Assembly (NCBI GenBank): GCA_003222115.1 | Contig: QHUL01000052.1 | Span: forward strand, 3,726-67,725 | Direction: 5' to 3' | DNA from: Gemmatimonadota bacterium | GTDB lineage: Bacteria > Gemmatimonadota > Gemmatimonadetes > Gemmatimonadales > GWC2-71-9 | DNA: 64,000 bases | Shown here: positions 1 through 64,000 of the stretch, in pieces | Numbering within the stretch: the first letter of the stretch is position 1 | How the letters are laid out: the number at the start of each line of letters is the position of its first letter | Program-made: the position numbers and the translations under genes | The notes under the pieces: generated by a model | Told to the model about the DNA's origin: nothing | Seen by the model: only the letters and a program-made list of their open reading frames with translations | Database searches by the model: none

Positions 1-7
1 CAGGTAA

Positions 8-667
8 GTGGGCCAGAAAACGCATCCCTACGGGTTCCGGCTCGGGATCGTGAAGCAGTGGCGCTCGCGCTACTTCGCGCGCCGCAACTTCCCGGAGCTG
101 TTGAAGGAAGACGACCTGATCCGGAAATACCTGAAGACGAGGCTGTCGCACGCCGCCATCGCGGACGTGCACATCGAGCGCAAGCCGGGCAAGGTGACGG
201 TCACGGTCCACACGGGCCGCCCCGGCGTCGTGATCGGCAAGCGGGGCGCCGAGGTGGACAAGCTGCGCGACGAGCTGGCGCAGCTCACGGGCAAGGAAGT
301 GGGGATCAACGTCGAGGAGATCAAGCGGCCGGAGCTCGACGCCCAGCTCGTGGGAGACAGCGTGGCGCACCAGCTGACGCAGCGCATCTCGTTCCGGCGC
401 GCCATGAAGCGCGCCGTGCAGAGTGCGATGCGCATGGGGGCGCAGGGGATCAAGATCAAGACCGCCGGCCGGCTGGGCGGGGCGGAGATCGCGCGCACCG
501 AGGGCTATCACGAGGGGCGCGTGCCGCTGCACACGCTGCGCGCCGACGTGGACTACGCCACCTCCACCGCGAAGACGACGTACGGGACCATCGGGGTCAA
601 GGTGTGGATCTTCAAGGGCGAGCGCACCGAGGACCTGCACGGCCGCACCTATTCGACGGGCGTCTGA
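8..667 (+). CDS. rpsC: 30S ribosomal protein S3 (uS3)
   Basis: 219-aa ORF with a GTG start right after a TAA at 5-7, which ends the upstream gene. N-terminus [14 protein letters not shown] is typical of uS3. First gene of a colinear r-protein block. Confidence 0.95.
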
Positions 668-670
668 GCG

Positions 671-1084
671 ATGCTGGCACCGAAGCGCGTCAAGTTTCGC
701 AAGCGGTTCAAGGGCCGGACGTCGGGGATGGCGACGCGGGGCAACACGGTCGCGTTCGGCCAGTACGGGCTGATGGCGCTCGAGCCGGGCTGGATCTCGA
801 ACCGGCAGATCGAGGCGTCACGCGTGGCGCTCACGCGGGAGATGAAGCGGGGCGGCAAGGTGTGGATCCGGCTGTTTCCGGACAAGCCGATCACCAAGAA
901 GCCGGCCGAGACCCGCATGGGGAAGGGGAAGGGCAACCCCGAGGGATGGGTGGCCGTGGTGAAGCCGGGTCGCGTGATGTTCGAGGTGGAAGGGATCCCC
1001 GAGGCCGAGGCGCGTCTGGCGCTGGGGCTCGCGGCGGCCAAGCTGCCGATCAAGTCGAAGTTCGTGAGGCGGGAGGAGCGCTAG
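671..1084 (+). CDS. rplP: 50S ribosomal protein L16 (uL16)
   Basis: 137 aa. [11 protein letters not shown] start and [15 protein letters not shown] motif. Lies 3 nt after rpsC. Confidence 0.95.
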
Positions 1085-1085
1085 G

Positions 1086-1292
1086 ATGCCGAGGCAGAAG
1101 CCCGAGGCGCTGCGGGAGCTGTCGACCGACGAGCTGCAGCAGAAGCTCGCGGTCCTGACCGACGAGCGCTTCCGTCTGGCGTTCAAGCGCGCGACGGAGG
1201 CGGTCACGAACCCGCTGCAGTTCCGGGCGCTGCGGCGCGAGGTCGCGCGCATCAAGACCATTCTGCGGGAGCGGGAGAGGAAGCCGGCATGA
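1086..1292 (+). CDS. rpmC: 50S ribosomal protein L29 (uL29)
   Basis: 68-aa helical protein at the conserved position between rplP and rpsQ. Contains [13 protein letters not shown] and FRLAFKRA, an L29-like pattern. Confidence 0.9.
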
Positions 1293-1558
1293 CGGAGATG
1301 GAGCAGGAGGCGCGGGGCCAGCGCAAGGTCCGCACCGGGGTGGTGGTGAGCGACAAGCGGCAGAAGACCGTCACGGTCCTCCTGACGCGCCGCTTCGCCC
1401 ACGGATTCTACGGCAAGCAGATCGTGCGCACCAAGAAAGTCGCGGCCCACGACGAGCGTGGGGCGAAGCTGGGCGACACCGTGCGCATCGTGGAGACGCG
1501 GCCGCTGTCGAAGCTGAAGCGGTGGCGGGTGGTCGAGATCGTCGAGCGCGCGAAGTAG
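1289..1558 (+). CDS. rpsQ: 30S ribosomal protein S17 (uS17)
   Basis: 89 aa with a 4-nt overlap onto rpmC. Core [27 protein letters not shown] is typical of uS17. Confidence 0.9.
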
Positions 1559-1570
1559 GGCGGAGGGATC

Positions 1571-1939
1571 GTGATCCAGCAGGAATCGATCGTCAAGATT
1601 GCCGACAACTCGGGCGCGCGCAGCGCGCTCGTGATCCGCGTGCTCGGGGGCTCCAAGCGCCGCTACGGTGGGCTGGGCGACGTCGTCGTCGTCACGATCA
1701 AGGACGCCATCCCGACCGGGCAGATCAAGAAGGGCGAGGTGGTGCGGGCCGTCATCGTGCGGACCGCCAAGGAGACCAAGCGCAAGGATGGCTCGTACAT
1801 CCGGTTCGACGAGAACGCCGCGGTGCTCATCACCGACCAGGGCGAGCCCCGCGCGACCCGCATTTTCGGGCCGGTCGGGCGCGAGCTGCGCGAGAAGAAG
1901 TTCATGAAGATCGTGTCGCTCGCGCCGGAGGTGATCTGA
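1571..1939 (+). CDS. rplN: 50S ribosomal protein L14 (uL14)
   Basis: 122 aa. The [16 protein letters not shown] start is diagnostic of uL14. Confidence 0.95.
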
Positions 1940-1940
1940 A

Positions 1941-2330
1941 ATGAAGCCGCTCGTCTTCAAGAAGAGCCGGCGCGCGCGGCGCACCGAGCGCGAGCCCGCG
2001 CGCCACAAGCTCCACGTCGCCAAGGGCGACCGGGTGCGCGTGATCCGCGGTGACGACCGCGGGCGCGAGGGCAAGGTCCTGCACGTGTACCCCAAGCAGT
2101 TCCGGGTGGTGGTCGAGGGCGTGAACGTCGTGAAGAAGCACAAGCGCGCCACGACCCCCCAGGGGGAGAGCGGGATCATCGAATTCCCGGCGCCGATCGC
2201 GGCGTCGAAGGTGATGCTGCTCGACCCGAAGTCGGGCCAGCCGACGCGGGTGCGCCGGCGCCGCGACAAGGACGGCACCATCGAGCGCGTGGCCGTCAAG
2301 TCGGGCCAACCGATCCAGCGGGTGAGATAG
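1941..2330 (+). CDS. rplX: 50S ribosomal protein L24 (uL24), with a basic N-terminal extension
   Basis: 129 aa. KOW core [19 protein letters not shown] is preceded by about 22 basic residues. Start lies 1 nt after the rplN stop. Confidence 0.9.
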
Positions 2331-2332
2331 CG

Positions 2333-3106
2333 ATGGCGGACCCGAAAGAGACCGAGGCCCAGGACCAGGGCCCCCCCGACCCCGGGGCCGGGCCGCCGAC
2401 TCCGGCTGCCGCGGCTGATCCTGCTGCCCCGCCGCAGCGTGAGCGGGCGCCGCGCAAGGAGAAGAAGGCCAAGAAGCCCGAGGGAGAGCGTGCCGCTGCG
2501 CGCGAGCCTGCGGGGCCGCCCCCGCCGCCCGCCGAGCCCGCCCCGCGGCCGCGCCTGCTCGACTACTACGAGCAGCGGGTCCGGGCGAAGCTCGCCCAGC
2601 AGTTCGGCTTCGGCAACGCGCACGAGATTCCGAAGCTCGTGAAGATCGTCCTGAACGTCGGGATGGGCGACGCGCCCAAGAACCCCAAGGGGTTGGAGGC
2701 CGCGGTCGCGGAGCTCGCCGCCATCACCGGCCAGCGGCCCGTGGTGACGCGTGCCAAGAAGGCGATCGCGAACTTCAACCTGCGGGAGGGGCAGGCGATC
2801 GGCTGCGCGGTGACGCTGCGCGGCGCCCGGATGTACGAGTTCCTGGATCGCTTCATCAGCATCGCGGTGCCGCGCATGCGGGACTTCCGGGGGCTCCCGA
2901 CCAAGAGCTTCGACGGGCGCGGCAACTACACCGTCGGGCTCAAGGAGCAGATGATTTTCCCGGAGATCGACTACGACAAGGTCGAGAAGATCCACGGGAT
3001 GGATATCACCCTCGTCACGACCGCCGGTCGCGACGACACGGCCTTGGCGTTGTTGCGGGAACTGGGCATGCCCTTCCGGGGCGAGGCCCCGGTGGCGGTC
3101 GGCTAG
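2333..3106 (+). CDS. rplE: 50S ribosomal protein L5 (uL5), with a ~73-aa Pro/Ala/Lys-rich N-terminal extension
   Basis: 257 aa. The uL5 core begins near [10 protein letters not shown] and includes [19 protein letters not shown] lies 2 nt after the rplX stop, and there is no alternative in-frame ATG/GTG/TTG before the core. Confidence 0.9.
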
Positions 3107-3116
3107 GAGGCCACGC

Positions 3117-3302
3117 ATGGCGAAGAAGTGCTGGATCGAGAGGGTCAAACGGAAGCCGAAATTCAAGGTGCGGGCCTACTACCGCTGCCAGCGCTGCGGC
3201 CGCAGTCGTGGGACGCTCCGCGCCTTCAAGCTGTGCCGCATCTGTTTCCGGGAGCTCGCGCTGCGTGGGGAGATCCCCGGCGTGCGCAAGGCCAGTTGGT
3301 AA
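3117..3302 (+). CDS. rpsN: 30S ribosomal protein S14, type Z (zinc-binding)
   Basis: 61 aa with two CxxC pairs (CQRCGR and CRICFRE). Canonical position between rplE and rpsH. Confidence 0.9.
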
Positions 3303-3317
3303 CGAACGGAAGGTGAG

Positions 3318-3713
3318 ATGAACGTGATTGATCCCGTCGCCGACATGCTGACCCGCGTGCGCAACGCCTGCCAGGCTGGCCACCGGCGAGTGGACATGCC
3401 GGTGTCGAAGCTGAAGCTCGAGATCGCGCGCATCCTCCGTGACAACCACTACATCCAGGACTTCAAGGCCCTGGACGACGGGCGGCACGGACTGCTGCGA
3501 GTGTACCTCAAGTACCACAACGACGCCCCCGTCATCCGCGAGCTGGTGCGGGTGTCGGCGCCGGGGCTCCGGCGCTACGTGAAGGCGCGCGAGATCCCGC
3601 GCGTGAAGAACGGGCTGGGGATGGCCATCCTCAGCACCCCCCAGGGCGTCATGTCGGATCGCGAAGCGCGCACCGCCCACGTGGGCGGCGAGCTGCTCGC
3701 GGTGATCTGGTAG
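3318..3713 (+). CDS. rpsH: 30S ribosomal protein S8 (uS8)
   Basis: 131 aa. The DPVADMLTRVRNA start is typical of uS8. Confidence 0.95.
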   Translation: MNVIDPVADMLTRVRNACQAGHRRVDMPVSKLKLEIARILRDNHYIQDFKALDDGRHGLLRVYLKYHNDAPVIRELVRVSAPGLRRYVKAREIPRVKNGLGMAILSTPQGVMSDREARTAHVGGELLAVIW

Positions 3714-3724
3714 GAGGCGCCCCG

Positions 3725-4273
3725 ATGTCACGTATCGGCAGGCGCCCCGTCCCGCTCCCCCAGGGCGTCACCGCCCAGGTCGAGGGGCGGAAGATCACGG
3801 TCAAGGGACCGAAGGGCGAGATCAGCCGCACGATCCACCGTGACCTGACGATCGCGGTCGAGGACAGCACGGTCGTGGTACGCAGGCCGTCGGAGGAGGC
3901 TTATCACAAGGCGCTGCACGGTCTCACGCGCACCCTGGTCGCGAACATGGTGGAAGGGGTCACGAAGGGCTTCGCAAAGCGGCTCGAGATCCAGGGGGTC
4001 GGCTACAAGGCGGAGCCGAAGCCGTTCGGCGTGCAGCTCATCGTGGGCTTTTCGCACCCGGTCGCGTATCACGCGCCCCAGGGCGTCAAGATCTCGGTCG
4101 ACAACAATGTCCTCGTCAAGATCGAGGGCGTGGACAAGGAGCTGGTGGGCCAGGTGGCGGCCGAGATCCGCAACGTGCGGCCGCCCGAGCCGTACAAGGG
4201 GAAGGGCATCCGTTACGTGGGCGAGCAGGTTCGCCGCAAGGCGGGCAAGACGGCCCAGGCGGCCACGAAATGA
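3725..4273 (+). CDS. rplF: 50S ribosomal protein L6 (uL6)
   Basis: 182 aa. MSRIGRRPVPLPQGV start, with uL6 length and position. Confidence 0.95.
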   Translation: MSRIGRRPVPLPQGVTAQVEGRKITVKGPKGEISRTIHRDLTIAVEDSTVVVRRPSEEAYHKALHGLTRTLVANMVEGVTKGFAKRLEIQGVGYKAEPKPFGVQLIVGFSHPVAYHAPQGVKISVDNNVLVKIEGVDKELVGQVAAEIRNVRPPEPYKGKGIRYVGEQVRRKAGKTAQAATK

Positions 4274-4276
4274 GCC

Positions 4277-4648
4277 ATGCGATCGATCCATAAGATTCGG
4301 ACGCGGGAGCACCGCCGCGCCCGGCGGCGCCTGCGGGTCCGCAAGAAGGTGGTGGGGAGCGCCGGTCGCCCGCGGCTCGTCGTGTTCCGCTCGGCGAAGC
4401 ACGTCTACGCGCAGCTCGTGGACGATGCCCGCGGGATGACGCTCGCGGGCGCGTCGGATCGCTCCGAGGGCATCCACATCGACGGCAAGGGCAAGACCGC
4501 GAAGAGCTTCGCGCTGGGACAGCTGATCGCGGCCAAGGCAAAGGAGCGCGGTATCACCAAGGTCGTGTTCGACCGCGCGGGCTATCAATACCACGGGCGC
4601 GTGAAGGCGGTGGCCGACGGCGCCCGGAAAGGTGGATTGGAGTTTTAA
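4277..4648 (+). CDS. rplR: 50S ribosomal protein L18 (uL18)
   Basis: 123 aa. Motifs [18 protein letters not shown] and [14 protein letters not shown]. Confidence 0.9.
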
Positions 4649-5415
4649 TGGAGAACGAACTGGAAAAGCCGGGAGGCGAGCCAGGCGAGGTCGCATCTGT
4701 GGGCGGGGGCGCCGGGGGCGCCGGGGGCGCCGGGGCCGCCGGGGGCGCCGCAGCGACCGGGGGAGCGGGGGGGACGGGGGCGCCTGCGGGGCCCGGGGGA
4801 AGCGGCGTGGAGCGTGCTGCGCCTCAGCAGCGGGGCAGGGGGCGCGGGCCGCGGGGCCGCGGTCGCGGCGGTCCCCGCCGCGACGAGGGCGGCGAGCGGC
4901 AGCGCGAGGGCGACGGCCTGGTCGAGAACGTGATCTCGATCAATCGCGTCGCCAAGGTCGTGAAGGGAGGCAGGCGCTTCGGATTCAATGCGCTCGTCGC
5001 AGTCGGCGACGGCCAGGGCCGCGTCGGGATCGCGACCGGGAAGGCGAACGAGGTCAGCGAGGCGGTGCGCAAGGCCGTGGAGGCCGCACGCCGCAACATG
5101 GTGGAGATGCCGCTCACCGGCGGCACGATCCCCCATGAGATCATCGGCCACCACGGAGCGGGCCGGGTGCTCCTCAAGCCGGCGGCGTCGGGGACCGGCG
5201 TGATCGCCGGCGGGCCCGTGCGCGCGGTGCTCGAGTGCGCCGGCGTGCGCGACATCCTGACCAAGAGCTTGGGCTCGACCAACCCGCACAACATGGTGCG
5301 CGCCACGATGGACGGGCTGGCCCGACTCACCACGCCGCGGCGGGTGGCGAAGGAGCGGGGGGTGGAGCTCGACACCATCGCCTACAAGCCGCGCCAGGAG
5401 GCCGCGCGTGGCTAG
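4648..5415 (+). CDS. rpsE: 30S ribosomal protein S5 (uS5), with a ~88-aa Gly/Ala- and RG-rich N-terminal extension
   Basis: 255 aa. The uS5 core starts near [27 protein letters not shown]. Start overlaps the rplR stop as TAATG. Confidence 0.9.
4705..4749 (+). repeat. Five tandem copies of a 9-nt unit (GGGGGCGCC; the fourth copy is GGGGCCGCC) inside rpsE
   Basis: Read directly from the sequence: gggggcgcc gggggcgcc gggggcgcc ggggccgcc gggggcgcc. In frame, it encodes the Gly/Ala run of the S5 extension. Confidence 0.85.
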
Positions 5416-5674
5416 GAAGCCCCCGAAGCGCAAGTACCGCAAGCGCAAGCCGGGGCGCGATCCGGCCCTGCCGCCGGTTGGGAAGGGCCCGCTCCGCATC
5501 AAGCAGGTCCGCTCGGCGATCGGGCGCGCGGCTCCGTTGCGGCGCACGCTGGAAGCCCTGGGGCTCCAGCATCATCAGGACGTCGTGGTGCAGCCGGATC
5601 ACCCGGCCATCCGCGGCATGCTCCACCAGGTGCGGCACCTCGTCGAGGTGACACCGGAGGGGAAGGGGAGCTAG
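5408..5674 (+). CDS. rpmD: 50S ribosomal protein L30 (uL30), with a basic N-terminal extension
   Basis: 88 aa. Core [28 protein letters not shown] start overlaps the rpsE end by 8 nt. The exact start is uncertain. Confidence 0.8.
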
Positions 5675-5677
5675 GCT

Positions 5678-6151
5678 ATGGCGAAGGCGAAAGCGAAGGA
5701 GGCGGTCGAGTCCCTGAAGCTGCATCACCTGCGGCCGCCGCGGGGCTCGCACCGCGCGCGCATCCGCAAGGGCCGCGGTCCGGGTTCAGGGATCGGTAAG
5801 ACGGCCGGCCGGGGAGGAAAGGGGCAGACGGCGCGGACCGGCGGCCAGACTCGCCCCGGATTCGAGGGCGGCCAGATGCCGCTCATCCGGCGCATCCCCA
5901 AGCGCGGCTTCACGAACCCGTTCCGGCAGCCTGCGCAAGTGGTCAACGTGCGGCACCTGGCGAAGCTCGCCGACGGGGTCGAGGTGACTCCCGACACGCT
6001 GTTCGGCGCCGGGCTGGTGCGCCGGCCGGACCATCCCGTCAAGCTGCTCGGCATGGGCGACGTGGCCCGGAAGTTCGTCATCAAGGGCGTCGCCGTCTCG
6101 GCCTCCGCCCGGACGAAGATCGAGCAGGCCGGCGGCACGATCGAGGGCTGA
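5678..6151 (+). CDS. rplO: 50S ribosomal protein L15 (uL15)
   Basis: 157 aa. Contains the uL15 motif LHHLRPPRGSHRARIRKGRGPGSGIGKTAGRGGKGQ. Confidence 0.9.
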   Translation: MAKAKAKEAVESLKLHHLRPPRGSHRARIRKGRGPGSGIGKTAGRGGKGQTARTGGQTRPGFEGGQMPLIRRIPKRGFTNPFRQPAQVVNVRHLAKLADGVEVTPDTLFGAGLVRRPDHPVKLLGMGDVARKFVIKGVAVSASARTKIEQAGGTIEG

Positions 6152-6155
6152 TCCC

Positions 6156-7469
6156 GTGACTGCGCCCCAGATTCCCAATCTCTTCAAGGTCCCGGAGCTG
6201 AAGGAGAAGATTCTCTTCACGCTCCTCTGCCTCCTCGTCTATCGTACCGGGGCGCACATCGCGACCCCGGGCGTGAACGTGCAGGCGCTCGCCGACTTCC
6301 TCCGGAACGCCGGGCAGGGCACGCTGTTCAGCCTGTACGACCTGTTCGCGGGCGGGGGCTTCTCGCGTGCGACGGTGTTCGCGCTCGGCATCATGCCCTA
6401 CATCTCGGCGAGCATCGTGTTCCAGCTCGCGGGTCCGGTGTTCCCCGTGATCGAGAAGATGCAGCGGGACGAGGAAGGGCGGAAAACGCTCACGCAGTGG
6501 ACCCGCTACCTCACCGTGGCGCTGTGCCTCTTCCAGAGCTACGGGTTCGCGATCTTCACCGAGCAGCTCCCCGGGGCGGTGGCGCATGCCGGCTGGGGCT
6601 TCCGGTTCACCACGGTGCTCACGCTCACGACGGGCGGCATCTTCATCATGTGGCTGGGCGAGCAGATCACCGAGCGGGGCATCGGGAACGGCATGAGCCT
6701 GCTCATCTTCTTCTCGATCATCGAGCGCATCTGGCCCGAGACGCTGCGCACGTTCGAAGCGCTCCGGGCCGGATCGCTCACGCTGCCCGTGCTGCTCGTG
6801 GTGCTCGTCGTGATGCTGTGCGTCGTCGCGGGGACGGTGGCGGTGACCGTGGCGGCCCGCCGCATCCCCATCCAGATCCCGCGGAAGGTGATGGGGCGCG
6901 GGCGGATTCGCGAGGGTCAGAAGACCTTCATCCCGCTGCGCATCAATTCGTCGGGCGTGATGCCGATCATCTTCGCGCAGTCGCTGATCATCGTGCCCGG
7001 AACGGTGGCGACCTTCAGCGGCGTGGCCTGGCTGAAGCGCTTCGCGGAATACTTCTCGGTGACCTCGCCGTGGTACGTGCTGTCGAGCGCGGTGCTGATC
7101 GTCTTCTTCGCGTACTTCTACACCTCGATCATCTTCAACCCGGTCGACCTGGCCGAGAACCTGAAGAAGCAGGGCGGCTTCATCCCGGGCGTGAAGCCCG
7201 GCGCCGCCACCGCCGACTACATCGAGGACGTGCTGTCCCGCATCACGCTCCCCGGGGCGCTGTTCCTGACCGTGGTGGCGATGCTGCCGATCGTGGTGTC
7301 GAACGTGCTCAACATGCCGTTCGGCTTCGGCGGCACCGCCCTGCTGATCGTCGTCGGCGTCGCGCTCGACACCGTGCAGCAGGTGCAGCAGCACCTGCTG
7401 CTGCGGCACTACGACGGGTTCATGAAGGAGGGCCGGGTCAAGTTCCGCGGGCGTCAGCGCTACATGTAG
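6156..7469 (+). CDS. secY: Preprotein translocase subunit SecY
   Basis: 437 aa, multi-TM. Contains LFTLLCLLVYRTGAHIATPG and GIMPYISASIVFQL. Canonical position after rplO. Confidence 0.95.
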   Translation: MTAPQIPNLFKVPELKEKILFTLLCLLVYRTGAHIATPGVNVQALADFLRNAGQGTLFSLYDLFAGGGFSRATVFALGIMPYISASIVFQLAGPVFPVIEKMQRDEEGRKTLTQWTRYLTVALCLFQSYGFAIFTEQLPGAVAHAGWGFRFTTVLTLTTGGIFIMWLGEQITERGIGNGMSLLIFFSIIERIWPETLRTFEALRAGSLTLPVLLVVLVVMLCVVAGTVAVTVAARRIPIQIPRKVMGRGRIREGQKTFIPLRINSSGVMPIIFAQSLIIVPGTVATFSGVAWLKRFAEYFSVTSPWYVLSSAVLIVFFAYFYTSIIFNPVDLAENLKKQGGFIPGVKPGAATADYIEDVLSRITLPGALFLTVVAMLPIVVSNVLNMPFGFGGTALLIVVGVALDTVQQVQQHLLLRHYDGFMKEGRVKFRGRQRYM

Positions 7470-7475
7470 CGGCGC

Positions 7476-8039
7476 GTGTTCATTCTCCTTCTCGGCGCTC
7501 CCGGCTCGGGCAAAGGCACGCAGGGCAAGATCCTGGCGGAGCACCTGGGGCTCCCCAAGATCACCACCGGCGACATCCTCCGCGCTGCCGTCCAAACGGG
7601 CACCGAGCTCGGCCGCGAGGCGAAGAAGTTCATGGACGAGGGGAAGCTCGTACCCGATTCGGTGGTCCTCGGCCTCATCAAGGCGGAGCTCGACAAGCCC
7701 GAGGCGAAGGACGGCGCCATCTTCGACGGCTTCCCCCGGACGGCCGCTCAGGCGCAGCTCGTCGACCAGACGCTGGGCGAGCGGGGCCAGCGCCTGACCC
7801 GGGTGTTGCTGTTCGACGTGCCCGAGGAGGAGCTGATCCGGCGCATGCTCGCCCGTGCGGCTCAGGAACGGCGCTCCGACGACACCCCCGAGGCCATCAG
7901 GACCAGGCTCCAGGTGTATCAGCGGGACACGGCGCCGCTGGTCGCGCACTACGCGCAGCGGGGCGTGATGCACCGCGTGCCGGGGGCGGGCACGATCGAG
8001 GATATCGCGACGGAGATCAAGCGCGTCATCGGGCGATGA
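7476..8039 (+). CDS. adk: Adenylate kinase (short-LID type, no zinc-finger lid)
   Basis: 187 aa. P-loop GAPGSGKGTQ and GFPRT motif. The LID region is short and has no Cys. Confidence 0.95.
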   Translation: MFILLLGAPGSGKGTQGKILAEHLGLPKITTGDILRAAVQTGTELGREAKKFMDEGKLVPDSVVLGLIKAELDKPEAKDGAIFDGFPRTAAQAQLVDQTLGERGQRLTRVLLFDVPEEELIRRMLARAAQERRSDDTPEAIRTRLQVYQRDTAPLVAHYAQRGVMHRVPGAGTIEDIATEIKRVIGR

Positions 8040-8797
8040 TCACGATCAAGTCGGCGCGGGAGATCGAGACGATGGCCGCCGCCGGCCGGATCGTCGCGGG
8101 CACGCTCGCGCTGGTCGCCCGCCACGTCCACGCCGGCGTCTCCACCGCGGAGCTGGACCGGCTCGCCGAAGAGTTCATCCGCAGCCATCCCGGCGCCCGG
8201 CCGTCCTTCAAGGGGCTGTACGACTTCCCGGCCACCCTCTGCACCTCGATCAATCAGGAGGTGGTCCACGGGATCCCCTCCCGACAGCGCGTCCTCAGGG
8301 CGGGCGACGTCCTCAGCGTGGACGTGGGCGTGTGGCTCGAGGGGCTCCACGCCGACTCCGCCGCCACGTTCCCCGTGGGCGACGTCGGCGACCAGGCGCG
8401 GCGCCTGCTCCGAGTGACGCAGGAGGCGCTCGCCGCGGGGATCGCCCAGGCCCGGGCCGGTCAACACGTCGGCGACATCGGGCACGCGGTGCAGCAGGTC
8501 GCGGAGGGAGCGGGATACTCGGTGGTGCGGGAGCTCGTGGGCCACGGCATCGGCGCGAGCTTCCATGAGGAGCCCCAGGTGCCGAACTACGGCAAGCCCA
8601 AACGGGGTCCGCGCCTCGTGTCGGGGATGACGCTGGCGATCGAGCCGATGGTGAACGTGGGCGGCCCGGAGATCCGGACGCTGGACGACAAATGGACCGT
8701 CGTGACGCAGGACGGGTTGCTCTCCGCCCACTTCGAGCACACGGTGGCGATCCTGGAGAACGGCGGGCCGCCCCGGATCCTCACGACGGCGAACTGA
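8036..8797 (+). CDS. map: Type I methionine aminopeptidase
   Basis: This is the last 253 aa of track ORF 6497..8797. ATG overlaps the adk stop as ATGA. Contains MITIKSAREIETMAAAG, VVHGIP and the FEHTVAI motif. Confidence 0.95.
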   Translation: MITIKSAREIETMAAAGRIVAGTLALVARHVHAGVSTAELDRLAEEFIRSHPGARPSFKGLYDFPATLCTSINQEVVHGIPSRQRVLRAGDVLSVDVGVWLEGLHADSAATFPVGDVGDQARRLLRVTQEALAAGIAQARAGQHVGDIGHAVQQVAEGAGYSVVRELVGHGIGASFHEEPQVPNYGKPKRGPRLVSGMTLAIEPMVNVGGPEIRTLDDKWTVVTQDGLLSAHFEHTVAILENGGPPRILTTAN

Positions 8798-10247
8798 CCT
8801 CCCGCTCCAGGCGCTCGGCTTCTTCCAGCAGTTCCCGTCCCCGGGACGGCTGCGACATCCCCGCGACGTTCACCCGCACGTTCTCCAGCGCGCCCAGCAC
8901 GGCCGCCCGGGCCAGGAGCTCCGCGACCTTGGCGTCCGATCGGGCGTTCTTGTTTCCGATGGCGCCGACCTCGCGAGCGAGCGGCACCAGCCGCGCGGCG
9001 CTGCGCGCGGTCGCGAGCGGGGTGCGGGCGGCGCTGAGAAGCGCATCATCGACGGCGGCCGCCCGCTCGGGATGGTCCTTCGGGACCAGGTAGGCCAGGC
9101 GCACCAGGTCGTACGCGGCGGCATCGAGATCGACGAGCGCCCGCTGCGCTCGCTGGGCCGCTTCCACCTCCTGCAGGATCGCGGCGACCCGGTCCTGGAC
9201 CGCCGCGTAGGCCTTGCGACCGGTGGTCAGCCGGCAAACCATGGCCACGAGGGCCGCCGCCAGGGCGCCGGCCAGCGCGGCCGCGCTGCCCCCGCCGGGC
9301 GTCGGGCTTGGCCCCGCGAGCTCCTGGATCCAGGCGTCGAGGCCTGGCCCCCCGCTCTCCCGGATCTTCGACTCGAGCAGATGGTTCATCACGTCGGAGC
9401 ACTTGAGCCACGCCGCCGCCGCGCCGATGACCGCGCGCTCGGGAATCAGGCCCACGACTTCGCTCTTCAGGATCCCGATGCCGCGCCGCCGCGCCTCCGC
9501 CTCGACCGCCGCGAACACCGTCGCCGGCGGCGTGACGTCGATGTCGAGCAGGTTCATCGACACCTGCGCTTTGCCGCCCACCTCGAACCCGCTCGCCTGC
9601 ACCGCCGGGAGCCCGCCGCTCGAGGTGCGGATCAACCTGGCGATGTCCTTCGCGGCGGCGACCTCCCCCGTGTCGAGATAGATGTTGTAGGCGACGAGGA
9701 ACGGTCGGGCGCCGATCGCGGTCGCTCCGGCCGTCGGATGGATCCGCTTGGGCCCGAAGTCTGGGTCGGCGGCGGGATCGCGGCCGATGCGCTCGCGCAA
9801 ACCCTCGAACTGTCCCTTGCGAAGGTCGGGGAGGCTCTCGCGCTCCGGCCGCGTCGCGGCGCGCGCGTACAGATACACGGGAATCGCCAGCTCGCGCCCC
9901 GCCCGCTCGGCGAGCGCCCGCGCCAGGACGACACAGTCCTCCATCGTGAGGTCGCGCACCGGGACGAACGGCACCACGTCCGTCGCCCCCATGCGGGGGT
10001 GCGCTCCCTGATGCTGCGTGAGATCGATGCGCTCCGTCGCCACGCGCATGGCGCGGAACGCCGCCTCGGCGGCGGCGGCGGGCGGTGCGACGAACGTGAA
10101 CACCGAGCGGTGATGCGCTGCGTCGGCCTGAACGTCGAGCAGCGTCACGGCCGGCACCGACGTCAGCGCGGCGCGCAGGGCGTCGAGCGTCGCCTGGTTC
10201 CGGCCCTCGGAAAAGTTGGGCACGCACTCGACGAGCGGAGCGGGCAC
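8781..10247 (-). CDS. ftcD: Bifunctional glutamate formimidoyltransferase / formimidoyl-THF cyclodeaminase
   Basis: N-domain has LVECVPNFSEGRN. C-domain has SPTPGGGSAAALAGALAAALVAMVCRLTTGRK, which is cyclodeaminase-like. I prefer the GTG at 10247. The longer track start (GTG at 10289) only adds a translation of the heptamer repeat. Confidence 0.8.
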   Translation of the reverse strand: MPAPLVECVPNFSEGRNQATLDALRAALTSVPAVTLLDVQADAAHHRSVFTFVAPPAAAAEAAFRAMRVATERIDLTQHQGAHPRMGATDVVPFVPVRDLTMEDCVVLARALAERAGRELAIPVYLYARAATRPERESLPDLRKGQFEGLRERIGRDPAADPDFGPKRIHPTAGATAIGARPFLVAYNIYLDTGEVAAAKDIARLIRTSSGGLPAVQASGFEVGGKAQVSMNLLDIDVTPPATVFAAVEAEARRRGIGILKSEVVGLIPERAVIGAAAAWLKCSDVMNHLLESKIRESGGPGLDAWIQELAGPSPTPGGGSAAALAGALAAALVAMVCRLTTGRKAYAAVQDRVAAILQEVEAAQRAQRALVDLDAAAYDLVRLAYLVPKDHPERAAAVDDALLSAARTPLATARSAARLVPLAREVGAIGNKNARSDAKVAELLARAAVLGALENVRVNVAGMSQPSRGRELLEEAERLEREVSSPS

Positions 10248-10256
10248 GGCAACGTC

Positions 10257-10345
10257 AACGCGGAACGCGGAACGTGGAACGCGGAACACAGCGACGAACC
10301 CACGTCGCCGTTCCGTTCCGCGTTCCGAGTTCCGCGTTCCGCGTT
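10257..10345. repeat. 89-bp palindrome built from inverted arrays of the heptamer GCGGAAC / GTTCCGC; probable terminator hairpin after suhB
   Basis: Left arm is AACGCGGAACGCGGAACGTGGAACGCGGAAC. Right arm is CGTTCCGTTCCGCGTTCCGAGTTCCGCGTTCCGCGTT. The centre carries a small GCGACG..CGTCGC inverted repeat. The element starts 1 nt beyond the suhB stop on the minus strand. Confidence 0.8.
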
Positions 10346-10346
10346 T

Positions 10347-11135
10347 TCATGACTTGTTCAGGACCTCCATGAGCCACGCATGCAGTCTCGGATTCCCCGC
10401 GACGATCGACCCGTGCCGCAGCACGTCGGGCTCCCCCTCGAGCGTCGTGACCACGCCCCCCGCCTCCCGGACCAGCACGACCCCGGCCGCGACGTCCCAC
10501 GGCGCCAGCACGAGCTCCCAGAAGGCGTCGAAGCGCCCCGCGGCGACGTCGGCGAGGTCGAGCGCCGCGGAGCCCGCGCGCCGGATACCGCTCGAGCCGC
10601 CCATCACGGCGGCGAACTGGTCCAGATATCGCCGCAGGGTGGGGAGCTGCTTGAACGGGAACCCGGTGCCGACGAGCGCGTGCCGGGGCTCGGTGAGCCG
10701 CGACACCCGCAGCCGCCGTTCACCCTGCCAGGCGCCGTGCGCGCTCGCCGCCCAGTACACGATGTCGCGAGCCACGTCGTGCACCACCCCCACGTCCAAC
10801 GTCCCACGCACCACACACGCGATCGACACCGCGTACTGCGGATAGCGGTGCAGGAAGTTCGTCGTGCCGTCGAGCGGATCGACGATCCACACGATCTCGC
10901 CCGCGCGCGTGCCCTCCGGTGTCAGCTCCTCGCCCACCACGGTCGAGCCGGGCACGGACGCCGTGAGCGTCTCGGCAATGAGCCGCTCCGTACCGCGGTC
11001 CGCCTCCGTCACGAAATCGTGCCGTGCCTTCTCCGTCCAGTCGGCCGGCGCCGGTGGCTCGAGCGCGCGCAGGTGGGTCGCGGCGCGCGCGGCGGCGCGC
11101 CGGGCCACATCGACTAAGTCTTTGAGATCACGCAC
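10347..11135 (-). CDS. suhB: Inositol monophosphatase family protein
   Basis: This is the C-terminal 262 aa of track ORF 10347..12062, and the rest of that ORF is antisense to trpS. GTG start at 11135. Motifs WIVDPLDGTTNF and WDVAAG. Confidence 0.8.
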   Translation of the reverse strand: MRDLKDLVDVARRAAARAATHLRALEPPAPADWTEKARHDFVTEADRGTERLIAETLTASVPGSTVVGEELTPEGTRAGEIVWIVDPLDGTTNFLHRYPQYAVSIACVVRGTLDVGVVHDVARDIVYWAASAHGAWQGERRLRVSRLTEPRHALVGTGFPFKQLPTLRRYLDQFAAVMGGSSGIRRAGSAALDLADVAAGRFDAFWELVLAPWDVAAGVVLVREAGGVVTTLEGEPDVLRHGSIVAGNPRLHAWLMEVLNKS

Positions 11136-11136
11136 C

Positions 11137-11166
11137 TTGCGGTGCCCCCGCTCGCGACCGTAGCTT
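11137..11166 (+). promoter_or_regulatory. Promoter-like hexamers TTGCGG-N18-TAGCTT upstream of trpS
   Basis: The -10-like box ends 8 nt before the trpS ATG (11175), so the mRNA would be leaderless or nearly so. The same motif recurs at other operon heads in this window. Confidence 0.35.
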
Positions 11167-11174
11167 GTGAGCCC

Positions 11175-12164
11175 ATGGCGCGCGTGTTTTCCGGCATTCA
11201 ACCCTCGGGCGAGTTGCACGTGGGCAACTATCTCGGTGCGGTGCAGAACTGGGTCCGGCTGCAGCACCAGCACGACTGCCTGTTCTGCATTGTGGACCTG
11301 CACGCCGTCACCCAGCCGTACGATGTGGCCACCCTGCGGCAGCGCACGCTCGACATGGCGGTCGGCCTGCTGGCCGCAGGGCTCGACCCCGAGCGGTGCA
11401 TCGTGTTCGTCCAGTCCCACGTGCCCGAGCATACCGAGCTGAACTGGCTGCTCACCACCGTCACCCCGCTCGGCGAGCTCGAGCGCCAGACGCAGTTCAA
11501 GGACAAGGCGCAGCGCCAGGAGAGCGTGCCGGCGGGCCTGCTGAACTATCCCGTGCTGCAGGCGGCCGACGTGCTCCTGTACCGCGCGTCGCTCGTTCCC
11601 GTGGGTGAGGACCAGCTCCAGCACCTGGAGCTGATGCGAGAGATCGCACGGCGCTGGAACGCGCGCTACGGCGCCGGGTTCTTCCCCGAGCCGCAGGCGC
11701 AGCTCACCACGGCCAAGCGGGTGCTCGGGCTCGACGGCCAGGCGAAGATGTCGAAGAGCCTGGGCAATACCATCGGGCTGCTCGATTCCCCGGAGCTGAT
11801 CTGGGAGAAGCTCAAGCCCGCGGCCACGGATCCCGCTCGCGTCACCCGCAAGGATCCCGGCAACCCCGACATCTGCAACATCTTCACGATCCACCAGGGG
11901 TTCTCGACCCCGGAAACGCAGAAGCAGGTGGCGACCAACTGCCGCACTGCGGCCTGGGGCTGCCTCGACTGCAAGCGGGTGCTGGCGGACAATATGATAG
12001 CGGCGCTCGCCCCGATCCGCGAGCGCGCCGCCACGCTGCAGGCCGATCCGGCGCGGGTGCACGCGACCCTGCGCCGGGGCGCGGTGAAGGCGCGGGCGCT
12101 GGCGCGCGAGACGATGGCGGAGGTGCGCCGCCGCATGGGCCTTCTCGAAGGAGCGACGGACTGA
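11175..12164 (+). CDS. trpS: Tryptophan--tRNA ligase
   Basis: MARVFSGIQPSGELHVGNYLGA carries the class I HIGH-like motif, and KMSKS is present. I chose the ATG at 11175 over the track GTG at 11142 because of the conserved N-terminus. Confidence 0.9.
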   Translation: MARVFSGIQPSGELHVGNYLGAVQNWVRLQHQHDCLFCIVDLHAVTQPYDVATLRQRTLDMAVGLLAAGLDPERCIVFVQSHVPEHTELNWLLTTVTPLGELERQTQFKDKAQRQESVPAGLLNYPVLQAADVLLYRASLVPVGEDQLQHLELMREIARRWNARYGAGFFPEPQAQLTTAKRVLGLDGQAKMSKSLGNTIGLLDSPELIWEKLKPAATDPARVTRKDPGNPDICNIFTIHQGFSTPETQKQVATNCRTAAWGCLDCKRVLADNMIAALAPIRERAATLQADPARVHATLRRGAVKARALARETMAEVRRRMGLLEGATD

Positions 12165-12835
12165 TGCAAGAGTTCATGCACAAAGCCGTGGAGGTGCTGC
12201 GGCTCGAGCTGATGGCTCAGCTCGCGCTCGGCACCATCCTCGGCGGCGCGATCGGTTTGGAGCGCGAGCTCGGCGGGAAGCCCGCGGGCCTCCGGACGAA
12301 TATCCTGATCTGCCTCGGCTCCGTCCTGTACACGAAGCTCTCCATCACCATGGCGACGGGGAACGCCGACCCCACCCGGGTGGCCGCGCAGATCGTCACG
12401 GGCGTCGGGTTCATCGGCGCCGGAACGATCCTGCACGCGCGCGGCATGGTGGTGGGGCTGACCAGTGCCGCCACGATCTGGGTGGTCGCGGCGATCGGGG
12501 TCGCGCTGGGCGCGGGTTTCTACCTCGAGGCGGTCGGCACCACCCTGCTCGTGCTCCTCGTGCTCCAGGGGCTGGGCCGCGTGGAGCTGGTCGTGGAGCG
12601 CCAATCGACGACGAGCCGCGTCTCGATCCACGCGCGGCCGGAGCCGACGGTACTGGAGGAGCTGGAGACCGTGGTGCGCCGCACGGGGCTGGACATCGTG
12701 CAGCAGCAGAGCCGCCGCGAGAATGTGGACCTGGTCGTGGACTTCGAGCTCCGGGGGCCCAAGCGGCTGCACGATCAGGTGATGGTGGCGCTGCTCCACC
12801 ATCCCGGCGTCCGGACCGTGTCGTCGGGGGAGTGA
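12164..12835 (+). CDS. MgtC/SapB family membrane protein
   Basis: 223 aa. GGAIGLERELGGKPAGLRTNILICLGS motif, followed by a soluble ACT-like C-terminal domain. Start overlaps the trpS stop as TGATG. Confidence 0.8.
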   Translation: MQEFMHKAVEVLRLELMAQLALGTILGGAIGLERELGGKPAGLRTNILICLGSVLYTKLSITMATGNADPTRVAAQIVTGVGFIGAGTILHARGMVVGLTSAATIWVVAAIGVALGAGFYLEAVGTTLLVLLVLQGLGRVELVVERQSTTSRVSIHARPEPTVLEELETVVRRTGLDIVQQQSRRENVDLVVDFELRGPKRLHDQVMVALLHHPGVRTVSSGE

Positions 12836-13860
12836 CCCGCCGGCTGGTGGTGGACCTCGCCTCGTCCTACGCGGCCTGGCGCGTCCCGGCGGGGACCGTG
12901 ACGGCGATTCGCGAGGCGCTGGGCGGCGGCTGGGAGGTCGTGCAGGTGCGGGAGCCGGCCGTCGCGGACGGCGACGGCGGCTCGGGGAGCGACGAGGCCG
13001 TGCGCGTCGCCCGGGGAGCGGAGATCTACATCGGGTACGGCCTGCCCCAGGGAGTCGGGGCCGCCGCCCGCGAGACGCTGCGGTGGGTGCACACCGCCAC
13101 GGCCGGGGTAGGCGCGAGCCTGCCGCGCATCAGAGGCACGGCGGTCGTCTTCACGAACTCGGCGGCCGTGCACGCGGAACCGATCGCCGATTGGGCCCTG
13201 GCGGCCGTCGCGTACTTCGCCCGCGGCCTCGACCGGATGCGCGAGGCGCAGGCCGCGGAATCGTGGGCGAGGGAAGAGTTCGCGAACCTTCGCTTCCCGG
13301 TGCGGGAGCTCCGCGACGTGCGACTGGGCGTCTTCGGTCTCGGGGGCATCGGCAGCGCGATCGCGCGCCGCGCGCTCGCGCTCGGGATGCCGGTCGCGGG
13401 CGTGCGGCGACGGCCGCAGCAGGGTGGGCCGCCGGGAGTCGGGTGGGTGGGGGGGCGGGACGACGTGCCGCGGCTCGCCGCCGAGAGCGACTGTCTCGTG
13501 ATCGCCGCGCCCCACACGGCGGAGACGCAGGGCGCCGTGGACCGGAGGGTGCTGGAGCGACTGCCGCGGGGCGCGATCGTCGTGAACGTGTCGCGCGGGT
13601 CGCTGCTCGACGAGCGGGCGCTGCTCGAGCTGCTGGACGCCGGCCAGCTGCGCGGCGCCGCGCTGGACGTGTTCGCGACCGAGCCGCTCCCGCCCGGCCA
13701 CCCGCTGTGGCGCCATCCCCGGGTACTCGTGAGCCCGCACGTGGCGGCGGTCACCGACCGGTTCTGGGAGCGCGAAACGGGGCTCATCGTCGAGAACCTC
13801 GGGCGCTATCTTGCAGGGACGCCCCTTGCGAACGTGGTCGACCCGGAGGCCGGATACTAG
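12832..13860 (+). CDS. D-isomer-specific 2-hydroxyacid dehydrogenase family protein
   Basis: 342 aa. NAD-binding GVFGLGGIGSAIARRA, plus SRGSLLDERAL and the VSPH motif. 4-nt overlap with the upstream gene. Confidence 0.8.
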   Translation: MTRRLVVDLASSYAAWRVPAGTVTAIREALGGGWEVVQVREPAVADGDGGSGSDEAVRVARGAEIYIGYGLPQGVGAAARETLRWVHTATAGVGASLPRIRGTAVVFTNSAAVHAEPIADWALAAVAYFARGLDRMREAQAAESWAREEFANLRFPVRELRDVRLGVFGLGGIGSAIARRALALGMPVAGVRRRPQQGGPPGVGWVGGRDDVPRLAAESDCLVIAAPHTAETQGAVDRRVLERLPRGAIVVNVSRGSLLDERALLELLDAGQLRGAALDVFATEPLPPGHPLWRHPRVLVSPHVAAVTDRFWERETGLIVENLGRYLAGTPLANVVDPEAGY

Positions 13861-15075
13861 ATGGAAGAGCAGAAACCTCGCAGCCCACGCGCGGGCGGCG
13901 CCGTGCCGACCCAGCCCCGTGGCATCGAGCAAATCATCAAGGCGGCCGTGGACCGCGGCGCTTCCGACCTGCACATCAAGGCGGGTGACGTGTTCCGGGC
14001 GCGGATCGACGGCAAGCTGGTCCCGCTCACGAAGCAGCGCCTCACTCCCGAGCAGACGCGGGCGATCGCCCTGCGCCTCCTTCCGAGCGACGAGGAGCGG
14101 GCCCGGATCGACCGGGTGCGCGATTACGATTGTTCCTGGGGCGCCCCGGGAATCGGGCGGTTTCGGGTCAACATTCTGCGGCAGCGCTCGTCCTTCATGA
14201 TCGTGCTGCGGGTCATCCCGTTCGACGTGCCGTCGTTCGACTCGCTCAAGCTGCCGCCGGTGCTCACGACCGTCGCCGCGGCCGAGCGGGGCATGATCCT
14301 CGTCACGGGCGTCACCGGCTCAGGAAAGAGCTCGACGATGGCGGCCATCATCAATCACATCAATCAGACGCAAAACAAGCATGTCGTCACGCTCGAAAAC
14401 CCGATCGAGTTCCTGCACCGCGACATCAGCTGCTCGGTGACGCAACGCGAGATCGGGGTGGACACGGACGACTTCCGCATGGGTCTCCGGGCCGCCCTGC
14501 GCCAGGACCCGGACGTCGTGCTGATCGGCGAGATGCGGGACGCCGAAACGATCGACACCGCCATGAAGGCGGCGGAGACGGGCCATCTCGTGGTCTCGAC
14601 CCTGCATACGCCGGACGCGGTGACCACGGTGAGCCGCGTCGTGGCGATGTTTCAGCCCGAGGAGCAGGAGATCGCCCGCGTGCGTCTCTCCGAGGCGCTG
14701 CAGGCCGTGGTCTCCCAGCGCCTGCTCCCTCGCGCCGATGGGCGCGGCCGCGTGGCTGCCGTGGAGGTCCTGATCTGCACGGGGACGGCGCGCGACATGA
14801 TCAAAGACCCGAATCGCGCCGGCGAGCTCCACGACTACATCCGCGACGCGCGGGAGCAGTACGGCATGCAGACCTTCGACCAGCACCTCATGGAGCTGGT
14901 GGCGGAGGGGGTCGTCGCCTACGAGACCGCGCTGGCGGCCGCCTCGAACCCCGCCGACTTCGAGCTGCAGATGCGGACGCTGCGTCGGCGCCCGCGGGTC
15001 GGCCCGCCTGCGGGGGCCGTCGAGAAACCGGCAGGCTTCAGCGACGACCTGTCGAGCCTGCTACCGCCCTCGTGA
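13861..15075 (+). CDS. pilT: Type IV pilus twitching-motility ATPase, PilT family
   Basis: 404 aa. ASDLHIKAG, Walker A GVTGSGKSST, LRQDPDVVLIGEMRD and GHLVVSTLHT. Confidence 0.85.
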   Translation: MEEQKPRSPRAGGAVPTQPRGIEQIIKAAVDRGASDLHIKAGDVFRARIDGKLVPLTKQRLTPEQTRAIALRLLPSDEERARIDRVRDYDCSWGAPGIGRFRVNILRQRSSFMIVLRVIPFDVPSFDSLKLPPVLTTVAAAERGMILVTGVTGSGKSSTMAAIINHINQTQNKHVVTLENPIEFLHRDISCSVTQREIGVDTDDFRMGLRAALRQDPDVVLIGEMRDAETIDTAMKAAETGHLVVSTLHTPDAVTTVSRVVAMFQPEEQEIARVRLSEALQAVVSQRLLPRADGRGRVAAVEVLICTGTARDMIKDPNRAGELHDYIRDAREQYGMQTFDQHLMELVAEGVVAYETALAAASNPADFELQMRTLRRRPRVGPPAGAVEKPAGFSDDLSSLLPPS

Positions 15076-15953
15076 CGGAGCAGAAGCTCGGGGGCGTGCT
15101 CGCCCCCCTCACCACACCGTTCGACAGCGCCACGGGCGACCTCGCGCCGGTTCATCTCCGGCGCAACGTGGCGAGCCTCGTCGAGCAGGGCATCGACGGC
15201 TTCGTGGTGGCGGGCTCCACGGGGGAGGCGGCGCTGCTCGATCCGGACGAGCAGCGCCGGCTCGTCGCCTGGGTGCGGGAGGTGCTGCCCGACGGCGGCT
15301 GGCTCGTGGCTGGGACCGGCGCCGAGTCCACGCGCGCGGCGGTGCGGCTGACGCTGGCGGCCGCCGAGGAGGGTGCGGACGCGGTGCTGGTGCGGCCTCC
15401 CGGGTACTTCGCCGCCGCCACGTCGCCCGCGAGCCTCGCCGACTACTACCGGGCCGTGGCCGATGCGAGCTCCGTGCCCGTGCTCGTGTACAACATCCCC
15501 AAGTACACGCACCTCACGGTCGAGGCCGGGCTGCTCCGGCAACTGGCCGCTCATCCCAACATCGTCGGCGTGAAGGATTCCGCGGCCGACGCGAAGAACC
15601 TCGCGGCCTACCGCGACGCCGTGCCCGAGTGGTCCGTGCTCGTCGGCTCGGCGTCGCTGTTCTACGCGGCGCTGGAGATGGGATGCGACGGGGGGGTCCT
15701 CGCGGCCGCCTGCTTCGCCGGGCGGCTGTGCGCGGACCTCCAGGCGGCCTACCGGGCGGGGGACCGTGCCCGGGCGGGGCGGTTGCAGGAGCGCCTCGCG
15801 CCGCTCGACAAGGAGATCGTCGGCAAGCTCGGTCCCGCGGGCGTGAAGGCCGCGATGGACGCTGTGGGGCTGTACGGGGGGCCCTGCCGGGCGCCCCTCG
15901 CGCCGGTGCCCCGGGCCGTGCGGGAGCGCGTGGCCCAGCTCGTTGCCGCGTGA
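15072..15953 (+). CDS. Dihydrodipicolinate synthase (DapA/NAL) family protein
   Basis: This is the last 293 aa of track ORF 14130..15953. GTG overlaps the pilT stop as GTGA. Contains LTTPFD, GFVVAGSTGEAALL and YNIPKYT. Confidence 0.75.
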   Translation: MTEQKLGGVLAPLTTPFDSATGDLAPVHLRRNVASLVEQGIDGFVVAGSTGEAALLDPDEQRRLVAWVREVLPDGGWLVAGTGAESTRAAVRLTLAAAEEGADAVLVRPPGYFAAATSPASLADYYRAVADASSVPVLVYNIPKYTHLTVEAGLLRQLAAHPNIVGVKDSAADAKNLAAYRDAVPEWSVLVGSASLFYAALEMGCDGGVLAAACFAGRLCADLQAAYRAGDRARAGRLQERLAPLDKEIVGKLGPAGVKAAMDAVGLYGGPCRAPLAPVPRAVRERVAQLVAA

Positions 15954-16840
15954 CCGATTACCGCGCCCTCCTCGACCAGCTCGCCGTCCCCCGGCTCGTC
16001 GGCTCCCCCAATCACGCGAGGGTGCGAGGCTTGCTGACGGGCGAGCTCACGGCGCGGGGGTTCGTCGTGCTGGAGCAACGGTTCGCGGCGTCGCCTCGGG
16101 CACCGCTGTGGGGCCGCAAGGTGGCGGAGGGCGTCAACCTGGTGGGTGTCCGGCCGCGCGCCCGCGTCACCGCCTGGCTCGCTGCGCACTACGACTCGAA
16201 GGGCCAGCCGATGTCGATGGCGGCGCGCCTGCTGTTGGCGGCGGCCTGCGCCCTCTCCCTCGTGGTCGCGCTGGGGATCGTCGCGGCAGGAGGGCCGCTC
16301 GCCGCGCTCGCGCCGGCGGCCGCCCTGGGGGCGCTGTTCCTCGCGTTGAGCCGCGTGACGGAGCGCTCGCCAGGCGCGCTGGACAACGCCGTGGGGGTGG
16401 TCACGGTCCTGCGCGCGCTCGATGCGCTCCCCGCCGACGCACCGGTCGGCGTGATCTTTCCCGATGCCGAAGAGCTGGGCCTGCTCGGCGCCGCGGTGCT
16501 CGCGCGCGAGCGCGCCAACCTCCTCCAGGACACGGTCGTCGTTAATTTCGACGGTCTCGACGATCGGGGCGCGACGACCGCACTGGTGCACCGGCCCGGT
16601 CCCATCGTGGACCGCGTCGTCGCGGCCGTGGGCGCGCGCAGGCGGCGCTGGCCGGTGCTCGTGGATGGGATCGTGCTCGCGAGGGCGGCGCGGGAGTGCG
16701 TGACGATCATGCGCGGCGACTGGGGCACGGCCCGGGTCGTGCACACGCCGCGGGATACCGCGGATCGGCTCACGCTGGAGGGCTGTCGCCACGTGGCTGA
16801 CCGGGTTGCGGGGGTCCTCGCCCAGATGTTCCCATCCTGA
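15950..16840 (+). CDS. M28-family metallopeptidase with a hydrophobic insertion
   Basis: 296 aa. GTG overlaps the upstream stop as GTGA. M28 motifs AAHYDS, GALDN and FPDAEELGLLGA. A ~53-aa two-helix hydrophobic insert sits between the first two motifs. Confidence 0.6.
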   Translation: MTDYRALLDQLAVPRLVGSPNHARVRGLLTGELTARGFVVLEQRFAASPRAPLWGRKVAEGVNLVGVRPRARVTAWLAAHYDSKGQPMSMAARLLLAAACALSLVVALGIVAAGGPLAALAPAAALGALFLALSRVTERSPGALDNAVGVVTVLRALDALPADAPVGVIFPDAEELGLLGAAVLARERANLLQDTVVVNFDGLDDRGATTALVHRPGPIVDRVVAAVGARRRRWPVLVDGIVLARAARECVTIMRGDWGTARVVHTPRDTADRLTLEGCRHVADRVAGVLAQMFPS

Positions 16841-16847
16841 AGGAGCG

Positions 16848-16876
16848 TTGACGCGCGCCGACGACTGGTCTAGCTT
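16848..16876 (+). promoter_or_regulatory. Promoter-like hexamers TTGACG-N17-TAGCTT upstream of purA
   Basis: Read directly from the sequence, 8 nt after the upstream stop. Same motif family as at the trpS and 44228 sites. Confidence 0.35.
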
Positions 16877-16893
16877 CCCCCAGAGGATACCCT

Positions 16894-16920
16894 CGCCCCG
16901 TCCCCCGGGGCGTTTTTATT
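16894..16920 (+). terminator. Intrinsic terminator hairpin: CGCCCCG-tcccc-CGGGGCG followed by TTTTTATT
   Basis: Perfect 7-bp GC stem with a 5-nt loop and a T-tract. It lies between the promoter-like site and the purA RBS/ATG (GGAG at 16921, ATG at 16930). Confidence 0.65.
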
Positions 16921-16929
16921 GGAGTCGCA

Positions 16930-18206
<1,277 letters not shown>

Positions 18207-18210
<4 letters not shown>

Positions 18211-19214
18211 CCACGCTCGACCTCGCGGTGATCGGGGCCGGACCGTGCGGCCTGGCCGTCGGCGTGGCGGCGAAGCAGCAGGACCTGCGGGCGGTCCTGT
18301 TCGACAAGGGACCGCTCGTCGCGAGCCTCCTCAAGTATCCCACCTACATGACGTTCTTCTCGACGCCAGAGAAGCTCGAGATCGGCGGCGTGCCATTCAC
18401 GACGGCCGGCGACAAGCCCACGCGGCGCGAGGCGCTGGGCTATTACCGCAAGGTGGCGGAGTTCTATGCACTGGACGTCCGGCTCTACCACGTCGTGACG
18501 GCGTTCGAGCGCGTGCCGCTAGGCTTCGAGCTGACCGTGCGCGGCGCCGCGCACGGGGCGCCAGCGCGGGTGCGCGCACGCAACGTCGTGTTTGCAACCG
18601 GATACTTTGACTCGCCTAATCCTCTCGGTGTGCCCGGGGAGGACCTCCCGCACGTATCCCACTTCTTCACCGAGGCGCACCCTTACTGGCGGCAGAGTGT
18701 CGTGGTGGTGGGCGGAGGCAACAGCGCCGTGGAGGCCGCCCTGGAGCTTCACCGCGTCGGTGCGCGGGTCACGATCGTCCACTTCCTGAGCGAGTTCGAT
18801 CGCGGCGTGAAACCGTGGATCCTCCCCGACATCACGAATCGCCTGAAGGACGGGAGCATCGCGGCCCGCTGGCTATCCCGGGTGGTCGAGATTCGCCCCC
18901 GTGAGGTGATCGTCCGGTCCGAGACGATCGGCGCCGTCGCGTGCCTCCCGGCGGACTTCGTGCTGGCAATGACCGGGTACCGCGCCGATCTGTCACTGCT
19001 GCGGGCGGCGGGGGTGACGGTGGACGAGAAGACAGGCGTTCCGCAGCACGACCCGGCCACGATGCAAACGAACGTCCCCGGCGTGTTCATCGCCGGCGTC
19101 CTGGCATCGGGCCTCGATGCGAACCGCATCTTCATCGAGAACGGCCGCGCCCACGGAGGGCTCATCTGCGGTTACCTAAAAGCACAACCCCCCAGAGTTG
19201 CCCCTGGGGGGTGA
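18207..19214 (+). CDS. ypdA: YpdA-family FAD-dependent pyridine nucleotide-disulfide oxidoreductase (putative bacillithiol-disulfide reductase type)
   Basis: This is the last 335 aa of track ORF 17415..19214. GTG overlaps the purA stop. Contains VIGAGPCGL, YPTYMTFFSTPEKLEIGGVPF, KPWILPD and RIFIENGRAHGG, which closely parallels my recollection of Bacillus YpdA. Confidence 0.75.
19188..19211 (+). terminator. Hairpin CCCCCCAG-N8-CTGGGGGG at the 3' end of ypdA, with no U-tract
   Basis: 8-bp perfect stem that ends at the stop codon. It is followed by a 300-bp non-coding gap. Confidence 0.3.
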
Positions 19215-19515
19215 TCGCCTGCCCGACACCGTGCGCCCTAGAACCCGATGTGAGCGAGGCGAATTCTCGTGCCGCGCTCTCTGCAAGGGCTGGGACCGGT
19301 GCCACCTCTGGCAGCCGGGCTATCTCGACCACTGCTCGAGACCCCTGGGCTTTGCGCCCCGCCGTCGCCGGCGGTTTGCCCTTGACAGAGCTGTGCTGCC
19401 GCGGGATAGCAGCAAAAACGGTGCCCCAACCGTATCCCGCGTCACATCCGCGCTGTAGCAACCGTGTCAGCGTCGTTTCTCGTAGTAAACTGCACGATTT
19501 CTTGCATCCTGCACT

Positions 19516-20598
19516 GTGTCGCACCTTGTCCTGATCGCTCCGGCCGCCTTCAAGGGGACGCTCGGGCCACGTCAGGTCGCCGACGCCCTGGCGGCTGGCG
19601 TCCGCCGCGCCCTGCCGGAAGCCTCGGTCCTCCAGTGCCCGGTCTCCGACGGAGGTGACGGCCTGCTCGACGCTGTGCTCCCGCCCGGCATGCTGCGCGA
19701 GCAGCTGCAGGTCACGGGTCCGCTGGGGGATCCCGTATCCGCCGAGCTTGGCTGGGTCGATCCGGAGACGGCGATCTTCGAGTCGGCAACCGCCTGCGGG
19801 ATCCGCCTGCTGCGACCTGACCAGCTCGACCCGCTGCGCACCACGACGCGGGGCGTGGGCGAGGTGATCTGGGAGGCGGGCGAGCGAGGCGCGAAGAGCG
19901 TCGTGGTGGGGCTGGGCGGATCCGCCACGGTCGACGGCGGCACGGGGATGGCGCGGGGGTTGGGCTGGACGTTCCGGGATTCGCGCGGCGCAGCGCTGCT
20001 CGAAGGCGGTGGCGCGCTCGCCGATCTCACGGCATTGGAGGGCGGCTGGTCCCTCCCGGCGCGCGTCATCGGGCTCGCCGACGTCACGACGCCGCTCGTC
20101 GGCCCGGACGGCGCGGCGCCGGTGTTTGGACCTCAGAAGGGGGCCACGCCGGACGGGGTGTGGCGGCTCACCCAGGCGCTCGAGCGGCTGGCTCGGCTGA
20201 TGGCGGATCACGGCAGGCCGGACCTCGCCACGCTCCCCGGTGGCGGCGCCGCCGGTGGGCTCGGGGCGGGGCTCGTGTTCTTCGCCAAGGCAGAGCTGAT
20301 GGCGGGCGCGGAGTGGGTCCTGTCCCGCGTGGGATTCGACGCGGCGCTCGCCAAGGCGGACTTGGTGCTCACGGGAGAAGGCTCCTTCGACCGCACGTCG
20401 CTCGTGGGCAAGGCGTCGGGCGAGGTGGTGCGCCGGGCGCAGGCGGCGAAGAAGCGGGTGGCCGTCGTGGCCGGGAAGGTCGAGGGCCTGATCGGTCTGC
20501 ACGCGCTCGATGGGGAGGGCCGGACGCTCGACGCGGCCGGGGTGGCGGCGCTCGGCGAGCGCGCGACGCGGCAAGCGTTCGGGTTGCCCGCCGCCTAG
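19516..20598 (+). CDS. Glycerate kinase
   Basis: 360 aa with a GTG start. Contains LIAPAAFKGTL, CPVSDGGDGLLD and GEGSFDRTSLVGKA. Confidence 0.85.
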   Translation: MSHLVLIAPAAFKGTLGPRQVADALAAGVRRALPEASVLQCPVSDGGDGLLDAVLPPGMLREQLQVTGPLGDPVSAELGWVDPETAIFESATACGIRLLRPDQLDPLRTTTRGVGEVIWEAGERGAKSVVVGLGGSATVDGGTGMARGLGWTFRDSRGAALLEGGGALADLTALEGGWSLPARVIGLADVTTPLVGPDGAAPVFGPQKGATPDGVWRLTQALERLARLMADHGRPDLATLPGGGAAGGLGAGLVFFAKAELMAGAEWVLSRVGFDAALAKADLVLTGEGSFDRTSLVGKASGEVVRRAQAAKKRVAVVAGKVEGLIGLHALDGEGRTLDAAGVAALGERATRQAFGLPAA

Positions 20599-20622
20599 CG
20601 GCAGGTCTATCTTCCCGCCCCT

Positions 20623-21963
20623 ATGCCCCCCGCCGACAACCTGATGGACAAGCTCGTATCGCTCTCCAAGCGGCGCGGGTTCGTGTTTCAGTCGTCGGAG
20701 ATTTACGGCGGGCTGGGGTCGGTGTGGGACTATGGTCCGCTCGGTGTCGAGCTGAAGAAGAACATCAAGGAGCGCTGGTGGCGCTCCATGGTCCATGAGC
20801 GGGAGGACATCGAGGGGCTCGACGCGGCGATCCTGATGCACCCCAAGGTGTGGGAGGCCTCGGGGCACGTGGCGGGGTTCTCGGACCCGTTGGTCGACTG
20901 CAAACACTGCAAGAACCGGTTTCGGGCGGACGATCCCCGCATCAAGGGGACGCCCGGCCAGCCGGACGCACAATGTCCGGTGTGCGGCTCGCGGGGCACC
21001 CTCACCGCTCCGCGGATGTTCAATCTGATGTTCAAGACCTTCATGGGGCCGGTCGAGGAAGCCGCCGCCGTGGTCTACTTGCGCCCTGAGACGGCGCAGG
21101 GCATCTACGTCAACTACCTCAACGTGCTGCAGTCCTCGCGCCAGAAGATCCCGTTCGGCATCGCGCAGATCGGCAAGGCGTTCCGCAACGAGATCACGCC
21201 GGGGAACTTCACCTTCCGTACCCGCGAATTCGAGCAGATGGAGATGCAGTTCTTCGTCAAGCCGGGAACGGACGCGGAATGGTTCGAGTTCTGGCGCCAC
21301 GAGCGGATGAAATGGCTGGTCGGAAATCTCGGCATCCGGGCGGAGAAGGTCCGCTTCCACCAGCACACGCAGCAGGAGCTCGCCCACTACGCGAAGGACG
21401 CCTACGACATCGAGTACGAGTTTCCCTTCGGGTGGAACGAGTTCGAGGGCATCCACAACCGCACGGATTTCGACCTGTCGCGGCACCAGGAGTATTCGGG
21501 CAAGAAGCTCGACTACCTCGACCCGGCGACGAGCGAGCGGTTCGTCCCCTACGTGGTCGAGACGTCCGCCGGCGCGGACCGCACCACGCTCGTGGTGCTG
21601 TGCGACGCCTACCACGAGGAGGACGTGGCAGGGGAGAAGCGCGTCGTACTCCGCTTCCGTCCGGCCATCGCCCCGCTCAAGGCGGCGGTCTTTCCACTCG
21701 TGAACAAGGACGGCATGCCCGAGCTGGCCCGCCGCATCTACGACGACGTGCGCACGCACTGCAATGCGTTCTACGACGACGGCGGCTCGATCGGCCGCCG
21801 CTACCGCCGCCAGGACGAGGCCGGAACGCCGTTCGGCATCACGATCGACGGCCAGTCCACGCAGGACGGCACGGTCACGGTGCGGGACCGGGATACGCTG
21901 CAACAGGTCAGGGTGGCTTCCGACCGCTTGGTGCAGTTCCTCGGGGACAAGCTCAGAGGCTGA
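20623..21963 (+). CDS. glyQS: Glycine--tRNA ligase (dimeric alpha2 type)
   Basis: 446 aa. Contains KRRGFVFQSSEIYGGLGSVWDYGPLGVELKKNI and FRNEITPGNFTFRTREFEQMEMQFF. The start could instead be the ATG at 20644. Confidence 0.95.
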   Translation: MPPADNLMDKLVSLSKRRGFVFQSSEIYGGLGSVWDYGPLGVELKKNIKERWWRSMVHEREDIEGLDAAILMHPKVWEASGHVAGFSDPLVDCKHCKNRFRADDPRIKGTPGQPDAQCPVCGSRGTLTAPRMFNLMFKTFMGPVEEAAAVVYLRPETAQGIYVNYLNVLQSSRQKIPFGIAQIGKAFRNEITPGNFTFRTREFEQMEMQFFVKPGTDAEWFEFWRHERMKWLVGNLGIRAEKVRFHQHTQQELAHYAKDAYDIEYEFPFGWNEFEGIHNRTDFDLSRHQEYSGKKLDYLDPATSERFVPYVVETSAGADRTTLVVLCDAYHEEDVAGEKRVVLRFRPAIAPLKAAVFPLVNKDGMPELARRIYDDVRTHCNAFYDDGGSIGRRYRRQDEAGTPFGITIDGQSTQDGTVTVRDRDTLQQVRVASDRLVQFLGDKLRG

Positions 21964-21967
21964 ACGG

Positions 21968-22042
21968 CGTGGGGAGTGGTACCTGTCGATGCAAGCCGTG
22001 GGCGGGGTGCACACCGTCGGGTACCACTCCCCACTCCCCACG
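21968..22042 (+). terminator. Long hairpin after glyQS: GGGGAGTGGTACC ... GGTACCACTCCCC, a 13-bp stem with a structured 36-nt loop
   Basis: Read directly from the sequence. It starts 5 nt after the glyQS stop. There is no U-tract, and the right arm has a slipped duplicate (ACTCCCCACTCCCCACG). Confidence 0.4.
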
Positions 22043-22050
22043 TATCGCTT

Positions 22051-22770
22051 ATGCGGCTCGATGATTTCCAGCAGCTCGTCGAGCGGCTCCTGAAGCAGGT
22101 GCCGCCGACATATCTCGACGGGGTCGTGGCGGTGGAAGTGAGCCCCAAGGCCGTGCCGCACCCCGTTCGGGGCGACGTCTACACCCTGGGCGAGTGCATT
22201 CCGCTCGAATGGAGCGGCAACGGCGCCGATCTCCAGTCCCGCGTCGTCCTCTACCACGGCTCCTTCGCGGCGCTCGCCCGGCGGGGCGACTACGAGTGGC
22301 GCGAGGAGGCGTGGGAGACGCTCGCCCACGAGCTGCGTCACCATCTCGAATGGCGCGCGAACTCCGGTGCGCTCGAGGCCTACGATTGGGCGGCCGAGCA
22401 GAACTTCGCGCGCCAGGAGGGGCAGCCTTTCGACCCGGTGTTCTACCGCTCGGGCGAAAAGATCGCCGACGGGGTCTACAAGGTCGAGGACGACGTCTTC
22501 ATCGAGAACTGGACGGCGGAAAGGGGGAACCCTAAAGGACTCCCTGGCGGTCGGAGGGAAGGGTTGGAGACGGTGTGGCACGGGAAGCGATACCGTGCCT
22601 CACTGCCGCGCGATGTCCACCCTCCGGCCTTCCTCACGCTCGAAGGACTCGATGAGCCGCCCCCGGGGGAGGCCGTCGTGGTGGTTTCCCGCAAGTCCTC
22701 GTTGGGCGACCTGTGGCGCCGCCGGGCGCCGGCCGCAGCGGTCGTGACGGTGGAGCCGGTCGGTGGCTAA
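22051..22770 (+). CDS. Zincin-like metallopeptidase-domain protein (HExxH) with an uncharacterised C-terminal half
   Basis: 239 aa from the ATG at 22051; the track ORF starts earlier, inside the hairpin. The N-half resembles the small 'possible zinc metallopeptidase' family (F..LV..L..VP, VVLYHGSF, HELRHHLE). The C-half has no motif I recognise. Confidence 0.5.
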   Translation: MRLDDFQQLVERLLKQVPPTYLDGVVAVEVSPKAVPHPVRGDVYTLGECIPLEWSGNGADLQSRVVLYHGSFAALARRGDYEWREEAWETLAHELRHHLEWRANSGALEAYDWAAEQNFARQEGQPFDPVFYRSGEKIADGVYKVEDDVFIENWTAERGNPKGLPGGRREGLETVWHGKRYRASLPRDVHPPAFLTLEGLDEPPPGEAVVVVSRKSSLGDLWRRRAPAAAVVTVEPVGG

Positions 22771-23065
22771 GCGCGTCTTCCTGGCCGCGCGCGACCTGGT
22801 GTTCCGATCCAAGCTGGCAGCCGTCGTGGACGGCGCCGGAGCGGTAGTGGGGCGGGATCCGGCCGAATGCGAGCTCGCCGTCGTGGACGTGGAGCTTCCC
22901 GGGGCGGCGGACCGCATCCGGAGCTTCATCGAGCAAGGCATGACGGTGCTGGCGTACGGAGCGCACGTGCGGCCGGAGCTGCTGCGCGCGGCCCGTGAAG
23001 CCGGTGCTACGGCCGTCCCGAACTCCCAGGTGCAGGAGCGGCTCGCCGGCCTGCTGAAAGCTTGA
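22763..23065 (+). CDS. Small receiver-like (pseudo-REC) protein, hypothetical
   Basis: 100 aa with an 8-nt overlap onto the upstream gene. The pattern VFLAARD, ELAVVDVELPG and AREAGATAV resembles a CheY-like fold, but the conserved T/S and K positions are not evident. Confidence 0.35.
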   Translation: MAKRVFLAARDLVFRSKLAAVVDGAGAVVGRDPAECELAVVDVELPGAADRIRSFIEQGMTVLAYGAHVRPELLRAAREAGATAVPNSQVQERLAGLLKA

Positions 23066-23089
23066 GGGGCGCAGCGTGCTGCGCCCCTC
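23064..23089. terminator. Bidirectional hairpin GAGGGGCGCAGC/GCTGCGCCCCTC between convergent genes
   Basis: Perfect GC-rich palindrome of about 11 bp with a 4-nt loop. It starts at the stop codon of the plus-strand gene and lies 20 nt beyond the hsp20 stop. Confidence 0.6.
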
Positions 23090-23109
23090 GGTCCAGCCGA
23101 CTGCGCTTG

Positions 23110-23529
23110 TTACTTCGACGTCAGTTCGACCGGGATCTGCCGCGGCTTGGCCTGCTCCACCTTCGGCAGGGTCAACGTGAGAACACCATGGTCGTAGGTG
23201 GCCTTGATGCCGCGCGCGTCCACGGTGGCGGGCAGAGTGAAGCTGCGCTCGAACGCGCCGTAGGTGCGCTCGTAGCGGTGCACCCGCTTGGTCCGCTCTT
23301 CCTCCACGTGCTGCTTCGTGCCGCGGATCGTGAGGACGTTCCCTTCGAGCGAGATCTGCACATCCTCGGGCTTCACGCCCGGTACCTCCGCCGCGATCCT
23401 GATGGCCTCGGCCTGCTCGGAGATGTCCACCGGCGGCACCCAGGCCGTAGTCGCTCCATCCTGGGACAGCAGGTTGAAGAAGTCGGCCAGCACCGGATCC
23501 TTCGTGATGTTGCGCGTGGTCAGCAACAT
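23110..23529 (-). CDS. Hsp20/alpha-crystallin family small heat-shock protein
   Basis: 139 aa. Contains WVPPVDISEQAEAIRIAAEVPGVKPEDVQISLEGNVLTIRG, ERSFTLP and ATYDHGVLTLTLPK. Confidence 0.9.
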   Translation of the reverse strand: MLLTTRNITKDPVLADFFNLLSQDGATTAWVPPVDISEQAEAIRIAAEVPGVKPEDVQISLEGNVLTIRGTKQHVEEERTKRVHRYERTYGAFERSFTLPATVDARGIKATYDHGVLTLTLPKVEQAKPRQIPVELTSK

Positions 23530-23590
23530 ACCATTCGCCTCCTTTCAAGACGGAAACCACTCGAGGCCCCACGGCCTCGCCACGCGGGGT

Positions 23591-23607
23591 TTGCAACCGC
23601 CGTGCCG
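23591..23607 (-). promoter_or_regulatory. Sigma-54-type -24/-12 promoter candidate upstream of hsp20
   Basis: The minus strand reads CGGCACG-GCGG-TTGCAA. This matches the GG and GC elements and the exact spacing of the TGGCACG-N4-TTGCW consensus. It lies about 62 nt upstream of the hsp20 ATG. Confidence 0.35.
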
Positions 23608-23734
23608 ATCGGGAGGGCCCCGCGTTTGCCAGGATGACAAACGCGTGGCACCAGCTTGGCACTGCCGCTGCCAGCTTTGCCGGCCGCTCGGGGGTTTGAG
23701 GCCGCCGCGGGAGGCTCTATCTTTTGCGGCACCC

Positions 23735-24826
23735 GTGAAGCTTCTCTCCTCGATCCTGGCGCTCGCCGCGCTCGCCGGCGGCCGCGCCGCCGGCCACCAG
23801 GGCCCGGATTTCCGCATCCTCGTGACGAGCGAGTCAGGGGACATCATCACCCAGCTCGCCTGGGACGGAGCCGCGCTGCGGACCGTCAAGGTGGTGCCCG
23901 TGGGCGTCATGCCGGCGGACATCGACGGTCCCCACAACGTGACCGTCTCACCGGACGGCAGGTTTTGGTACGTCTCGATAGCGCACGGTACGCCGTACGG
24001 CTCGCTCTGGAAGATGGCGGCGGACGGCGACACGCTGGTCCGCCAAGCCCCGCTCGAGATGTTCCCCACGACGATCGCCCTGACGCCGGACGGCGAGCTG
24101 GCCTTCGTCGCCAACTCGGACTTTCACGGCGACCACCCGCGCAAGAATGTGGTCTCCGTCGTCTACACCGGCCCGATGCTCACCCTCGCGCAGCTGCCGG
24201 CGTGCGACATGCCGCACGGGGTGAGGGTGAATCACGCCGGGACCCGCGTCTACGTGTCCTGCATGAATTCGGACGAGCTCCTGGAGATCGACCGCGAGAC
24301 GCTCGGGATCGCGCGGCGGCACCCGACGGGCGGCATGACGATGCCCGCGACCACGGGCCACGAAGGGACGAAGGGCGGGGCCATACGCGACGCCTGCATG
24401 CCGACATTCGTGTCGGTGTCGCCCGACGATCGGCGCCTGTACGTGGCCTGCAACGCCAGCGACGCCCTGCAGGTCGTGGACGCCGGCACGCTGGAGCTCC
24501 TGCGGGCAGTCCCCACGGGGCACGGCGCCTACAATGTCGAGCCGTCGCCGGACGGCCGCTGGGTCATCGTGACGAACAAAAAGGACCGCAGCGTGTCGCT
24601 GTTCGACGCGGCCACCCTGACCGAGGCGGCCCGGATCCCGACGTCGAAGCAGCTGCCCCATGGGATCGCGTACGCACCGGACGGCAGGTTCGCGTTCGTC
24701 TCGGTTGAGAGCGTCGGGGCCGATCCGGGCGCTGTGGATGTCATCGACCTGACGACGCAGACCCGGGTGGCGACCACGCCGATCCCCCTCCAGCCCACCG
24801 GGATCGCCATCCTGCGCCGGCCATGA
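23735..24826 (+). CDS. Secreted YncE/YVTN-type beta-propeller repeat protein
   Basis: This is the last 363 aa of track ORF 23288..24826. GTG start with signal-like VKLLSSILALAALAGG. Repeated PHNVTVSPDGRFWYVS, ALTPDGELAFVAN, NVEPSPDGRWVIVTN and IAYAPDGRFAFVS. Confidence 0.7.
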   Translation: MKLLSSILALAALAGGRAAGHQGPDFRILVTSESGDIITQLAWDGAALRTVKVVPVGVMPADIDGPHNVTVSPDGRFWYVSIAHGTPYGSLWKMAADGDTLVRQAPLEMFPTTIALTPDGELAFVANSDFHGDHPRKNVVSVVYTGPMLTLAQLPACDMPHGVRVNHAGTRVYVSCMNSDELLEIDRETLGIARRHPTGGMTMPATTGHEGTKGGAIRDACMPTFVSVSPDDRRLYVACNASDALQVVDAGTLELLRAVPTGHGAYNVEPSPDGRWVIVTNKKDRSVSLFDAATLTEAARIPTSKQLPHGIAYAPDGRFAFVSVESVGADPGAVDVIDLTTQTRVATTPIPLQPTGIAILRRP

Positions 24827-25101
24827 CCCATACGACCGTCGTCGCGCTGCCGCCGGAGGAGTTGCTGGCGCGGGCGCAGGCCTTCTTCGCCGAGCGCGTT
24901 CCCCACGCCGCAGCCTTCGTCGAGAAGCAGGGGCCCAGGTTCCTGGTGCTGCGCGGCCAGGGGGGCGAGGAAGTCGTCTTCAGCGCCTGGACGGACGCCG
25001 CTGGGAAAACGCGGGTGCGCGCGTCGACGCTGTTCTTCGACCAGGCCGTGGACCGCTTCCTGTCGACGCTGCCGCTCGAGGCGGGCGTGGAGGTCGTGTG
25101 A
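24823..25101 (+). CDS. Hypothetical protein (92 aa)
   Basis: ATGA overlap with the upstream gene and GTGA overlap with the downstream gene. Third-position GC is high. No family recognised. Confidence 0.5.
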   Translation: MTHTTVVALPPEELLARAQAFFAERVPHAAAFVEKQGPRFLVLRGQGGEEVVFSAWTDAAGKTRVRASTLFFDQAVDRFLSTLPLEAGVEVV

Positions 25102-25373
25102 CGGCCGCCGCGGAACGGTTCGCCGTGCGCGTCATGGTGACCGATGTCTGGGACCACGTGGAGATTCCCGTCGAGCCGGGCACGACGGTGGCCGAGCTGA
25201 AGCGTGAGGCCCTGACCCGGGCCTTGAAGCGGTCCGCGATCCGGCTCGACGACTACGTCGTCAAGTTCCGCGGCGCGCAGGTCACGGACGAATCCGCGAC
25301 CCTCGGTGCGCTCGGCGCCGTCCCCAACGCGCCGTTCATCGTGCTGCCGGCGCGGCGCCGGCCGGTGCGATGA
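25098..25373 (+). CDS. Small ubiquitin-like (beta-grasp) domain protein
   Basis: 91 aa. VEIPVEPGTTVAELKREAL and YVVKFRGAQVTDESATLGALGAVPNAPFIVLPARR parallel the ubiquitin pattern LEVEPSDTIENVKAKI ... [33 protein letters not shown]. There is no C-terminal GG. Confidence 0.45.
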   Translation: MTAAAERFAVRVMVTDVWDHVEIPVEPGTTVAELKREALTRALKRSAIRLDDYVVKFRGAQVTDESATLGALGAVPNAPFIVLPARRRPVR

Positions 25374-25636
25374 AGCCGGTCGGCCGCGCCCTCACCACGT
25401 TCACCGTCGGCTTCCTGGCGCTCGACGCGTTGCTGCTTGGCTATCTGGGCGTCGTCCTTTCGCGGCCGCTCGTCCTCGCGAGCGGCGGCGTGTGCGCCGT
25501 GGCCGCGGCGCTCGTTGTGGTCGGCTGGCGGCGTTACCGCCGGGCGCTGGTCGAGCTCGAGGCCGCCCGGCAGGCGATACGAGCCGAGCTGGAGTCGATT
25601 CGCGATCTCCTGAAGCAGCATCATCTCCACAACTAG
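25370..25636 (+). CDS. Small membrane protein (two predicted TM helices plus a C-terminal helix)
   Basis: 88 aa with an ATGA overlap. Hydrophobic segments FTVGFLALDALLLGYLGVVL and GGVCAVAAALVVVGW. Confidence 0.5.
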   Translation: MKPVGRALTTFTVGFLALDALLLGYLGVVLSRPLVLASGGVCAVAAALVVVGWRRYRRALVELEAARQAIRAELESIRDLLKQHHLHN

Positions 25637-25642
25637 CCGGTC

Positions 25643-26554
25643 ATGACCGTCTCGGTCGTCTGGCACCCCGCATGCGAGTTGCACGAGCCGGGGCCCGGTC
25701 ACCCCGAGCAGGCCGATCGCATCCGCGCGGTGCTCGCGGCGCTGCGCGCGCCCGCCCTGGTGTCGCGCGTCCTCTGGAGCGAGGCCCGGCCGGCCGACCG
25801 GGCGGCGATCGAGCGCGTGCACGCGGCGCCCTACGTCGCCGCTCTGGAGCAGCTCGCCGCGCGTGGCGGCGGCGCGCTCGATCCCGATACCTACCTGGGC
25901 GCGCGCAGCTTCGCCGCGGCGCTCGCCGCGGCCGGCGTCGCGATCAGAGCCGTGGAGCAGGCGCTGGCGGCGGGCGGGGGAGGCACGGCGTTCGGCGCGA
26001 CGCGTCCGCCCGGCCACCACGCCCTCGCGGCCCGCGCTATGGGGTTCTGCTTCTTCAACAACGTGGTGATCGCCGCCCGTCGCGCCCAGGAGCTCGGGCG
26101 CGCGCGCGTGCTGATCGTGGATTGGGACGTGCACCACGGCAACGGCACCCAGGCGCTGGTCGAGCGCGACCCGTCGATCCGCTACGTCTCCATGCATCAG
26201 TACCCATGGTATCCCGGCACCGGCGCCGAGCAGGAGCGGGGGGTGGGCAACGTCTTCAACGTGCCGCGCCCGCCCGGGTTGCCGCGGGCGACGTATGTGC
26301 GCGACCTCCTCGCCGCCGTGGACGCGGCGCTCGATGGGTGGGCGCCGGACCTGCTGCTCGTCTCCGCAGGGTTCGACTCGCTGGGCGGCGACCCGCTCGG
26401 CGGCTTCACGCTCGAGGCCGACGACGTCGCGGCGTGGACCACCGCGTTGCGCGAACGCGTCGCCCCGGCACCGGTCGTGGGCGTGCTCGAGGGCGGCTAC
26501 CGGCTCGACCTGCTCGCGGCCGGTGTCCGCGCGCACGTCGGCGCGCTTGCCTGA
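25643..26554 (+). CDS. Histone deacetylase / acetoin-utilisation (AcuC) / acetylpolyamine amidohydrolase family protein
   Basis: 303 aa. Contains RPPGHHA, GFCFFNN, IVDWDVHHGNGTQ and GFDSLGGDPLG. Confidence 0.85.
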   Translation: MTVSVVWHPACELHEPGPGHPEQADRIRAVLAALRAPALVSRVLWSEARPADRAAIERVHAAPYVAALEQLAARGGGALDPDTYLGARSFAAALAAAGVAIRAVEQALAAGGGGTAFGATRPPGHHALAARAMGFCFFNNVVIAARRAQELGRARVLIVDWDVHHGNGTQALVERDPSIRYVSMHQYPWYPGTGAEQERGVGNVFNVPRPPGLPRATYVRDLLAAVDAALDGWAPDLLLVSAGFDSLGGDPLGGFTLEADDVAAWTTALRERVAPAPVVGVLEGGYRLDLLAAGVRAHVGALA

Positions 26555-26582
26555 CCGGAAGGCCGCGCCGATACTTCCACCC

Positions 26583-27611
26583 ATGGCTCTGAGACTGGCC
26601 ATCGAGGAGTGCACGCTCACGACGCGGCACCCGTTCGCCATCGCCCGCGGATCGACGACCGGCTACCGCCGCGTGTGGGTCCGGGTGATCGACGAGGAGG
26701 GCCTGGAGGGCTGGGGCGAGGCGGATCCCTCCTCCTACTACGGTGAGACTTACGATACCGTCCGCGCGACGATCGAGCGGCTCGCGCCGCACCTGCCGCG
26801 GGACCCGTTCGATCTGGAAGGCGCCGAGGACTGCTTCCGCGGCGTCGCCCCCACCCAGACGGCGGCCGCTCGCGCCGCGCTGTCCGCCGCGCTGCACGAT
26901 CTGTGCGGCAAGCGATTGGGACAGCCGCTGTGGCGTCTCTGGGGACTCGACCCCCGCAAGGCGCCGCGCTCCTCGTTCACGATCGGCCTCGGCACGCCGG
27001 AGCAGCTGCGCGCGAAAGTAGCCGAGGCCGAGGTCTATCCCGTTCTCAAGATCAAGCTCGGCACTGACCGGGACGAAGCGATCCTGCGCACGGTCCGCGA
27101 CGCGACGGACAAGCCGATCCGCGTGGACGCGAACGCCGGGTGGACCCTGGAGCGCGCTCTGCGCATGCTGCCCGTCCTGAAGGAGCACGGCGTCGAGCTG
27201 CTGGAGCAGCCGCTCGCGCCCGAGGACCTCGAGGGCACGGCGCGCGTCACCGCCGCGGCGGGAGACCTGCCCGTGGTCGTCGATGAGAGCTGTCTCGTCG
27301 CGTCGGACATCCCGCGCCTGGCCGGCAAAGTGGGCGGCATCAACATCAAGCTCGCCAAGTGCGGCTCGCTGCGGGAAGCGCTGCGGATGATCGCCGTGGC
27401 GCGGGCCCACGGGATGGTGGTGATGGTGGGCTGCATGATTGAATCGTCGCTCGGTATCACCGCCGCCGCCCACTTTACGCCGCTCGTGGACTACGCGGAC
27501 CTGGACGGCGCCGCGCTGACGGTGGACGACCCGTTCGCAGGCGCGACCATCGACGGCGGGCAGATCCGCTTGCCGGTCGAGCCGGGGCTGGGTGTGAAGA
27601 GGCGCGAGTGA
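26583..27611 (+). CDS. Dipeptide (L-Ala-D/L-Glu) epimerase, enolase superfamily
   Basis: This is the last 342 aa of track ORF 26295..27611, from the ATG at 26583. Contains LKIKLG, IRVDANAGW, LEQPL, VVDES and INIKLAKCG. Confidence 0.8.
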   Translation: MALRLAIEECTLTTRHPFAIARGSTTGYRRVWVRVIDEEGLEGWGEADPSSYYGETYDTVRATIERLAPHLPRDPFDLEGAEDCFRGVAPTQTAAARAALSAALHDLCGKRLGQPLWRLWGLDPRKAPRSSFTIGLGTPEQLRAKVAEAEVYPVLKIKLGTDRDEAILRTVRDATDKPIRVDANAGWTLERALRMLPVLKEHGVELLEQPLAPEDLEGTARVTAAAGDLPVVVDESCLVASDIPRLAGKVGGINIKLAKCGSLREALRMIAVARAHGMVVMVGCMIESSLGITAAAHFTPLVDYADLDGAALTVDDPFAGATIDGGQIRLPVEPGLGVKRRE

Positions 27612-29920
27612 ACGGAGGGAGTCTGGCCGAGCCGGGGCTTCAGCCGCGCACCGCGCCCACCAGTTCCCGACCAGCTGATCTTACGGCCGGCCTGGTCCGG
27701 TACGCTGAGGTCGTCCTCCCGCTCCCGGTGGTCCGCCCCTATACCTACAGGATTCCCGACGATCTCGCGGCGCGGGCCGCCCCCGGCGCCCGGGTCGTGG
27801 TGCCGCTGCAGCGGCGCCGGGTCGTGGCGCTGGTCACGGCGGTGGACGTGCCGCCTCCGCCCGTCGCGGCGAGCCAGATCCTCGACGCGCCGGACGCCGA
27901 GCCGGCCCTCTCCCCCGCGTTGCTCGAGCTGGGGCGCTGGATCTCGCGGTACTACGGCACGCCGCTCGGCCTGGCCCTGCGGGCGATCCTCCCCGGCCCC
28001 CTGTGGAGTGTGCAGCGGCCCGCCGGCCCGGCGGCGGCAAGCGAGCGTGTGGTGGTCCTGGCGCAGCCGCTCGGGTCGCTGCTGGAGCGCGAGCAGGCAT
28101 TTCGGCGGGCGCCGCGACGCCGCGCGGCCTACGAGGCGCTTGAGGCGCTGGGCGGGTCGGCGCCGGCGCGCCACCTCGTCGACCAGCTGAAGATCTCCCC
28201 CGCGGTACTGGATGGGCTCGTGACGCAGGGGCTCGCCCGCGTCGAGCGCGTGGCCGCGCTGCGCGATCCGTTCGCCGGGCTGTCCTCCCCTCCGCCCCCG
28301 GTGCTCACGGCGGACCAGCGGCGGGTCGTGGACCTGATCCTCGCCGGACCACCGGAGGTGCCGGCGTTGGTGCACGGCGTCACGGGCTCGGGGAAGACTC
28401 TGGTCTATCTCGAAGTGCTGCGGAGCGTGGTGGCGTCCGGGCACGGCGCCATTCTGCTCGTCCCCGAGATCGCGCTGACGCCGCAGACGGTGGCACGGGT
28501 GCGGGGAGTGTTCGGCGACCAGGTGGCCGTCCTGCATTCGGGGCTCTCGGACGGCGAGCGGGCGGACGCCTGGCGCGCCCTGCGCCGGGGGGAGCGCCGC
28601 GTCGCGGTGGGCCCTCGCTCCGCGGTGTTCGCGCCGGTGCAGCGGCTCGGGGCGATCGTCGTGGACGAGGAGCACGAGCCGAGCTACAAGCAGGGAACGG
28701 CGCCGCGCTACCACGCACGTGACGCCGCGTTGGTGCGGGCGCGGCTCGAGGAGGGGGGGGCGCGACTGCTGTTCGGTAGCGCGACGCCGTCGCTGGAAAC
28801 GCTGCACCTGGCGCGGGAGGGCCGGATTCGCACCTTCGAGCTGCCGCAGCGCATCGGCGCGCGGCCGCTACCGCCCGTCGAGGTGATCGACCTGCGCACG
28901 GCGCCGCGCGTCCCGGACGCGCGGGGGGTGCCCTGGTCCGAGGCGCTCGATGCGGCGGTGGCGGGCGCGCTGGCGCGGGGCGAGCAGGTGATCCTGCTCC
29001 TCAACCGCCGGGGGTTCGCGACCTTCCTCCAGTGCCCGCACTGCGGCGACGTGCGGGACTGTCCCCGCTGCGCCATCGCGCTCACGGTACACCAGACGCC
29101 GCCCGCCCTGCGCTGCCATTACTGCGGCCACGAGGAGCCGATTCCGGGCTGCTGCGGGCAGTGTGGCCATGAGACCCAGCGCATGCGAGGGCTCGGGACC
29201 CAGCAGCTCGAGCACTTCGTGGGCCTGCGGTTTCCGGCGGCGCGGGTGGCGCGGATGGACCTCGACACGACGAGCACCAAGTGGGCGCACCACCGCATCC
29301 TCGAGCGCGTGGCGCGGGGGGACGTAGACATCCTGCTCGGCACCCAGATGATCGCGAAGGGGCTGGATTTCCCGAACGTCACCGTGGTCGGCGTGGTGGA
29401 CGCGGACACCGGGCTCCATCTGCCGGACTTTCGGGCCGCCGAGCGCACCTTCCAGCTGGTGGCCCAGGTGGCGGGCCGGGCGGGGCGGGGGCCGAAGGGC
29501 GGCCACGTGTTCGCCCAGACGCGCGCGCCCGACCATCACGCCATCCGGGCGGCGGCGGCCCATTCGGTGATCGAGTTCACCGCGGCGGAGCTCCCGCTAC
29601 GCGCGCCGCCTGGTCCGGCGTACCCGCCGCACGTCGGCCTGGCGCGCTTCGTGGCGAGCGGCACGGACGCCGGGCGCACGCAGCAGACAGCCGAGCGCGT
29701 GGCCGCGTGGCTCCGCCGGGCGAACACCGAGCGTTTGGGCGGGGCGCTGACCGTGCTCGGACCCGCGCCCTGTCCGATCGAGCGGCTCAAAGGGCGCTGG
29801 CGCTGGCACGTGCTTGTGAAGTCGACCGAGGCGCGGGCGATCGGACGCGTCGTCCGCGCGTGGAGCGCGCGGGCGCGCCGCGCGGTCGTCGTCGATCGCG
29901 ATCCGGTCTCGCTGTTGTGA
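27608..29920 (+). CDS. priA: Primosomal protein N' (replication restart helicase PriA)
   Basis: 770 aa. Walker A HGVTGSGKT, DEEH, and zinc-binding CPHCG..CPRC..CHYCG..CGQCG. 4-nt overlap with the upstream gene. Confidence 0.9.
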   Translation: MNGGSLAEPGLQPRTAPTSSRPADLTAGLVRYAEVVLPLPVVRPYTYRIPDDLAARAAPGARVVVPLQRRRVVALVTAVDVPPPPVAASQILDAPDAEPALSPALLELGRWISRYYGTPLGLALRAILPGPLWSVQRPAGPAAASERVVVLAQPLGSLLEREQAFRRAPRRRAAYEALEALGGSAPARHLVDQLKISPAVLDGLVTQGLARVERVAALRDPFAGLSSPPPPVLTADQRRVVDLILAGPPEVPALVHGVTGSGKTLVYLEVLRSVVASGHGAILLVPEIALTPQTVARVRGVFGDQVAVLHSGLSDGERADAWRALRRGERRVAVGPRSAVFAPVQRLGAIVVDEEHEPSYKQGTAPRYHARDAALVRARLEEGGARLLFGSATPSLETLHLAREGRIRTFELPQRIGARPLPPVEVIDLRTAPRVPDARGVPWSEALDAAVAGALARGEQVILLLNRRGFATFLQCPHCGDVRDCPRCAIALTVHQTPPALRCHYCGHEEPIPGCCGQCGHETQRMRGLGTQQLEHFVGLRFPAARVARMDLDTTSTKWAHHRILERVARGDVDILLGTQMIAKGLDFPNVTVVGVVDADTGLHLPDFRAAERTFQLVAQVAGRAGRGPKGGHVFAQTRAPDHHAIRAAAAHSVIEFTAAELPLRAPPGPAYPPHVGLARFVASGTDAGRTQQTAERVAAWLRRANTERLGGALTVLGPAPCPIERLKGRWRWHVLVKSTEARAIGRVVRAWSARARRAVVVDRDPVSLL

Positions 29921-29929
29921 GCGGAGCCG

Positions 29930-31093
29930 TTGCGTGAGGGGATTCGTCCCGCGTATGTTCACCGTCCTGTGAGTCGCCCCCGCTTCCAGTATCGACCACC
30001 CAACTTCGAAGCGCCGCCGCTCTCGGGGGCTCCCGACGCGCGCTTCGAGCCCGCACCCGCCGACGGGGTTCTTCCCGACGGTTTTTTTTCGACCACGAAC
30101 CTTCCGACCTACGTCAAGGTGCGCGGTGCATGGCGCCCACCGCGGCTCCCCCGGATGGACTGCGTGATCGTCCTCCACCCGCACGGCGACCTCGTGGTGA
30201 CCGAGCCGCGTCGGGTGCAGCAGGGCGCGCCGGTCGCCGTCGGCGCGGCGGAGGACGGCAGCCAGGGCATCTACGTACACGTCGAGGGCTTCCTCGGCGG
30301 CAGTCACAGCGCCAACGAGTTCCGCTTCATGCAGACGGAAGTGTCCCGCGAGCGGCCGGCGGACTACGGCCTGCTGGCGCAGCTGCTGGGCGAGGAGAAG
30401 CAGCGCGGCGGCAAGACTCTGTGGGTCGTGGGGCCCGCGCTGGTGCACGCCCGGGCGCGCGAAGACCTGATCTGGTTCATCCGCAACGGCTACGTGAGCG
30501 CGCTGCTCGGCGGCAACGCCGTCGCAGTGCACGACCTCGAGGCCGCGATCTTCGGCACCACGCTGGGCATGTCGAGCAGCGGCGAGGGGGTCGAGGGCGG
30601 GCACGCGCTCCACATGCGCGCCATCAACACCATCCGTGGGGCCGGTGGCATCGCCCGGGCGGTGGAGCGGGGAATCGTGACGTCGGGGATCATGCACGCC
30701 CTCGTGGAGCATCGCGTCCCCTTCGTGCTGGCGGGCTCAATCCGCGACGACGGGCCGCTTCCCGAGGTGTTGAGCGACACGCTCGCCGCACAGGACGCGA
30801 TGCGGCAGCATACGGCGCAGGCGACGTTCGCAGTGTTCGTCGCGACGGCGCTGCACGCCATCGCGGTCGGCAACATGCTCCCGGCCTTCGTGGACGCCCC
30901 CACGCCGGACGGCATCCGCCCGCTCACGACGATCTGCGTGGATCAGACGGAGTTCGTCGTGACGAAGCTCAAGGATCGCGGCACGCACCAGGCGTACGGC
31001 GTCGTGACCAACGCCCAGGACTTCATGCACGTGCTGCGCTTCTACGTGGAGCGATGGCAGCAGGCCCAGACTCCCGCCTCCCTGGTCCGCTGA
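29930..31093 (+). CDS. Conserved protein resembling the LOR/SDH-conserved-region / TIGR00300 family (ornithine cyclodeaminase-type), tentative
   Basis: 387 aa with a TTG start. The family assignment comes from memory of overall pattern only (for example KTLWVVGPALVH, LLGGNAVAVHDLE, PFVLAGSIRDDGPLPEV) and needs an HMM check. Confidence 0.4.
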   Translation: MREGIRPAYVHRPVSRPRFQYRPPNFEAPPLSGAPDARFEPAPADGVLPDGFFSTTNLPTYVKVRGAWRPPRLPRMDCVIVLHPHGDLVVTEPRRVQQGAPVAVGAAEDGSQGIYVHVEGFLGGSHSANEFRFMQTEVSRERPADYGLLAQLLGEEKQRGGKTLWVVGPALVHARAREDLIWFIRNGYVSALLGGNAVAVHDLEAAIFGTTLGMSSSGEGVEGGHALHMRAINTIRGAGGIARAVERGIVTSGIMHALVEHRVPFVLAGSIRDDGPLPEVLSDTLAAQDAMRQHTAQATFAVFVATALHAIAVGNMLPAFVDAPTPDGIRPLTTICVDQTEFVVTKLKDRGTHQAYGVVTNAQDFMHVLRFYVERWQQAQTPASLVR

Positions 31094-31452
31094 CGCCCGG
31101 GCAGGGCCCGGGCTGGGCGAAGCTGGCGGAGGCGGTGGCGGCCCGCGTGCCGCCCGCCGAGATCGACACGATCTACCTGTTCCGGCCCCTCAAGCGCGAG
31201 GGGCGGGAATGGGGCACTGCGGTGGTCACCCGGCGGCCGACGGAGCCCGGCGGCCGGTTGCGGGTTTACACGGCGCGCTACATGCTGATCGTGCGTGGCA
31301 AGGAGCGCGGCCAGTCGAAGGTCGAGGTGACGGAGACGGCGCTCACGCCGGCCGAGGTGCTGGAGCGCGTCGTGCAGGCGGCCGCCGATCGCACGGGGGA
31401 TCCCGAGCCGCCCATCGCCGTGGGGCCATCGGTGTGGTATGAAAGCTCATAG
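31054..31452 (+). CDS. Hypothetical protein (~105-132 aa; start uncertain)
   Basis: This is the tail of track ORF 30130..31452. Third-position GC is high. The ATG at 31054 overlaps the upstream gene by 40 nt, and the alternative is a GTG at 31135. No family recognised. Confidence 0.4.
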
Positions 31453-31463
31453 GAGGTGACGGG

Positions 31464-32024
31464 TTGATCGACTCACGAATGTTCGTGCCGACCAAGGCCT
31501 TCCTGACCAAGGGCGTAGGCCGGCACAAGGAGAAGCTCACCAGCTTCGAGATGTCCCTCCGGGACGCCCATCTCGCCAACTTCAACCTCGTGCGGGTGAG
31601 CTCGATCTTTCCGCCGCACTGCGAGCTGATGGACCGCGAAGAGGGGCTGTCGCTGCTGAAACCCGGCCAAGTGGTGTTCGCCGTCATCGCCGAGTCGTCG
31701 ACGAACGAGCCGAGCCGGCTCGTCTCGGCCTCGATCGGCGTCGCCATGCCCGCCGACGCGACCCACCACGGCTACATCTCCGAACACCACAGCTATGGCC
31801 AGAACGAGATGGCCGCCGGCGAGTATGCGGAGGACCTCGCCGCGTCCATGCTCGCCACCGTCCTGGGGGTGCCGTTCGACCCGGAGAAGGCGTGGGACGA
31901 GCGCCGCGAGCAGTGGCTGCTCTCCGGTGAGATCGTGCGCACGATGAACGTCACCTCCGCCGCCGAATGCGGGGACGACGGGCGCTGGACGACCGTGGTC
32001 TCGGCCGTGTGCTTCTGCGGCTGA
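31464..32024 (+). CDS. pdaD: Pyruvoyl-dependent arginine decarboxylase
   Basis: 186 aa. [45 protein letters not shown] contains the VSS self-cleavage site. A strong AGGAGG box ends 7 nt before the TTG start. Confidence 0.85.
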
Positions 32025-32761
32025 TCGCCGCGACCGACGCCGCCGGCGGCGTCTCCTTCGGCCTGGCGTTCGCTGCGGGGCTCCTGAGCTTTTTGTCGCC
32101 CTGCGTCCTGCCGCTCATCCCGAGCTACGTCGGCTTCCTCACCGGCCTGTCGCTGGAGGAGCTGCAGGCGCGGCGCGGCACGGCGCTGCTGCACGCGCTG
32201 TGGTTCGTCGCCGGGTTCTCACTCGTCTTCCTGGCTCTCGGCGCCACGGCGTCCGCCCTGGGGCGGCTGCTCCTCCAGTACCAGCTGTGGCTCGGGCGGG
32301 TGGGCGGCGTCCTGGTCGTCGCGTTCGGCCTCTACCTGCTGGGAGTGCTGCGGCCGGCCTTCCTGATGCGGGAGCGTCGCCTCCAGCTCGCCCGCAAGCC
32401 GCTCGGGTATCTCGGCTCGGGAGTCGTGGGCATCGCCTTCGGCGCGGCCTGGACCCCCTGCGTGGGGCCGATTCTCGGCGCGATCCTCACCCTCGCCGCC
32501 GCCCAGGCGAGCGTCGGTCAGGGAGTCGTGCTGCTCGGCGTCTATGCGCTCGGGCTGGCCGTGCCGTTCCTGATCACGGCCTACGCCCTGGACCGCTTCC
32601 TCACGTGGTTCCAGCGCTTCCGCCCCTACATCGTGTGGGTGGACCGCACGGCGGGCGCGCTGCTCGTGCTGCTCGGCGTGCTGCTGCTCACGGACCGCTT
32701 CACGCTGATCGCGAGCTACCTCCAGGGGCTGACCCCGCAGTTCCTGAAGAGCCGGTTGTGA
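32009..32761 (+). CDS. ccdA: Cytochrome c biogenesis thiol-disulfide transporter, CcdA/DsbD family
   Basis: Contains [19 protein letters not shown] and a second [12 protein letters not shown] motif. I chose the GTG at 32009, which overlaps the pdaD end; the track ORF starts at 31967. Confidence 0.85.
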
Positions 32762-32898
32762 GGGATGTGGCAGCGCGGCCTAAGGGACAATACGTGCGTG
32801 CGTTAGCGTCGTGCCGCCCCGAGCACGAGCGCTGCCTGGGAACTCAGGAGGCGACCCGCCTATATTACGGACCAGCGATCCCCTGACCGAGGTGACAG

Positions 32899-33672
32899 AT
32901 GACGACTCTCCAGAAATATTGGTCATATCTCGCCGTCGCTCTCGCCGCCACGGCGTTCGCCTGCGTCAAGGGCGAGCAGTCGGCGCAGCAGGCCGACTCG
33001 ACGGCGCGCAACCTGACGCTCGCGCCGACCGAATCATCGGGGGCGATGAAGGACGTGCCTGCCGCGCAGCCGAGGCAACCCGAGAAGAAGGCCACGACCC
33101 CCGCCCCCAAGACCCCCGCTCCCAAGCCCGCGGCCCCGACCACCCTGACCCTCGCGGCCGGGACGCGGGTCGGGCTCACCGCGAGCGATTCGATTAGCAC
33201 GCGGTCGGCCAAGGCCGGCGACGCATTCACCGCCACGGTCGGCCAGGACGTGAAGGACGCTTCCGGGCACGTAGTGATCCCCGCGGGGTCGAGGGTCGAA
33301 GGCACGATCACGGCCGCCGACCCGGCGCCCAATCCCAACTCGAGCGGCAAGATCGAGCTCGCCATCAAGAGCGTCACCGTTCGGGGGACGAGCTACCCCG
33401 TGGACGCGACCGTCGTCTCGAAGGACACGGTGATGCAGGGTCGCGGCGTGACGGGCGCCGACGCCGCCAAGGTCGCGGGAGGCGCCGCCATCGGCGCCAT
33501 CGCGGGCCGGCTCCTGGGCAAGAACGCGAAGGGCGCAGTGGTCGGCGGGGCCGCCGGCGCGGCCGCCGGCGCGGTCGCCGCGCGCAAGTCGCGGGACATC
33601 GACGTGGTGATTCCCAAGGGTGCCGCGATCACCATCAAGCTGGACAAGTCGCTGACGGTCAAGCGGACGTAA
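32899..33672 (+). CDS. Probable lipoprotein with a Pro/Ala/Lys linker and a C-terminal glycine-zipper segment
   Basis: 257 aa. Signal plus Cys (LAATAFAC). Contains AAKVAGGAAIGAIAGRLLGKNAKGAVVGGAAGAAAGAVAA, a glycine zipper. Confidence 0.6.
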   Translation: MTTLQKYWSYLAVALAATAFACVKGEQSAQQADSTARNLTLAPTESSGAMKDVPAAQPRQPEKKATTPAPKTPAPKPAAPTTLTLAAGTRVGLTASDSISTRSAKAGDAFTATVGQDVKDASGHVVIPAGSRVEGTITAADPAPNPNSSGKIELAIKSVTVRGTSYPVDATVVSKDTVMQGRGVTGADAAKVAGGAAIGAIAGRLLGKNAKGAVVGGAAGAAAGAVAARKSRDIDVVIPKGAAITIKLDKSLTVKRT

Positions 33673-33679
33673 CCGCGTC

Positions 33680-35491
33680 TCAGTACCCCGCCGCGCCGCC
33701 GCCGCGCCTGGGATCGGCCACACCGACCCAGCCGGCGGCGGTTCGCATGATGGCGTTGATGTCCGTCTTGAATCCCCAGGCGCTCACTCGGTGGCCCATC
33801 GCCTCGAGCGAATCGATGGACGCCGGCACGAAGCCCGCCCGCTCCACGTGGATCAGATCGGGCAGCCCCTGGTGATGAAGGCGCGGGGCTGCCACCGCGT
33901 CGACGAGCGACATCTCCTGATCGATCACGTTGGTGATCACCTGATAGACGGCCGTGGGGATGCGGGAGCCGCCGGGGGAGCCGAGCACGAGGACCAAGCT
34001 CGCTCTCGGGTCGAGGACGATCGAGGGCGTCATCGCCGACAGCATGCGTTTCCCCGGCGCGATCGCGTTCGCCTCTCCCTGCACCAGGCCGTACAGGTTG
34101 GGCTTCCCCGGCGCGGTCGCGAAATCGTCCATTTCGTCGTTGAGCAGGAACCCCGCGCCGGTCACGGTCACCGCGCTCCCGAAGTCATTGTTGAGCGTTG
34201 TCGTGCAGGAGACGGCGCCGCCGTCCGCGTCCACGATAGAATAGTGCGTGGTGCTCGTGTCCTCTTCCGCTTCCACCACGGGAGCTGACGTCGTCCCTGT
34301 CGCACGGCCCGGGTCGATCGCGGCGCGAAGCTCCGCCGCGTAGGCCTTGCTCACCAGGCGCTTGAGCGGCAGCGAGACGAAGTCGGGGTCGCCGAGGAAG
34401 GCATTGCGGTCGGCGTACGCGCGGCGCATCGCCTCGGCTTGGAGGTGCAGCAAGCGCGCGCTGCCGAACGCGGGCAGCGGCCCGAAGCCTTCCATAGTAT
34501 TGAGGATCTCGGCCAGCGTGACGCCGCCGCCGGAGGGTGGCGGCATGGTGTAGACGGTGTAGCCCCGGTAGTCGATCTGGAGCGGGGCGCGCCACTTGGC
34601 GCGGTAGCGCCCGAGGTCGTCCCGCGTGATCAGCCCGCCGCCCCGCTCCATCTCGCGCACCATCAAATCGGCGATCTGCCCGCGGTAGAACACCTTGGGC
34701 CCGCTGTCGGCGATGAGCTCGAGCGTGCGGGCGAGCTCGGCTTGCACGAAGCGGGTGCCGGCCGGCGGCGCCTCGCCGTTCTGGAGAAACTGAGCGCGCG
34801 AGGCGGGGAAGCGGGCGAGCCGCGACGCCTCGCGAGCGATCTGGTGGCTGCGCGGGCCGTCCAACACGTGCCCGTCGCGGGCCAGGGCGATCGCGGGAGC
34901 GACGAGGGCTCTCCACGGCAGCTTGCCGTACTTGCGATGCGCTTCCCACAGTCCCGCGACGCTCCCCGGCACCGCGACGGACAGGTGGCCGGTGAGCGAC
35001 GACGCGGCGGGCTTCCCGGTCGAATCCACGTACATCCCGGGCGTCGCGCGCCGGGGCGCGGCTTCGCGGTAGTCGAGGGCGCGCACCGTCCCGCCCGGGT
35101 CGCGGATCAACATGAACCCGCCGCCGCCGATGTTCCCGGCAACGGGCTCGACGACGGCGAGCGCGAACGCGACCGCGACAGCCGCATCCACGGCGTTGCC
35201 GCCGCGCCGCAGGATCGCCACGCCGACGTCGCTCGCGAGCGGATGTCCGGACACGACCATCGCGTGGCGGCTGGCGACCGGCTTCGCGCGCCCGGTGAGC
35301 GGCCAGTCGCTCGCGATGAGCGCGCGGCGCGTGGCGCGATCGGTGGCGGGGCCTGGAGCGGGCGCGACGCCCGGAGCGGGCGTGGCAGGCGCCGCGGCGC
35401 CCGACGGCGTGGGCGCGGGCTGCGGCGCCGGGACGCTGGAGCTCGCACAGGCGCCGAGCAGGGCGATGGTGACGAGGAGCGGCATGCGCAT
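33680..35491 (-). CDS. ggt: Gamma-glutamyltranspeptidase
   Basis: 603 aa. Lipoprotein-type signal LLGAC. The autoprocessing region is TSTTHYSIVDADGGAVSCTTTLNNDFGS. Confidence 0.9.
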   Translation of the reverse strand: MRMPLLVTIALLGACASSSVPAPQPAPTPSGAAAPATPAPGVAPAPGPATDRATRRALIASDWPLTGRAKPVASRHAMVVSGHPLASDVGVAILRRGGNAVDAAVAVAFALAVVEPVAGNIGGGGFMLIRDPGGTVRALDYREAAPRRATPGMYVDSTGKPAASSLTGHLSVAVPGSVAGLWEAHRKYGKLPWRALVAPAIALARDGHVLDGPRSHQIAREASRLARFPASRAQFLQNGEAPPAGTRFVQAELARTLELIADSGPKVFYRGQIADLMVREMERGGGLITRDDLGRYRAKWRAPLQIDYRGYTVYTMPPPSGGGVTLAEILNTMEGFGPLPAFGSARLLHLQAEAMRRAYADRNAFLGDPDFVSLPLKRLVSKAYAAELRAAIDPGRATGTTSAPVVEAEEDTSTTHYSIVDADGGAVSCTTTLNNDFGSAVTVTGAGFLLNDEMDDFATAPGKPNLYGLVQGEANAIAPGKRMLSAMTPSIVLDPRASLVLVLGSPGGSRIPTAVYQVITNVIDQEMSLVDAVAAPRLHHQGLPDLIHVERAGFVPASIDSLEAMGHRVSAWGFKTDINAIMRTAAGWVGVADPRRGGGAAGY

Positions 35492-35506
35492 GCCTCATAT
35501 TGTGTA

Positions 35507-35538
35507 CGTTGACCCGAGCCGCGGTCAACGTCTAACTT
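35507..35538 (+). promoter_or_regulatory. 8-bp inverted repeat CGTTGACC-N8-GGTCAACG overlapping promoter-like TTGACC-N18-TAACTT, in the ggt/murQ divergent region
   Basis: Read directly from the sequence, in the 68-bp gap between ggt (minus strand) and murQ (plus strand). Confidence 0.3.
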
Positions 35539-35559
35539 GGGGGCCACCCGACATCCTTC

Positions 35560-36501
35560 ATGCCCGCGCCCGAGTATCTCGATCCCCGTCTCACCGAGCA
35601 CCGTAATCCGCGAACCGAGCGCATCGACGTCGCCTCGCCGCTCGAGATCGTGGATCTCATCAACGGCGAAGACGCCACGGTGGCGGCGGCCGTGCACCGG
35701 GAACGCGAAGCGGTCGCCCGCGCGATCGAGCTCACCGTAGCGGCCTTCCAGGGGGGCGGACGCCTCGTCTACGTCGGCGCGGGGACCTCCGGGCGCCTCG
35801 GCGTGCTCGACGCCAGCGAATGTCCCCCGACCTTCGGGACGCCCCCGGAGCTGGTCGTCGGCGTCATTGCGGGCGGCCTCCCGGCGCTCGTGAAGAGCCA
35901 GGAGGGCGCGGAGGACGACGTCAACGCCGGCGCCGCGGCGATGGACCGCGAGCGGGTGGAGCCGCGGGACTTCGTCCTGGGCATCGCGGCGAGCGGTACC
36001 ACGCCATTCGTGCGCGCGGCGCTGTCCCGCGCACAGACGCTCGGCGCCGTGACGGGCCTCGTGTCCTGCTCCGACCCTCCGAAGCTGCTGGCCGGCAGCT
36101 GCGACGTGGTGATCCTTCCAAAGGTGGGGCCCGAGGTGCTGACGGGGTCCACCCGCATGAAGGCGGCCACCGCCACCAAGCTCGTGCTGAACACCATCAC
36201 CACCGGCGCCATGATCCGCATGGGGCGCGCTTACGGCAACCTGATGGTCGACCTGATGGCCTGGAGCGACAAGCTGCGCGACCGGGGCGAGCGCATCGTG
36301 ATGGAGTGCTGCGAGGTGGACCGCGAGGCCGCGCGGGCCGCGATCGAGGCTGCGGGAGGCTCGGCCAAGCTCGCGATCGTGATGGTGAGAAAAGGCATCG
36401 CGAAAGCCGAGGCGGAACGCTTGCTGCAGCAGGCGGGCGGGTTCGTGCGGCGCGCGGTCGGCGACCCTCCGCCCGTGACCCAGGCGCGCGGCCGGCGATG
36501 A
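35560..36501 (+). CDS. murQ: N-acetylmuramic acid 6-phosphate etherase
   Basis: 313 aa. Contains TEHRNPRTERID and GAGTSGRLGVLDASECPPTFG, a SIS domain. Confidence 0.9.
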   Translation: MPAPEYLDPRLTEHRNPRTERIDVASPLEIVDLINGEDATVAAAVHREREAVARAIELTVAAFQGGGRLVYVGAGTSGRLGVLDASECPPTFGTPPELVVGVIAGGLPALVKSQEGAEDDVNAGAAAMDRERVEPRDFVLGIAASGTTPFVRAALSRAQTLGAVTGLVSCSDPPKLLAGSCDVVILPKVGPEVLTGSTRMKAATATKLVLNTITTGAMIRMGRAYGNLMVDLMAWSDKLRDRGERIVMECCEVDREAARAAIEAAGGSAKLAIVMVRKGIAKAEAERLLQQAGGFVRRAVGDPPPVTQARGRR

Positions 36502-37628
36502 CGAGCTGCCTCGCCGTGGGGCTGATGTCGGGCACCTCGCTCGACGGCGTCTCGACGGCACTGGTGCGGCTCTCGGACGACCCCCTCGCTGCGCAGCTCG
36601 TCGCGTTCCGCCAGGAGCCGTACACGGCAGCGGAGCGCGGGGCCGTCATCGACGCCATCGCGCGCGGGCGCGCTCACGATCTCTCGATGCTGCATGTCGC
36701 GCTGGGGGAGCGCTTCGCCGGCGCCGTGCTCCAGCTGCTCGCCGGCGCCAGGGTCGCGCCGCGCGATCTTGCCTTCATTGCGTCGCACGGCCAGACGATC
36801 TGGCACGAGCCGGGCCGAGCCACGCTGCAGCTGGGCGACCCGGCAGTGATCGCCGAACGCGTCGGTGTGCGCGTCGTGAGCGACTTCCGCTCGCGCGACG
36901 TCGCGGCGGGCGGGCAGGGCGCGCCCCTCGTGCCGCTCGCGGACGTGATGCTGTTCGGGCATCCCGAGCGCGGGCGACTGCTCCTCAATCTCGGCGGGAT
37001 GGCGAACGTCACCTGGGTGCCGAGGCGCGGCGTGATCGCCGGCGCGGTCGCCTTCGACACGGGGCCCGGCGTCGCCGTGATCGACGCCGTGACGCGGCGC
37101 GTCGACCCCGACGCCCCGTACGACCAGGACGGGGAGCGGGCGCGCCGCGGCCACCCCGACCTGAAGGCGCTGCACCAGCTCCTCACCGACCCGTTCTTCG
37201 ATCAGCCGCCACCCAAGAGCACGGGGCGCGAGCGGTTCGGGATCGAGTTCGCGGACCGGCTGATCGCGCTGGTGCACGGCGCCGGCGGCTCGGCGAATGA
37301 CGCCGTCGCGACCGCGACCGCGCTCACCGCGGAAACGGTCGCGCGCGGCATCGAGCGTTGGACCCCTCCTCCCGCCCCGGCCGGGGGGGACGAGTTGGTG
37401 ATCTCGGGCGGGGGTGCCCGCAACCCGGCCCTGGTCGAGCTGCTCGCGGGACGGGTGCGGCCGCGGCCCGTTGTCCCGTTCGCCCAGCTCTTCTTCGACG
37501 GCGAGGCCAAGGAGGCGCTCGCCTTCGCGTTCCTGGGCTTCCTGACGCTCGCGGGGAAGCCCGGCAACCTCCCCGCCGCGACGGGGGCGCGCGGGCCCCG
37601 CGTGCTCGGTTCCGTCACGCCGGCGTGA
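36498..37628 (+). CDS. anmK: Anhydro-N-acetylmuramic acid kinase
   Basis: This is the last 376 aa of track ORF 35820..37628. ATGA overlap with murQ. Contains GLMSGTSLDGVS, ASHGQTIWH and NLGGMANVT. Confidence 0.9.
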   Translation: MTSCLAVGLMSGTSLDGVSTALVRLSDDPLAAQLVAFRQEPYTAAERGAVIDAIARGRAHDLSMLHVALGERFAGAVLQLLAGARVAPRDLAFIASHGQTIWHEPGRATLQLGDPAVIAERVGVRVVSDFRSRDVAAGGQGAPLVPLADVMLFGHPERGRLLLNLGGMANVTWVPRRGVIAGAVAFDTGPGVAVIDAVTRRVDPDAPYDQDGERARRGHPDLKALHQLLTDPFFDQPPPKSTGRERFGIEFADRLIALVHGAGGSANDAVATATALTAETVARGIERWTPPPAPAGGDELVISGGGARNPALVELLAGRVRPRPVVPFAQLFFDGEAKEALAFAFLGFLTLAGKPGNLPAATGARGPRVLGSVTPA

Positions 37629-39064
37629 CGACGTCGCTCGCCCGGCTCGTGTTCCCCGCCTTGCGCTGGCGCGGCGGCAGCTTCGACCACGAGCGCGCCA
37701 AGATCGACGCCGCCCTCGCGGCCGGCGTCGGCGGCTTCATCATCTTCGGCGGCACCCCGGCCAGCGTCGGCGCGCTCACGCGCGCCCTCCGCCAGGGGGC
37801 CGGCCGGCCGCTCCTCATCGGCGCCGACCTGGAGCGCGGCGTTGCCCAGCAGGTGCCGGGCATGACCGAGCTGCCGCCCGCGGCGGCGCTCGGGTTGCTG
37901 GACGACCTCGAGGCGACGCGGACCGCCGGCATCATTACGGCATCCGAGGCGCGCGCGCTCGGCATCAACTGGGCCTTCGGCCCGGTGTGCGACCTCGACC
38001 TCGAGCCCAAGAACCCGATCATCCAGACCCGGTCGTTCGGCACCGAGCCCCTGCGCGTCGGCGAGCACGCGGCGGCCTGGGTCGAAGGGCTGCAGCAGCA
38101 TGGCGTGCTGGGCTGCGCCAAACACTACCCCGGGCACGGCCGGACGCTGCGAGACTCGCACGAAACGCTGCCCCGGGTGACCACGCCCAGGGCGGAGCTA
38201 CTGGCGGTCGACGGCACGCCCTTCGAGTGCGCGCTCCGCGCCGGTGTGGGCAGCGTGATGAGCGCTTTCGTCGCCTATCCCGACTGGGACCCATCGGGCC
38301 GGGCGGCGAGCTTCTCACCCGTCATCCTGGGTCACCTGCGCGGGGCGCTCGGGTTCGAGGGGTTCGTCGTCACGGACGCCCTCATCATGGCGGGTGCGAC
38401 GGCGCGGGAAGCCGAGCCCTCAGCGACGGTGTCGGCGGTCGCCGCCGGATGCGACGCGCTGCTCTACCCGGAGGACTTCCGCGCCGTGGCGGCGGCGCTC
38501 GACCGAGCGGTGGGGACCGCGATTCCGCAGGCCCGCGCCGACGAGGCGCTGGCCCATGGCGAGCAGGCGGCCGTGCAGTGGGGCGGCGGCGCAGACCAGG
38601 GCGAACCCGACCTCGCCGCCCACGGCGCGTTCGCCGACGGACTGGCGGACCGGGCCCTGTTGGTCCACCGCGCGGATCCTCCGTTGCTCCGCGGACCGCT
38701 CGGCGTGCACGTCGTCGACGACGACGTGGGGGGACCGTACACCGTCGGGCCGCGGGACATCTTCCACCAAACGGTTCGTGAGGCGGGAGTGGCGGTGCGG
38801 ACGGGCCAGGGGGAAACGGGAAGGGGGACGGGTGTGGTGCTCGTCTACGCCGAGCCGCGGTCGTGGAAGGGACGGGCGGATCTGGGCGCCCGCTCGCGCA
38901 GCGCGCTGCGTCGGCTCGTGCCGGGGGCGGCGCTGGTCGTGCTGTTCGCGCACCCGCGGTTGGTGTCCCAGATCCCGGGCGAGGGACCCGTGCTGTGTGC
39001 CTGGCACGGGCAGCCGCTGATGCAGCGGGCGGCGGCGAGATGGATCCTCGGGAGAATCCGGTAA
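37625..39064 (+). CDS. nagZ: Glycoside hydrolase family 3 beta-N-acetylhexosaminidase (NagZ-like)
   Basis: This is the last 479 aa of track ORF 37358..39064. GTGA overlap with anmK. Contains GPVCDLD, NPIIQTRSFG and KHYPGHGRTLRDSH. Confidence 0.8.
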   Translation: MTTSLARLVFPALRWRGGSFDHERAKIDAALAAGVGGFIIFGGTPASVGALTRALRQGAGRPLLIGADLERGVAQQVPGMTELPPAAALGLLDDLEATRTAGIITASEARALGINWAFGPVCDLDLEPKNPIIQTRSFGTEPLRVGEHAAAWVEGLQQHGVLGCAKHYPGHGRTLRDSHETLPRVTTPRAELLAVDGTPFECALRAGVGSVMSAFVAYPDWDPSGRAASFSPVILGHLRGALGFEGFVVTDALIMAGATAREAEPSATVSAVAAGCDALLYPEDFRAVAAALDRAVGTAIPQARADEALAHGEQAAVQWGGGADQGEPDLAAHGAFADGLADRALLVHRADPPLLRGPLGVHVVDDDVGGPYTVGPRDIFHQTVREAGVAVRTGQGETGRGTGVVLVYAEPRSWKGRADLGARSRSALRRLVPGAALVVLFAHPRLVSQIPGEGPVLCAWHGQPLMQRAAARWILGRIR

Positions 39065-39142
39065 CAGGCCCGTAAGAAGCCGGAAAGAGGCTGGGGAAGG
39101 GGGAAGGCACCCTTCGCCGGCCTCTCACGGGCCTGTTACCGG
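39058..39142. repeat. G-rich palindromic intergenic element (copy 1), probable bidirectional terminator
   Basis: The outer stem is a 16-bp perfect pairing of CCGGTAACAGGCCCGT with ACGGGCCTGTTACCGG. The interior is GGAAAGAGGCTGGGGAAGGGGGAAGGCACCCTTC. The stop codons of both convergent genes (TAA 39062-64 and TAA complement 39136-38) lie inside the arms. Confidence 0.7.
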
Positions 39143-40566
39143 CCTTTCTTTAAGTACTCCACGACGAAGGCAGCTGGCACTGCGTAGATTATTTTCCCCT
39201 GCGACTCCCGCTCGCCGCCGTACAGCACCGCCACGACCCGTCCCTCGCGGTCGAAGATGGGACTGCCGGAGGAGCCCGGGGCGCCGTAGCCGTCCACCTG
39301 CACGACGTTCGACAGCACCTTGCTCACGGTCCCCACGGTGAGCGTGGGATCGGCGATGGCGCTCTGCCCCTGGCGCTCCATCGGCAGATCCTCGCCCAAC
39401 GGGTAGCCGATGATCGCCACCGGGTCGCCACGCTGCAGGCCACGCGGGTCGGCGGCGAAGCCGAGAACGCGCGGCGTGCCTCCCCGAATGTCGATGCGCA
39501 CCACGCCGATGTCGGCCTCGGCGGACGCGCCGGCGAAGCGCGCCCGGAACCACTGCTTGCTGCCCGAGAACTTCACCGCGATCTCCTGCGGCTGCCGCGT
39601 TCCGTCGTCGCCGGTGAGCACGTGCTTGTTGGTGACGAGGGTGCCGGCCGAGTCCACGGCGAACGCGGTGCCGCTGAAGAGCTCCGTGTCGGACAGCTTG
39701 ACGATGATCAGCGCCACGGCGTCCTGGTTTCTCCGGGAGATCGTGCGATAGTCGACGGCGGCGGCCCCCGCCAGCCCGCGCTGCCGGGCCTCGGCGGCCT
39801 CGAGCTCCTCGCGCAGCCGCGCCACGGTGCCTGCGTCGCCGCGCGAGCCGGCGGTGCCGAGCGCGCCCTTCAGCCGGGAGACCTCGACCTGCGACTGCCG
39901 CAGCGCGTCGCGCAGGCTCTGCAGCTCGGTCTGGAAGCGCGACAGCAGGCGCTGCGCCTCGCGATTGAGGCTGTCGGCGCGGGCCTGGAGGTTCGCTACG
40001 TCGCGCGCATCGCGCGTCGCCTGCCACTGCGTCCACCCGAGCCAGGCGCCCGCGACGAGGAGCAGCCCGATGAGCAGCTTGGTGGTTTGGCGCAGCTGTC
40101 GCGTCTGGCGCGCCACCTCCTGGGCGATGCGGAGAGCGCTGCTCGCGCGGGCAGGGAGCGGGGGGGCCGGTGAGACAGCCTGGAACGGCGCGCGCCCCGC
40201 CGCCATCCGCTCGGCCGAGGCGCGCGCTGCTTCCGGAATCGCCTCGTCCCCCGAGCCGACGATGTGGAACTCCACCGACGGCCCCGTCGGGCCGAACCCG
40301 ATGATGTCCCCGTCGTTCAGCGGAGCGTCGTCGCCCGTGATCTGCCGGCCGTTGAGAAACGTGCCGTTCTTGCTGCCCAGGTCGCGCACGACGAAGCCCT
40401 CGCCGTGCCGGAGGATCGCCGCGTGCCGCGAGGAGACGTCGAGGTCCCGCTCCGCGTCGAACCGCACATCCGACAGGGGGTGGCGGCCCACGCCGATGTA
40501 GGCCTTGCGGAAGAGCTCCACTGCGCCGGCGCGCGCCCCCGACAGGAACTTGAAGCGGGCGTTCAC
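39136..40566 (-). CDS. FHA domain / TM / coiled-coil / trypsin-like (S1-family) serine protease fusion protein
   Basis: 476 aa. N-terminal FHA (IGVGRHPLSDVRF, SSRHAAI, VRDLGSKNGTFLNG). TM helix LLIGLLLVAGAWLGW. Protease triad context VTNKHVL, ADIGVVRI and GAPGSSGSPIF. GTG start overlaps the PP2C stop as GTGA. Confidence 0.8.
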   Translation of the reverse strand: MNARFKFLSGARAGAVELFRKAYIGVGRHPLSDVRFDAERDLDVSSRHAAILRHGEGFVVRDLGSKNGTFLNGRQITGDDAPLNDGDIIGFGPTGPSVEFHIVGSGDEAIPEAARASAERMAAGRAPFQAVSPAPPLPARASSALRIAQEVARQTRQLRQTTKLLIGLLLVAGAWLGWTQWQATRDARDVANLQARADSLNREAQRLLSRFQTELQSLRDALRQSQVEVSRLKGALGTAGSRGDAGTVARLREELEAAEARQRGLAGAAAVDYRTISRRNQDAVALIIVKLSDTELFSGTAFAVDSAGTLVTNKHVLTGDDGTRQPQEIAVKFSGSKQWFRARFAGASAEADIGVVRIDIRGGTPRVLGFAADPRGLQRGDPVAIIGYPLGEDLPMERQGQSAIADPTLTVGTVSKVLSNVVQVDGYGAPGSSGSPIFDREGRVVAVLYGGERESQGKIIYAVPAAFVVEYLKKGR

Positions 40567-41594
40567 GGACTCCGGGAGACGAGGTAGACGGCTGCGGCGA
40601 CGAGAGCCGCCGCGACGACCGCCGCCGCGACCATGCGCCAGCGCACTTGTCGGTTCGGCACGGGGGGTGGGCTCCCGCGGTACACGGGGACGGGCTCCGT
40701 GCTCGTTTCTGTGTCGATGAGCGGGTACAGCTGGTGTCCCACTTCGTCGTCCCGCCCCGCGGGTCGCAACCCCTCCCCGTCGAACCGCGCGATGATGACG
40801 GTGATGTTGTCGGGGCCACCGCGCTCGTTGGCGAGCGCGATGAGCTTGTCGCAGGCGGCCTGCAGGTCCCGCTCGGCGCTCACGATCTCGGCGATCTCCT
40901 CCTTCTTCACCTGGCCGGAGAGACCGTCGGAGCAGAGGGCGAGCGCGTCGCCGCGCCGGATCTCTTGATGCGTCAAGTCCACCTTCACCTTGGCGTCCGG
41001 TCCGAGCGCCTGGAGGATGATGTTCCGCCGCTCGCTCTGCGCCGCCTCCTCCTCGGTCAGCTCGCCCGCCTCCACGAGACGCTGCATCAGCGACTGGTCC
41101 TTCGTGAGCTGGTAAGCCCGGCCCCCGCGGATCAGGTAGGCCCGGCTATCACCGACCTGCGCGAGGTAGACATGGTCGCCCAGCACCCCTACCGCGGTCG
41201 TGGTCGTGCCCATGCCGCGCACCTCGGGATGCGCCTTGGCGTGCGCGTGGATGCGGCTGTTGGCGACCTCCACGGCCTCCTTGAGGCGATAGGCGAAGCG
41301 TTGCGGAGTGACCTCCCGCTCGCCACCCCAAGCCCGCACGAGCTGGGAGTAGATCGTCTCCGTCGCCATCTCGCTCGCCAGCTCGCCGGCCGCAGCCCCG
41401 CCCATCCCGTCCGCCACGACGAAGACCGTGCCGTGGGGCCCGACCACGTGGTCCCGCACGCTGGGCTGCAGGGACGCCTCCTCGCGCGTGAGGTCCGCGA
41501 CGAGGAAGCAGTCCTCATTATGGTCACGAGTCTTCCCGAGGTCGGTTTTCCCGAAGACCTCGATGCGGACGGGCTTGGGCGCGCGTCGGAACAT
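40563..41594 (-). CDS. PP2C-family Ser/Thr protein phosphatase with a C-terminal membrane anchor
   Basis: 343 aa. Contains GKTRDHNEDCF, VADGMGGAAAGELAS and GGPDNITVI. C-terminal TM helix MVAAAVVAAALVAAAVYLV. Confidence 0.9.
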   Translation of the reverse strand: MFRRAPKPVRIEVFGKTDLGKTRDHNEDCFLVADLTREEASLQPSVRDHVVGPHGTVFVVADGMGGAAAGELASEMATETIYSQLVRAWGGEREVTPQRFAYRLKEAVEVANSRIHAHAKAHPEVRGMGTTTTAVGVLGDHVYLAQVGDSRAYLIRGGRAYQLTKDQSLMQRLVEAGELTEEEAAQSERRNIILQALGPDAKVKVDLTHQEIRRGDALALCSDGLSGQVKKEEIAEIVSAERDLQAACDKLIALANERGGPDNITVIIARFDGEGLRPAGRDDEVGHQLYPLIDTETSTEPVPVYRGSPPPVPNRQVRWRMVAAAVVAAALVAAAVYLVSRSP

Positions 41595-41598
41595 CGGC

Positions 41599-43128
41599 CT
41601 AGGGCTGACTCACAGTCTGCACGATCTGGCGGCACGAGCTCAAGGTGGCATCGAGCGCCAGGCCCTGGTTTGCCCACCTGAGCGCGAGCGTGTTGTCGTG
41701 CTTGCTGCTGTAGGCCTGAGCGACCAGGCACGCCGCGAACGCGCGGTCCTTCTGGCCCACGCCGGCCGCATTGTAGACCAGCTGTGCCGAGTCGAGGATC
41801 ACCGCCGGCGGCCGGTCGATCAGCGCGTCGAGGATGACACCCGCCTTCGTGGGATCGATCGCCGTCCTGTGGGCCCCGATGCGCGCGGCCCCCGTCTCGC
41901 GCCGGGATGGCCCGCTTGCCGTGCGGGCGCCGCCGGTGTCCGCACGCCGGCTCGCCGTATCGGCCCGGACGCTCGGGGCCACCTGGCGCGTCCCCTTGCC
42001 ACCTCCCCCAAACACGGCCACCGCGGCCCCGCCGCCCCCCAATACCACCACCGCCCCGATGACCGCCGGCGTGAGCGAGCGCCGCTTGACCCCCTTGGTC
42101 GCGACCCGGTCCAGCAGCTGGGTCTTCTCGTCGCCGTCGGCGCGCGTGGCCGGGATGGGGGCCCCCGCGCCGGCGCCGCGCCCGAGCCCGAGGACCGCCC
42201 CGGCGTCCGCCGCGAACTTCGCCGCCGACTGGTAGCGGTCCACCGGGCTGCGCGCCAGCGCCGCGTCGAGCGTCTCCTGCAGGCCGGTGGGGAATTGCAG
42301 ATCGGGCCGCGCCGCGGCGAGTTTCACGGGCTCGTCCGTGAGCCGTTTGATCATCGTCTCCTGGACCGTGGTCGCCTCGAAGGGCAGCTTGCCGGTGAGC
42401 GTCTTGAACAGCACGAGCGCCAGCGAATAGAGGTCGCTGCGGCCGTCCAGCTTGTCGCCCGACAGCTGCTCGGGGCTCATGAACTCCGGGGTCCCGACGA
42501 CGAGCCCCGTTTTCGTGACCTTCTGACTGTCGTCCCCCCCCACGGCCTTGGCGATTCCGAAGTCCACGACCTTCACCACGTCCGACCCTTCTCGGCCGCG
42601 GCTGATCATGATGTTGTCGGGCTTCAGGTCACGGTGCACGATGCCGAGGTCGTGCGCGGCCTGCAGGGCGTCGGCCACCTGGAGAAAGATGTGCCCCGCC
42701 CGGTGCGCCGGGAGCGCCCCCTCGCGCGCGAGCACATCGGTGAGCGGCTCGCCCTCGATGAACTCCATCGCGAGGTAGATCGTCCCGTCGGGCGTTTCGC
42801 CGAAGTCGTAGATCGCGCACACGTTGGGGTGGGTGATGCGGCTCGCGTTCGCGGCCTCGCGGTTGAAGCGCGCCACGGCGTCGGGGTCGTGCACCATGGA
42901 CGGGTTCATGACCTTGATGGCGCTGCGCCGCCCCATCTTCACGTGCTCGGCGAGATACACCTGTCCCATCCCGCCTTCCCCCAGCTTCTTGAGCACGTGG
43001 TAGCGGTCCGCCACCACCTGGCCGACGAGGTCGGCGGTCGGCGCCGCCGCCCGCAGCGTCTGCCCGTCGTTGGCGCAGAACTTGACGTCGTCGGGATACT
43101 CGGTGGAGCAGACGGGGCAGATCTTCAC
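41599..43128 (-). CDS. Hanks-type Ser/Thr protein kinase with an N-terminal zinc-ribbon-like motif, one TM helix and an extracytoplasmic C-domain
   Basis: This is the C-terminal 509 aa of track ORF 41599..43890. GTG at 43128 overlaps the upstream stop. Contains VKICPVCSTEYPDDVKFCANDG, then GEGGMGQVY, AIKVM, HRDLKPDNIM, DFGIAK and GTPEFMSPE. Confidence 0.9.
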   Translation of the reverse strand: MKICPVCSTEYPDDVKFCANDGQTLRAAAPTADLVGQVVADRYHVLKKLGEGGMGQVYLAEHVKMGRRSAIKVMNPSMVHDPDAVARFNREAANASRITHPNVCAIYDFGETPDGTIYLAMEFIEGEPLTDVLAREGALPAHRAGHIFLQVADALQAAHDLGIVHRDLKPDNIMISRGREGSDVVKVVDFGIAKAVGGDDSQKVTKTGLVVGTPEFMSPEQLSGDKLDGRSDLYSLALVLFKTLTGKLPFEATTVQETMIKRLTDEPVKLAAARPDLQFPTGLQETLDAALARSPVDRYQSAAKFAADAGAVLGLGRGAGAGAPIPATRADGDEKTQLLDRVATKGVKRRSLTPAVIGAVVVLGGGGAAVAVFGGGGKGTRQVAPSVRADTASRRADTGGARTASGPSRRETGAARIGAHRTAIDPTKAGVILDALIDRPPAVILDSAQLVYNAAGVGQKDRAFAACLVAQAYSSKHDNTLALRWANQGLALDATLSSCRQIVQTVSQP

Positions 43129-44171
43129 GCGGGAATCTCGATGCGCAGCAGTTTGTCGCCCACCAGGATGCGCGAGTTGTGCTGCAGCGAGATGTCGCCG
43201 CGGGCGGCGAGGGCGATGCCGTTGCGGCTGCCGGCGTCCACGACGACGAAATCCGCGTCCTCGGAGCGGACCAGCGCGTGCTCCGCGCTCATCGAGGGAT
43301 CGTACGGAAAGACCCACTCGCCGCGCTCCCGGCCGACGCGGATGTCGCGCCCCGGTGACAGCTGCACGACGTCCCGGACGCTGCCGTCGGAGCGCAGCTG
43401 CGTCAGGCTCGCGATGTCGGCGCTGGGCGTCAGGCTTCCCATGCGGCGCGTGGCGTCGGCGTCGGGCGCGTGCGGGCCGGGGTATCCGAGCCGGCGGAAG
43501 CGGATCACCTGTGCGCCGATCAGCAGCAGGTCCCCGTCGGCGAGCCGATGCGGCGCCTCGACAAACACCCACGTGCCGTTGCGGCTGCCCAGGTCGCGCA
43601 CCACCAGGTGGTCCTGCTCCCACGAGAGCTTCGCGTGCAGCGGCGACATGAAGGGGTCGTCGGGGAAGCGGATGTCGCCGTCCTGCCGGCCGATCGTGGT
43701 GTCGAGGGTCTTGCGGTCGAAGCGCTGCACCACGTTTCCCACTTCGTCGAGGAGCACCAACGTGATGGCGAGGTTCGTGCGCGTGGTCGGCGGGGCGGAG
43801 GCGCGGAAGGGGAGGAATTGCGCCAGCGGCGCGCCGCACACGGCGCAGAAGCGCGTGCCCGCGGCGACGGGAGAGGCGCAGCGCCCGCACGCCGGCCCCG
43901 AGCCCGGAGCCGTCAGCCGGCGCCCGCAGTGCGGGCAGAACGGCAGTGCGGCGCTGACCTTGGCGTTGCAGAATGGGCAGGCGGCTTCGCCCTTCAGGGG
44001 GGCCGTGGCAGGCGTCGCCACCTCACGTGTGCCGGGGACCGCCGACGCGCGCGCCGGCGGCGCCACTGCGGCCGCCGCTTTCGCGCCGCCGGACTTGTCC
44101 AGGGATTTGCCGCAGTCCATGCAGAACTGCGCGCCGGCCTCGTTGTCGCGGCCGCAATAGGCGCAGGTCAC
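43125..44171 (-). CDS. Triple zinc-ribbon, double FHA-domain protein
   Basis: 348 aa with a GTG start. Three CxxC-N10-12-CxxC ribbons (CAYCG..CMDCG, CPFCN..CPHCG, CGRCA..CAVCG). Two FHA cores (TIGRQ..SPLHAKL..VRDLGSRNGT and VGRER..SAEHALV..VVDAGSRNG). Confidence 0.8.
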   Translation of the reverse strand: MTCAYCGRDNEAGAQFCMDCGKSLDKSGGAKAAAAVAPPARASAVPGTREVATPATAPLKGEAACPFCNAKVSAALPFCPHCGRRLTAPGSGPACGRCASPVAAGTRFCAVCGAPLAQFLPFRASAPPTTRTNLAITLVLLDEVGNVVQRFDRKTLDTTIGRQDGDIRFPDDPFMSPLHAKLSWEQDHLVVRDLGSRNGTWVFVEAPHRLADGDLLLIGAQVIRFRRLGYPGPHAPDADATRRMGSLTPSADIASLTQLRSDGSVRDVVQLSPGRDIRVGRERGEWVFPYDPSMSAEHALVRSEDADFVVVDAGSRNGIALAARGDISLQHNSRILVGDKLLRIEIPA

Positions 44172-44198
44172 TCGGTTCGATACTCCAGGGAGCCCACA

Positions 44199-44226
44199 AG
44201 TTTAGGCTTGCCAATCTATTCCGCAA
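44199..44226 (-). promoter_or_regulatory. Promoter-like TTGCGG-N16-TAAACT (minus strand) for the FHA/kinase operon
   Basis: Read from the reverse complement. The -10-like box ends about 27 nt upstream of the GTG at 44171. It sits back-to-back with the plus-strand site at 44228. Confidence 0.35.
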
Positions 44227-44227
44227 A

Positions 44228-44257
44228 TTGGCGGGTCGAAAGGGTCGATGCTAGCTT
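44228..44257 (+). promoter_or_regulatory. Promoter-like TTGGCG-N18-TAGCTT for the outer-membrane protein gene
   Basis: Read directly from the sequence. Same -10 hexamer as at the trpS and purA sites. Confidence 0.35.
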
Positions 44258-44354
44258 CGGCGCCTGTGCCAGCGAACCGCGCAGTGCCGTGATCGTCGTT
44301 GCACAACGCCATGACGCCACGTTCCACGCGGTCCGCCGCACGAGTTCGTGCGAC

Positions 44355-47141
44355 GTGGCGTCGTGGTGTCGGGTGACGCTGCTCGCGCTGTCGCTCCTCG
44401 CCGGCCGGGCCGAAGCCCAGGTCGATCCGTCCGGTCCCTGGCGCACGCTCCATACGGAGCATTTTCGGATCCACTTTCGCCCCGCGTACCGCGCGGTCGC
44501 CGAGCAGGAAGCGCGCGAAGCGGAGCGGGCCTATCGTCTGCTCGCGGCAGAGCTCCGGGCGCCGCGCGGCGTCGTCGACCTCGTGCTGGGCGACGATGTC
44601 GACGTCGCCAACGGGGCCACGACGGTGTTCCCCTCGAGCCGCATCTATGTCATGCTGCCGCCGCCCCTCGGCGACCCCGGGCTGCAGCGGTTCGACAGCT
44701 GGCTCCGCCTGGTCACGGTGCACGAGCTGACGCACGTCTTCCACCTGGACCGGGTGCGCGGCGTGTGGGGGGTGCTGCAGCGGGTGTTCGGGCGCGCGCC
44801 GGGGCTCTTCCCGAACGCGTTCCAGCCGAGCTGGGTCATCGAAGGCCTGGCGACCTACTACGAGTCCAAGTTCACGAACGGCGGGCGCGTGCGGGGCAGC
44901 TTCCATACGCAGCTCCTCGCGGCCGACCGCGCGGGCGACGCGTCCCGCTCCCCGACCAACGCGCTGCTCTTCACCCGCTGGGCGGACGGGCCGGTGCCGT
45001 ACGCCTACGGCAGCCGCTTCTTTCATTATCTGGCCGGTGCGGCGGGGGACTCCGTCGTTCCCCGGTTCGTCGAGGCGACCGCGAGGCAGCTGATCCCGTT
45101 CCGCGTGGGACGCCAGCTGGGACGGGCCGCGCCGGGGCGCGAGCTCCGCGAAGACTGGGCGCGGGCCACTCGGCCCGAGCTGCCGGCCGGTACGCCGGGC
45201 GACGTGCTCGCCCAGGATCTGTGGAGCGAGCCGGCGCCGCAGCTGTCTCCGGACGGCGGCCGAGTAGCGTACCAGCGCGACGACGGCAAGGAAGCGCGGC
45301 AGCTCGTCGTCGTGGACGTGCGGGACTGGCGGGTGCTGCGGCACCACCGCGTCAACGCCGGCGCGAGTTACGACTGGCTGGGCGACACGCTGGTGGTGGC
45401 GCAGCTCGATTGGACGTCGCGCTGGCGCCTGCGCAGCGATCTGTATCGCTGGCTTCCCGATGGCGGGTGGCGGCGGGACACGCGCGGGGCGCGGCTGGTG
45501 CGGCCGCGCGCCGGCGGCGCCCGCCTCGCCGCGATCCGCTTCACGCCCGCGGCGGCTGAGCCCACCCTCCCCGCGCCCACGGAGCCGGGGGCCGTGTGGG
45601 GGGACGTGGCGCCGTCACCCGACGGCCGGTGGGTCGCGGCGACGCGCCACGCGCAGGGTCATTGGGCGCTGGTGCGCTGGCCCGCCGACTCGCCTCAGGC
45701 GGCGACCGTGCTGCTGACCGCCACGGGCGTGATCGTCGATCCCGTCTGGAGCGGGGACGGCGGGCTGCTGTTCGTGGGGGAGCAGACCGGCTTCCCGCAG
45801 GTGTACCGCTGGAGCGATTCGGTCGGGGCGGTGCAGCTCACGCGCGAGCCGCTGGGTGCGCGCGCGCCGGCGCTGCTGCCCGACGGCAGCCTGCTCTACA
45901 CGACGCTGTCCACCCACGGCTGGCGGCTGTCGCGGGGCCGGCCCGCCGCGACGGCGGTCGTGCCCGCGCCGGCCGACGTGCCCGCGCCGTTCGACTCCGC
46001 GCCGCCGGTGACGGCCTTCGAGAGCGGGTACACCGCGTGGCCGTCCCTGCGACCGCGCTTCTGGCTGCCGTATGGCGTCAACGCGGGTCCGGCCGGGCAC
46101 TTCTTCGGCGGGGTGACCGCCGGGAGGGACGCCGTGGGCCGAGACACCTATGCGGCGGAGCTCCTCGTCTCGCCCTCTCCCCTGCGTGCGGGGGGCGCGT
46201 TCGCCGCTCTTACGGCGCGGCTCGGCAATCCGACGCTCGATGCATCCTTCGACTCCGAGTGGTCGCTCGCCGTGTGGCTCCCCGGCGATACCAGCGTCGC
46301 CGAGCGGGATCAGAACGCGGCCCTGGGCGCGACCTTCGTGATGCGCCGCTTCCGCACGGCCGCCAGCCTCCGGGTCGCCGCGGAATACGAGGGCAACCGC
46401 TTCGTGGTGCTGCCACCGGGCACGCCACTCGCGGCCGCGTGCGGCACGTGCCAGGTCCGCGATCTCGTCGGCGGATCGCTGTCGCTCGGCCTGGCGCACT
46501 TCGTGACGGCGCCACTCGCGATCTCACGGCAGGATGGGTTCGCGTGGACCGTCACCTACCGGCGGCGGGAGCAGCAGGGCACCGCCCGCTGGTCCAACGA
46601 GCTGCGCACGCGGCTGGCGCTGTACGCCCGCGTTCCCGGCCCCGGCGGCTTCGCGCACCACGTGCTCGCCGTGCGCCTCGCGGCCGGGGCGACCGGCGGG
46701 CCGCTCGCCGATCTGCTCAAGGTCGGCGGTGTGTCGCAGGGCGTGCTGAGTCTGGGCTTCACCGGGCCGCTCGGCGGCTCGCGCAGCTTCCCGGTGCGCG
46801 GCTACCGCGGGAACGCGCTGCTGGGGCGGCGCGCCGCCACGGCGAGCGTCGAGTACCGCGTCCCGCTCGCCCTCGTCGGCGAGTCGCTCGGACATCTCCC
46901 CTTCGGCGCCGACAAGTTGTGGCTCGCGCTGTTCGGCGACGCGGGCGACGCTTGGAACCCGGGCGTGGCGCCCCGCCTCGGTCGGCTCCGCTCGGCCGGA
47001 GTCGAGCTCGTCGCTGACCTGACCGTCAGCTACGACGTTCCGCTGGAGGTCCGGCTCGGCGTCGCGCAACCCCTCGCGACGCCTCCGTCCGGTGACGCGC
47101 GCCGTCCGCGCGTCTATCTCGCCCTCGCCGCGGACTTCTGA
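44355..47141 (+). CDS. Large outer-membrane protein: HExxH metalloprotease-like N-domain, TolB/PD40-like beta-propeller and C-terminal beta-barrel
   Basis: This is the in-frame tail of track ORF 43470..47141. Signal-like VASWCRVTLLALSLLAGRAEA-Q, with an alternative GTG at 44289. Contains HELTHVFH. PD40-like repeats SPDGGRVAYQRDD and SPDGRWVAATRH. Alternating-hydrophobic C-terminus ends in YLALAADF, with a terminal Phe. Confidence 0.65.
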   Translation: MASWCRVTLLALSLLAGRAEAQVDPSGPWRTLHTEHFRIHFRPAYRAVAEQEAREAERAYRLLAAELRAPRGVVDLVLGDDVDVANGATTVFPSSRIYVMLPPPLGDPGLQRFDSWLRLVTVHELTHVFHLDRVRGVWGVLQRVFGRAPGLFPNAFQPSWVIEGLATYYESKFTNGGRVRGSFHTQLLAADRAGDASRSPTNALLFTRWADGPVPYAYGSRFFHYLAGAAGDSVVPRFVEATARQLIPFRVGRQLGRAAPGRELREDWARATRPELPAGTPGDVLAQDLWSEPAPQLSPDGGRVAYQRDDGKEARQLVVVDVRDWRVLRHHRVNAGASYDWLGDTLVVAQLDWTSRWRLRSDLYRWLPDGGWRRDTRGARLVRPRAGGARLAAIRFTPAAAEPTLPAPTEPGAVWGDVAPSPDGRWVAATRHAQGHWALVRWPADSPQAATVLLTATGVIVDPVWSGDGGLLFVGEQTGFPQVYRWSDSVGAVQLTREPLGARAPALLPDGSLLYTTLSTHGWRLSRGRPAATAVVPAPADVPAPFDSAPPVTAFESGYTAWPSLRPRFWLPYGVNAGPAGHFFGGVTAGRDAVGRDTYAAELLVSPSPLRAGGAFAALTARLGNPTLDASFDSEWSLAVWLPGDTSVAERDQNAALGATFVMRRFRTAASLRVAAEYEGNRFVVLPPGTPLAAACGTCQVRDLVGGSLSLGLAHFVTAPLAISRQDGFAWTVTYRRREQQGTARWSNELRTRLALYARVPGPGGFAHHVLAVRLAAGATGGPLADLLKVGGVSQGVLSLGFTGPLGGSRSFPVRGYRGNALLGRRAATASVEYRVPLALVGESLGHLPFGADKLWLALFGDAGDAWNPGVAPRLGRLRSAGVELVADLTVSYDVPLEVRLGVAQPLATPPSGDARRPRVYLALAADF

Positions 47142-47176
47142 TCGCGGTCGTCACGTCGTGATGCGGCGTCCGTGAG

Positions 47177-47206
47177 TTGACACCCGCTCCGGCGGCTCCG
47201 TAACTT
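47177..47206 (+). promoter_or_regulatory. Promoter-like TTGACA-N18-TAACTT upstream of the second kinase gene
   Basis: Consensus -35 hexamer. GGAG lies 5 nt before the ATG at 47229. Confidence 0.4.
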
Positions 47207-47228
47207 TCCGCGATTCCCCGGAGAATGG

Positions 47229-49094
47229 ATGTATTGCTCTCGCTGCGGGACCCAGAACGAGAACGCCAGCAAATTCTGCCGCTCCTGCGGCTTGGACCTG
47301 ACCGCCACGACACCCGTCGGCGCGGTGAAGGACCCGCAGCAGGAGATGACGGACCTTGAGCTGGTTCGGGAGCAGCTCAAGGAGGAGTACGAGATCCTAG
47401 AGGAGTTGGGCCGGGGGGGGATGGCGATCGTCTTCAGGGCCCGCGAGCGCCAACTCGAGCGCGACGTCGCGATCAAAGTCCTGCCGTTTTCTCTCTCCTT
47501 CGATAAAGAATTCGTCGAGCGCTTCCAGCGGGAAGCGCGCACCTCCGCCAAGCTGGAGCACCCGAACATCATCCCGATCTATCGCGTCGGAAAATCGGGC
47601 CGGGTGATCTTCTTCGTCATGAAGTTCCTGCGCGGCAAGCCGCTGTCATCGGTGCTCGCCGCGCGGGGCACGCTGGCGCCGGCGGAGATCCGGCAGGTCC
47701 TGGCCCAGGTCGCGCGCGCCCTCGCCTACGCGCACCGCAGCGGCATCGTCCACCGCGATATCAAGCCCGACAACATCATGTTCGATGAACACGGCCTCGC
47801 CATGGTCACGGACTTCGGCATCGCCAAGGCCGCCACCGGCGGCAAGCTCACGGGCACCGGCATGTCCATCGGCACGCCGCACTACATGAGCCCCGAGCAG
47901 GCCCGGGCCCAGCCGCTCGACGGCCGCAGCGATCTCTACTCCCTGGGCGTGGTGGCGTACCAGTGCCTCGCGGGCAGCGTTCCCTTCGACGGCGAGGACT
48001 CGTTCGCGATCGGCTACAAGCACATCATGGAGGAGCTGCCGACCCCGTCGCTCGAGACGCCCGACAAGCGCAGCCTCTTCGACATCATCCGCAAGATGAT
48101 GGCCAAGCTCCCGGACGACCGCTTCCAGGACGCCGACGACCTGGTCCAGGCGCTGGAGGGCGGGGCGTTCGCCCCCTTGGCGCTCGCGACGGCGCCCACG
48201 CGGGCCATTCCCTCCCTCGGGAAGCTCACGGCGGCGCCCACCCCGCTGCCCAAGGCTGGGCGGCCGGTGGCTCCCGGCGAACACCACCGCTCCGTGGCGG
48301 CCGCGGTGTCGATCTGGCTCTTCATTGTCCTGTCGCTCGCCGGGGGCGGGGGCTTCTACGCGTACAAAAAGGGGTGGCTCCTCGCCACGCCCGGGCCCGC
48401 CACGGGCGCGCGGGACTCGACGGCGCGCGACACCAGCGCCGCCGCCGACAGCGCAGGCCGGGCCGACACGAGCGGCGCGCTCGCCAGCGCCACCGGTGGC
48501 GGGACGGGGCACGACACGTCCCGCTCCCATCAGCCGCCACCCTCTCCGGGCACCCCCGCGCGCCTGACGCTCCAGGGCGTACCGCAGGGCGCGCGCGTCA
48601 CGCTGAACGGCCAGCCGGTGCGAGGGCCCCAGGTCGACGTCCCGCCCGGGGTCTACAAGCTCGCGGTGCGCGCGGGGGGCTATCAGCCCTACGAGCGGCA
48701 GGTGGTCGTGCCTCCGGGAGCGCCGCTCACCGTGCGGGTCGAGCTCCAGGCGATGGTCGAAGACGCCGAGAGCGGCGGGGGGCCGTGCGACGCCTACGGA
48801 CCGGCCTACAATCAGGACAAGATCTGCTTCGATACCCGGCCCATCCCGCTCCAGCCGGCGCTCGTCCCGGTCCCCGGCGACGCGCCCGTCTTTCCCCGGC
48901 CGGCCATCCTCCTGTTCCACGTGTCGCGCAACGGCGAGACGCAAGAAGTGCGGGTGTTCGTGCGCTCCAACGTGGAGACGTTCAACGATCAGGCACTCGA
49001 CCTCGCGAAGAACCTGCGGTGGAACCCGGCGCTCAAGAACGGCGAGCCCGTGGACGCCTGGGTGCAGTACCCCGTGAACCCCACGAGGCAGTAA
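47229..49094 (+). CDS. Hanks-type Ser/Thr protein kinase: zinc-ribbon, kinase, TM, PEGA and TonB-C-terminal-like domains
   Basis: 621 aa. MYCSRCGTQNENASKFCRSCG, then GRGGMAIVF, AIKVL, HRDIKPDNIM, DFGIAK and GTPHYMSPE. TM helix AAVSIWLFIVLSLAGGGGFYAY. PEGA-like LTLQGVPQGARVTLNGQPV..GVYKLAVRAGGYQPYE. TonB_C-like LLFHVSRNGETQEVRVFVRSNVETFNDQALDLAKNLRWNPALKNGEPVDAWVQYPV. Confidence 0.85.
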   Translation: MYCSRCGTQNENASKFCRSCGLDLTATTPVGAVKDPQQEMTDLELVREQLKEEYEILEELGRGGMAIVFRARERQLERDVAIKVLPFSLSFDKEFVERFQREARTSAKLEHPNIIPIYRVGKSGRVIFFVMKFLRGKPLSSVLAARGTLAPAEIRQVLAQVARALAYAHRSGIVHRDIKPDNIMFDEHGLAMVTDFGIAKAATGGKLTGTGMSIGTPHYMSPEQARAQPLDGRSDLYSLGVVAYQCLAGSVPFDGEDSFAIGYKHIMEELPTPSLETPDKRSLFDIIRKMMAKLPDDRFQDADDLVQALEGGAFAPLALATAPTRAIPSLGKLTAAPTPLPKAGRPVAPGEHHRSVAAAVSIWLFIVLSLAGGGGFYAYKKGWLLATPGPATGARDSTARDTSAAADSAGRADTSGALASATGGGTGHDTSRSHQPPPSPGTPARLTLQGVPQGARVTLNGQPVRGPQVDVPPGVYKLAVRAGGYQPYERQVVVPPGAPLTVRVELQAMVEDAESGGGPCDAYGPAYNQDKICFDTRPIPLQPALVPVPGDAPVFPRPAILLFHVSRNGETQEVRVFVRSNVETFNDQALDLAKNLRWNPALKNGEPVDAWVQYPVNPTRQ

Positions 49095-49600
49095 TCAACA
49101 TCCATCCGAGCGCCTTCATCGCCCCGGGCGCCGTCGTGCTTGGGGACGTGACGCTCGGCGCGCGCGTGAGCGTGTGGTACGGGGCCGTGCTGCGCGGCGA
49201 TACGGCGCCGATCAGCGTGGGTGAGGCGAGCAACGTGCAGGACGGCTCGATCATTCACGTGGACGAGGGGCTTCCGGCGACGATCGGCGCCCGGGTGGGC
49301 ATCGGTCACCGCGCCGTGCTGCACGGCTGCACGGTCGAGGACGAGTGCCTGATCGGGATGGGGAGCATCTTGCTGAACGACGTGCGGATCGGGACGGGGA
49401 GCGTGGTGGCGGCGGGGGCCGTCGTGCCGGAGGGGCTGGTGGTCCCCCCCGGCTCGCTCGTGGTCGGCGTCCCCGGTCGCGTGGTGCGGACCGTGGACGC
49501 GACGCTGCAGCAGCGGATCCGCGGCACCTGGGAGCACTACGTCGTGGAGGCCGAGCGGCATCGGGCCGGGAACTTCCCGATCGCGAGAACAGGTTTGTGA
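49019..49600 (+). CDS. Gamma-carbonic-anhydrase-like / left-handed beta-helix (YrdA/PaaY) family protein
   Basis: This is the tail of track ORF 47963..49600. Contains IHPSAFIAPGAVVLGDVTLGARVSVWYGAVLRGD and NVQDGSIIHVD. The start is uncertain. The nearest canonical in-frame start is the GTG at 49019, which overlaps the kinase gene by 76 nt. Confidence 0.75.
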   Translation: MEPGAQERRARGRLGAVPREPHEAVINIHPSAFIAPGAVVLGDVTLGARVSVWYGAVLRGDTAPISVGEASNVQDGSIIHVDEGLPATIGARVGIGHRAVLHGCTVEDECLIGMGSILLNDVRIGTGSVVAAGAVVPEGLVVPPGSLVVGVPGRVVRTVDATLQQRIRGTWEHYVVEAERHRAGNFPIARTGL

Positions 49601-49774
49601 TGTGAATACCGGAACGACTCGACACCGCGCGGCTCCTCTCGCGGCTTGCCCCACGGGAGCGGCCTGTCTACCTTGACCCTCCGCGCCGTCGCGCCGGTCC
49701 GCGCGTAGTTAAATTCACCACACGGACGCACGAGCAGTCCTCGGGCCGCTCTTACCGCAGAGGGACGAGCAAGC

Positions 49775-52261
49775 ATGACCGCTGCCACCCGCAAGGGGAT
49801 GCTGGATCTGACCCCGAACGCCATCACCGTGCTCGAGCGGCGCTACCTGGTCAAAGACGACCACGGGGCCCCGGTCGAAGGGCCCGAGGACCTGTTCTGG
49901 CGGGTCGCCCGCACCGTCGCCGCGCCCGACGACCGGTACGGGGCGTCGGCCGGAGCGGTCGAGACCGTGGCCGAGGCCTTCTTCGAGCTGATGGCGACCC
50001 GCGTGTGGATGCCGAACTCACCCACGCTCATGAACGCCGGCCGCCCGCTCGGCCAGCTGTCGGCCTGCTTCGTGCTGCCGGTGGATGACTGTCTCTCGGA
50101 CGGCAAGAGCGGGATCTACGACACCCTCCGCGCCATGGCGCTCGTGCATCAGTCGGGCGGCGGTACGGGCTTCTCGTTCTCCCGGTTGCGGCCCAAGAAC
50201 GACGTGGTGCGCTCCACGATGGGCGTCGCCTCGGGTCCGGTCTCCTTCATGAAGCTGTACGACGCGTCCACCGACGTGGTCAAGCAGGGCGGCACGCGCC
50301 GCGGCGCCAATATGGGCATCCTGCGGGTCGACCACCCCGACATTCTCGAGTTCATCACCTGCAAGGACGATCTCACCCAGGTCACGAACTTCAACATCTC
50401 CGTCGCGGTCACCGACGCGTTCATGCGGGCGCTGGAGCAGGGGACGAGCTACGACCTGATCCACCCTCGGACCAAGCAGGTCGTCCGCCAGCTCGACGCC
50501 CGGGACGTGTTCCGCACGATCGTGCACGGCGCCTGGAAGACCGGCGAGCCGGGGGTGTACTTCATCGACCGGGCGAACCACTACAACCCCATTCCCCACC
50601 TCGGCAGCTACGAGGCGACGAACCCCTGCGGCGAGCAGCCGCTCCTCCCGTATGACGTCTGCAACCTCGGGTCGATCAACGTCGGCCTGTTCGTGCGGGA
50701 CGGGGAAGGGAGCGGGGAGGGGCGGGACGTCGATTGGGAGCGGCTCCGCGCCGTCGTGCACCTGTGCACGCACTTCCTCGACAACGTCATCGATGCGAAC
50801 AAGTATCCGCTCTCCGAGATCGACGATCTGGCGCAGCGCATCCGCCGCATCGGGCTCGGCATCATGGGGTGGGCGGACCTGCTGGTGCGCCTGGGGATCC
50901 CCTACAACTCGGAGGAGGCGGTGGCGCTCGGCCGCCGCATGATGCAATTCGTGGACGAAGAGGCGAAGGTCGCCTCGGAGAGGCTGGCGGAGCAGCGAGG
51001 CGTCTTCCCCGAGTGGGAGCGGTCGATCTGGGGGCCGGACGCCACGTGCGCCCGGGCGCCTACGGGGGAGCGCATCCGTCCGATGCGGCGGCTGCGGAAC
51101 TGCAACCTCACCACCGTGGCGCCGACGGGCACGATCTCCATCATCGCCGGGTGCGCCTCCGGCATCGAGCCGCTCTTCGCCGTCGCGTTCATGCGGAACC
51201 AGGCCGGCGTGCTGATGCCCGACGTGAACGAGGACTTCGTGGCGATCGCGCGGCGCGAAGGCTGGTACTCGGACGACCTGGTGCAGCGGATCGCCGCGGC
51301 GGGCCACATCCACTTCGACGAGGTCCCGGGCAGGTGGCGGCGCGTCTTCGTCACGGCGCACGACGTCACGCCGGAGTGGCACATCCGCATGCAGGCCGCC
51401 TTCCAGGAGTTCACGGACTCGGCGATCTCCAAGACGTGCAACTTCCCGCACGACGCCACGGAGGCCGACGTCGAGCAGATCTACCGCCTCGCCTTCGCGC
51501 TGGGGTGTAAGGGCGTGACCGTCTACCGCGACGGCGCCCGCGAGGGTCAGGTGCTCTCGACCGGCTCGACCGCGAAGCAGGTGCAGGAGAAAGCGGCGCC
51601 GACGGGCGGGCAGGGCGCCCTGGCCGAGGCGCTCGGGCGCATCGCCGAGCTCGACGCCGAGCTGGCGCGCACGCGCGACCAGCTGCACGAGGTGGAGGCG
51701 GAGAACCTGCAGCGTCGCGCCAAGCGCTCGCGTCCCGAGCTGCTCAAGGGCTCGACCAGGCGGGTGGACACGCCGCTCGGCACGATGTACGTCACCATCA
51801 CGGAGGACGACCGGGGCCAGCCGTTCGAGGTGTTCATCTCCCTCGGCAAGGCGGGCGGCGCCCTCATGGCCGACGTCGAGGCGATCGGGCGACTCATCTC
51901 GCTCGCCTTGCGCTCCGGCATTCCACTGAAGGAGATCTACCGACAGCTGCGCGGCATCTCGTCTGACCGCGCCGTCGGCCTCGGGCCTCACAAGGTGTTG
52001 TCCGTGCCCGACGCGATCGGGATCGCGTTCGAGAAGTGGATGCAGGACAAGCAAGGCATCCAGCAGGATTTGCTGGGCACGGCCGCCGCCGCTCCCGGCG
52101 TCGCCGCGCCGGTCCGGGAGTCGGTCGGCGCCCGCGAGCTGTTCGGGGAGCGGGGCCGGGAGCAGGAGTTCCTCGGCGCCTGCCCGGATTGCGGTTCCCA
52201 GCTGACGTTCGCTGAGGGGTGCGCCAAGTGTCACGTCTGCGGCTACAGCGAGTGCGGGTGA
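49775..52261 (+). CDS. nrdJ: Adenosylcobalamin-dependent (class II) ribonucleoside-diphosphate reductase
   Basis: 828 aa. Contains TVLERRYL, MPNSPTLMNAG, SACFVLP and NPCGEQPLLPYDVCNLGSIN. C-terminal Cys cluster CPDCGS..CAKCHVCGYSEC. Confidence 0.9.
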   Translation: MTAATRKGMLDLTPNAITVLERRYLVKDDHGAPVEGPEDLFWRVARTVAAPDDRYGASAGAVETVAEAFFELMATRVWMPNSPTLMNAGRPLGQLSACFVLPVDDCLSDGKSGIYDTLRAMALVHQSGGGTGFSFSRLRPKNDVVRSTMGVASGPVSFMKLYDASTDVVKQGGTRRGANMGILRVDHPDILEFITCKDDLTQVTNFNISVAVTDAFMRALEQGTSYDLIHPRTKQVVRQLDARDVFRTIVHGAWKTGEPGVYFIDRANHYNPIPHLGSYEATNPCGEQPLLPYDVCNLGSINVGLFVRDGEGSGEGRDVDWERLRAVVHLCTHFLDNVIDANKYPLSEIDDLAQRIRRIGLGIMGWADLLVRLGIPYNSEEAVALGRRMMQFVDEEAKVASERLAEQRGVFPEWERSIWGPDATCARAPTGERIRPMRRLRNCNLTTVAPTGTISIIAGCASGIEPLFAVAFMRNQAGVLMPDVNEDFVAIARREGWYSDDLVQRIAAAGHIHFDEVPGRWRRVFVTAHDVTPEWHIRMQAAFQEFTDSAISKTCNFPHDATEADVEQIYRLAFALGCKGVTVYRDGAREGQVLSTGSTAKQVQEKAAPTGGQGALAEALGRIAELDAELARTRDQLHEVEAENLQRRAKRSRPELLKGSTRRVDTPLGTMYVTITEDDRGQPFEVFISLGKAGGALMADVEAIGRLISLALRSGIPLKEIYRQLRGISSDRAVGLGPHKVLSVPDAIGIAFEKWMQDKQGIQQDLLGTAAAAPGVAAPVRESVGARELFGERGREQEFLGACPDCGSQLTFAEGCAKCHVCGYSECG

Positions 52262-52370
52262 GCGGTGGGCCGGTGCTGCGCGCCCGCCGCAGTCGGCCAT
52301 CGAGCGCTGACCATGCCTGCTGTGACTCGAATCACGACACTTTATGGGACTGGACGTTAGCCATTAGAGC

Positions 52371-52754
52371 ATGACGACCGGCCACATCACTCCCACTCGG
52401 ATTCAGGCCAAGGGATGGGCGCGCGTGGGCAGAGCGGGCGCTCACCTGTTGCGCCGCGGCGCCTGGTACCCCGTCGTGCGCATCTCCTCCAGTCACATCG
52501 TCGTGCTCGACGTGAATCGCCGCAACGTTCCCGTCGACCGCCGGTTTCTCGAGATCCGCTATCACCCGCCCGAGCGCTGGAGCATCGTGCGCTGCGAGCC
52601 GCGTGAGATCCAGCGCGTGGGCCGGCCGTTCCCGCTCACCTACGGCGTGTGCCCGAGCTGCCGTCACCGGCAGGCGTTCGACGGGGATGCGAAGGAACTC
52701 ACCTGCGACCGCTGCCACAAGAGCGCGGGGCTGGCGTGGGATGAGTTGAGTTAA
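52371..52754 (+). CDS. Hypothetical zinc-ribbon protein, paralogue A
   Basis: 127 aa. Contains LLRRGAWYPVV, WSIV and CPSCRHRQAFDG..CDRC. About 40% alignable by eye with the ORF at 53458. Confidence 0.55.
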   Translation: MTTGHITPTRIQAKGWARVGRAGAHLLRRGAWYPVVRISSSHIVVLDVNRRNVPVDRRFLEIRYHPPERWSIVRCEPREIQRVGRPFPLTYGVCPSCRHRQAFDGDAKELTCDRCHKSAGLAWDELS

Positions 52755-52756
52755 CG

Positions 52757-52830
52757 GCCGGGAAGAGGCCGGGGAAGAGCGAAGGGGGAAGGGGCCGCAA
52801 CCCTTCCCCCTTCCCATTTCCCCCGGCCTT
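52757..52830. repeat. G-rich palindromic intergenic element (copy 2), probable bidirectional terminator
   Basis: 13-bp perfect stem of GAAGGGGGAAGGG (52781-93) with CCCTTCCCCCTTC (52801-13). The outer pairing is GGCCGGGGAA with TTCCCCCGGCC. The 5' side has a tandem GGCCGGG(G)AAGAG duplication. It shares the CCGG(A/G)AAGAGGC(T/C)GGGGAAG...GGGGAAGG..CCCTTC core with the element at 39058. Confidence 0.65.
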
Positions 52831-53415
52831 TCAACCTTCCACGAGTACCAAACGGTCGCCCAGGGAAACGATTCCCGAACCCTCACCGCGGCAGTAGAAC
52901 CCCCGCGTCCCTCCGTCCAGGAACTGGAGGTGGGACTTGAGGACCTCGCTCTCCACCCGGTTCCCCAGGGCCCAGCCGGTGAACGGCCTGCAGGGGTGAG
53001 CGACGTCGAGCACGTTGAAGCGCGCGACCTCCGACCCGCCCGCGCCGACGCATACCAGGCCTGCCGCGAGGTCCTCCAGCGTGAACCGTCGGCTCGTCTC
53101 CACGATGATGTTCTCCCCCGCGCACCCGAGGGTGATGCGGTCGCTGAAGCGCTGCCGCATCGCGTCGTAGTGGGACGTGAACCCGACCGAGACGCCGTGC
53201 ATCCCGTCCGGGTTCTTGGTTTGCGGGTGCGCGCGATGGTGCACGTCCACGATCCACGACCGGTTCTCGCCCTCGCCCAGCACGCCGTCTCCACCCACGG
53301 CCAGGCGCCGCACCGCGAGGACGGGCGAGGGGTCGTACACGCGGTGGGGCTTCTCGCCCGTCTTCAAGGACGAGCGTTGGATCTGCAGACGGACGACGGC
53401 GCCGATCTCGCGCAT
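52831..53415 (-). CDS. MOSC-domain-containing protein
   Basis: 194 aa. ITLGCAGENIIVE, ARFNVLDVAHPCRPF is MOSC-like (GEN..., conserved PC). Confidence 0.65.
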   Translation of the reverse strand: MREIGAVVRLQIQRSSLKTGEKPHRVYDPSPVLAVRRLAVGGDGVLGEGENRSWIVDVHHRAHPQTKNPDGMHGVSVGFTSHYDAMRQRFSDRITLGCAGENIIVETSRRFTLEDLAAGLVCVGAGGSEVARFNVLDVAHPCRPFTGWALGNRVESEVLKSHLQFLDGGTRGFYCRGEGSGIVSLGDRLVLVEG

Positions 53416-53457
53416 AACGAAACCTAACGAAAAGTGATATCATGGTGGCTCTGACCC

Positions 53458-53820
53458 ATGGGCAAGCTCGGTTGGGCGCGGTGCCTCGACAACGTGGCGG
53501 ACATTCTCCGCCGGGGCGCGTGGTATGCGGTCGTGGAGGAGACGGGCGACGGCCACCTCGTCGTGTCGGTGCGCGATCAGCGGGTCCGGCTCAGCCGGCA
53601 CGACGTGCGCATGCGCCCCGACGCCCCCACGGACTGGAGCATCGTGGTCCGCACCGGCGTCCTCCGGCCGACCCTGGGAGGGAAGGGGATGGAGGTGGTG
53701 ACGACGTACGCCGTCTGCCCCCACTGCCACGAGCGCCAGGACTTCAGCGGCAAGCCCGACACGATGATCTGCCGGCGCTGCGGCCGCACGTCGTCGGTGG
53801 ACTGGTCGGAGACCTGTTGA
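53458..53820 (+). CDS. Hypothetical zinc-ribbon protein, paralogue B
   Basis: 120 aa. Contains ILRRGAWYAVV, WSIVV and CPHCHERQDFSG..CRRC. Paralogous to the ORF at 52371. Confidence 0.55.
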   Translation: MGKLGWARCLDNVADILRRGAWYAVVEETGDGHLVVSVRDQRVRLSRHDVRMRPDAPTDWSIVVRTGVLRPTLGGKGMEVVTTYAVCPHCHERQDFSGKPDTMICRRCGRTSSVDWSETC

Positions 53821-53914
53821 CTGCAACGGCGCGATCAGCCGTCCGCCCTCAGCCCTCCGCTTTCCTGCGACACCGCTCCTCAGGTGCGTCCAGCGGCGCT
53901 ATTGCGAGACGGTG

Positions 53915-53953
53915 AACAAATTAGTATGTTAATTATCAATATGTTAATTTGTT
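53915..53953. promoter_or_regulatory. AT-rich 39-bp palindromic operator candidate upstream of marR
   Basis: The sequence is AACAAATTAgtATGTTAATtatcaatATGTTAATTTGTT. The outer 9-bp arms are perfect reverse complements. The ATGTTAAT direct repeat occurs twice. It is the most AT-rich stretch of the window and lies 42 nt before the marR ATG. Confidence 0.5.
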
Positions 53954-53994
53954 GCGCACTGACGGCTGACAGCTGAAAGCCGACGGCTGTCGCT

Positions 53995-54456
53995 ATGACC
54001 GACCGCTCCGAGCTGGCCCTGCAACTCACCGACGCCGTGGGCGCCGCCTACACCGCCATCCAGCGCGCGGGGGATCGGGCGTTTCGTGCCTTCGGGCTAT
54101 CGCACCGCGCCCACGCCGCCCTCACGGCGGTCGACCGGGGGGGCGGCGACGGTGCCCGTCCGAAGGAGATCGCGGAGTCCCTCGGCGTGTCGCGGGCCGC
54201 CGCCACGACGTTCGTGCAGCGGCTCGAGGCGAAGGGGCTCGTCGAGACGACGCCCGACCTGGAGGACGACCGCGGCGTGCGCGTGACCCTCACCCGGCGC
54301 GGCCTGGAAGTGCTGCTACGGGTCGGCCAGCTGGAGCGGCGGCTTGCGGCGCGGGCGATCGAGGGAATGCCCGCCACGACCATCAGCCGCGGCGTCCACA
54401 CCCTGCAGGAGTTCAAGCGTCGCCTCGACGAGAAGCAGATCAGCGTGGTCCACTAG
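53995..54456 (+). CDS. MarR-family transcriptional regulator
   Basis: 153 aa. The winged-helix pattern is RPKEIAESLGVSRAAATTFVQRLEAKGLVETTPDLEDDRGVRVTLTRRG. Confidence 0.85.
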   Translation: MTDRSELALQLTDAVGAAYTAIQRAGDRAFRAFGLSHRAHAALTAVDRGGGDGARPKEIAESLGVSRAAATTFVQRLEAKGLVETTPDLEDDRGVRVTLTRRGLEVLLRVGQLERRLAARAIEGMPATTISRGVHTLQEFKRRLDEKQISVVH

Positions 54457-54465
54457 GCGGAGGAC

Positions 54466-55869
54466 GTGATGCGCAGGGCCAAGATCGTCGCCACGCTCGG
54501 ACCCGCCACCGGGACGCCCGACCGCATCGCCGCGCTGATCGAGGGGGGCGCGAACGTCATCCGGGTGAACGCCTCGCACGGTACGGCGGAGACGCGGGGG
54601 CGGTGGATCGAGGTCGTGCGGCGCGCCGCCGACGGCGCGGGCGTGCCGGTGGCGGTGCTCGTGGACCTGCAGGGCCCGCGGATCCGCGTGGGCGAGCTCG
54701 CCTCGAGCCGCGTGCTCCGCCCCGGCGCGGTGGTGGTGTTCGCGCCGCAGGAGCTCGCGACCGGCGATGAGATTCCCACGACCTATGCGGACCTCGCCCG
54801 CGACGCCCGGCCGGGCGCGCGGATTCTCCTCAACGACGGACTGCTCGCCGTCGAGGTAACGGAGGTCGCGCCGCCGCGGGTGCGCGCGCTGGTGGTGGAC
54901 GGGGGCTCCCTGACATCGCACAAGGGCATGAACCTGCCCGGCCTCCAGGTGAGCGCGCCCGCGCTGACCGACAAGGACCGCGAGGACGTCCGCGACGCCG
55001 TGGCGCGCGGCGTCGATTACGTCGCGCTCTCGTTCGTGCGGCGGGCCGAGGACCTCGCCGAGCTGCGGCGGCTCGTGCCGCCGACGGTGCAGATCGTGGC
55101 GAAGATCGAGAAGGCGACGGCCCTGGAAGACCTGGACCGCATCCTCGCCGCGTGCGACGCCGTGATGGTGGCACGGGGCGACCTGGGCGTGGAGCTGCCG
55201 TTCGAGGAAGTCCCCATCGTGCAGAAGCGCCTCATCCGGGAGGCGAACCGGCGCGGCAAGCCGGTCATCACCGCCACGCAGATGCTCGAGTCGATGGTCA
55301 ACCATCCACGGCCCACGCGCGCCGAGGCCTCGGACGTGGCGAACGCCATCCTCGACGGCACGGACGCCGTGATGCTCTCGGCCGAAACCGCGACGGGGGA
55401 GTACCCGCTGGAGGCGGTGCGCGCCATGGATCGGATCATCCGCGAGACCGAGCGGCAGAGCAGTGGGGCGGCCCGCGAGGGGCGGCGCATGGGGGAGCAG
55501 GAGGAGGTGTCCGTGGAGGACGCGATCGCGATCGGCACGCACGCGGTGGCGCGGATGCTCCGCACGCCGCTGATCGTGACGCTCACGAAAGGGGGGTTCA
55601 CGGCCCGCAAGGTCGCGGCCCTCCGGCCGCCCGTACCGATCCTCGCGGTCACGACGGAGGCGAGTGCGTTTCGACAGCTCGCGCTCGTGTGGGGCGTGGC
55701 GCCGGTCGTGGTGGACCACGTGCCCGGCTACGATGCAATGCTGGAAGTCGTGCGGGACCTGATCCTGAAGCGGGGGCTCGCTCGCCCCGGTGATCGTATC
55801 GTGATGACCGCCGGCGTGCCGTGGGAGGTGTCGGGGACCACGAACCTGCTCAAGGTCGAGGTCGTCTGA
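54466..55869 (+). CDS. pyk: Pyruvate kinase
   Basis: 467 aa. Contains RRAKIVATLGPA, NVIRVNASHG, MVARGDLGVELP and TQMLESM. Confidence 0.95.
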   Translation: MMRRAKIVATLGPATGTPDRIAALIEGGANVIRVNASHGTAETRGRWIEVVRRAADGAGVPVAVLVDLQGPRIRVGELASSRVLRPGAVVVFAPQELATGDEIPTTYADLARDARPGARILLNDGLLAVEVTEVAPPRVRALVVDGGSLTSHKGMNLPGLQVSAPALTDKDREDVRDAVARGVDYVALSFVRRAEDLAELRRLVPPTVQIVAKIEKATALEDLDRILAACDAVMVARGDLGVELPFEEVPIVQKRLIREANRRGKPVITATQMLESMVNHPRPTRAEASDVANAILDGTDAVMLSAETATGEYPLEAVRAMDRIIRETERQSSGAAREGRRMGEQEEVSVEDAIAIGTHAVARMLRTPLIVTLTKGGFTARKVAALRPPVPILAVTTEASAFRQLALVWGVAPVVVDHVPGYDAMLEVVRDLILKRGLARPGDRIVMTAGVPWEVSGTTNLLKVEVV

Positions 55870-55870
55870 C

Positions 55871-56653
55871 GTGCGACTGACCTTCCTCGGCACGGGCACG
55901 TCCTATGGGGTGCCGCAGATCGGCTGCCGCTGCCGTACCTGCACCTCGACCGACCCGCGGGACAAGCGCACCCGCACCGCCGCGGTGATCGAGTCGAGGG
56001 GCCGGCGGCTGCTGATCGACACTCCCCCCGAGCTGCGCCTGCAGCTCGTGGCGGCGGGCGTGACCGGGATCGACGCCGTGTTGTTCACGCACGCCCACGC
56101 CGATCACGTGCACGGCATCGACGACCTGCGAGCGATCTCGGTGAAGCACCACGCCGCGGTCGCGGCGTACGGTCCACCCGCGACGCTCAGCGAGCTCGCA
56201 AGGCGGTTTTCCTACATCTTCGATCCGGCGGTGCGGGTCGAGCCCGGGACGAGCAAGCCCGAGCTCGTGGCCCATCCACTCGCGGCGGACCGGGAGACGG
56301 AGATCGCCGGGATAGCGGTGCGCCCGCTGCCGCTGCCGCACGGGGACCGTGCGGTGTTCGGCTACCGTGTAGGGCCGATCGCCTACCTCACCGACGCGAA
56401 GACGATTCCCGAAGACGTGCGCCCGGCGCTCACGGGGCTCGAGGTGCTGGTGTTGAACGCCCTGCTGCCGCGGCCGCATCCGCTGCACCTGTCGATTCCC
56501 GAGGCCGTCGCCGTCGCGCAACAGCTGGGCGCGCGGCGCACCTTCCTCACGCATCTGACGCACGAGACGCCGCACGCCGAGCTCGCGGCGAGTCTGCCGG
56601 CGGGGATCGCCCCCGCGTACGACGGCCTGGTCATCGAGGTGGGCGCGGCCTAG
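55871..56653 (+). CDS. MBL-fold metallo-hydrolase (PhnP-like)
   Basis: 260 aa. Contains LTFLGTGTSYGVPQIGCRCRTC and FTHAHADHVHGIDDLR. Confidence 0.8.
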   Translation: MRLTFLGTGTSYGVPQIGCRCRTCTSTDPRDKRTRTAAVIESRGRRLLIDTPPELRLQLVAAGVTGIDAVLFTHAHADHVHGIDDLRAISVKHHAAVAAYGPPATLSELARRFSYIFDPAVRVEPGTSKPELVAHPLAADRETEIAGIAVRPLPLPHGDRAVFGYRVGPIAYLTDAKTIPEDVRPALTGLEVLVLNALLPRPHPLHLSIPEAVAVAQQLGARRTFLTHLTHETPHAELAASLPAGIAPAYDGLVIEVGAA

Positions 56654-56678
56654 ATTCCGCCGCAGGGAGGGCCTGTTC

Positions 56679-58055
56679 ATGTCCAACGACGTCGAAGCGA
56701 CCCTGCGACGCTTCCGCAGCCCCGCCGTGCGGCAGAGCGCCGAGATGGATCATCTCGTGCGGCAAGCGGTGTTCGGGACGCCGGAGGAGCGGGATCAGGC
56801 GCGCTGGCTCATCTGGGAGATCGGGCAGCACGCGGGCGTCCGCCCCGCGTCGATCCACGAGCTGTATCTGGCCCGCGGTCGCGGGGAGGTGCGGGCCTTC
56901 ACCACGCCGGCGATCAACGTGCGCGTGCTCGCGTATGACTCCGGCCGCGCCGTGTTCCGGGCGGCCCGGCGGCTCGACGTCGGTGCCGTGATTTGCGAGA
57001 TCGCGCGCAGCGAGATCGGCTACACCGAGCAGCGGCCGGCGGAGTATGTCGCTGTCATGACGGCCGCGGCGCTTCGGGAGGGCTTCACGGGGCCGCTCTT
57101 CATCCAGGGCGACCACGTGCAGGTGAACGCGAAGAAGTACGCGGCCGACGCGACAGCCGAGCTCACCGCCATCCGCGCGCTCATCGAGGAGGAGCTGCAG
57201 GCCGGCTTCTACAACATCGACGTCGACACGTCCACCCTGGTGGATCTCTCCAAGCCGAACCTCGACGAGCAGCAGCGCACGAACTGCGAGCGGGCCGCGG
57301 AGCTGACGGCATTCATCCGCGACCGCGAGCCTCAGGGTGTCACGGTGTCGGTCGGAGCCGAGATCGGCGAAGTGGGCGGGAAAAACTCCGATGTGCACGA
57401 GCTGCGGGCGTTCATGGAGGGCTACGACCGAACGCTGCGGCGCCTGGGGCGCTACGCGGGGATCAGCAAGATCTCCGTGCAGACGGGCACGAGTCACGGC
57501 GGCGTGGTCCTGCCCGACGGGTCGATGGCCAAGGTGCAGATCGACCTGGAGGCGCTGCGGGCGCTCTCGCTCGAGGCGCGGACGGTCTACGCACTGGGCG
57601 GCGCGGTGCAGCACGGGGCCTCCACGCTCCCGGCGGAAGCGTTCGGGCACTTCCCGGCCTGCGAAGCGATCGAGATTCATCTCGCGACGAACTTCCAGAA
57701 CATCGTCTTCGACCACCCGCGCCTCCCGGCCGATCTGCGGGCCGAGCTCAACGCCTGGGTGAAGGCCGAATGTCAGGACGAGCGGAAGCAGGGCGACACC
57801 GAGCAGCAGTTCATTTATAAGAGCCGCAAGAAGGCGATCGGACCGTTCAAGCGGCGGCTGTGGGATCTTCCCGAAGGCGCACGCGGCGCGATCGCCGCCG
57901 ACCTCGAGCGGACGTTCGCGTTCCTGTTCGAGCAGCTGCGCGTCGCCGACACGCGCGCCGTCGTGGACCGCCACGTGAAGCCGCCGCTCCAGTCGCATGC
58001 CGTGCCACGGGCGGTGGCGGTCGCGGCGCCGGATGACCTGGAGGCGGGCGAATGA
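56679..58055 (+). CDS. Class II (metal-dependent) ketose/fructose-bisphosphate aldolase family protein
   Basis: 458 aa. Contains FTTPAINV, LFIQGDHVQV, VGAEIGEVGG and VQTGTSHGG. Confidence 0.75.
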   Translation: MSNDVEATLRRFRSPAVRQSAEMDHLVRQAVFGTPEERDQARWLIWEIGQHAGVRPASIHELYLARGRGEVRAFTTPAINVRVLAYDSGRAVFRAARRLDVGAVICEIARSEIGYTEQRPAEYVAVMTAAALREGFTGPLFIQGDHVQVNAKKYAADATAELTAIRALIEEELQAGFYNIDVDTSTLVDLSKPNLDEQQRTNCERAAELTAFIRDREPQGVTVSVGAEIGEVGGKNSDVHELRAFMEGYDRTLRRLGRYAGISKISVQTGTSHGGVVLPDGSMAKVQIDLEALRALSLEARTVYALGGAVQHGASTLPAEAFGHFPACEAIEIHLATNFQNIVFDHPRLPADLRAELNAWVKAECQDERKQGDTEQQFIYKSRKKAIGPFKRRLWDLPEGARGAIAADLERTFAFLFEQLRVADTRAVVDRHVKPPLQSHAVPRAVAVAAPDDLEAGE

Positions 58056-58411
58056 GCGAGCGTGACAGCGGTGCGGACAGCGCCGGGGGCGGGGGCGGCC
58101 CGGGGTTCGGCGGGTTCCTGCTCGGCTTGGCCGTAGGGGCGGCGATCGGTTTCCTGTTCGCGCCCGAGGCGGGCACGGGCTCGCGCCGTCGGCTGGCCGG
58201 GAAGCTGCGGGAGCTGCGTGACCTCGCGGCCGACAAGGCTGGACAACTGGGCGAGCTGGTGGACGAGGCGCGCGCGGACGCCGAGGCCGTGTCCGCAGCG
58301 CGGGCGGAGGTGAAGCGCCGGGTGCTCGACGCGCGGCGCCGCCGGCACGCCATCGGGGCGGCGCGCCGCGGCGGGGCCACGGCCGAGGAGGAGGACGAGC
58401 CGCTCGCGTGA
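58052..58411 (+). CDS. YtxH-domain protein
   Basis: 119 aa. GFLLGLAVGAAIGFLFAPEAGTGSRRRL is the YtxH signature. 4-nt overlaps on both sides. Confidence 0.7.
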   Translation: MSERDSGADSAGGGGGPGFGGFLLGLAVGAAIGFLFAPEAGTGSRRRLAGKLRELRDLAADKAGQLGELVDEARADAEAVSAARAEVKRRVLDARRRRHAIGAARRGGATAEEEDEPLA

Positions 58412-59298
58412 GGCACGAAGGCGGGTGGCATCGGTCCGTCACCGGCGTCGTGCGGCGCACGTTGGAGGCGGCCTTCGAAGACAACATTCCGTTTCTCGCC
58501 AGCGCGCTCTCCTTCGACCTGCTCCTCACCACCCTCCCGTTCGTCATTCTGCTGCTCGCGGTCGTCGGCTACCTCGTCCAGCATCAGGTCACGACCCATC
58601 AGGTCCAGCTGCACGAGCTGCTCGCCCGCTTTCTGCCCAGCGGCGCGACCGGCGGCGGCGTGGGTGCCTTCGAGCAGGTGGAGAGCGCGCTGTCGGGCAT
58701 CGTGCGGCATCGCGGCCGGCTCACCTTGGTGGGACTGCCGCTGTTCCTGTGGTTCTCGACGCGCCTCTTCGGGGGCCTGCGCGCGGCCCTCAACGAGGTG
58801 TTCGACACCGACGAGATCCGCCCCTGGCCGATCGCCAAGCTGATCGACCTGACGATGGTGTTCGCCACCGGCGCCGTGCTGGTCGCGAATGCGCTGGTCG
58901 CGGCTTACGAGGCCCGCAACGCGGGGGTGATGAGCGGCAGCTTCGCGCTGGATTGGTTCTGGCGCTTCAGCATGGAGACGGTGGCGTTCGCGCTCGGCGT
59001 CCTGCTGTTCTTCCTGATCTTCAAGATCCTCCCCAGTCGGCGCATCCAGTGGCAGACGGCGCTCGTGGCCGCCGTGTTCTGCTCGCTTGGCTTCGAAGTA
59101 GCGAAGCGGCTGTACGCGCTGTACGTGGCGAAGTTCGTCACCTTCGACCGCGTCGCCTCGGACGCCAATGTCGTCGCGCTGTTCCTGTTCCTGCTGTGGA
59201 TCTACTACACGGCCTACCTGTTCCTGCTCGGCGGCGAGGTGGCGGAGACTTACGACCTCGTCCGCATGCGCCGCAGCCAGCGGGTCCAGCTGGGATGA
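58408..59298 (+). CDS. YihY/BrkB (virulence factor BrkB / former RNase BN) family membrane protein
   Basis: 296 aa, multi-TM. Contains [21 protein letters not shown] and a C-terminal [13 protein letters not shown]. Confidence 0.8.
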
Positions 59299-60320
59299 CG
59301 GTCATCGACCTGCGCTCGGACACGGTCACCAAGCCGTCCGCCGCCATGCGCCGCGCCATCGCCGAGGCCGTGGTGGGCGACGACGTGCTCGATGGGGACC
59401 CGACCACGCGCCTGCTCGAGCGGCGCGTGGCGGAGCTCCTCGGCAAGGAGGACTCGCTGTTCTTTCCGTCGGGAACCCAGGCGAACCAGACCGGCATCGC
59501 GCTGCAGACGCGGCCCGGCACGGAGCTCATCCTCGAGGCCAACGCGCACCTGGTGCATTACGAGCTCGCGGGCGTGGCGGCCCTGTCGGGGGCGCAAATC
59601 CGCCCCGTGACCACGCCGGACGGGCTGCTGACGGGGGAACTGGTGCGCGCGGCGCTCCGACCCGCGTCCCCTCACGTGCCGCGCGCCACGGCTGTCGCGG
59701 TGGAGAACACGCACAACGCGGCGGGCGGCAAGGTGATGTCGCCTGAGGTCATGGCCGGAATCGCCACGGTGGCCGCGCAGGCCGGCCTGGGGCTGCACCT
59801 CGACGGCGCGCGGCTCTGGAACGCCGCCGCCGCGACCGGCGTCCCGCTGACGCGCCTCGCCGCGGGGGCGGGGACGGTGATGGTGAGTTTCTCCAAGGGG
59901 CTGGGCTGTCCTGCGGGCTCGTGCCTGGCCTTCCGCGCTGCGGACCGGGCGCTCGCCTGGGAGATCCGCAAGCGCCTCGGCGGCGGCATGCGGCAGTCCG
60001 GCATTCTCGCCGCAGCGGCGCTCTACGCGCTCGATCACCATCTCGGACGGCTGCAGCAGGACCACGCGCACGCCAAGCTGCTCGCCGAGCTAGTGGCGGA
60101 CTGTCCGGCTGTCCGCCCATCCGCACCGGAGACGAACATCGTGATGATCGATCTCGTGCGGGAACGGGACACGGTGGACGCCGTGCTCCCCAAGCTCACC
60201 CAAGCGGGGGTGCTGCTCGTCCCGTTCGGTCCGCGGCGGTTGCGGGCCGTCACCCATCTCGACGTCGGCCGCGACGAGGTGGAGCGGGCGGCCGCGGTCA
60301 TCCGCCGCGTCGTCGGTTAG
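59295..60320 (+). CDS. ltaE: Low-specificity L-threonine aldolase (PLP-dependent)
   Basis: This is the last 341 aa of track ORF 58425..60320. ATGA overlap with the upstream gene. Contains [31 protein letters not shown] and SFSKGLG. Confidence 0.85.
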
Positions 60321-60348
60321 GGCGCGCAACGGGGCCGGAGCATATCTT

Positions 60349-62001
60349 GTGGGCGTGGGCAAACCGTTCCCCCTCGCGCGCTCCATCCTGTGGCGACCCG
60401 CGAGCGGCGGACCTCCCCCCGCCGCGGACCTCGTCGACCCCCTGTTTTTCGGCCCGGCTGCCCTCGCGGCGCTCTACGATCACCTCGCGACGGTCGCCGC
60501 CGCGGCCGAGGCCAAGGGCGGCGGCGTCCTCGGGTTTCTGATCGGAGACGTGGCCGAGGATCCGGAGACCGGTGCGCCCTACTTCGTGATAGACGCGTGC
60601 GTGCGGTTCAAGCAGGCCGTGTTCGGGGACCGCACCGGCGTCGTGGTCGGCAAGCTGTGGGATCCCGTGCAACGGCAGCTCGCCCGCAGCCAGGCGCGGC
60701 TGATCGGCTGGTACCACAGCCATCCGCCACGCGGCATCGAACTCACGTCCGAGGACGTCGCGACCCACGAGCAGTACTTCGACGAACAGTGGCACGTGGC
60801 ATTGGTGCTGGGGACGCTCGATGACGAGCCGGCGGCCGGATTCTACCGGCCCGGGAGCGAGTCCGGAACGGACGTGTGCCTGCCGTTCTACGAGCTGTTG
60901 CAGGAGGACCCGCTCGCGCAGGGCGGCAAGCAGCGCTCCAGCGTCACCTGGAAGAACTACCGCGCGGTCGACCCGAAGGCGCCGGCTCCGAAAGAGCGCA
61001 AGAGCGGGCCCAGGCCAGAGCTCTCGCTCCCCACCTTGCCCTCGCTCGAGTCCTGGCACGAGCCCTCGGCCATACCGGACCTGGGCGAGCCGACGGCTCC
61101 CGCCGCGAGCGACGAGGCTCAGGCCCCGAGCGAGGAGGCTCCCGAGCCGCCCCTGCCGCCTCCCCCGCCCCCGCCGCCACGCGCGGCACGACGCACGCCG
61201 TCCCAGCCAATTGCCTCCCCGCCTTCTGATCTCCCATTCCTGTCGCTCGAGGATTCGGTTGCGGAGACGATCGAGCAGGCAGCACCACCGCCGCCCCCCC
61301 CGTTCCCCTCGGCTCCGCCCGAGCCCCGTCCGGCGAAGCAGGAACGCAAGAAGGTCAAGCGGCGACGCCGGCTGCGTGTGCCCCGTGCGGTGTGGAAGGG
61401 AGCGATCGCCGTAATCGTGGCGCTCGCGGCTGCGGGAGCCTATTGGCGCTTCGTTCACCTGACGCCAGCGCAGGTGGGGGAGCGAATCACGAAGGTCGCC
61501 GTGGGGCTCGCCGACCGCGCGGTTGCCTTGTTCGACCGCGCGGCCGCACTCGTCGCCCGCCCGGCCGCACCGTCGGGCCGGCGGGCTGCGGCACCGCCGC
61601 GCACCGCCAGGCCGGCGCCCCAGCGGCCCGCCCCGACCCCGCAGCCCGCTCCGATCACCCAGCCCGCCCCGCCCCCGCCCCCGCCCGCGTCTCCGCCCCC
61701 GCTTCCCGCTCCCCGGCCTGCGGCGCAGCGGCCGAAGCTCGATGTGGTGGCGGACTCAGTGGCGCGGGCGCTGCGCGGCTACCAGGGGCAGGCAAATCTG
61801 TTCGCGCAACGACGCCTCGACTGCGCGGGGCTCGCTCGCGAACTGGCGGCGGTGGAGAGTCGCTGGCTCAGCTACAGCGCCGAGCGCCGCGCGGTGCGGG
61901 CGGCGCTCGACCCCGCGCGCGCCGCGACCGAGCGGTCGCTCTACGCGAGCGTCGATTCGGTGGAGCGGGGCTTCGACCGAACGGGATGCCCGCGACCCTA
62001 G
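60349..62001 (+). CDS. Membrane-anchored MPN+/JAMM-domain protein with Pro-rich linkers and a novel Cys-containing C-terminal domain
   Basis: 550 aa with a GTG start 8 nt after a GGAG box. JAMM elements are E in AEAKGGGVLGFLIG and HSH-x7-T-xx-D in IGWYHSHPPRGIELTSED. TM helix AIAVIVALAAAGAYW. The C-terminus ends in GCPRP. Confidence 0.7.
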   Translation: MGVGKPFPLARSILWRPASGGPPPAADLVDPLFFGPAALAALYDHLATVAAAAEAKGGGVLGFLIGDVAEDPETGAPYFVIDACVRFKQAVFGDRTGVVVGKLWDPVQRQLARSQARLIGWYHSHPPRGIELTSEDVATHEQYFDEQWHVALVLGTLDDEPAAGFYRPGSESGTDVCLPFYELLQEDPLAQGGKQRSSVTWKNYRAVDPKAPAPKERKSGPRPELSLPTLPSLESWHEPSAIPDLGEPTAPAASDEAQAPSEEAPEPPLPPPPPPPPRAARRTPSQPIASPPSDLPFLSLEDSVAETIEQAAPPPPPPFPSAPPEPRPAKQERKKVKRRRRLRVPRAVWKGAIAVIVALAAAGAYWRFVHLTPAQVGERITKVAVGLADRAVALFDRAAALVARPAAPSGRRAAAPPRTARPAPQRPAPTPQPAPITQPAPPPPPPASPPPLPAPRPAAQRPKLDVVADSVARALRGYQGQANLFAQRRLDCAGLARELAAVESRWLSYSAERRAVRAALDPARAATERSLYASVDSVERGFDRTGCPRP

Positions 62002-62130
62002 CGGGCGCCTGACGTGGTCCTCGTCCTGCAAGCGGGGCCGGCGGTGTCTCGGAAATATTGCTCCAGCGTCGATGAAGATGTGTAACACGATTGCCACAAT
62101 CTGAGCGATGGCCGTCGCAAGCCGCCCGCC

Positions 62131-63429
62131 TTGTCCGCCGGCATGTTTCTTGACCCCTTCTCGCGGTCTCGGGCGAGGAGCTGGCGCGTGACGGACGAGG
62201 CTCAGGGGACGATCTCTCCCACCCGGGTTCTTGACAACTTCCCGCTGTCGGCCGGGACTGTTCACCCGGGCGTGGGCGGTTGCGCCGAGCGCCCGATGCC
62301 GATGGCTGCGGCGATCCCCTGGATTCCCGTCGGCAACGGCACTGCGTCGCCCGAGTCCGCGCAATTTCCCGTCTTCATCACCCAGGGCACTCTCAGAGCG
62401 GTGCATGAGCACTGCGCGGCGAGCGACGGTCGGCTCGGTTTTTTGACAGGCCAGCTGTACAGGTGCTCGGAGACGGGCGTGCCGTACGTCATCATCGCTT
62501 CGACCTTCCGCGTCCCCTGGCCGATCGCGGGTGATGATCAGAAGCCCATCGCGGAGTTGACCCGCGAAGTGGCCCAGAGCGAGTTGGCCCAGAACGGCGA
62601 CCGGTTGCTCGGTTGGTACCGGAGCTCCCCCTCTCCGGAGGCCGGACTCTCGCCCAGGGATGCGGAGCTGCATAGCTCGTTATTGTCGCACCCGTGGGAC
62701 GTGGCGCTGCTCGTGCGTTCCGATTCCGGGGCGGCCGGGGCCCTTTTCCGCAAGTCTTCAAGCGCCACATGGCGGCAAGAGCCGCTCGGCTTCTACGAGT
62801 TGCTCGATGAGGGTCGCCCTGGCCCCGCCGGCGAGAAGCGCACCGTTTTGGCGTGGTGGACCTACCGTGCGGGCGACGCGGTCGCGCCGATCGCGGCGGT
62901 CCCCAAGGGACGGGTCACACGCCCGGACCCCGCGCCGCTGCCCCGGCTGCTCGTTCCCGATGAGTTCGACGACGAGGACGACGTCGGGAAGCGACCGCGC
63001 TCGAGCACGCTCGACGTGCTGCGCCGGCGCGCTCCCCGCCTGGTGGCTTACGGCGTCGTCGGCCTGCTCGCGCTCTGGGGCTTGGTGCAACTCGCCACGC
63101 TCGCAGCCGCTCCGGCGGGCAGCCAGCCCGCCGCCGTTGCGGCGGGTGGCGTGTCGTCTGCACGAGTCGATCAGCTTGCCGACACGGTCGCGCTCGCGCT
63201 GGTTGCCTTTGACCTGCGGGTGCGGATGTTCGAGCGCCGTCAGATGGCGTGCGCTGACTTGTCGCGTGGCCTTGTCGAGTTGGAGGAGCGCTGGATGGTC
63301 TACAACATCGCGCGCAAGGGCGCGTTGGGGACGTTCGATGCGGCGAGCAACACGAGGGACGCGGGGTTGTACACCACCGTCGACGCCGCCGAGCGTCGCT
63401 TCGAGCGTTCACCGTGCCCGCGCCCCTGA
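62131..63429 (+). CDS. Membrane-anchored degenerate MPN (MPN-) paralogue of the preceding gene
   Basis: 432 aa from the TTG at 62131; the ATG at 62296 fits the paralogue alignment better. It has the same architecture, but the motif reads LLGWYRSSPSPEAGLSPRD, with both His replaced. TM helix YGVVGLLALWGLVQLATL. The C-terminal domain aligns with the paralogue and ends in PCPRP. Confidence 0.6.
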   Translation: MSAGMFLDPFSRSRARSWRVTDEAQGTISPTRVLDNFPLSAGTVHPGVGGCAERPMPMAAAIPWIPVGNGTASPESAQFPVFITQGTLRAVHEHCAASDGRLGFLTGQLYRCSETGVPYVIIASTFRVPWPIAGDDQKPIAELTREVAQSELAQNGDRLLGWYRSSPSPEAGLSPRDAELHSSLLSHPWDVALLVRSDSGAAGALFRKSSSATWRQEPLGFYELLDEGRPGPAGEKRTVLAWWTYRAGDAVAPIAAVPKGRVTRPDPAPLPRLLVPDEFDDEDDVGKRPRSSTLDVLRRRAPRLVAYGVVGLLALWGLVQLATLAAAPAGSQPAAVAAGGVSSARVDQLADTVALALVAFDLRVRMFERRQMACADLSRGLVELEERWMVYNIARKGALGTFDAASNTRDAGLYTTVDAAERRFERSPCPRP

Positions 63430-63433
63430 TCCG

Positions 63434-64000
63434 ATGAGCGGGGGCCGCGCCGAGCGTTGGGCGTGCGCGCAGCGGGTTCGCGCGCCAGCTGCGTTCGTAG
63501 CGCTCTTCATGTTCGCGGCCGCGGGCAGCGCTGCGACCCAAGGCGTTGAGCCCCTGCACAAGAGCGACCTCGTGCGCTTGCTCGCGAGCCCGCTGATCCA
63601 CAAGGGTGAGGTCGCAGACCTGATTCGCCGGAACTGTCTGGCCTTCCGGCCGACGGAGCGGGACTGGTCCGATCTCCGGACCCTGGGTGCGGACGTCGAC
63701 GTGCTGAGTAGCGTCGGGGCGTGCACCACGAGACCGGCCCCGCCCGCGACGCGCGCCGCCCTGACTCTGGAGGCGCTGAGCGTCGTGCCGGCCGCCGCAC
63801 CGGTCGTGGCAGCGGCCGGCACGGATGCGGTGGTCGAGGTCCGGGTGAGCCGGGGCAAGGTGCGGCAGGCAGGCCTCGCGCTCGTCCTCCGGGGGAGCTC
63901 GCGTATCCCCGGTGGATCACCACGCGACGCCGAAGCGGTCACGGATGACAGCGGCCTCGCGGTGTTTCGCGTGCCAGCGGGCCGGACGGTCGCGACGTAC
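63434..64000 (+). CDS. Secreted hypothetical protein (3'-truncated by the window end)
   Basis: Not in the ORF track because it has no stop inside the window. ATG lies 5 nt after the previous stop, and I read the frame as open for 189 codons to position 64000. Signal-like AFVALFMFAAAGSAATQG. Third-position GC is high. Confidence 0.45.
   Translation, partial: MSGGRAERWACAQRVRAPAAFVALFMFAAAGSAATQGVEPLHKSDLVRLLASPLIHKGEVADLIRRNCLAFRPTERDWSDLRTLGADVDVLSSVGACTTRPAPPATRAALTLEALSVVPAAAPVVAAAGTDAVVEVRVSRGKVRQAGLALVLRGSSRIPGGSPRDAEAVTDDSGLAVFRVPAGRTVATY

Follow-up and report, generated by a model that had tools for sequence, protein, structure and literature searches.

We describe a four-gene operon (genes A to D) from a bacterium of the Gemmatimonadales (phylum Gemmatimonadota), contained in the 64-kb stretch of DNA that was analyzed here (the window), and we propose that, through it, phosphothreonine signaling on the cytoplasmic side controls a periplasmic protease that acts on the cell envelope. 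We put the probability of this reading at roughly 55%. The four genes would be co-translated to give a membrane-associated Ser/Thr phospho-signaling module. A single-pass receptor kinase (B) and a tail-anchored PP2C phosphatase (C) would determine how far threonines at the cytoplasmic membrane's inner face are phosphorylated, and the phosphothreonines would be read by the FHA domain of D and by the soluble tandem-FHA scaffold A, which carries three zinc ribbons in this lineage. Protein D is predicted to cross the membrane once and to carry, on a long helical stalk reaching into the periplasm, an HtrA/DegS-like protease lacking a PDZ domain. FHA docking may recruit, cluster, or reorient D and thereby switch periplasmic proteolysis from the inside out, with cell-envelope proteins, most plausibly peptidoglycan-remodeling factors, as the likely targets. 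We infer the order of these steps, which protein phosphorylates which, the ligands of the FHA domains, the effect of docking on protease activity, and the protease substrates.

All four open reading frames are on the minus strand, as are the gene features listed below, and each was checked in the sequence at the position where the sequence-only reading had placed it. Gene A (43125..44171) encodes a soluble protein of 348 aa, recognized by Pfam, its cysteine sets, and locus conservation; gene B (41599..43128), a receptor-type Hanks Ser/Thr kinase of 509 aa (Pfam Pkinase); gene C (40563..41594), a PP2C (PPM) phosphatase of 343 aa (NCBIfam and Pfam); and gene D (39136..40566), a bitopic FHA-protease of 476 aa (Pfam, AlphaFold, and Foldseek). 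The proposed chaining was present at every junction, as a GTGA overlap or a gap of 4 nt: the stop codon of A overlaps the GTG start of B (GCGTGAAG), B and C are spaced by 4 nt (TAG GCCG ATG), and the GTG start of D is overlapped by the stop codon of C, again as GTGA. Third-codon-position GC is 0.90 to 0.93 in genes A to D, compared with 0.54 to 0.80 in the long antisense open reading frames, which identifies the minus strand as the coding strand. The domain calls of the earlier reading (FHA, DZR, Pkinase, PP2C, and Trypsin_2) were all borne out by Pfam.

A long GC-rich hairpin on the minus strand (39060..39140) begins at the D stop codon and lies between D and the convergent nagZ gene. Its RNA fold has an energy of −65.8 kcal/mol (z-score, −7.3), and none of 200 shuffled sequences folded as well. 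The hairpin lacks a U-tract, and terminator-like matches in the sequence scan were at background level; it is probably the end of the operon transcript, with a putative role as terminator. On the other side, the intergenic region 5′ of A (44172..44354, from the gene coordinates) is common to A and to a divergent plus-strand gene for a secreted PD40/TolB-like protein (44355-47141). We presume that this region holds the operon promoter, and a search upstream of A for a sigma-70 consensus returned no match.

Protein D would supply the output of the module. Based on the AlphaFold model (mean pLDDT, 86), an N-terminal FHA domain is followed by a disordered linker, a membrane helix, a long periplasmic helical stalk, and the protease. 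The cytoplasmic FHA domain (40261-40566) matches Pfam FHA (E=1.2e-17, 64.5 bits; cutoff, 20.7), and the hydrophobic segment that forms the membrane helix (aa 164-182, 40021-40077) falls within a single modeled helix of 95 residues (148-242). The serine protease domain (aa 284-476, 39139-39717) matches Pfam Trypsin_2 (E=2.3e-21, 77.5 bits), and its top Foldseek matches are DegS, HtrA1, and DegP (E about 1e-14; target-normalized TM-score, about 0.8). Among 42 homologues, H315 and G431-x-S433-G434-S435 of the protease are invariant and D352 is at least 90% conserved; in the FHA domain, G27, H48, N67, and G68 never vary, with at least 90% conservation of R28 and S45. The sequence-only reading had described an FHA-anchored, trypsin-like protease whose output is periplasmic, and this description agrees with the model and with the presence of the membrane helix in 110 of 110 family members examined. 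Across those 110 members, lysine and arginine number 3.3 on the N-terminal flank of the helix versus 2.5 on the other, which fits an orientation with the FHA domain inside and the protease outside. The hydrophobic periodicity signal of the stalk is modest. A juxtamembrane T155-x-x-L158 motif, in which the threonine is 65% conserved, was weighed as a candidate place for FHA docking and is retained as a weak lead only, given that it lies within a predicted helix, which is not a typical FHA ligand.

Several known proteins share parts of this architecture. Protein D has the chymotrypsin fold and His-Asp-Ser triad of the HtrA family (S1C) but not its C-terminal PDZ domain: no PDZ match was found in D with Pfam, and in the AlphaFold model nothing follows the protease domain. 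Its N terminus is an FHA domain rather than a signal anchor, and it scores only 16 to 47 bits against the NCBIfam HtrA, DegP, and DegS models (cutoffs, 408 to 470), including 47 bits where 450 is required and 41 bits where 416 is required. Like DegS and the mycobacterial protease MarP (Rv3671c), D appears to be tethered to the inner membrane, but MarP has a four-helix N-terminal membrane domain whereas D has a single helix preceded by an FHA domain, and D reaches 43.3 bits against the MarP model NF033740 (cutoff, 250). The predicted topology is also that of YscD/PrgH of the type III secretion inner-membrane ring (cytoplasmic FHA-like domain, one membrane helix, periplasmic domain), and D matches Pfam Yop-YscD_cpl (E=7.2e-10, 39.4 bits; cutoff, 33.2). 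The periplasmic part of YscD/PrgH, however, consists of ring-building domains, whereas that of D is an enzyme; no type III secretion genes were found near the operon. Bacteroides thetaiotaomicron NP_811686, an FHA-FHA-trypsin protein in a 2008 protease survey (PMC2605481), likewise has FHA N-terminal of a trypsin-like protease. It resembles D by architecture alone, has two FHA domains instead of one, and was listed there as an architecture, without function or gene context.

Kinase B appears catalytically intact. Its kinase domain (about 42199-43002) matches Pfam Pkinase (E=1.4e-49, 169 bits; cutoff, 31.7), as in Hanks-type kinases, and the motifs GEGGMG (50), AIK (K72), HRDLK (165), DFG (189), and SPE (218) give it an active-looking profile. 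The only hydrophobic segment is the membrane helix (aa 355-373, 42010-42066; score, 2.28), in line with the single helix first proposed. The N-terminal ribbon-like motif (43054-43128) was only partly as described: it consists of three cysteines (C4, C7, and C18) and an aspartate (D21) and scores 17.4 bits as a zinc ribbon, below the Pfam cutoff of 25, yet it is kept in orthologues. The extracytoplasmic part, estimated earlier at about 100 aa, is 136 aa long and comprises a low-complexity linker of ∼50 aa and a helical domain of ∼85 aa; the two cysteines noted in it are there but only partly conserved. This periplasmic domain (aa about 420-509, 41602-41871), delimited by orthologue conservation and predicted structure, is kept both in peptidoglycan-linked orthologues and in those linked to type VI secretion systems (T6SS) and is predicted to be all helical (single-sequence AlphaFold pLDDT, 67). 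Several wild strains carry independent in-frame deletions in the kinase gene with A, C, and D intact. The kinase is thus dispensable in some wild strains and cannot be the only or an obligatory writer.

Survival without the kinase would also suit a scheme in which the signal runs from the outside in. There, the protease of D would do the sensing, much like DegS, which misfolded envelope proteins activate, and the stalk would cause the FHA domain to recruit or release the kinase, the phosphatase, or A, changing cytoplasmic phosphorylation. The structural closeness of the D protease to DegS and HtrA-family stress sensors is consistent with such a scheme, as are the continuous modeled helix joining the periplasmic and cytoplasmic parts of D and the small periplasmic domain of B, which has no recognizable ligand-binding fold. 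However, DegS senses through its PDZ domain, which D lacks, FHA domains are known to read phosphorylation rather than to transmit, and Pfam detected no cytoplasmic output domain in the operon, such as a DNA-binding domain or an anti-sigma factor. We consider outside-in signaling unlikely and favor control of D from the cytoplasm.

The remaining two proteins complete the set of putative writer, eraser, and readers. Protein C was expected to be a membrane-anchored PP2C, and so it proved: the catalytic domain (about 40782-41549, by Pfam and NCBIfam) is of the Stp1/IreP type (Stp1_PP2C_phos NF033484, 244.5 bits; cutoff, 230) and also matches Pfam PP2C_2 (E=8.8e-17), the motifs RDHNED, ADGMGG, SDGL, and GGPDN are present, and a hydrophobic tail forms the C-terminal membrane anchor (aa 321-339, 40578-40634; score, 2.61). 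Protein A has no hydrophobic segment and contains, as first described, three zinc ribbons and two FHA domains. Its 12 cysteines form three CxxC...CxxC four-cysteine sets within aa 1-112 (43836-44171), where Zn_Ribbon_1 matches three stretches (48.2 bits; cutoff, 25) and the double zinc ribbon DZR scores 56.9 bits (E=2.3e-15; cutoff, 27.3). Pfam FHA matches two stretches (E=1.9e-21, 76.7 bits; cutoff, 20.7), FHA1 at about 43497-43724 and FHA2 at about 43137-43343, and the GR, SxxH, and NG phosphothreonine-binding motifs can be read off the sequence of both. All three FHA domains of the operon, two in A and one in D, are therefore predicted to bind phosphothreonine.

The stacked zinc ribbons had been regarded as part of the system. 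They are present in A here but occur in some lineages only and are absent from many orthologues, and the FHA pair appears to be the conserved core of the protein. ArnA of Sulfolobus likewise combines a zinc ribbon with FHA, and its structure (PDB 5a8i) is among the sequence matches of A to solved structures (E=0.00017), a weak resemblance confined to the FHA region; in A, the ribbons are N-terminal. FraH of Anabaena presumably has a similar zinc ribbon and FHA architecture. Protein A differs from both in carrying three ribbons and two FHA domains and in having many orthologues without ribbons.

Since the operon's arrangement is found again in 89 related loci with sufficient flanking sequence, it is not due to chance. 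Among loci with enough flank, the genes preceding D in order were C in 84 of 84, B in 60 of 61, and A in 53 of 53. The four genes remain neighbors, in the same order, even where D is only about 40% identical, as the earlier prediction of conserved neighborhood required, and distant Gemmatimonadaceae-type loci (L094, L096, and L101-L103) also keep the order. Clustering at 50% identity yields at least 306 clusters for the D family, whose named members are all Gemmatimonadota. A contig search with D alone recovered only 7 true relatives, its other hits (L008-L013) being rejected as unrelated HtrA or FHA proteins, and a metagenome scan seeded with a 9-sequence D alignment recovered only close relatives (at least 62% identity). 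Based on this distribution, we place the operon in the Gemmatimonadota core genome.

In most relatives, a divergent gene for a 650-aa Amidase_3 protein lies upstream and the convergent nagZ-anmK-murQ genes lie downstream. The Amidase_3 gene is absent from this window, and nagZ-anmK-murQ, being convergent with the operon, are not co-transcribed with it. We treat the peptidoglycan-gene neighborhood as weak evidence for operon function because the GGT and DsbD genes, which have no evident connection to it, are equally syntenic across the phylum.

Fixed position also bears on whether the genes form an anti-phage system of the PD-T4-6 or MADS kinase kind or an interbacterial conflict system, in which the kinase would sense infection and the protease would be the effector. 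Kinase B matches PADLOC kinase models for PD-T4-6 and mad6 (E as low as 1e-91), the protease domain of D matches RT-Protease_XI (E=2.3e-15), and populations are polymorphic for the kinase gene deletions noted above. The PADLOC matches nevertheless span only the kinase and trypsin domains and leave A unmatched, and we read them as generic domain matches. The operon occupies the same syntenic housekeeping position phylum-wide, its distribution is not patchy, and no mobile-element genes were seen in its neighborhood; moreover, the predicted periplasmic protease would be kept away from cytoplasmic phage targets. We judge a role in conflict to be highly improbable.

The operon also resembles two known systems, the first being the actinobacterial cluster fhaA-fhaB(fipA)-pstP-rodA-pbpA-pknA-pknB, which has a cell-wall role in mycobacteria. 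Each is a conserved core operon that encodes, alongside one or more receptor kinases and a PP2C anchored in the membrane, two FHA proteins, and each adjoins peptidoglycan genes. A classic actinobacterial-type example, with FHA, a PP2C with a membrane helix, and FtsW/RodA, was found at locus L010. Unlike that cluster, the window operon contains no SEDS or PBP gene (RodA and PBP in the actinobacterial case), its kinase has a small helical domain where the actinobacterial sensor has PASTA repeats, and one of its FHA proteins carries a periplasmic protease. Against the FhaB model NF049868 (cutoff, 125 bits), A scores 53.1 bits and D 41.4 bits.

The second is the T6SS threonine phosphorylation pathway (PpkA/TagE, PppA/TagG, and Fha1/TagH), which in its minimal form consists of a kinase, a PP2C phosphatase, and an FHA protein (PMC13584744). 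The window operon likewise combines a membrane-bound Hanks kinase with a PP2C and an FHA reader. Five Gemmatimonadota-like T6SS loci (L095 and L097-L100) contain a kinase, PP2C, and FHA-protease block directly after tssK-tssL-tssM. The PP2Cs of these loci are 50 to 55% identical to C, and their kinases are 39 to 59% identical to the kinase domain of B, which is only 35% identical to the other kinase in the window. This position and these identities indicate that the trio is an evolutionary unit in which D stands in the position of the Fha reader; it was block-duplicated into the T6SS loci, where it substitutes for the PpkA/PppA/Fha pathway. The earlier statement that no T6SS genes lie nearby is correct for the 64-kb window, but with close paralogues of the trio in T6SS loci, the operon is best regarded as a relative of the T6SS pathway rather than as unrelated to T6SS.

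These paralogues raise the possibility that the operon, as a threonine phosphorylation pathway that has become detached, steers in trans a T6SS encoded elsewhere in the genome, with D in the Fha/TagH role and clearing or processing obstacles or components in the periplasm where the T6SS assembles. We doubt this, since the window type is a separate and much more widely sampled arrangement, with the extra tandem-FHA/zinc-ribbon gene A, a PP2C that is membrane anchored whereas the T6SS-linked copies are soluble, and a fixed housekeeping location outside any T6SS locus. In addition, the T6SS-linked D copies and the window D occupy separate parts of the D tree, and both A (31.9 bits) and D (29.9 bits) score far below the 120-bit cutoff of the TagH model TIGR03354, so neither is of the TagH type. 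The T6SS reader TagH is soluble, whereas in D a membrane helix links the reader to the periplasmic protease. As the sequence-only reading had supposed, the composition matches no described system: the literature searched contained no description of an FHA-membrane helix-protease protein or of the four-gene composition. We conclude that the operon represents a so far undescribed variant within the known bacterial kinase/FHA signaling modules.

Envelope control through D would give such modules a different kind of output. To our knowledge, kinase/PP2C/FHA modules are well known, with outputs that are almost always cytoplasmic binding events; a phosphothreonine reader joined to an active-looking periplasmic protease would offer a direct route from cytoplasmic phosphorylation to proteolysis outside the membrane. 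The operon is also a testable handle on envelope management in the Gemmatimonadota, a soil phylum that is abundant but has barely been studied, and the natural in-frame kinase deletions are ready-made loss-of-function alleles that can be compared with intact strains.

The T6SS loci additionally encode a protein with an FHA domain, a membrane helix, and an SLT lytic transglycosylase domain, which is a second case of a cytoplasmic FHA domain tethered to a periplasmic hydrolase and speaks for the main reading. Together with the T6SS-embedded paralogues, which suggest an undescribed variant of posttranslational T6SS control, it allows a more tentative generalization, to which we give distinctly less credence than to the main reading: D and the FHA-SLT protein might represent an unrecognized effector class for bacterial Ser/Thr signaling, in which a cytoplasmic kinase and phosphatase switch enzymes across the membrane. 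One copy in Gemmatimonadota might then be a core envelope and peptidoglycan regulator and another a gate for T6SS insertion through the cell wall. As a separate observation, a lipoprotein encoded in a T6SS locus gave a weak PrcB-like match (E=0.0017; cutoff, 125 bits), which we record as a lead only.

The operon at 39136-44171 on the minus strand is a phylum-wide kinase/phosphatase/FHA module whose reader forms a single protein with a periplasmic HtrA-like protease, and it has paralogues in T6SS loci. The sequence-only reading, which had proposed a four-gene phospho-signaling operon with a protease effector, was essentially right, and the operon is real. It is not categorically new, yet it is uncharacterized, widespread in an understudied phylum, and open to direct test.

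The four ORFs are gene A (43125-44171; 348 aa), encoding a zinc-ribbon/tandem-FHA protein; gene B (41599-43128; 509 aa from a GTG at 43128), a Hanks Ser/Thr kinase; gene C (40563-41594; 343 aa), a PP2C phosphatase; and gene D (39136-40566; 476 aa), an FHA-membrane helix-protease protein. They are chained on the minus strand as first described: the TGA of A overlaps the GTG of B, a 4-nt gap separates the TAG of B from the ATG of C, and the TGA of C overlaps the GTG of D. The G+C content of the window is ∼71%, and long antisense ORFs are typical of high-GC DNA. GC at the third codon position is 0.90 to 0.93 in A to D versus 0.54 to 0.80 in the long antisense ORFs, indicating that the minus-strand genes are the real ones. 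A near-perfect hairpin of 81 nt (39060-39140), beginning at the D stop codon, lies between the convergent D and nagZ genes; its folding energy is −65.8 kcal/mol for a 106-nt stretch (z = −7.3). This hairpin, from which a U-tract is absent, may be a bidirectional terminator.

Pfam and NCBIfam bore out all domain calls on the four proteins. In protein A, which lacks hydrophobic segments, the ribbon models (DZR, Zn_Ribbon_1) cover three sets of four Cys, and FHA matches in two stretches. Kinase B is complete in its kinase domain, with every catalytic motif in place, and has a single membrane helix (aa 355 to 373); the extracytoplasmic domain claimed to follow it is present but measures 136 residues rather than ∼100. 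The ribbon-like motif claimed for its N terminus is also there, although it has three Cys plus an Asp only and falls under the Pfam cutoff; the CPxCG-x9-FCPxDG pattern is kept in orthologues. Phosphatase C matches the Stp1/IreP PP2C model at 244.5 bits (curated cutoff, 230) and is anchored by a hydrophobic C-terminal end.

In protein D, FHA matches at the N-terminal end and Trypsin_2 at the C-terminal end, as called. An AlphaFold model built on 42 homologues (mean pLDDT, 86) places the FHA domain at residues 1 to 102, followed by a disordered linker (122 to 150), a single unbroken helix that includes the membrane segment (148 to 242), two more helices, and a double-barrel protease domain (284 to 475). 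The closest structural matches are the protease domains of DegS, HtrA1, and DegP. D lacks a PDZ domain and scores far under all HtrA, DegS, and MarP family cutoffs; it is HtrA-like by fold but stands outside these families. Across the 42 homologues, the protease domain never varies at H315 or in the G431-x-S433-G434-S435 motif and retains D352 in ≥90%; in the FHA domain, G27, H48, N67, and G68 never vary, and R28 and S45 are retained in ≥90%. Every one of the 110 full-length family representatives shows a hydrophobic segment in the same place (median 17-residue hydropathy, 2.52), with K/R more abundant on its N-terminal flank. The topology predicted from sequence likely places the FHA domain in the cytoplasm and the protease in the periplasm. 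An alternative reading, in which the protease domain is itself the sensor and signals outside-in, strikes us as improbable.

Relatives of D that carry names all belong to Gemmatimonadales, Gemmatimonadaceae, or Gemmatimonadota, and no member named from any other phylum was among the relatives found. A search of 1.84 billion representatives gave at least 306 clusters at 50% identity (E ≤ 1e-30), mostly full-length matches with 35 to 45% identity. We compared seven genome and 80 metagenome loci (D ≥55% identity) and five distant loci (D ∼40% identical), with neighbor counts restricted to loci that had enough flanking sequence. Conservation of the four genes as neighbors, on which the sequence-only reading hinged, was found: C lies ahead of D in 84 of 84 loci, B is present in 60 of 61, and A is present in 53 of 53. 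The A-B-C-D order is also kept in the distant loci L094, L096, and L101 to L103. The tandem FHA pair forms the conserved core of A; the three ribbons of A occur in L094 and L103 as well as in the window and are missing in L096, L101, and L102.

The window is a housekeeping region (ribosomal proteins, SecY, tRNA synthetases, PriA, RNR, and pyruvate kinase), and we give hardly any credence to the idea that the operon is a defense system. Convergent nagZ-anmK-murQ genes are conserved neighbors downstream, with nagZ adjacent to the operon in 56/69 loci and anmK ≤3.6 kb away in 57/61. In the window, murQ-anmK-nagZ (35560-39064, plus strand) form a full cytoplasmic peptidoglycan-recycling set of overlapping or abutting genes, convergent to the operon, with which they are syntenic throughout Gemmatimonadota. 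Upstream, most relatives carry the gene for a secreted PD40/TolB-like protein and, between it and A, a gene divergent from A for a 650-aa Amidase_3 protein (N-acetylmuramoyl-L-alanine amidase; e.g., 4389-6344 in related locus L002). The amidase gene is missing at 44172-44354 of the window and in the closest relatives (L015, L016, and L019 to L023), and the 64-kb window holds no copy elsewhere. Because of this absence, and because GGT and DsbD genes are just as syntenic as the peptidoglycan genes, we take the peptidoglycan-gene neighborhood as no more than suggestive. The gene divergent from A in the window (44355-47141, plus strand), which keeps its place upstream of the operon throughout the phylum, encodes a 928-aa secreted protein with an HExxH motif (VHELTHVFH), PD40/TolB-like propeller repeats, and a weak Omp85/BamA-like C terminus.

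Five D homologues (P0219, P0287, P0280, P0273, and P0272) occur in a different context, in loci L095 and L097 to L100 (regions examined include L095 1-12049 and L097 1-14452). The gene order there is tssK, tssL (DotU), tssM (IcmF), a 154- to 177-aa lipoprotein, kinase, PP2C, and FHA-protease, often followed by CsgG-like genes; beside these, two of the five loci also encode a protein with an FHA domain, a membrane helix, and an SLT lytic transglycosylase domain. Pfam gave no match to the lipoprotein, and its NCBIfam match, to a PrcB-like model, is weak (E = 0.0017). The PP2Cs of these loci are 50 to 55% identical to C, and their kinases are 39 to 59% identical to the B kinase domain, versus 35% for a second kinase that the window encodes. 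Kinases of both types share the periplasmic helical domain at the C terminus. These similarities show that the kinase/PP2C/FHA-protease trio was duplicated en bloc. Within the T6SS loci, the trio sits where the PpkA/PppA/Fha threonine phosphorylation pathway would be, a pathway whose minimal form consists of kinase, phosphatase, and FHA protein (PMC13584744). It is nonetheless unlikely that the window operon is a T6SS regulator acting in trans: the 64-kb window has no T6SS genes, and no divisome genes either, as the sequence-only reading had noted for the neighborhood, and a neighbor-joining tree of D, with long branches and uncertain rooting, sets the T6SS-linked copies apart from the window clade.

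In how it works, the operon resembles two known systems, the T6SS threonine phosphorylation pathway and the actinobacterial FhaA/FhaB/PstP/PknAB cell-wall module. Its proteins fall outside TagH, FhaB, HtrA (the PDZ domain being missing), and MarP in membership tests. An FHA-FHA-trypsin architecture was catalogued in 2008 for Bacteroides thetaiotaomicron, with no function or context given (PMC2605481), and a full-text literature search returned no account of a protein combining FHA, membrane helix, and protease, or of the operon itself.

The best-supported reading is that B would write and C would erase phosphothreonine at the membrane, that the FHA domains of D and A would read it, and that the output would be regulated periplasmic proteolysis by D. 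A simple linear pathway is complicated by a dispensable B and by a juxtamembrane Thr of D. B orthologues in soil-metagenome strains have four independent internal deletions (L077/L078, L082, L031, and L021/L023/L024), in strains with 97 to 99% nucleotide identity to others in which B is intact. Three deletions were measured, at 1386, 642, and 1260 bp (462, 214, and 420 codons), and the fourth has its junction in L082; every one of the four is in frame, with 2-aa microhomology at the junctions and with A, C, and D intact. The start and stop of B are retained, so that coupling to C and D is retained as well. B is not obligatory, and another kinase could substitute for it. One candidate alternative writer where B is deleted could be the second receptor kinase of the window (47229-49094, plus strand), which combines a zinc ribbon with four Cys at the N terminus, kinase domain, membrane helix, PEGA, and TonB_C; L001, L090, L092, and L096 conserve this kinase near the operon as well.

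The conserved juxtamembrane Thr of D lies in T155-x-x-L158, a possible docking site, though it falls within a predicted helix. It belongs to a cytoplasmic motif ahead of the membrane helix, S-T-x-x-R-[IV]...E-V-A-R-Q-T-R-x-L-R (aa 142 to 159; window ∼40090-40143), conserved in the D family. The FHA-SLT proteins have a similar motif, TR[LM]IRAAY, ahead of their membrane helix, and the two may represent a shared phospho-acceptor or docking element.

Follow-up and report, generated by a model that had tools for sequence, protein, structure and literature searches.

Receptor Ser/Thr kinases of bacteria are understood chiefly from the PASTA kinases of monoderms, and to our knowledge envelope input into the Hanks kinases of diderms has been described in very few cases, mainly PpkA of type VI secretion. 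The Gemmatimonadota are an abundant, little-studied soil phylum. TonB and TolA-III, the periplasmic domains that engage outer membrane (OM) partners, bind them by beta-strand augmentation. In Serratia, the periplasmic domain of PpkA is bound by the activator RtkS (PMC6082577). GltG and GltJ combine an FHA or zinc-ribbon domain, a transmembrane (TM) helix, a disordered linker and a TonB C-terminal domain (CTD) that, as modelled with AlphaFold, docks on a periplasmic protein (PMC11761067). A description of kinases fused to TonB_C or PEGA domains was not found in the literature searched, papers on kinase architecture included.

The window analysed here, a stretch of 64,000 nucleotides from a member of the Gemmatimonadales (assembly GCA_003222115.1, contig QHUL01000052.1, positions 3,726 to 67,725), encodes such a fusion, Kin1. 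With middling confidence, Kin1 is considered to act as the receptor kinase that faces the envelope within a conserved Gemmatimonadales island of Hanks kinase, FHA and PP2C genes, serving in passive periplasmic docking or sensing.

Architecture and conservation of the putative receptor kinase Kin1

Kin1, a bitopic Hanks Ser/Thr kinase of 621 aa, is encoded on the forward strand at 47229..49094, as are all its domains given below, in an intact open reading frame that is backed by a third-position GC of 0.91 and whose start, MYCSRCG, is kept among homologs. The protein opens with a zinc ribbon (C3-x2-C6 ... C17-x2-C20; 47229..47291), matched by Pfam Zn_Ribbon_1 at aa 2-21 with 25.4 bits (cut-off 25), and continues with a protein kinase domain at aa 54-300 (47388..48128; Pkinase PF00069, 174.3 bits, cut-off 31.7). 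The catalytic motifs GRGGMAIV (61), VAIK (80), HRDIKPDN (175), DFG (195) and SPE (221) are complete; as judged by profile and motifs, Kin1 belongs to the Hanks-type (eukaryotic-like) Ser/Thr kinases and is apparently active. A single TM helix, recognized by hydropathy (aa ~355-378; 48291..48362), leads into a linker rich in Ala, Gly, Thr, Ser and Pro (aa 381-443; 48369..48557) with 7 Pro per 63 residues and a mean pairwise identity of only 0.28-0.51 across orthologs. This linker, which precedes the parts modelled with AF2 (aa 440-621 and 518-621), is presumably disordered. Kin1 is thus a single-pass inner-membrane protein with zinc ribbon and kinase in the cytoplasm and about 240 residues in the periplasm, a placement of the two C-terminal domains behind the TM helix that the first-pass annotation had proposed and that finds support here.

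The first of these periplasmic domains is a PEGA domain (aa 446-507; 48564..48749; PF08308, 26.8 bits, cut-off 20.8), which in the AF2 model displays six strands, as expected of a transthyretin-like beta-sandwich, and in Foldseek searches resembles transthyretin-like and carboxypeptidase-regulatory folds as well as chains B/D of 9k1u, the RtkS-PpkA complex (TM-score 0.68-0.70). It is followed by a conserved neck, GPCDxxGPAYNQDxxC[FW]D-TRPxPL (48780..48860), recognized from the invariant columns of two alignments, in which C520 and C533, the sole periplasmic cysteines of Kin1, probably form a disulfide.

The C-terminal domain (aa ~545-621; 48861..49091) was delineated by Pfam, AF2 and Foldseek. 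TonB_C PF03544 matches aa 560-617 with 37.1 bits (cut-off 24.6, E 4.6e-9) over profile positions 19-76 of 79, leaving the first 18 positions unmatched, and a single helix is predicted; the NCBIfam match to TIGR01352 (tonB_Cterm) is marginal (27.3 bits, cut-off 27.1). For the AF2 model of aa 518-621 (pLDDT 89.7, pTM 0.78), the best 19 Foldseek matches in the PDB are all TonB CTD, HasB, FusB or TolA-III, including 6s3w, TolA-III with a bound TolB N-terminal peptide; TM-scores (0.45-0.59) and E-values (2e-3 to 0.3) are modest, as is expected of a domain of about 75 residues. A sequence-profile search of the PDB with the whole periplasmic region gave no TonB; apart from noise, it matched one PEGA-like stretch of a TonB-dependent transporter (TBDT), so that a structure search was needed to place the fold. 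The top Foldseek matches of the two-domain model, 6hif_Y and 9k1u, vanish when the TonB_C part is searched alone and belong to the PEGA half. Profile matches and predicted structure together argue for a genuine TonB/TolA-type fold of the TonB_C superfamily (PF03544/TIGR01352). The domain order that had been read from the bare sequence, from zinc ribbon through complete kinase, one TM helix and Ser/Thr/Gly/Ala-rich linker to PEGA and TonB_C, is therewith upheld, with all four Pfam calls above their cut-offs.

The fusion of kinase and TonB_C is kept in 42 full-length Kin1 orthologs, the named ones of which come only from Gemmatimonadota, and in all 120 full-length homologs among the matches listed, nearly all of which carry a precomputed PF03544 match. 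Equally, P0305, P0343, P0385, P0394 and P0421, which are every full-length representative with the module, display the same layout by local phmmer, as confirmed by Pfam in the four of them that were scanned. Only one other part of Kin1 surpasses the TonB_C region in conservation (mean identity 0.81, 0.62 and 0.66 for TonB_C); compared with the 0.28-0.51 of the linker, this argues for a functional domain rather than a relic. An exhaustive HMM search was swamped by multi-PEGA repeat proteins (98 of 150 among the matches listed) and is therefore silent on fusions of kinase and TonB_C in other phyla. Kin1-type kinases are strongly conserved order-wide across soil Gemmatimonadales, with a combination of kinase and TonB_C that seems unstudied.

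The putative signalling island and the variable cassette upstream of Kin1

Four genes on the reverse strand, divergent from Kin1, encode the remaining components of a predicted phospho-signalling island: a 348-aa protein that combines two FHA domains with three zinc ribbons (43125..44171; Pfam FHA in two stretches, 76.7 bits; DZR, Zn_Ribbon_1); Kin2, a second zinc-ribbon Hanks kinase, which possesses a TM helix and ends in a small domain (41599..43128; Pkinase, 169.5 bits), whose GTG start overlaps the stop codon of the preceding FHA gene (GTGA); a Stp1/PstP-type PP2C Ser/Thr phosphatase with a C-terminal TM helix (40563..41594; NF033484, 244.5 bits, cut-off 230; Pfam PP2C); and a 476-aa protein joining an FHA domain, a TM/coiled-coil region and a trypsin-like (HtrA/MarP-like) serine protease (39136..40566; FHA 64.5 bits, Trypsin_2 77.5 bits). 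The island adjoins Kin1 in every locus reaching far enough, so that the neighbouring FHA proteins named by the first-pass annotation are found where it placed them and are regularly accompanied by the phosphatase and the second kinase. From gene order, the four genes may be taken to form an operon into which the signal would flow from Kin1.

Downstream of Kin1 and on its strand, a hexapeptide-repeat, gamma-carbonic-anhydrase-like gene (49094..49600, start codon uncertain) is recognized from frame plot and translation; the NCBIfam gamma-carbonic anhydrase match has an E-value of 3.7e-40 and lies below the cut-off. The gene abuts the Kin1 stop codon, its ortholog overlaps the kinase stop in locus L051, and it is probably co-translated with Kin1. 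Further downstream lies a class II ribonucleotide reductase gene; the stretch of about 680 nt before it, considered as the site of a cobalamin or other riboswitch, gave nothing in Rfam and consists mostly of the hexapeptide-repeat gene. Consensus scans for promoters and terminators found nothing and are uninformative at 71% GC. Flanking genes code for a GH3 protein, a SIS/GKRP-type domain protein that we read as MurQ-like, and AnmK.

On the other side, 87 nt upstream of Kin1 and on the same strand, a gene at 44355..47141 encodes an envelope protein of 928 aa in which Pfam, PDB profile searches and motifs reveal a signal peptide, a HExxH...EGLA domain, a TolB-like beta-propeller and an Omp85-type barrel. 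The signal peptide ends in ...AEA, followed by Q, the mature N-terminus QxDPSxxWxTLHxxHFRxHF is invariant among orthologs, and the protein terminates in ...ALAADF with a C-terminal Phe. The propeller finds TolB in the PDB, and PD40 repeats are matched in 18/18 orthologs. The barrel scores weakly, with 17.6 bits for Omp85 PF01103 (cut-off 24) and sub-threshold matches in 10/18 orthologs (best E 1e-3), and precomputed Pfam is empty for homologs of the C-terminal part. On the other hand, FPVRGY (VRGY) and FGDAGDAW (FxDxG) are invariant in the ortholog alignment and line up with their counterparts in 9ccg_A, a protein with a POTRA domain; VRGY/F in loop 6 and (F/G)xDxG in beta13 are motifs that we take to define the Omp85 family. 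These weak scores, the motifs, the signal peptide and the C-terminal Phe suggest an Omp85-type barrel. A POTRA domain was not matched, the N-terminal part consisting of the HExxH domain and the PD40 propeller; the HExxH domain has no PDB relative by profile search and only faint DUF1570 matches, so that its assignment as a peptidase rests on the motif. Neither TonB_dep_Rec nor Plug was matched in the protein, and TonB-box patterns occur in 0/27 orthologs, in agreement with the first-pass annotation, which had recognized no TonB box. The OM barrel it had placed next to the kinase is thus retained as a putative Omp85-type protein, but by these sequence criteria it is not a TonB-dependent transporter.

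Comparison of about 39 classifiable related loci shows a variable cassette of envelope genes upstream of Kin1, holding Amidase_3, the Omp85/TolB-like OM protein and the protein Y, which scores 32.3 bits for GWxTD (cut-off 28) and matches TPR weakly. The OM protein is present in about 29 of the 39 loci and directly upstream of the kinase in about 21. It is absent from ten, among them QHTZ01, DATIYM01, DATIWU01, JBGPIJ01, DASYRD01 and DATJXC01. As these ten are mostly deeper branches in which Y adjoins the kinase, the adjacency seen in the window is derived. Y is the immediate upstream neighbour of the kinase in at least 23 loci, including every deeper-branching one, and separates the OM protein and kinase genes in at least 11; tblastn (1e-8) found nothing of it in the window, and it is missing from about 17 related loci. 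Amidase_3 occurs in most related loci, the window lacking this gene. In one distant genome a barrel homolog occupies this position, and genes for kinase, FHA and PP2C proteins are all missing beside it. TonB_C ranks second in conservation within Kin1 with or without the OM protein in the locus, and its identity between loci with and without that protein, 0.66, is in line with overall protein divergence. A lack of linkage between the kinase and OM protein genes in other genomes, named by the first-pass annotation as a finding that would refute its pairing, is thus seen in part, in ten of the loci.

Candidate ligands of the periplasmic module

The specific pairing of Kin1 with the OM protein next door, proposed by the first-pass annotation as a route from an OM event to Ser/Thr phosphorylation, is not supported. 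Its most plausible form would be a TolA-III/TolB-like contact of the TonB_C-like domain with the conserved mature N-terminus or the propeller, and several features speak for it: the 87-nt gap and shared strand, the recurrence of the gene in related loci, N-terminal domains expected in the periplasm as in Omp85 proteins, and the match of the Kin1 domain to TolA-III, 6s3w included, opposite a TolB-like propeller, a precedent that keeps the interaction conceivable. However, the neighbour is no TonB-dependent transporter and carries no TonB box, the ten loci lacking it keep the kinase and a conserved TonB_C, Y intervenes elsewhere, a barrel homolog persists without any kinase, and the identity of TonB_C across both types of loci agrees with overall divergence. 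By sequence, no tie specific to this protein was found; it is dispensable in cis and is one candidate partner whose specific docking we regard as unlikely. A broader formulation would let the TonB/TolA-type domain of a Hanks kinase sense exposed docking strands on OM proteins, be it the TonB boxes of TBDTs in general once a ligand is bound or the N-terminal end of the Omp85/TolB-like protein next door, with OM occupancy or damage converted into FHA-decoded Ser/Thr phosphorylation. We hold this to be similarly improbable; if true, it would constitute a so far undescribed trans-envelope route without sigma/anti-sigma pairs or an energised TonB. Docking on Y or another periplasmic scaffold, with the OM protein as a bystander, is a slimmer prospect still. 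Y is the neighbour of the kinase in the deeper branches, and the TonB-CTDs of GltG and GltJ dock on the TPR protein GltD (PMC11761067), but Y is missing precisely from the clade with the highest TonB_C conservation (0.81), to which the window belongs.

Somewhat better placed, though on the whole unlikely, is the reading that PEGA and TonB_C bind peptidoglycan or muropeptides and that Kin1, a counterpart in diderms to the PASTA kinases PknB and StkP, links growth and division to the state of the wall. In its kinase-domain and PP2C matches the island is similar to the PknB/PstP/FhaA/FhaB cluster, amidase genes recur in the cassette, GH3, MurQ-like and AnmK genes flank the locus, and the domain is conserved though both candidate protein partners vary. 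The CTD of Escherichia coli TonB has equally been reported to associate with peptidoglycan. Yet Pfam detects no PASTA, LysM, OmpA_C, SPOR or PG_binding domain in Kin1, the window is devoid of the cassette's amidase gene, and peptidoglycan binding is not a firmly established function of TonB-type domains. That Kin1 is instead an energised, ExbBD-coupled TonB paralog that powers transport and carries a kinase besides is scarcely credible. The TonB_C profile and fold matches would fit, and automated annotation calls some relatives 'TonB family protein' or 'energy transducer TonB', but neither SxxxH nor any His occurs in the TM helix of Kin1 or its orthologs (0/42), and this helix follows a cytoplasmic kinase of about 350 aa rather than the short N-terminus of an energised TonB. 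Furthermore, a rigid Pro-rich periplasmic spacer is absent, the first 18 positions of the profile are unmatched with a single helix predicted, ExbB, ExbD, TolQ and TolR were not found among the roughly 46 window genes scanned, and no ExbB/ExbD was seen in the related Kin1 loci. Small genes at the 5' end of the window considered as ExbB/ExbD (220, 139, 127 and 132 aa) encode the ribosomal proteins S3, L16, L14 and L24. We infer that the TonB_C-like domain is not an energy transducer.

Under the preferred reading of Kin1 as a receptor of the island, the domain would sit at the tip of a flexible tether and serve passively in docking or sensing. Its ligand would belong to the envelope: most plausibly a protein of the periplasm or anchored in the OM, an exposed peptide strand of which would be bound by beta-strand augmentation, or alternatively the cell wall. 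Occupancy might alter kinase clustering and activation-loop autophosphorylation; the FHA proteins encoded by the divergent operon, including the one joined to a periplasmic protease, would read the resulting phospho-signal and the PP2C phosphatase would reset it, with remodelling of the cell envelope or peptidoglycan as the likely output. The trans-envelope device as such is a well-defined hypothesis, not a demonstrated one.

Comparison of Kin1 with described envelope systems

PknB of Mycobacterium and StkP of Streptococcus are likewise single-pass receptor Ser/Thr kinases with an extracytoplasmic envelope-binding region, likewise clustered with a PP2C phosphatase (PstP, PhpP) and FHA proteins (FhaA/FhaB), and the kinase domain of Kin1 scores highest against NF033483 (PknB_PASTA_kin, 320 bits), with the kinase part only and short of the family cut-off of 450. 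In contrast to the PASTA kinases, Kin1 has no PASTA repeats, uses PEGA and TonB_C as its sensor, carries an N-terminal zinc ribbon and resides in a diderm. PpkA, in the PpkA-RtkS pair of Serratia and with TagR/TagQST in Pseudomonas, is a Hanks kinase of diderms with a small domain in the periplasm on which a periplasmic or OM-associated protein acts, and in its type VI secretion pathway an FHA protein reads the signal and a PP2C resets it (PMC6082577). Unlike in the PpkA setting, type VI secretion genes were absent among the window genes scanned; a TonB_C domain is not ascribed to PpkA in the literature consulted, and the resemblance to 9k1u is lost for the TonB_C of Kin1 searched alone.

GltG and GltJ of the Myxococcus xanthus Agl-Glt gliding machinery share the tethered TonB-CTD, but possess neither kinase nor PEGA and work with the TolQR-like AglRQS motor; Glt homologs were not seen around Kin1. 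With FecA-FecR-FecI the concept alone is common, in that an OM event reaches a regulator in the cytoplasm by way of the periplasm; the TBDT signalling domain, anti-sigma factor and ECF sigma factor used in that relay are all missing here. The CTDs of TonB, which engages the TonB box of TBDTs, and of TolA, whose domain III engages the N-terminus of TolB, have the fold indicated for Kin1 by HMM and structure search, and all are periplasmic, OM-directed ends of proteins anchored in the inner membrane. The periplasmic end of Kin1 is thus the module by which TonB and TolA grip their OM partners, placed in a complete kinase/FHA/phosphatase island near envelope and peptidoglycan genes. Identification of its partner would add a new type of input to those of Hanks kinases and a new role to those of the TonB_C fold, and would provide a handle on envelope signalling in the Gemmatimonadota.

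Domain architecture and fold of the kinase

At a GC content of ~71%, ORF lists of the window are full of spurious frames; its genes were mapped by third-position GC, and ORF 47229-49094 (+) is real, with a GC3 of 0.91 and a product of 621 aa, the Hanks Ser/Thr kinase Kin1. Four Pfam domains, each over its own gathering score, are present in Kin1, namely Zn_Ribbon_1 (aa 2-21; 25.4 bits, cut-off 25), Pkinase (aa 54-300; 174.3 bits), PEGA (aa 446-507; 26.8 bits, cut-off 20.8) and TonB_C (aa 560-617; 37.1 bits, cut-off 24.6, E 4.6e-9), and the NCBIfam model tonB_Cterm is matched at 27.3, marginally over its cut-off of 27.1. The catalytic motifs of the kinase (GRGGMAIV, VAIK, HRDIKPDN, DFG, SPE) are complete, and the only hydrophobic helix (aa ~355-378) is followed by an A/G/T/S-rich linker. 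The first-pass annotation, which had read this architecture from the sequence and named Pfam as the check for PEGA and TonB_C, was right in each element.

With 32 homologs as input, AF2 modelled aa 440-621 (pLDDT 82.6) as a beta-sandwich of six strands, then a stretch of low confidence, then a compact alpha/beta domain; aa 518-621 modelled alone reached a pLDDT of 89.7 and a pTM of 0.78. Since the top 19 matches of the latter model in a PDB structure search comprise nothing but TonB C-terminal domains, HasB, FusB and TolA domain III, including TonB bound to FoxA, TbpA, BtuB and FhuA (TM-scores 0.45-0.59), the predicted TonB_C fold of the C-terminus holds. The TonB_C HMM match begins at profile position 19 with only one helix predicted, and the first TonB helix may be absent or shortened. 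The neck upstream of TonB_C, GPCDxxGPAYNQDxxC[FW]DTRPxPL, is nearly invariant and harbours the only two periplasmic cysteines, which probably form a disulfide. The two-domain model also matched PDB 9k1u ("RtkS-PpkA complex") with a TM-score of 0.70, which was rejected as a TonB_C match and assigned to the PEGA half, as it disappeared when the TonB_C part was searched alone.

Distribution of the fusion and the conserved island

An NCBI "hypothetical protein" of a soil Gemmatimonadetes MAG matches Kin1 at 100% identity. Of the full-length homologs listed (69-100% identity, 612-643 aa), 120/120 have Pkinase and TonB_C together. A locus scan with one genome per species gave 50 loci, with Gemmatimonad- names throughout bar one "uncultured bacterium" record. 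A profile search run exhaustively over 1.8 billion representatives was dominated by multi-PEGA proteins and is silent on kinase and TonB_C fusions in other phyla; among the proteins it listed, 52 have the Kin1-type TonB_C-like module, the few named carriers having Gemmatimonad- names. By local phmmer, all full-length carriers among the listed proteins share one layout (Zn-ribbon, kinase, TM, PEGA, TonB_C), with Pfam confirmation in all 4 carriers scanned; rare exceptions carry PEGA and TonB_C on other N-termini, for example, DUF4440.

A tight operon runs divergently from the intergenic region 44172-44354, encoding a 2xFHA protein that also has three Zn-ribbons (43125-44171, (-)), the Zn-ribbon Hanks kinase Kin2 (41599-43128, (-)), an Stp1/PstP-type PP2C phosphatase (244.5 bits, cut-off 230) and a fusion of FHA, TM/coiled-coil and a trypsin-like (HtrA/MarP-like) protease (39136-40566, (-)). 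The GTG start of Kin2 at 43128 overlaps the stop of the 2xFHA gene, so that the two may be translationally coupled; Kin2 has an N-terminal zinc ribbon (VKICPVCS...FCANDG) and, after its TM helix, a ~120-aa C-terminal domain matching no family. The FHA-protease fusion is kept in related loci and could give the island a phospho-dependent protease output in the periplasm. In a tblastn comparison of the neighbourhood products with the 50 loci, two blocks recurred in every locus of sufficient reach: on one side Kin1 with the ribonucleotide reductase (RNR), a small gene, MOSC and MarR, and on the other the operon of the FHA, Kin2, PP2C and FHA-protease genes. The architecture and fold of Kin1 are conserved and the kinase/FHA/PP2C island is invariant.

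Next after Kin1 comes a hexapeptide-repeat, gamma-carbonic-anhydrase-like gene (49094-49600, (+)), starting directly at the Kin1 stop codon, and then a class II-type RNR. The hexapeptide-repeat gene is also found in the related loci L001 (~10531), L002 (~10522) and L051 (14016-14522). The junction reads CAG TAA TC in the window, L001 and L002, where it is not followed by any ATG, GTG or TTG before the position of 49136 in the window; L051 has a GTG that overlaps the kinase stop (GTGA). In the window, a GAGG 6 nt upstream suggests a non-canonical ATC start at 49094. Two small conserved genes without family, 52368-52754 (+) (128 aa; retained 3' of the RNR in almost every locus) and 53455-53820 (+) (121 aa), have products with sub-threshold C-terminal zinc-ribbon matches only. 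The hairpin 52763-52832 between the convergent 52368-52754 and MOSC genes is probably a bidirectional terminator; its Rfam matches to microRNAs are spurious and sub-threshold (30 bits versus 88-105). In several genomes the island is flanked (window 33680-39064; L051 1-1831; L052, a distant genome, 320-5578) by genes for gamma-glutamyltranspeptidase, a SIS/GKRP-type (MurQ-like) protein and a GH3 glycosidase (NagZ-like), with AnmK in relatives, which can be read as peptidoglycan recycling or related functions. The remaining genes of the window are housekeeping genes (ribosomal protein operon, SecY, aminoacyl-tRNA synthetases, PurA, PriA, pyruvate kinase).

The upstream OM protein and its variable cassette

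The 928-aa OM protein encoded directly upstream of Kin1 (OMP, 44355-47141) has a signal peptide ending in AEA|Q and homologs found in Gemmatimonadota only. An invariant HELTH...WVIEGLA motif marks a domain that, by motif only, appears gluzincin-like and for which no PDB or Pfam relative was found. A TolB-like beta-propeller follows from PD40 in 18/18 orthologs and PDB TolB matches at E ~1e-4. The C-terminal ~370 aa match Omp85 at 17.6, below the threshold of 24 (matched in 10/18 orthologs), the barrel part belonging to no Pfam family; FPVRGY and FGDAGDAW, the two hallmark motifs of Omp85 proteins, are invariant within the family, and the C-terminal residue is Phe. The protein is accepted as a putative barrel of the Omp85 type, unusual in that its periplasmic part has no POTRA domain. 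A TonB-dependent transporter it is not.

Related loci have a variable same-strand cassette in the interval from the divergent FHA gene to Kin1. Besides the OMP it can hold an Amidase_3 peptidoglycan amidase with an unassigned N-terminus of ~400 aa, and Y, a ~780-aa protein with a GWxTD domain (32.3 bits, cut-off 28) and weak TPR matches. Both genes are present in most relatives (for example, L002 1700-3379 and 6240-8597; L003 3901-5703; L047 4561-7017) and entirely absent from the window. The cassette consists of amidase, OMP and Y in 9 loci, amidase and OMP in about 14, OMP alone in 3 (the window, L001, L031), OMP and Y in L026 and L051, Y alone in 6, amidase and Y in 3 and amidase alone in 1. 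Ten loci hold Kin1 without the OMP. As these lie mostly on deeper branches of the kinase similarity tree, with Y adjoining the kinase, the OMP-kinase adjacency in the window is derived, through loss of Y. Mean pairwise identity with OMP, without OMP and between groups amounts to 0.91, 0.83 and 0.84 for the kinase domain, 0.81, 0.62 and 0.66 for TonB_C, 0.67, 0.54 and 0.52 for PEGA and 0.51, 0.34 and 0.28 for the linker; TonB_C is strongly constrained whatever the upstream gene. In L052 a barrel-only homolog of the OMP C-terminus (8001-9434, 477 aa, 29% identity) occupies the same slot beside the class II RNR without kinase, FHA and PP2C genes, suggesting joint gain or joint loss of the island, or of the N-terminal domains of the barrel.

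Candidate partners and known systems

The TonB_C-like domain of Kin1 is most probably not a working TonB. Since an SxxxH motif or His in the TM helix occurs in 0/42 orthologs, the helix comes after 350 aa of cytoplasmic kinase, the spacer is not rich in proline and no ExbBD/TolQR motor was found among the window genes scanned, the domain may be a passive module for docking or sensing, flexibly tethered. Partner binding would control kinase activation, the FHA proteins would read the signal and the PP2C would reset it. The amidase in most relatives and the GH3, SIS/GKRP-type and AnmK genes flanking the island point to an output that would concern the envelope.

The first-pass annotation had proposed the OM protein as the trans-envelope partner, itself recognising no TonB box, in agreement with TonB-box patterns in 0/27 orthologs, and had named missing linkage in other genomes as a refuting outcome. 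The ten OMP-less loci, which keep TonB_C, and the kinase-less barrel genome partly bear that outcome out, and the linkage is only loose. By analogy with TolA domain III and TolB the proposed pairing retains a small chance. Amidase, Y, propeller and TolA/TonB-like domain together loosely echo the Tol-Pal/CpoB/amidase theme of OM constriction. Peptidoglycan as the partner is unlikely as well, if a little less so, and Y or another scaffold is the least probable candidate. The rest of the expectation falls to something encoded elsewhere. Neither a TonB-dependent transporter nor a second TonB_C copy was found in the window.

Automated annotation, for example, one JGI name, already gives Kin1-type domains, and no description of a kinase and TonB_C fusion was found in the literature. 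Varied sensor domains on Hanks kinases are nothing new, and TonB_C on non-TonB signalling proteins has a precedent in GltG/GltJ. The docking and sensing logic proposed for Kin1 has documented examples in the Hanks kinase PpkA of Serratia, with a small periplasmic domain that binds the activator RtkS and signalling to an FHA protein (PMC6082577), and in GltG/GltJ of Myxococcus, where an FHA or Zn-ribbon domain, one TM helix and a disordered periplasmic segment precede a TonB-CTD-like domain that docks on the periplasmic protein GltD in an AlphaFold model (PMC11761067). Beside these, Kin1 represents a clean, order-wide and testable case.
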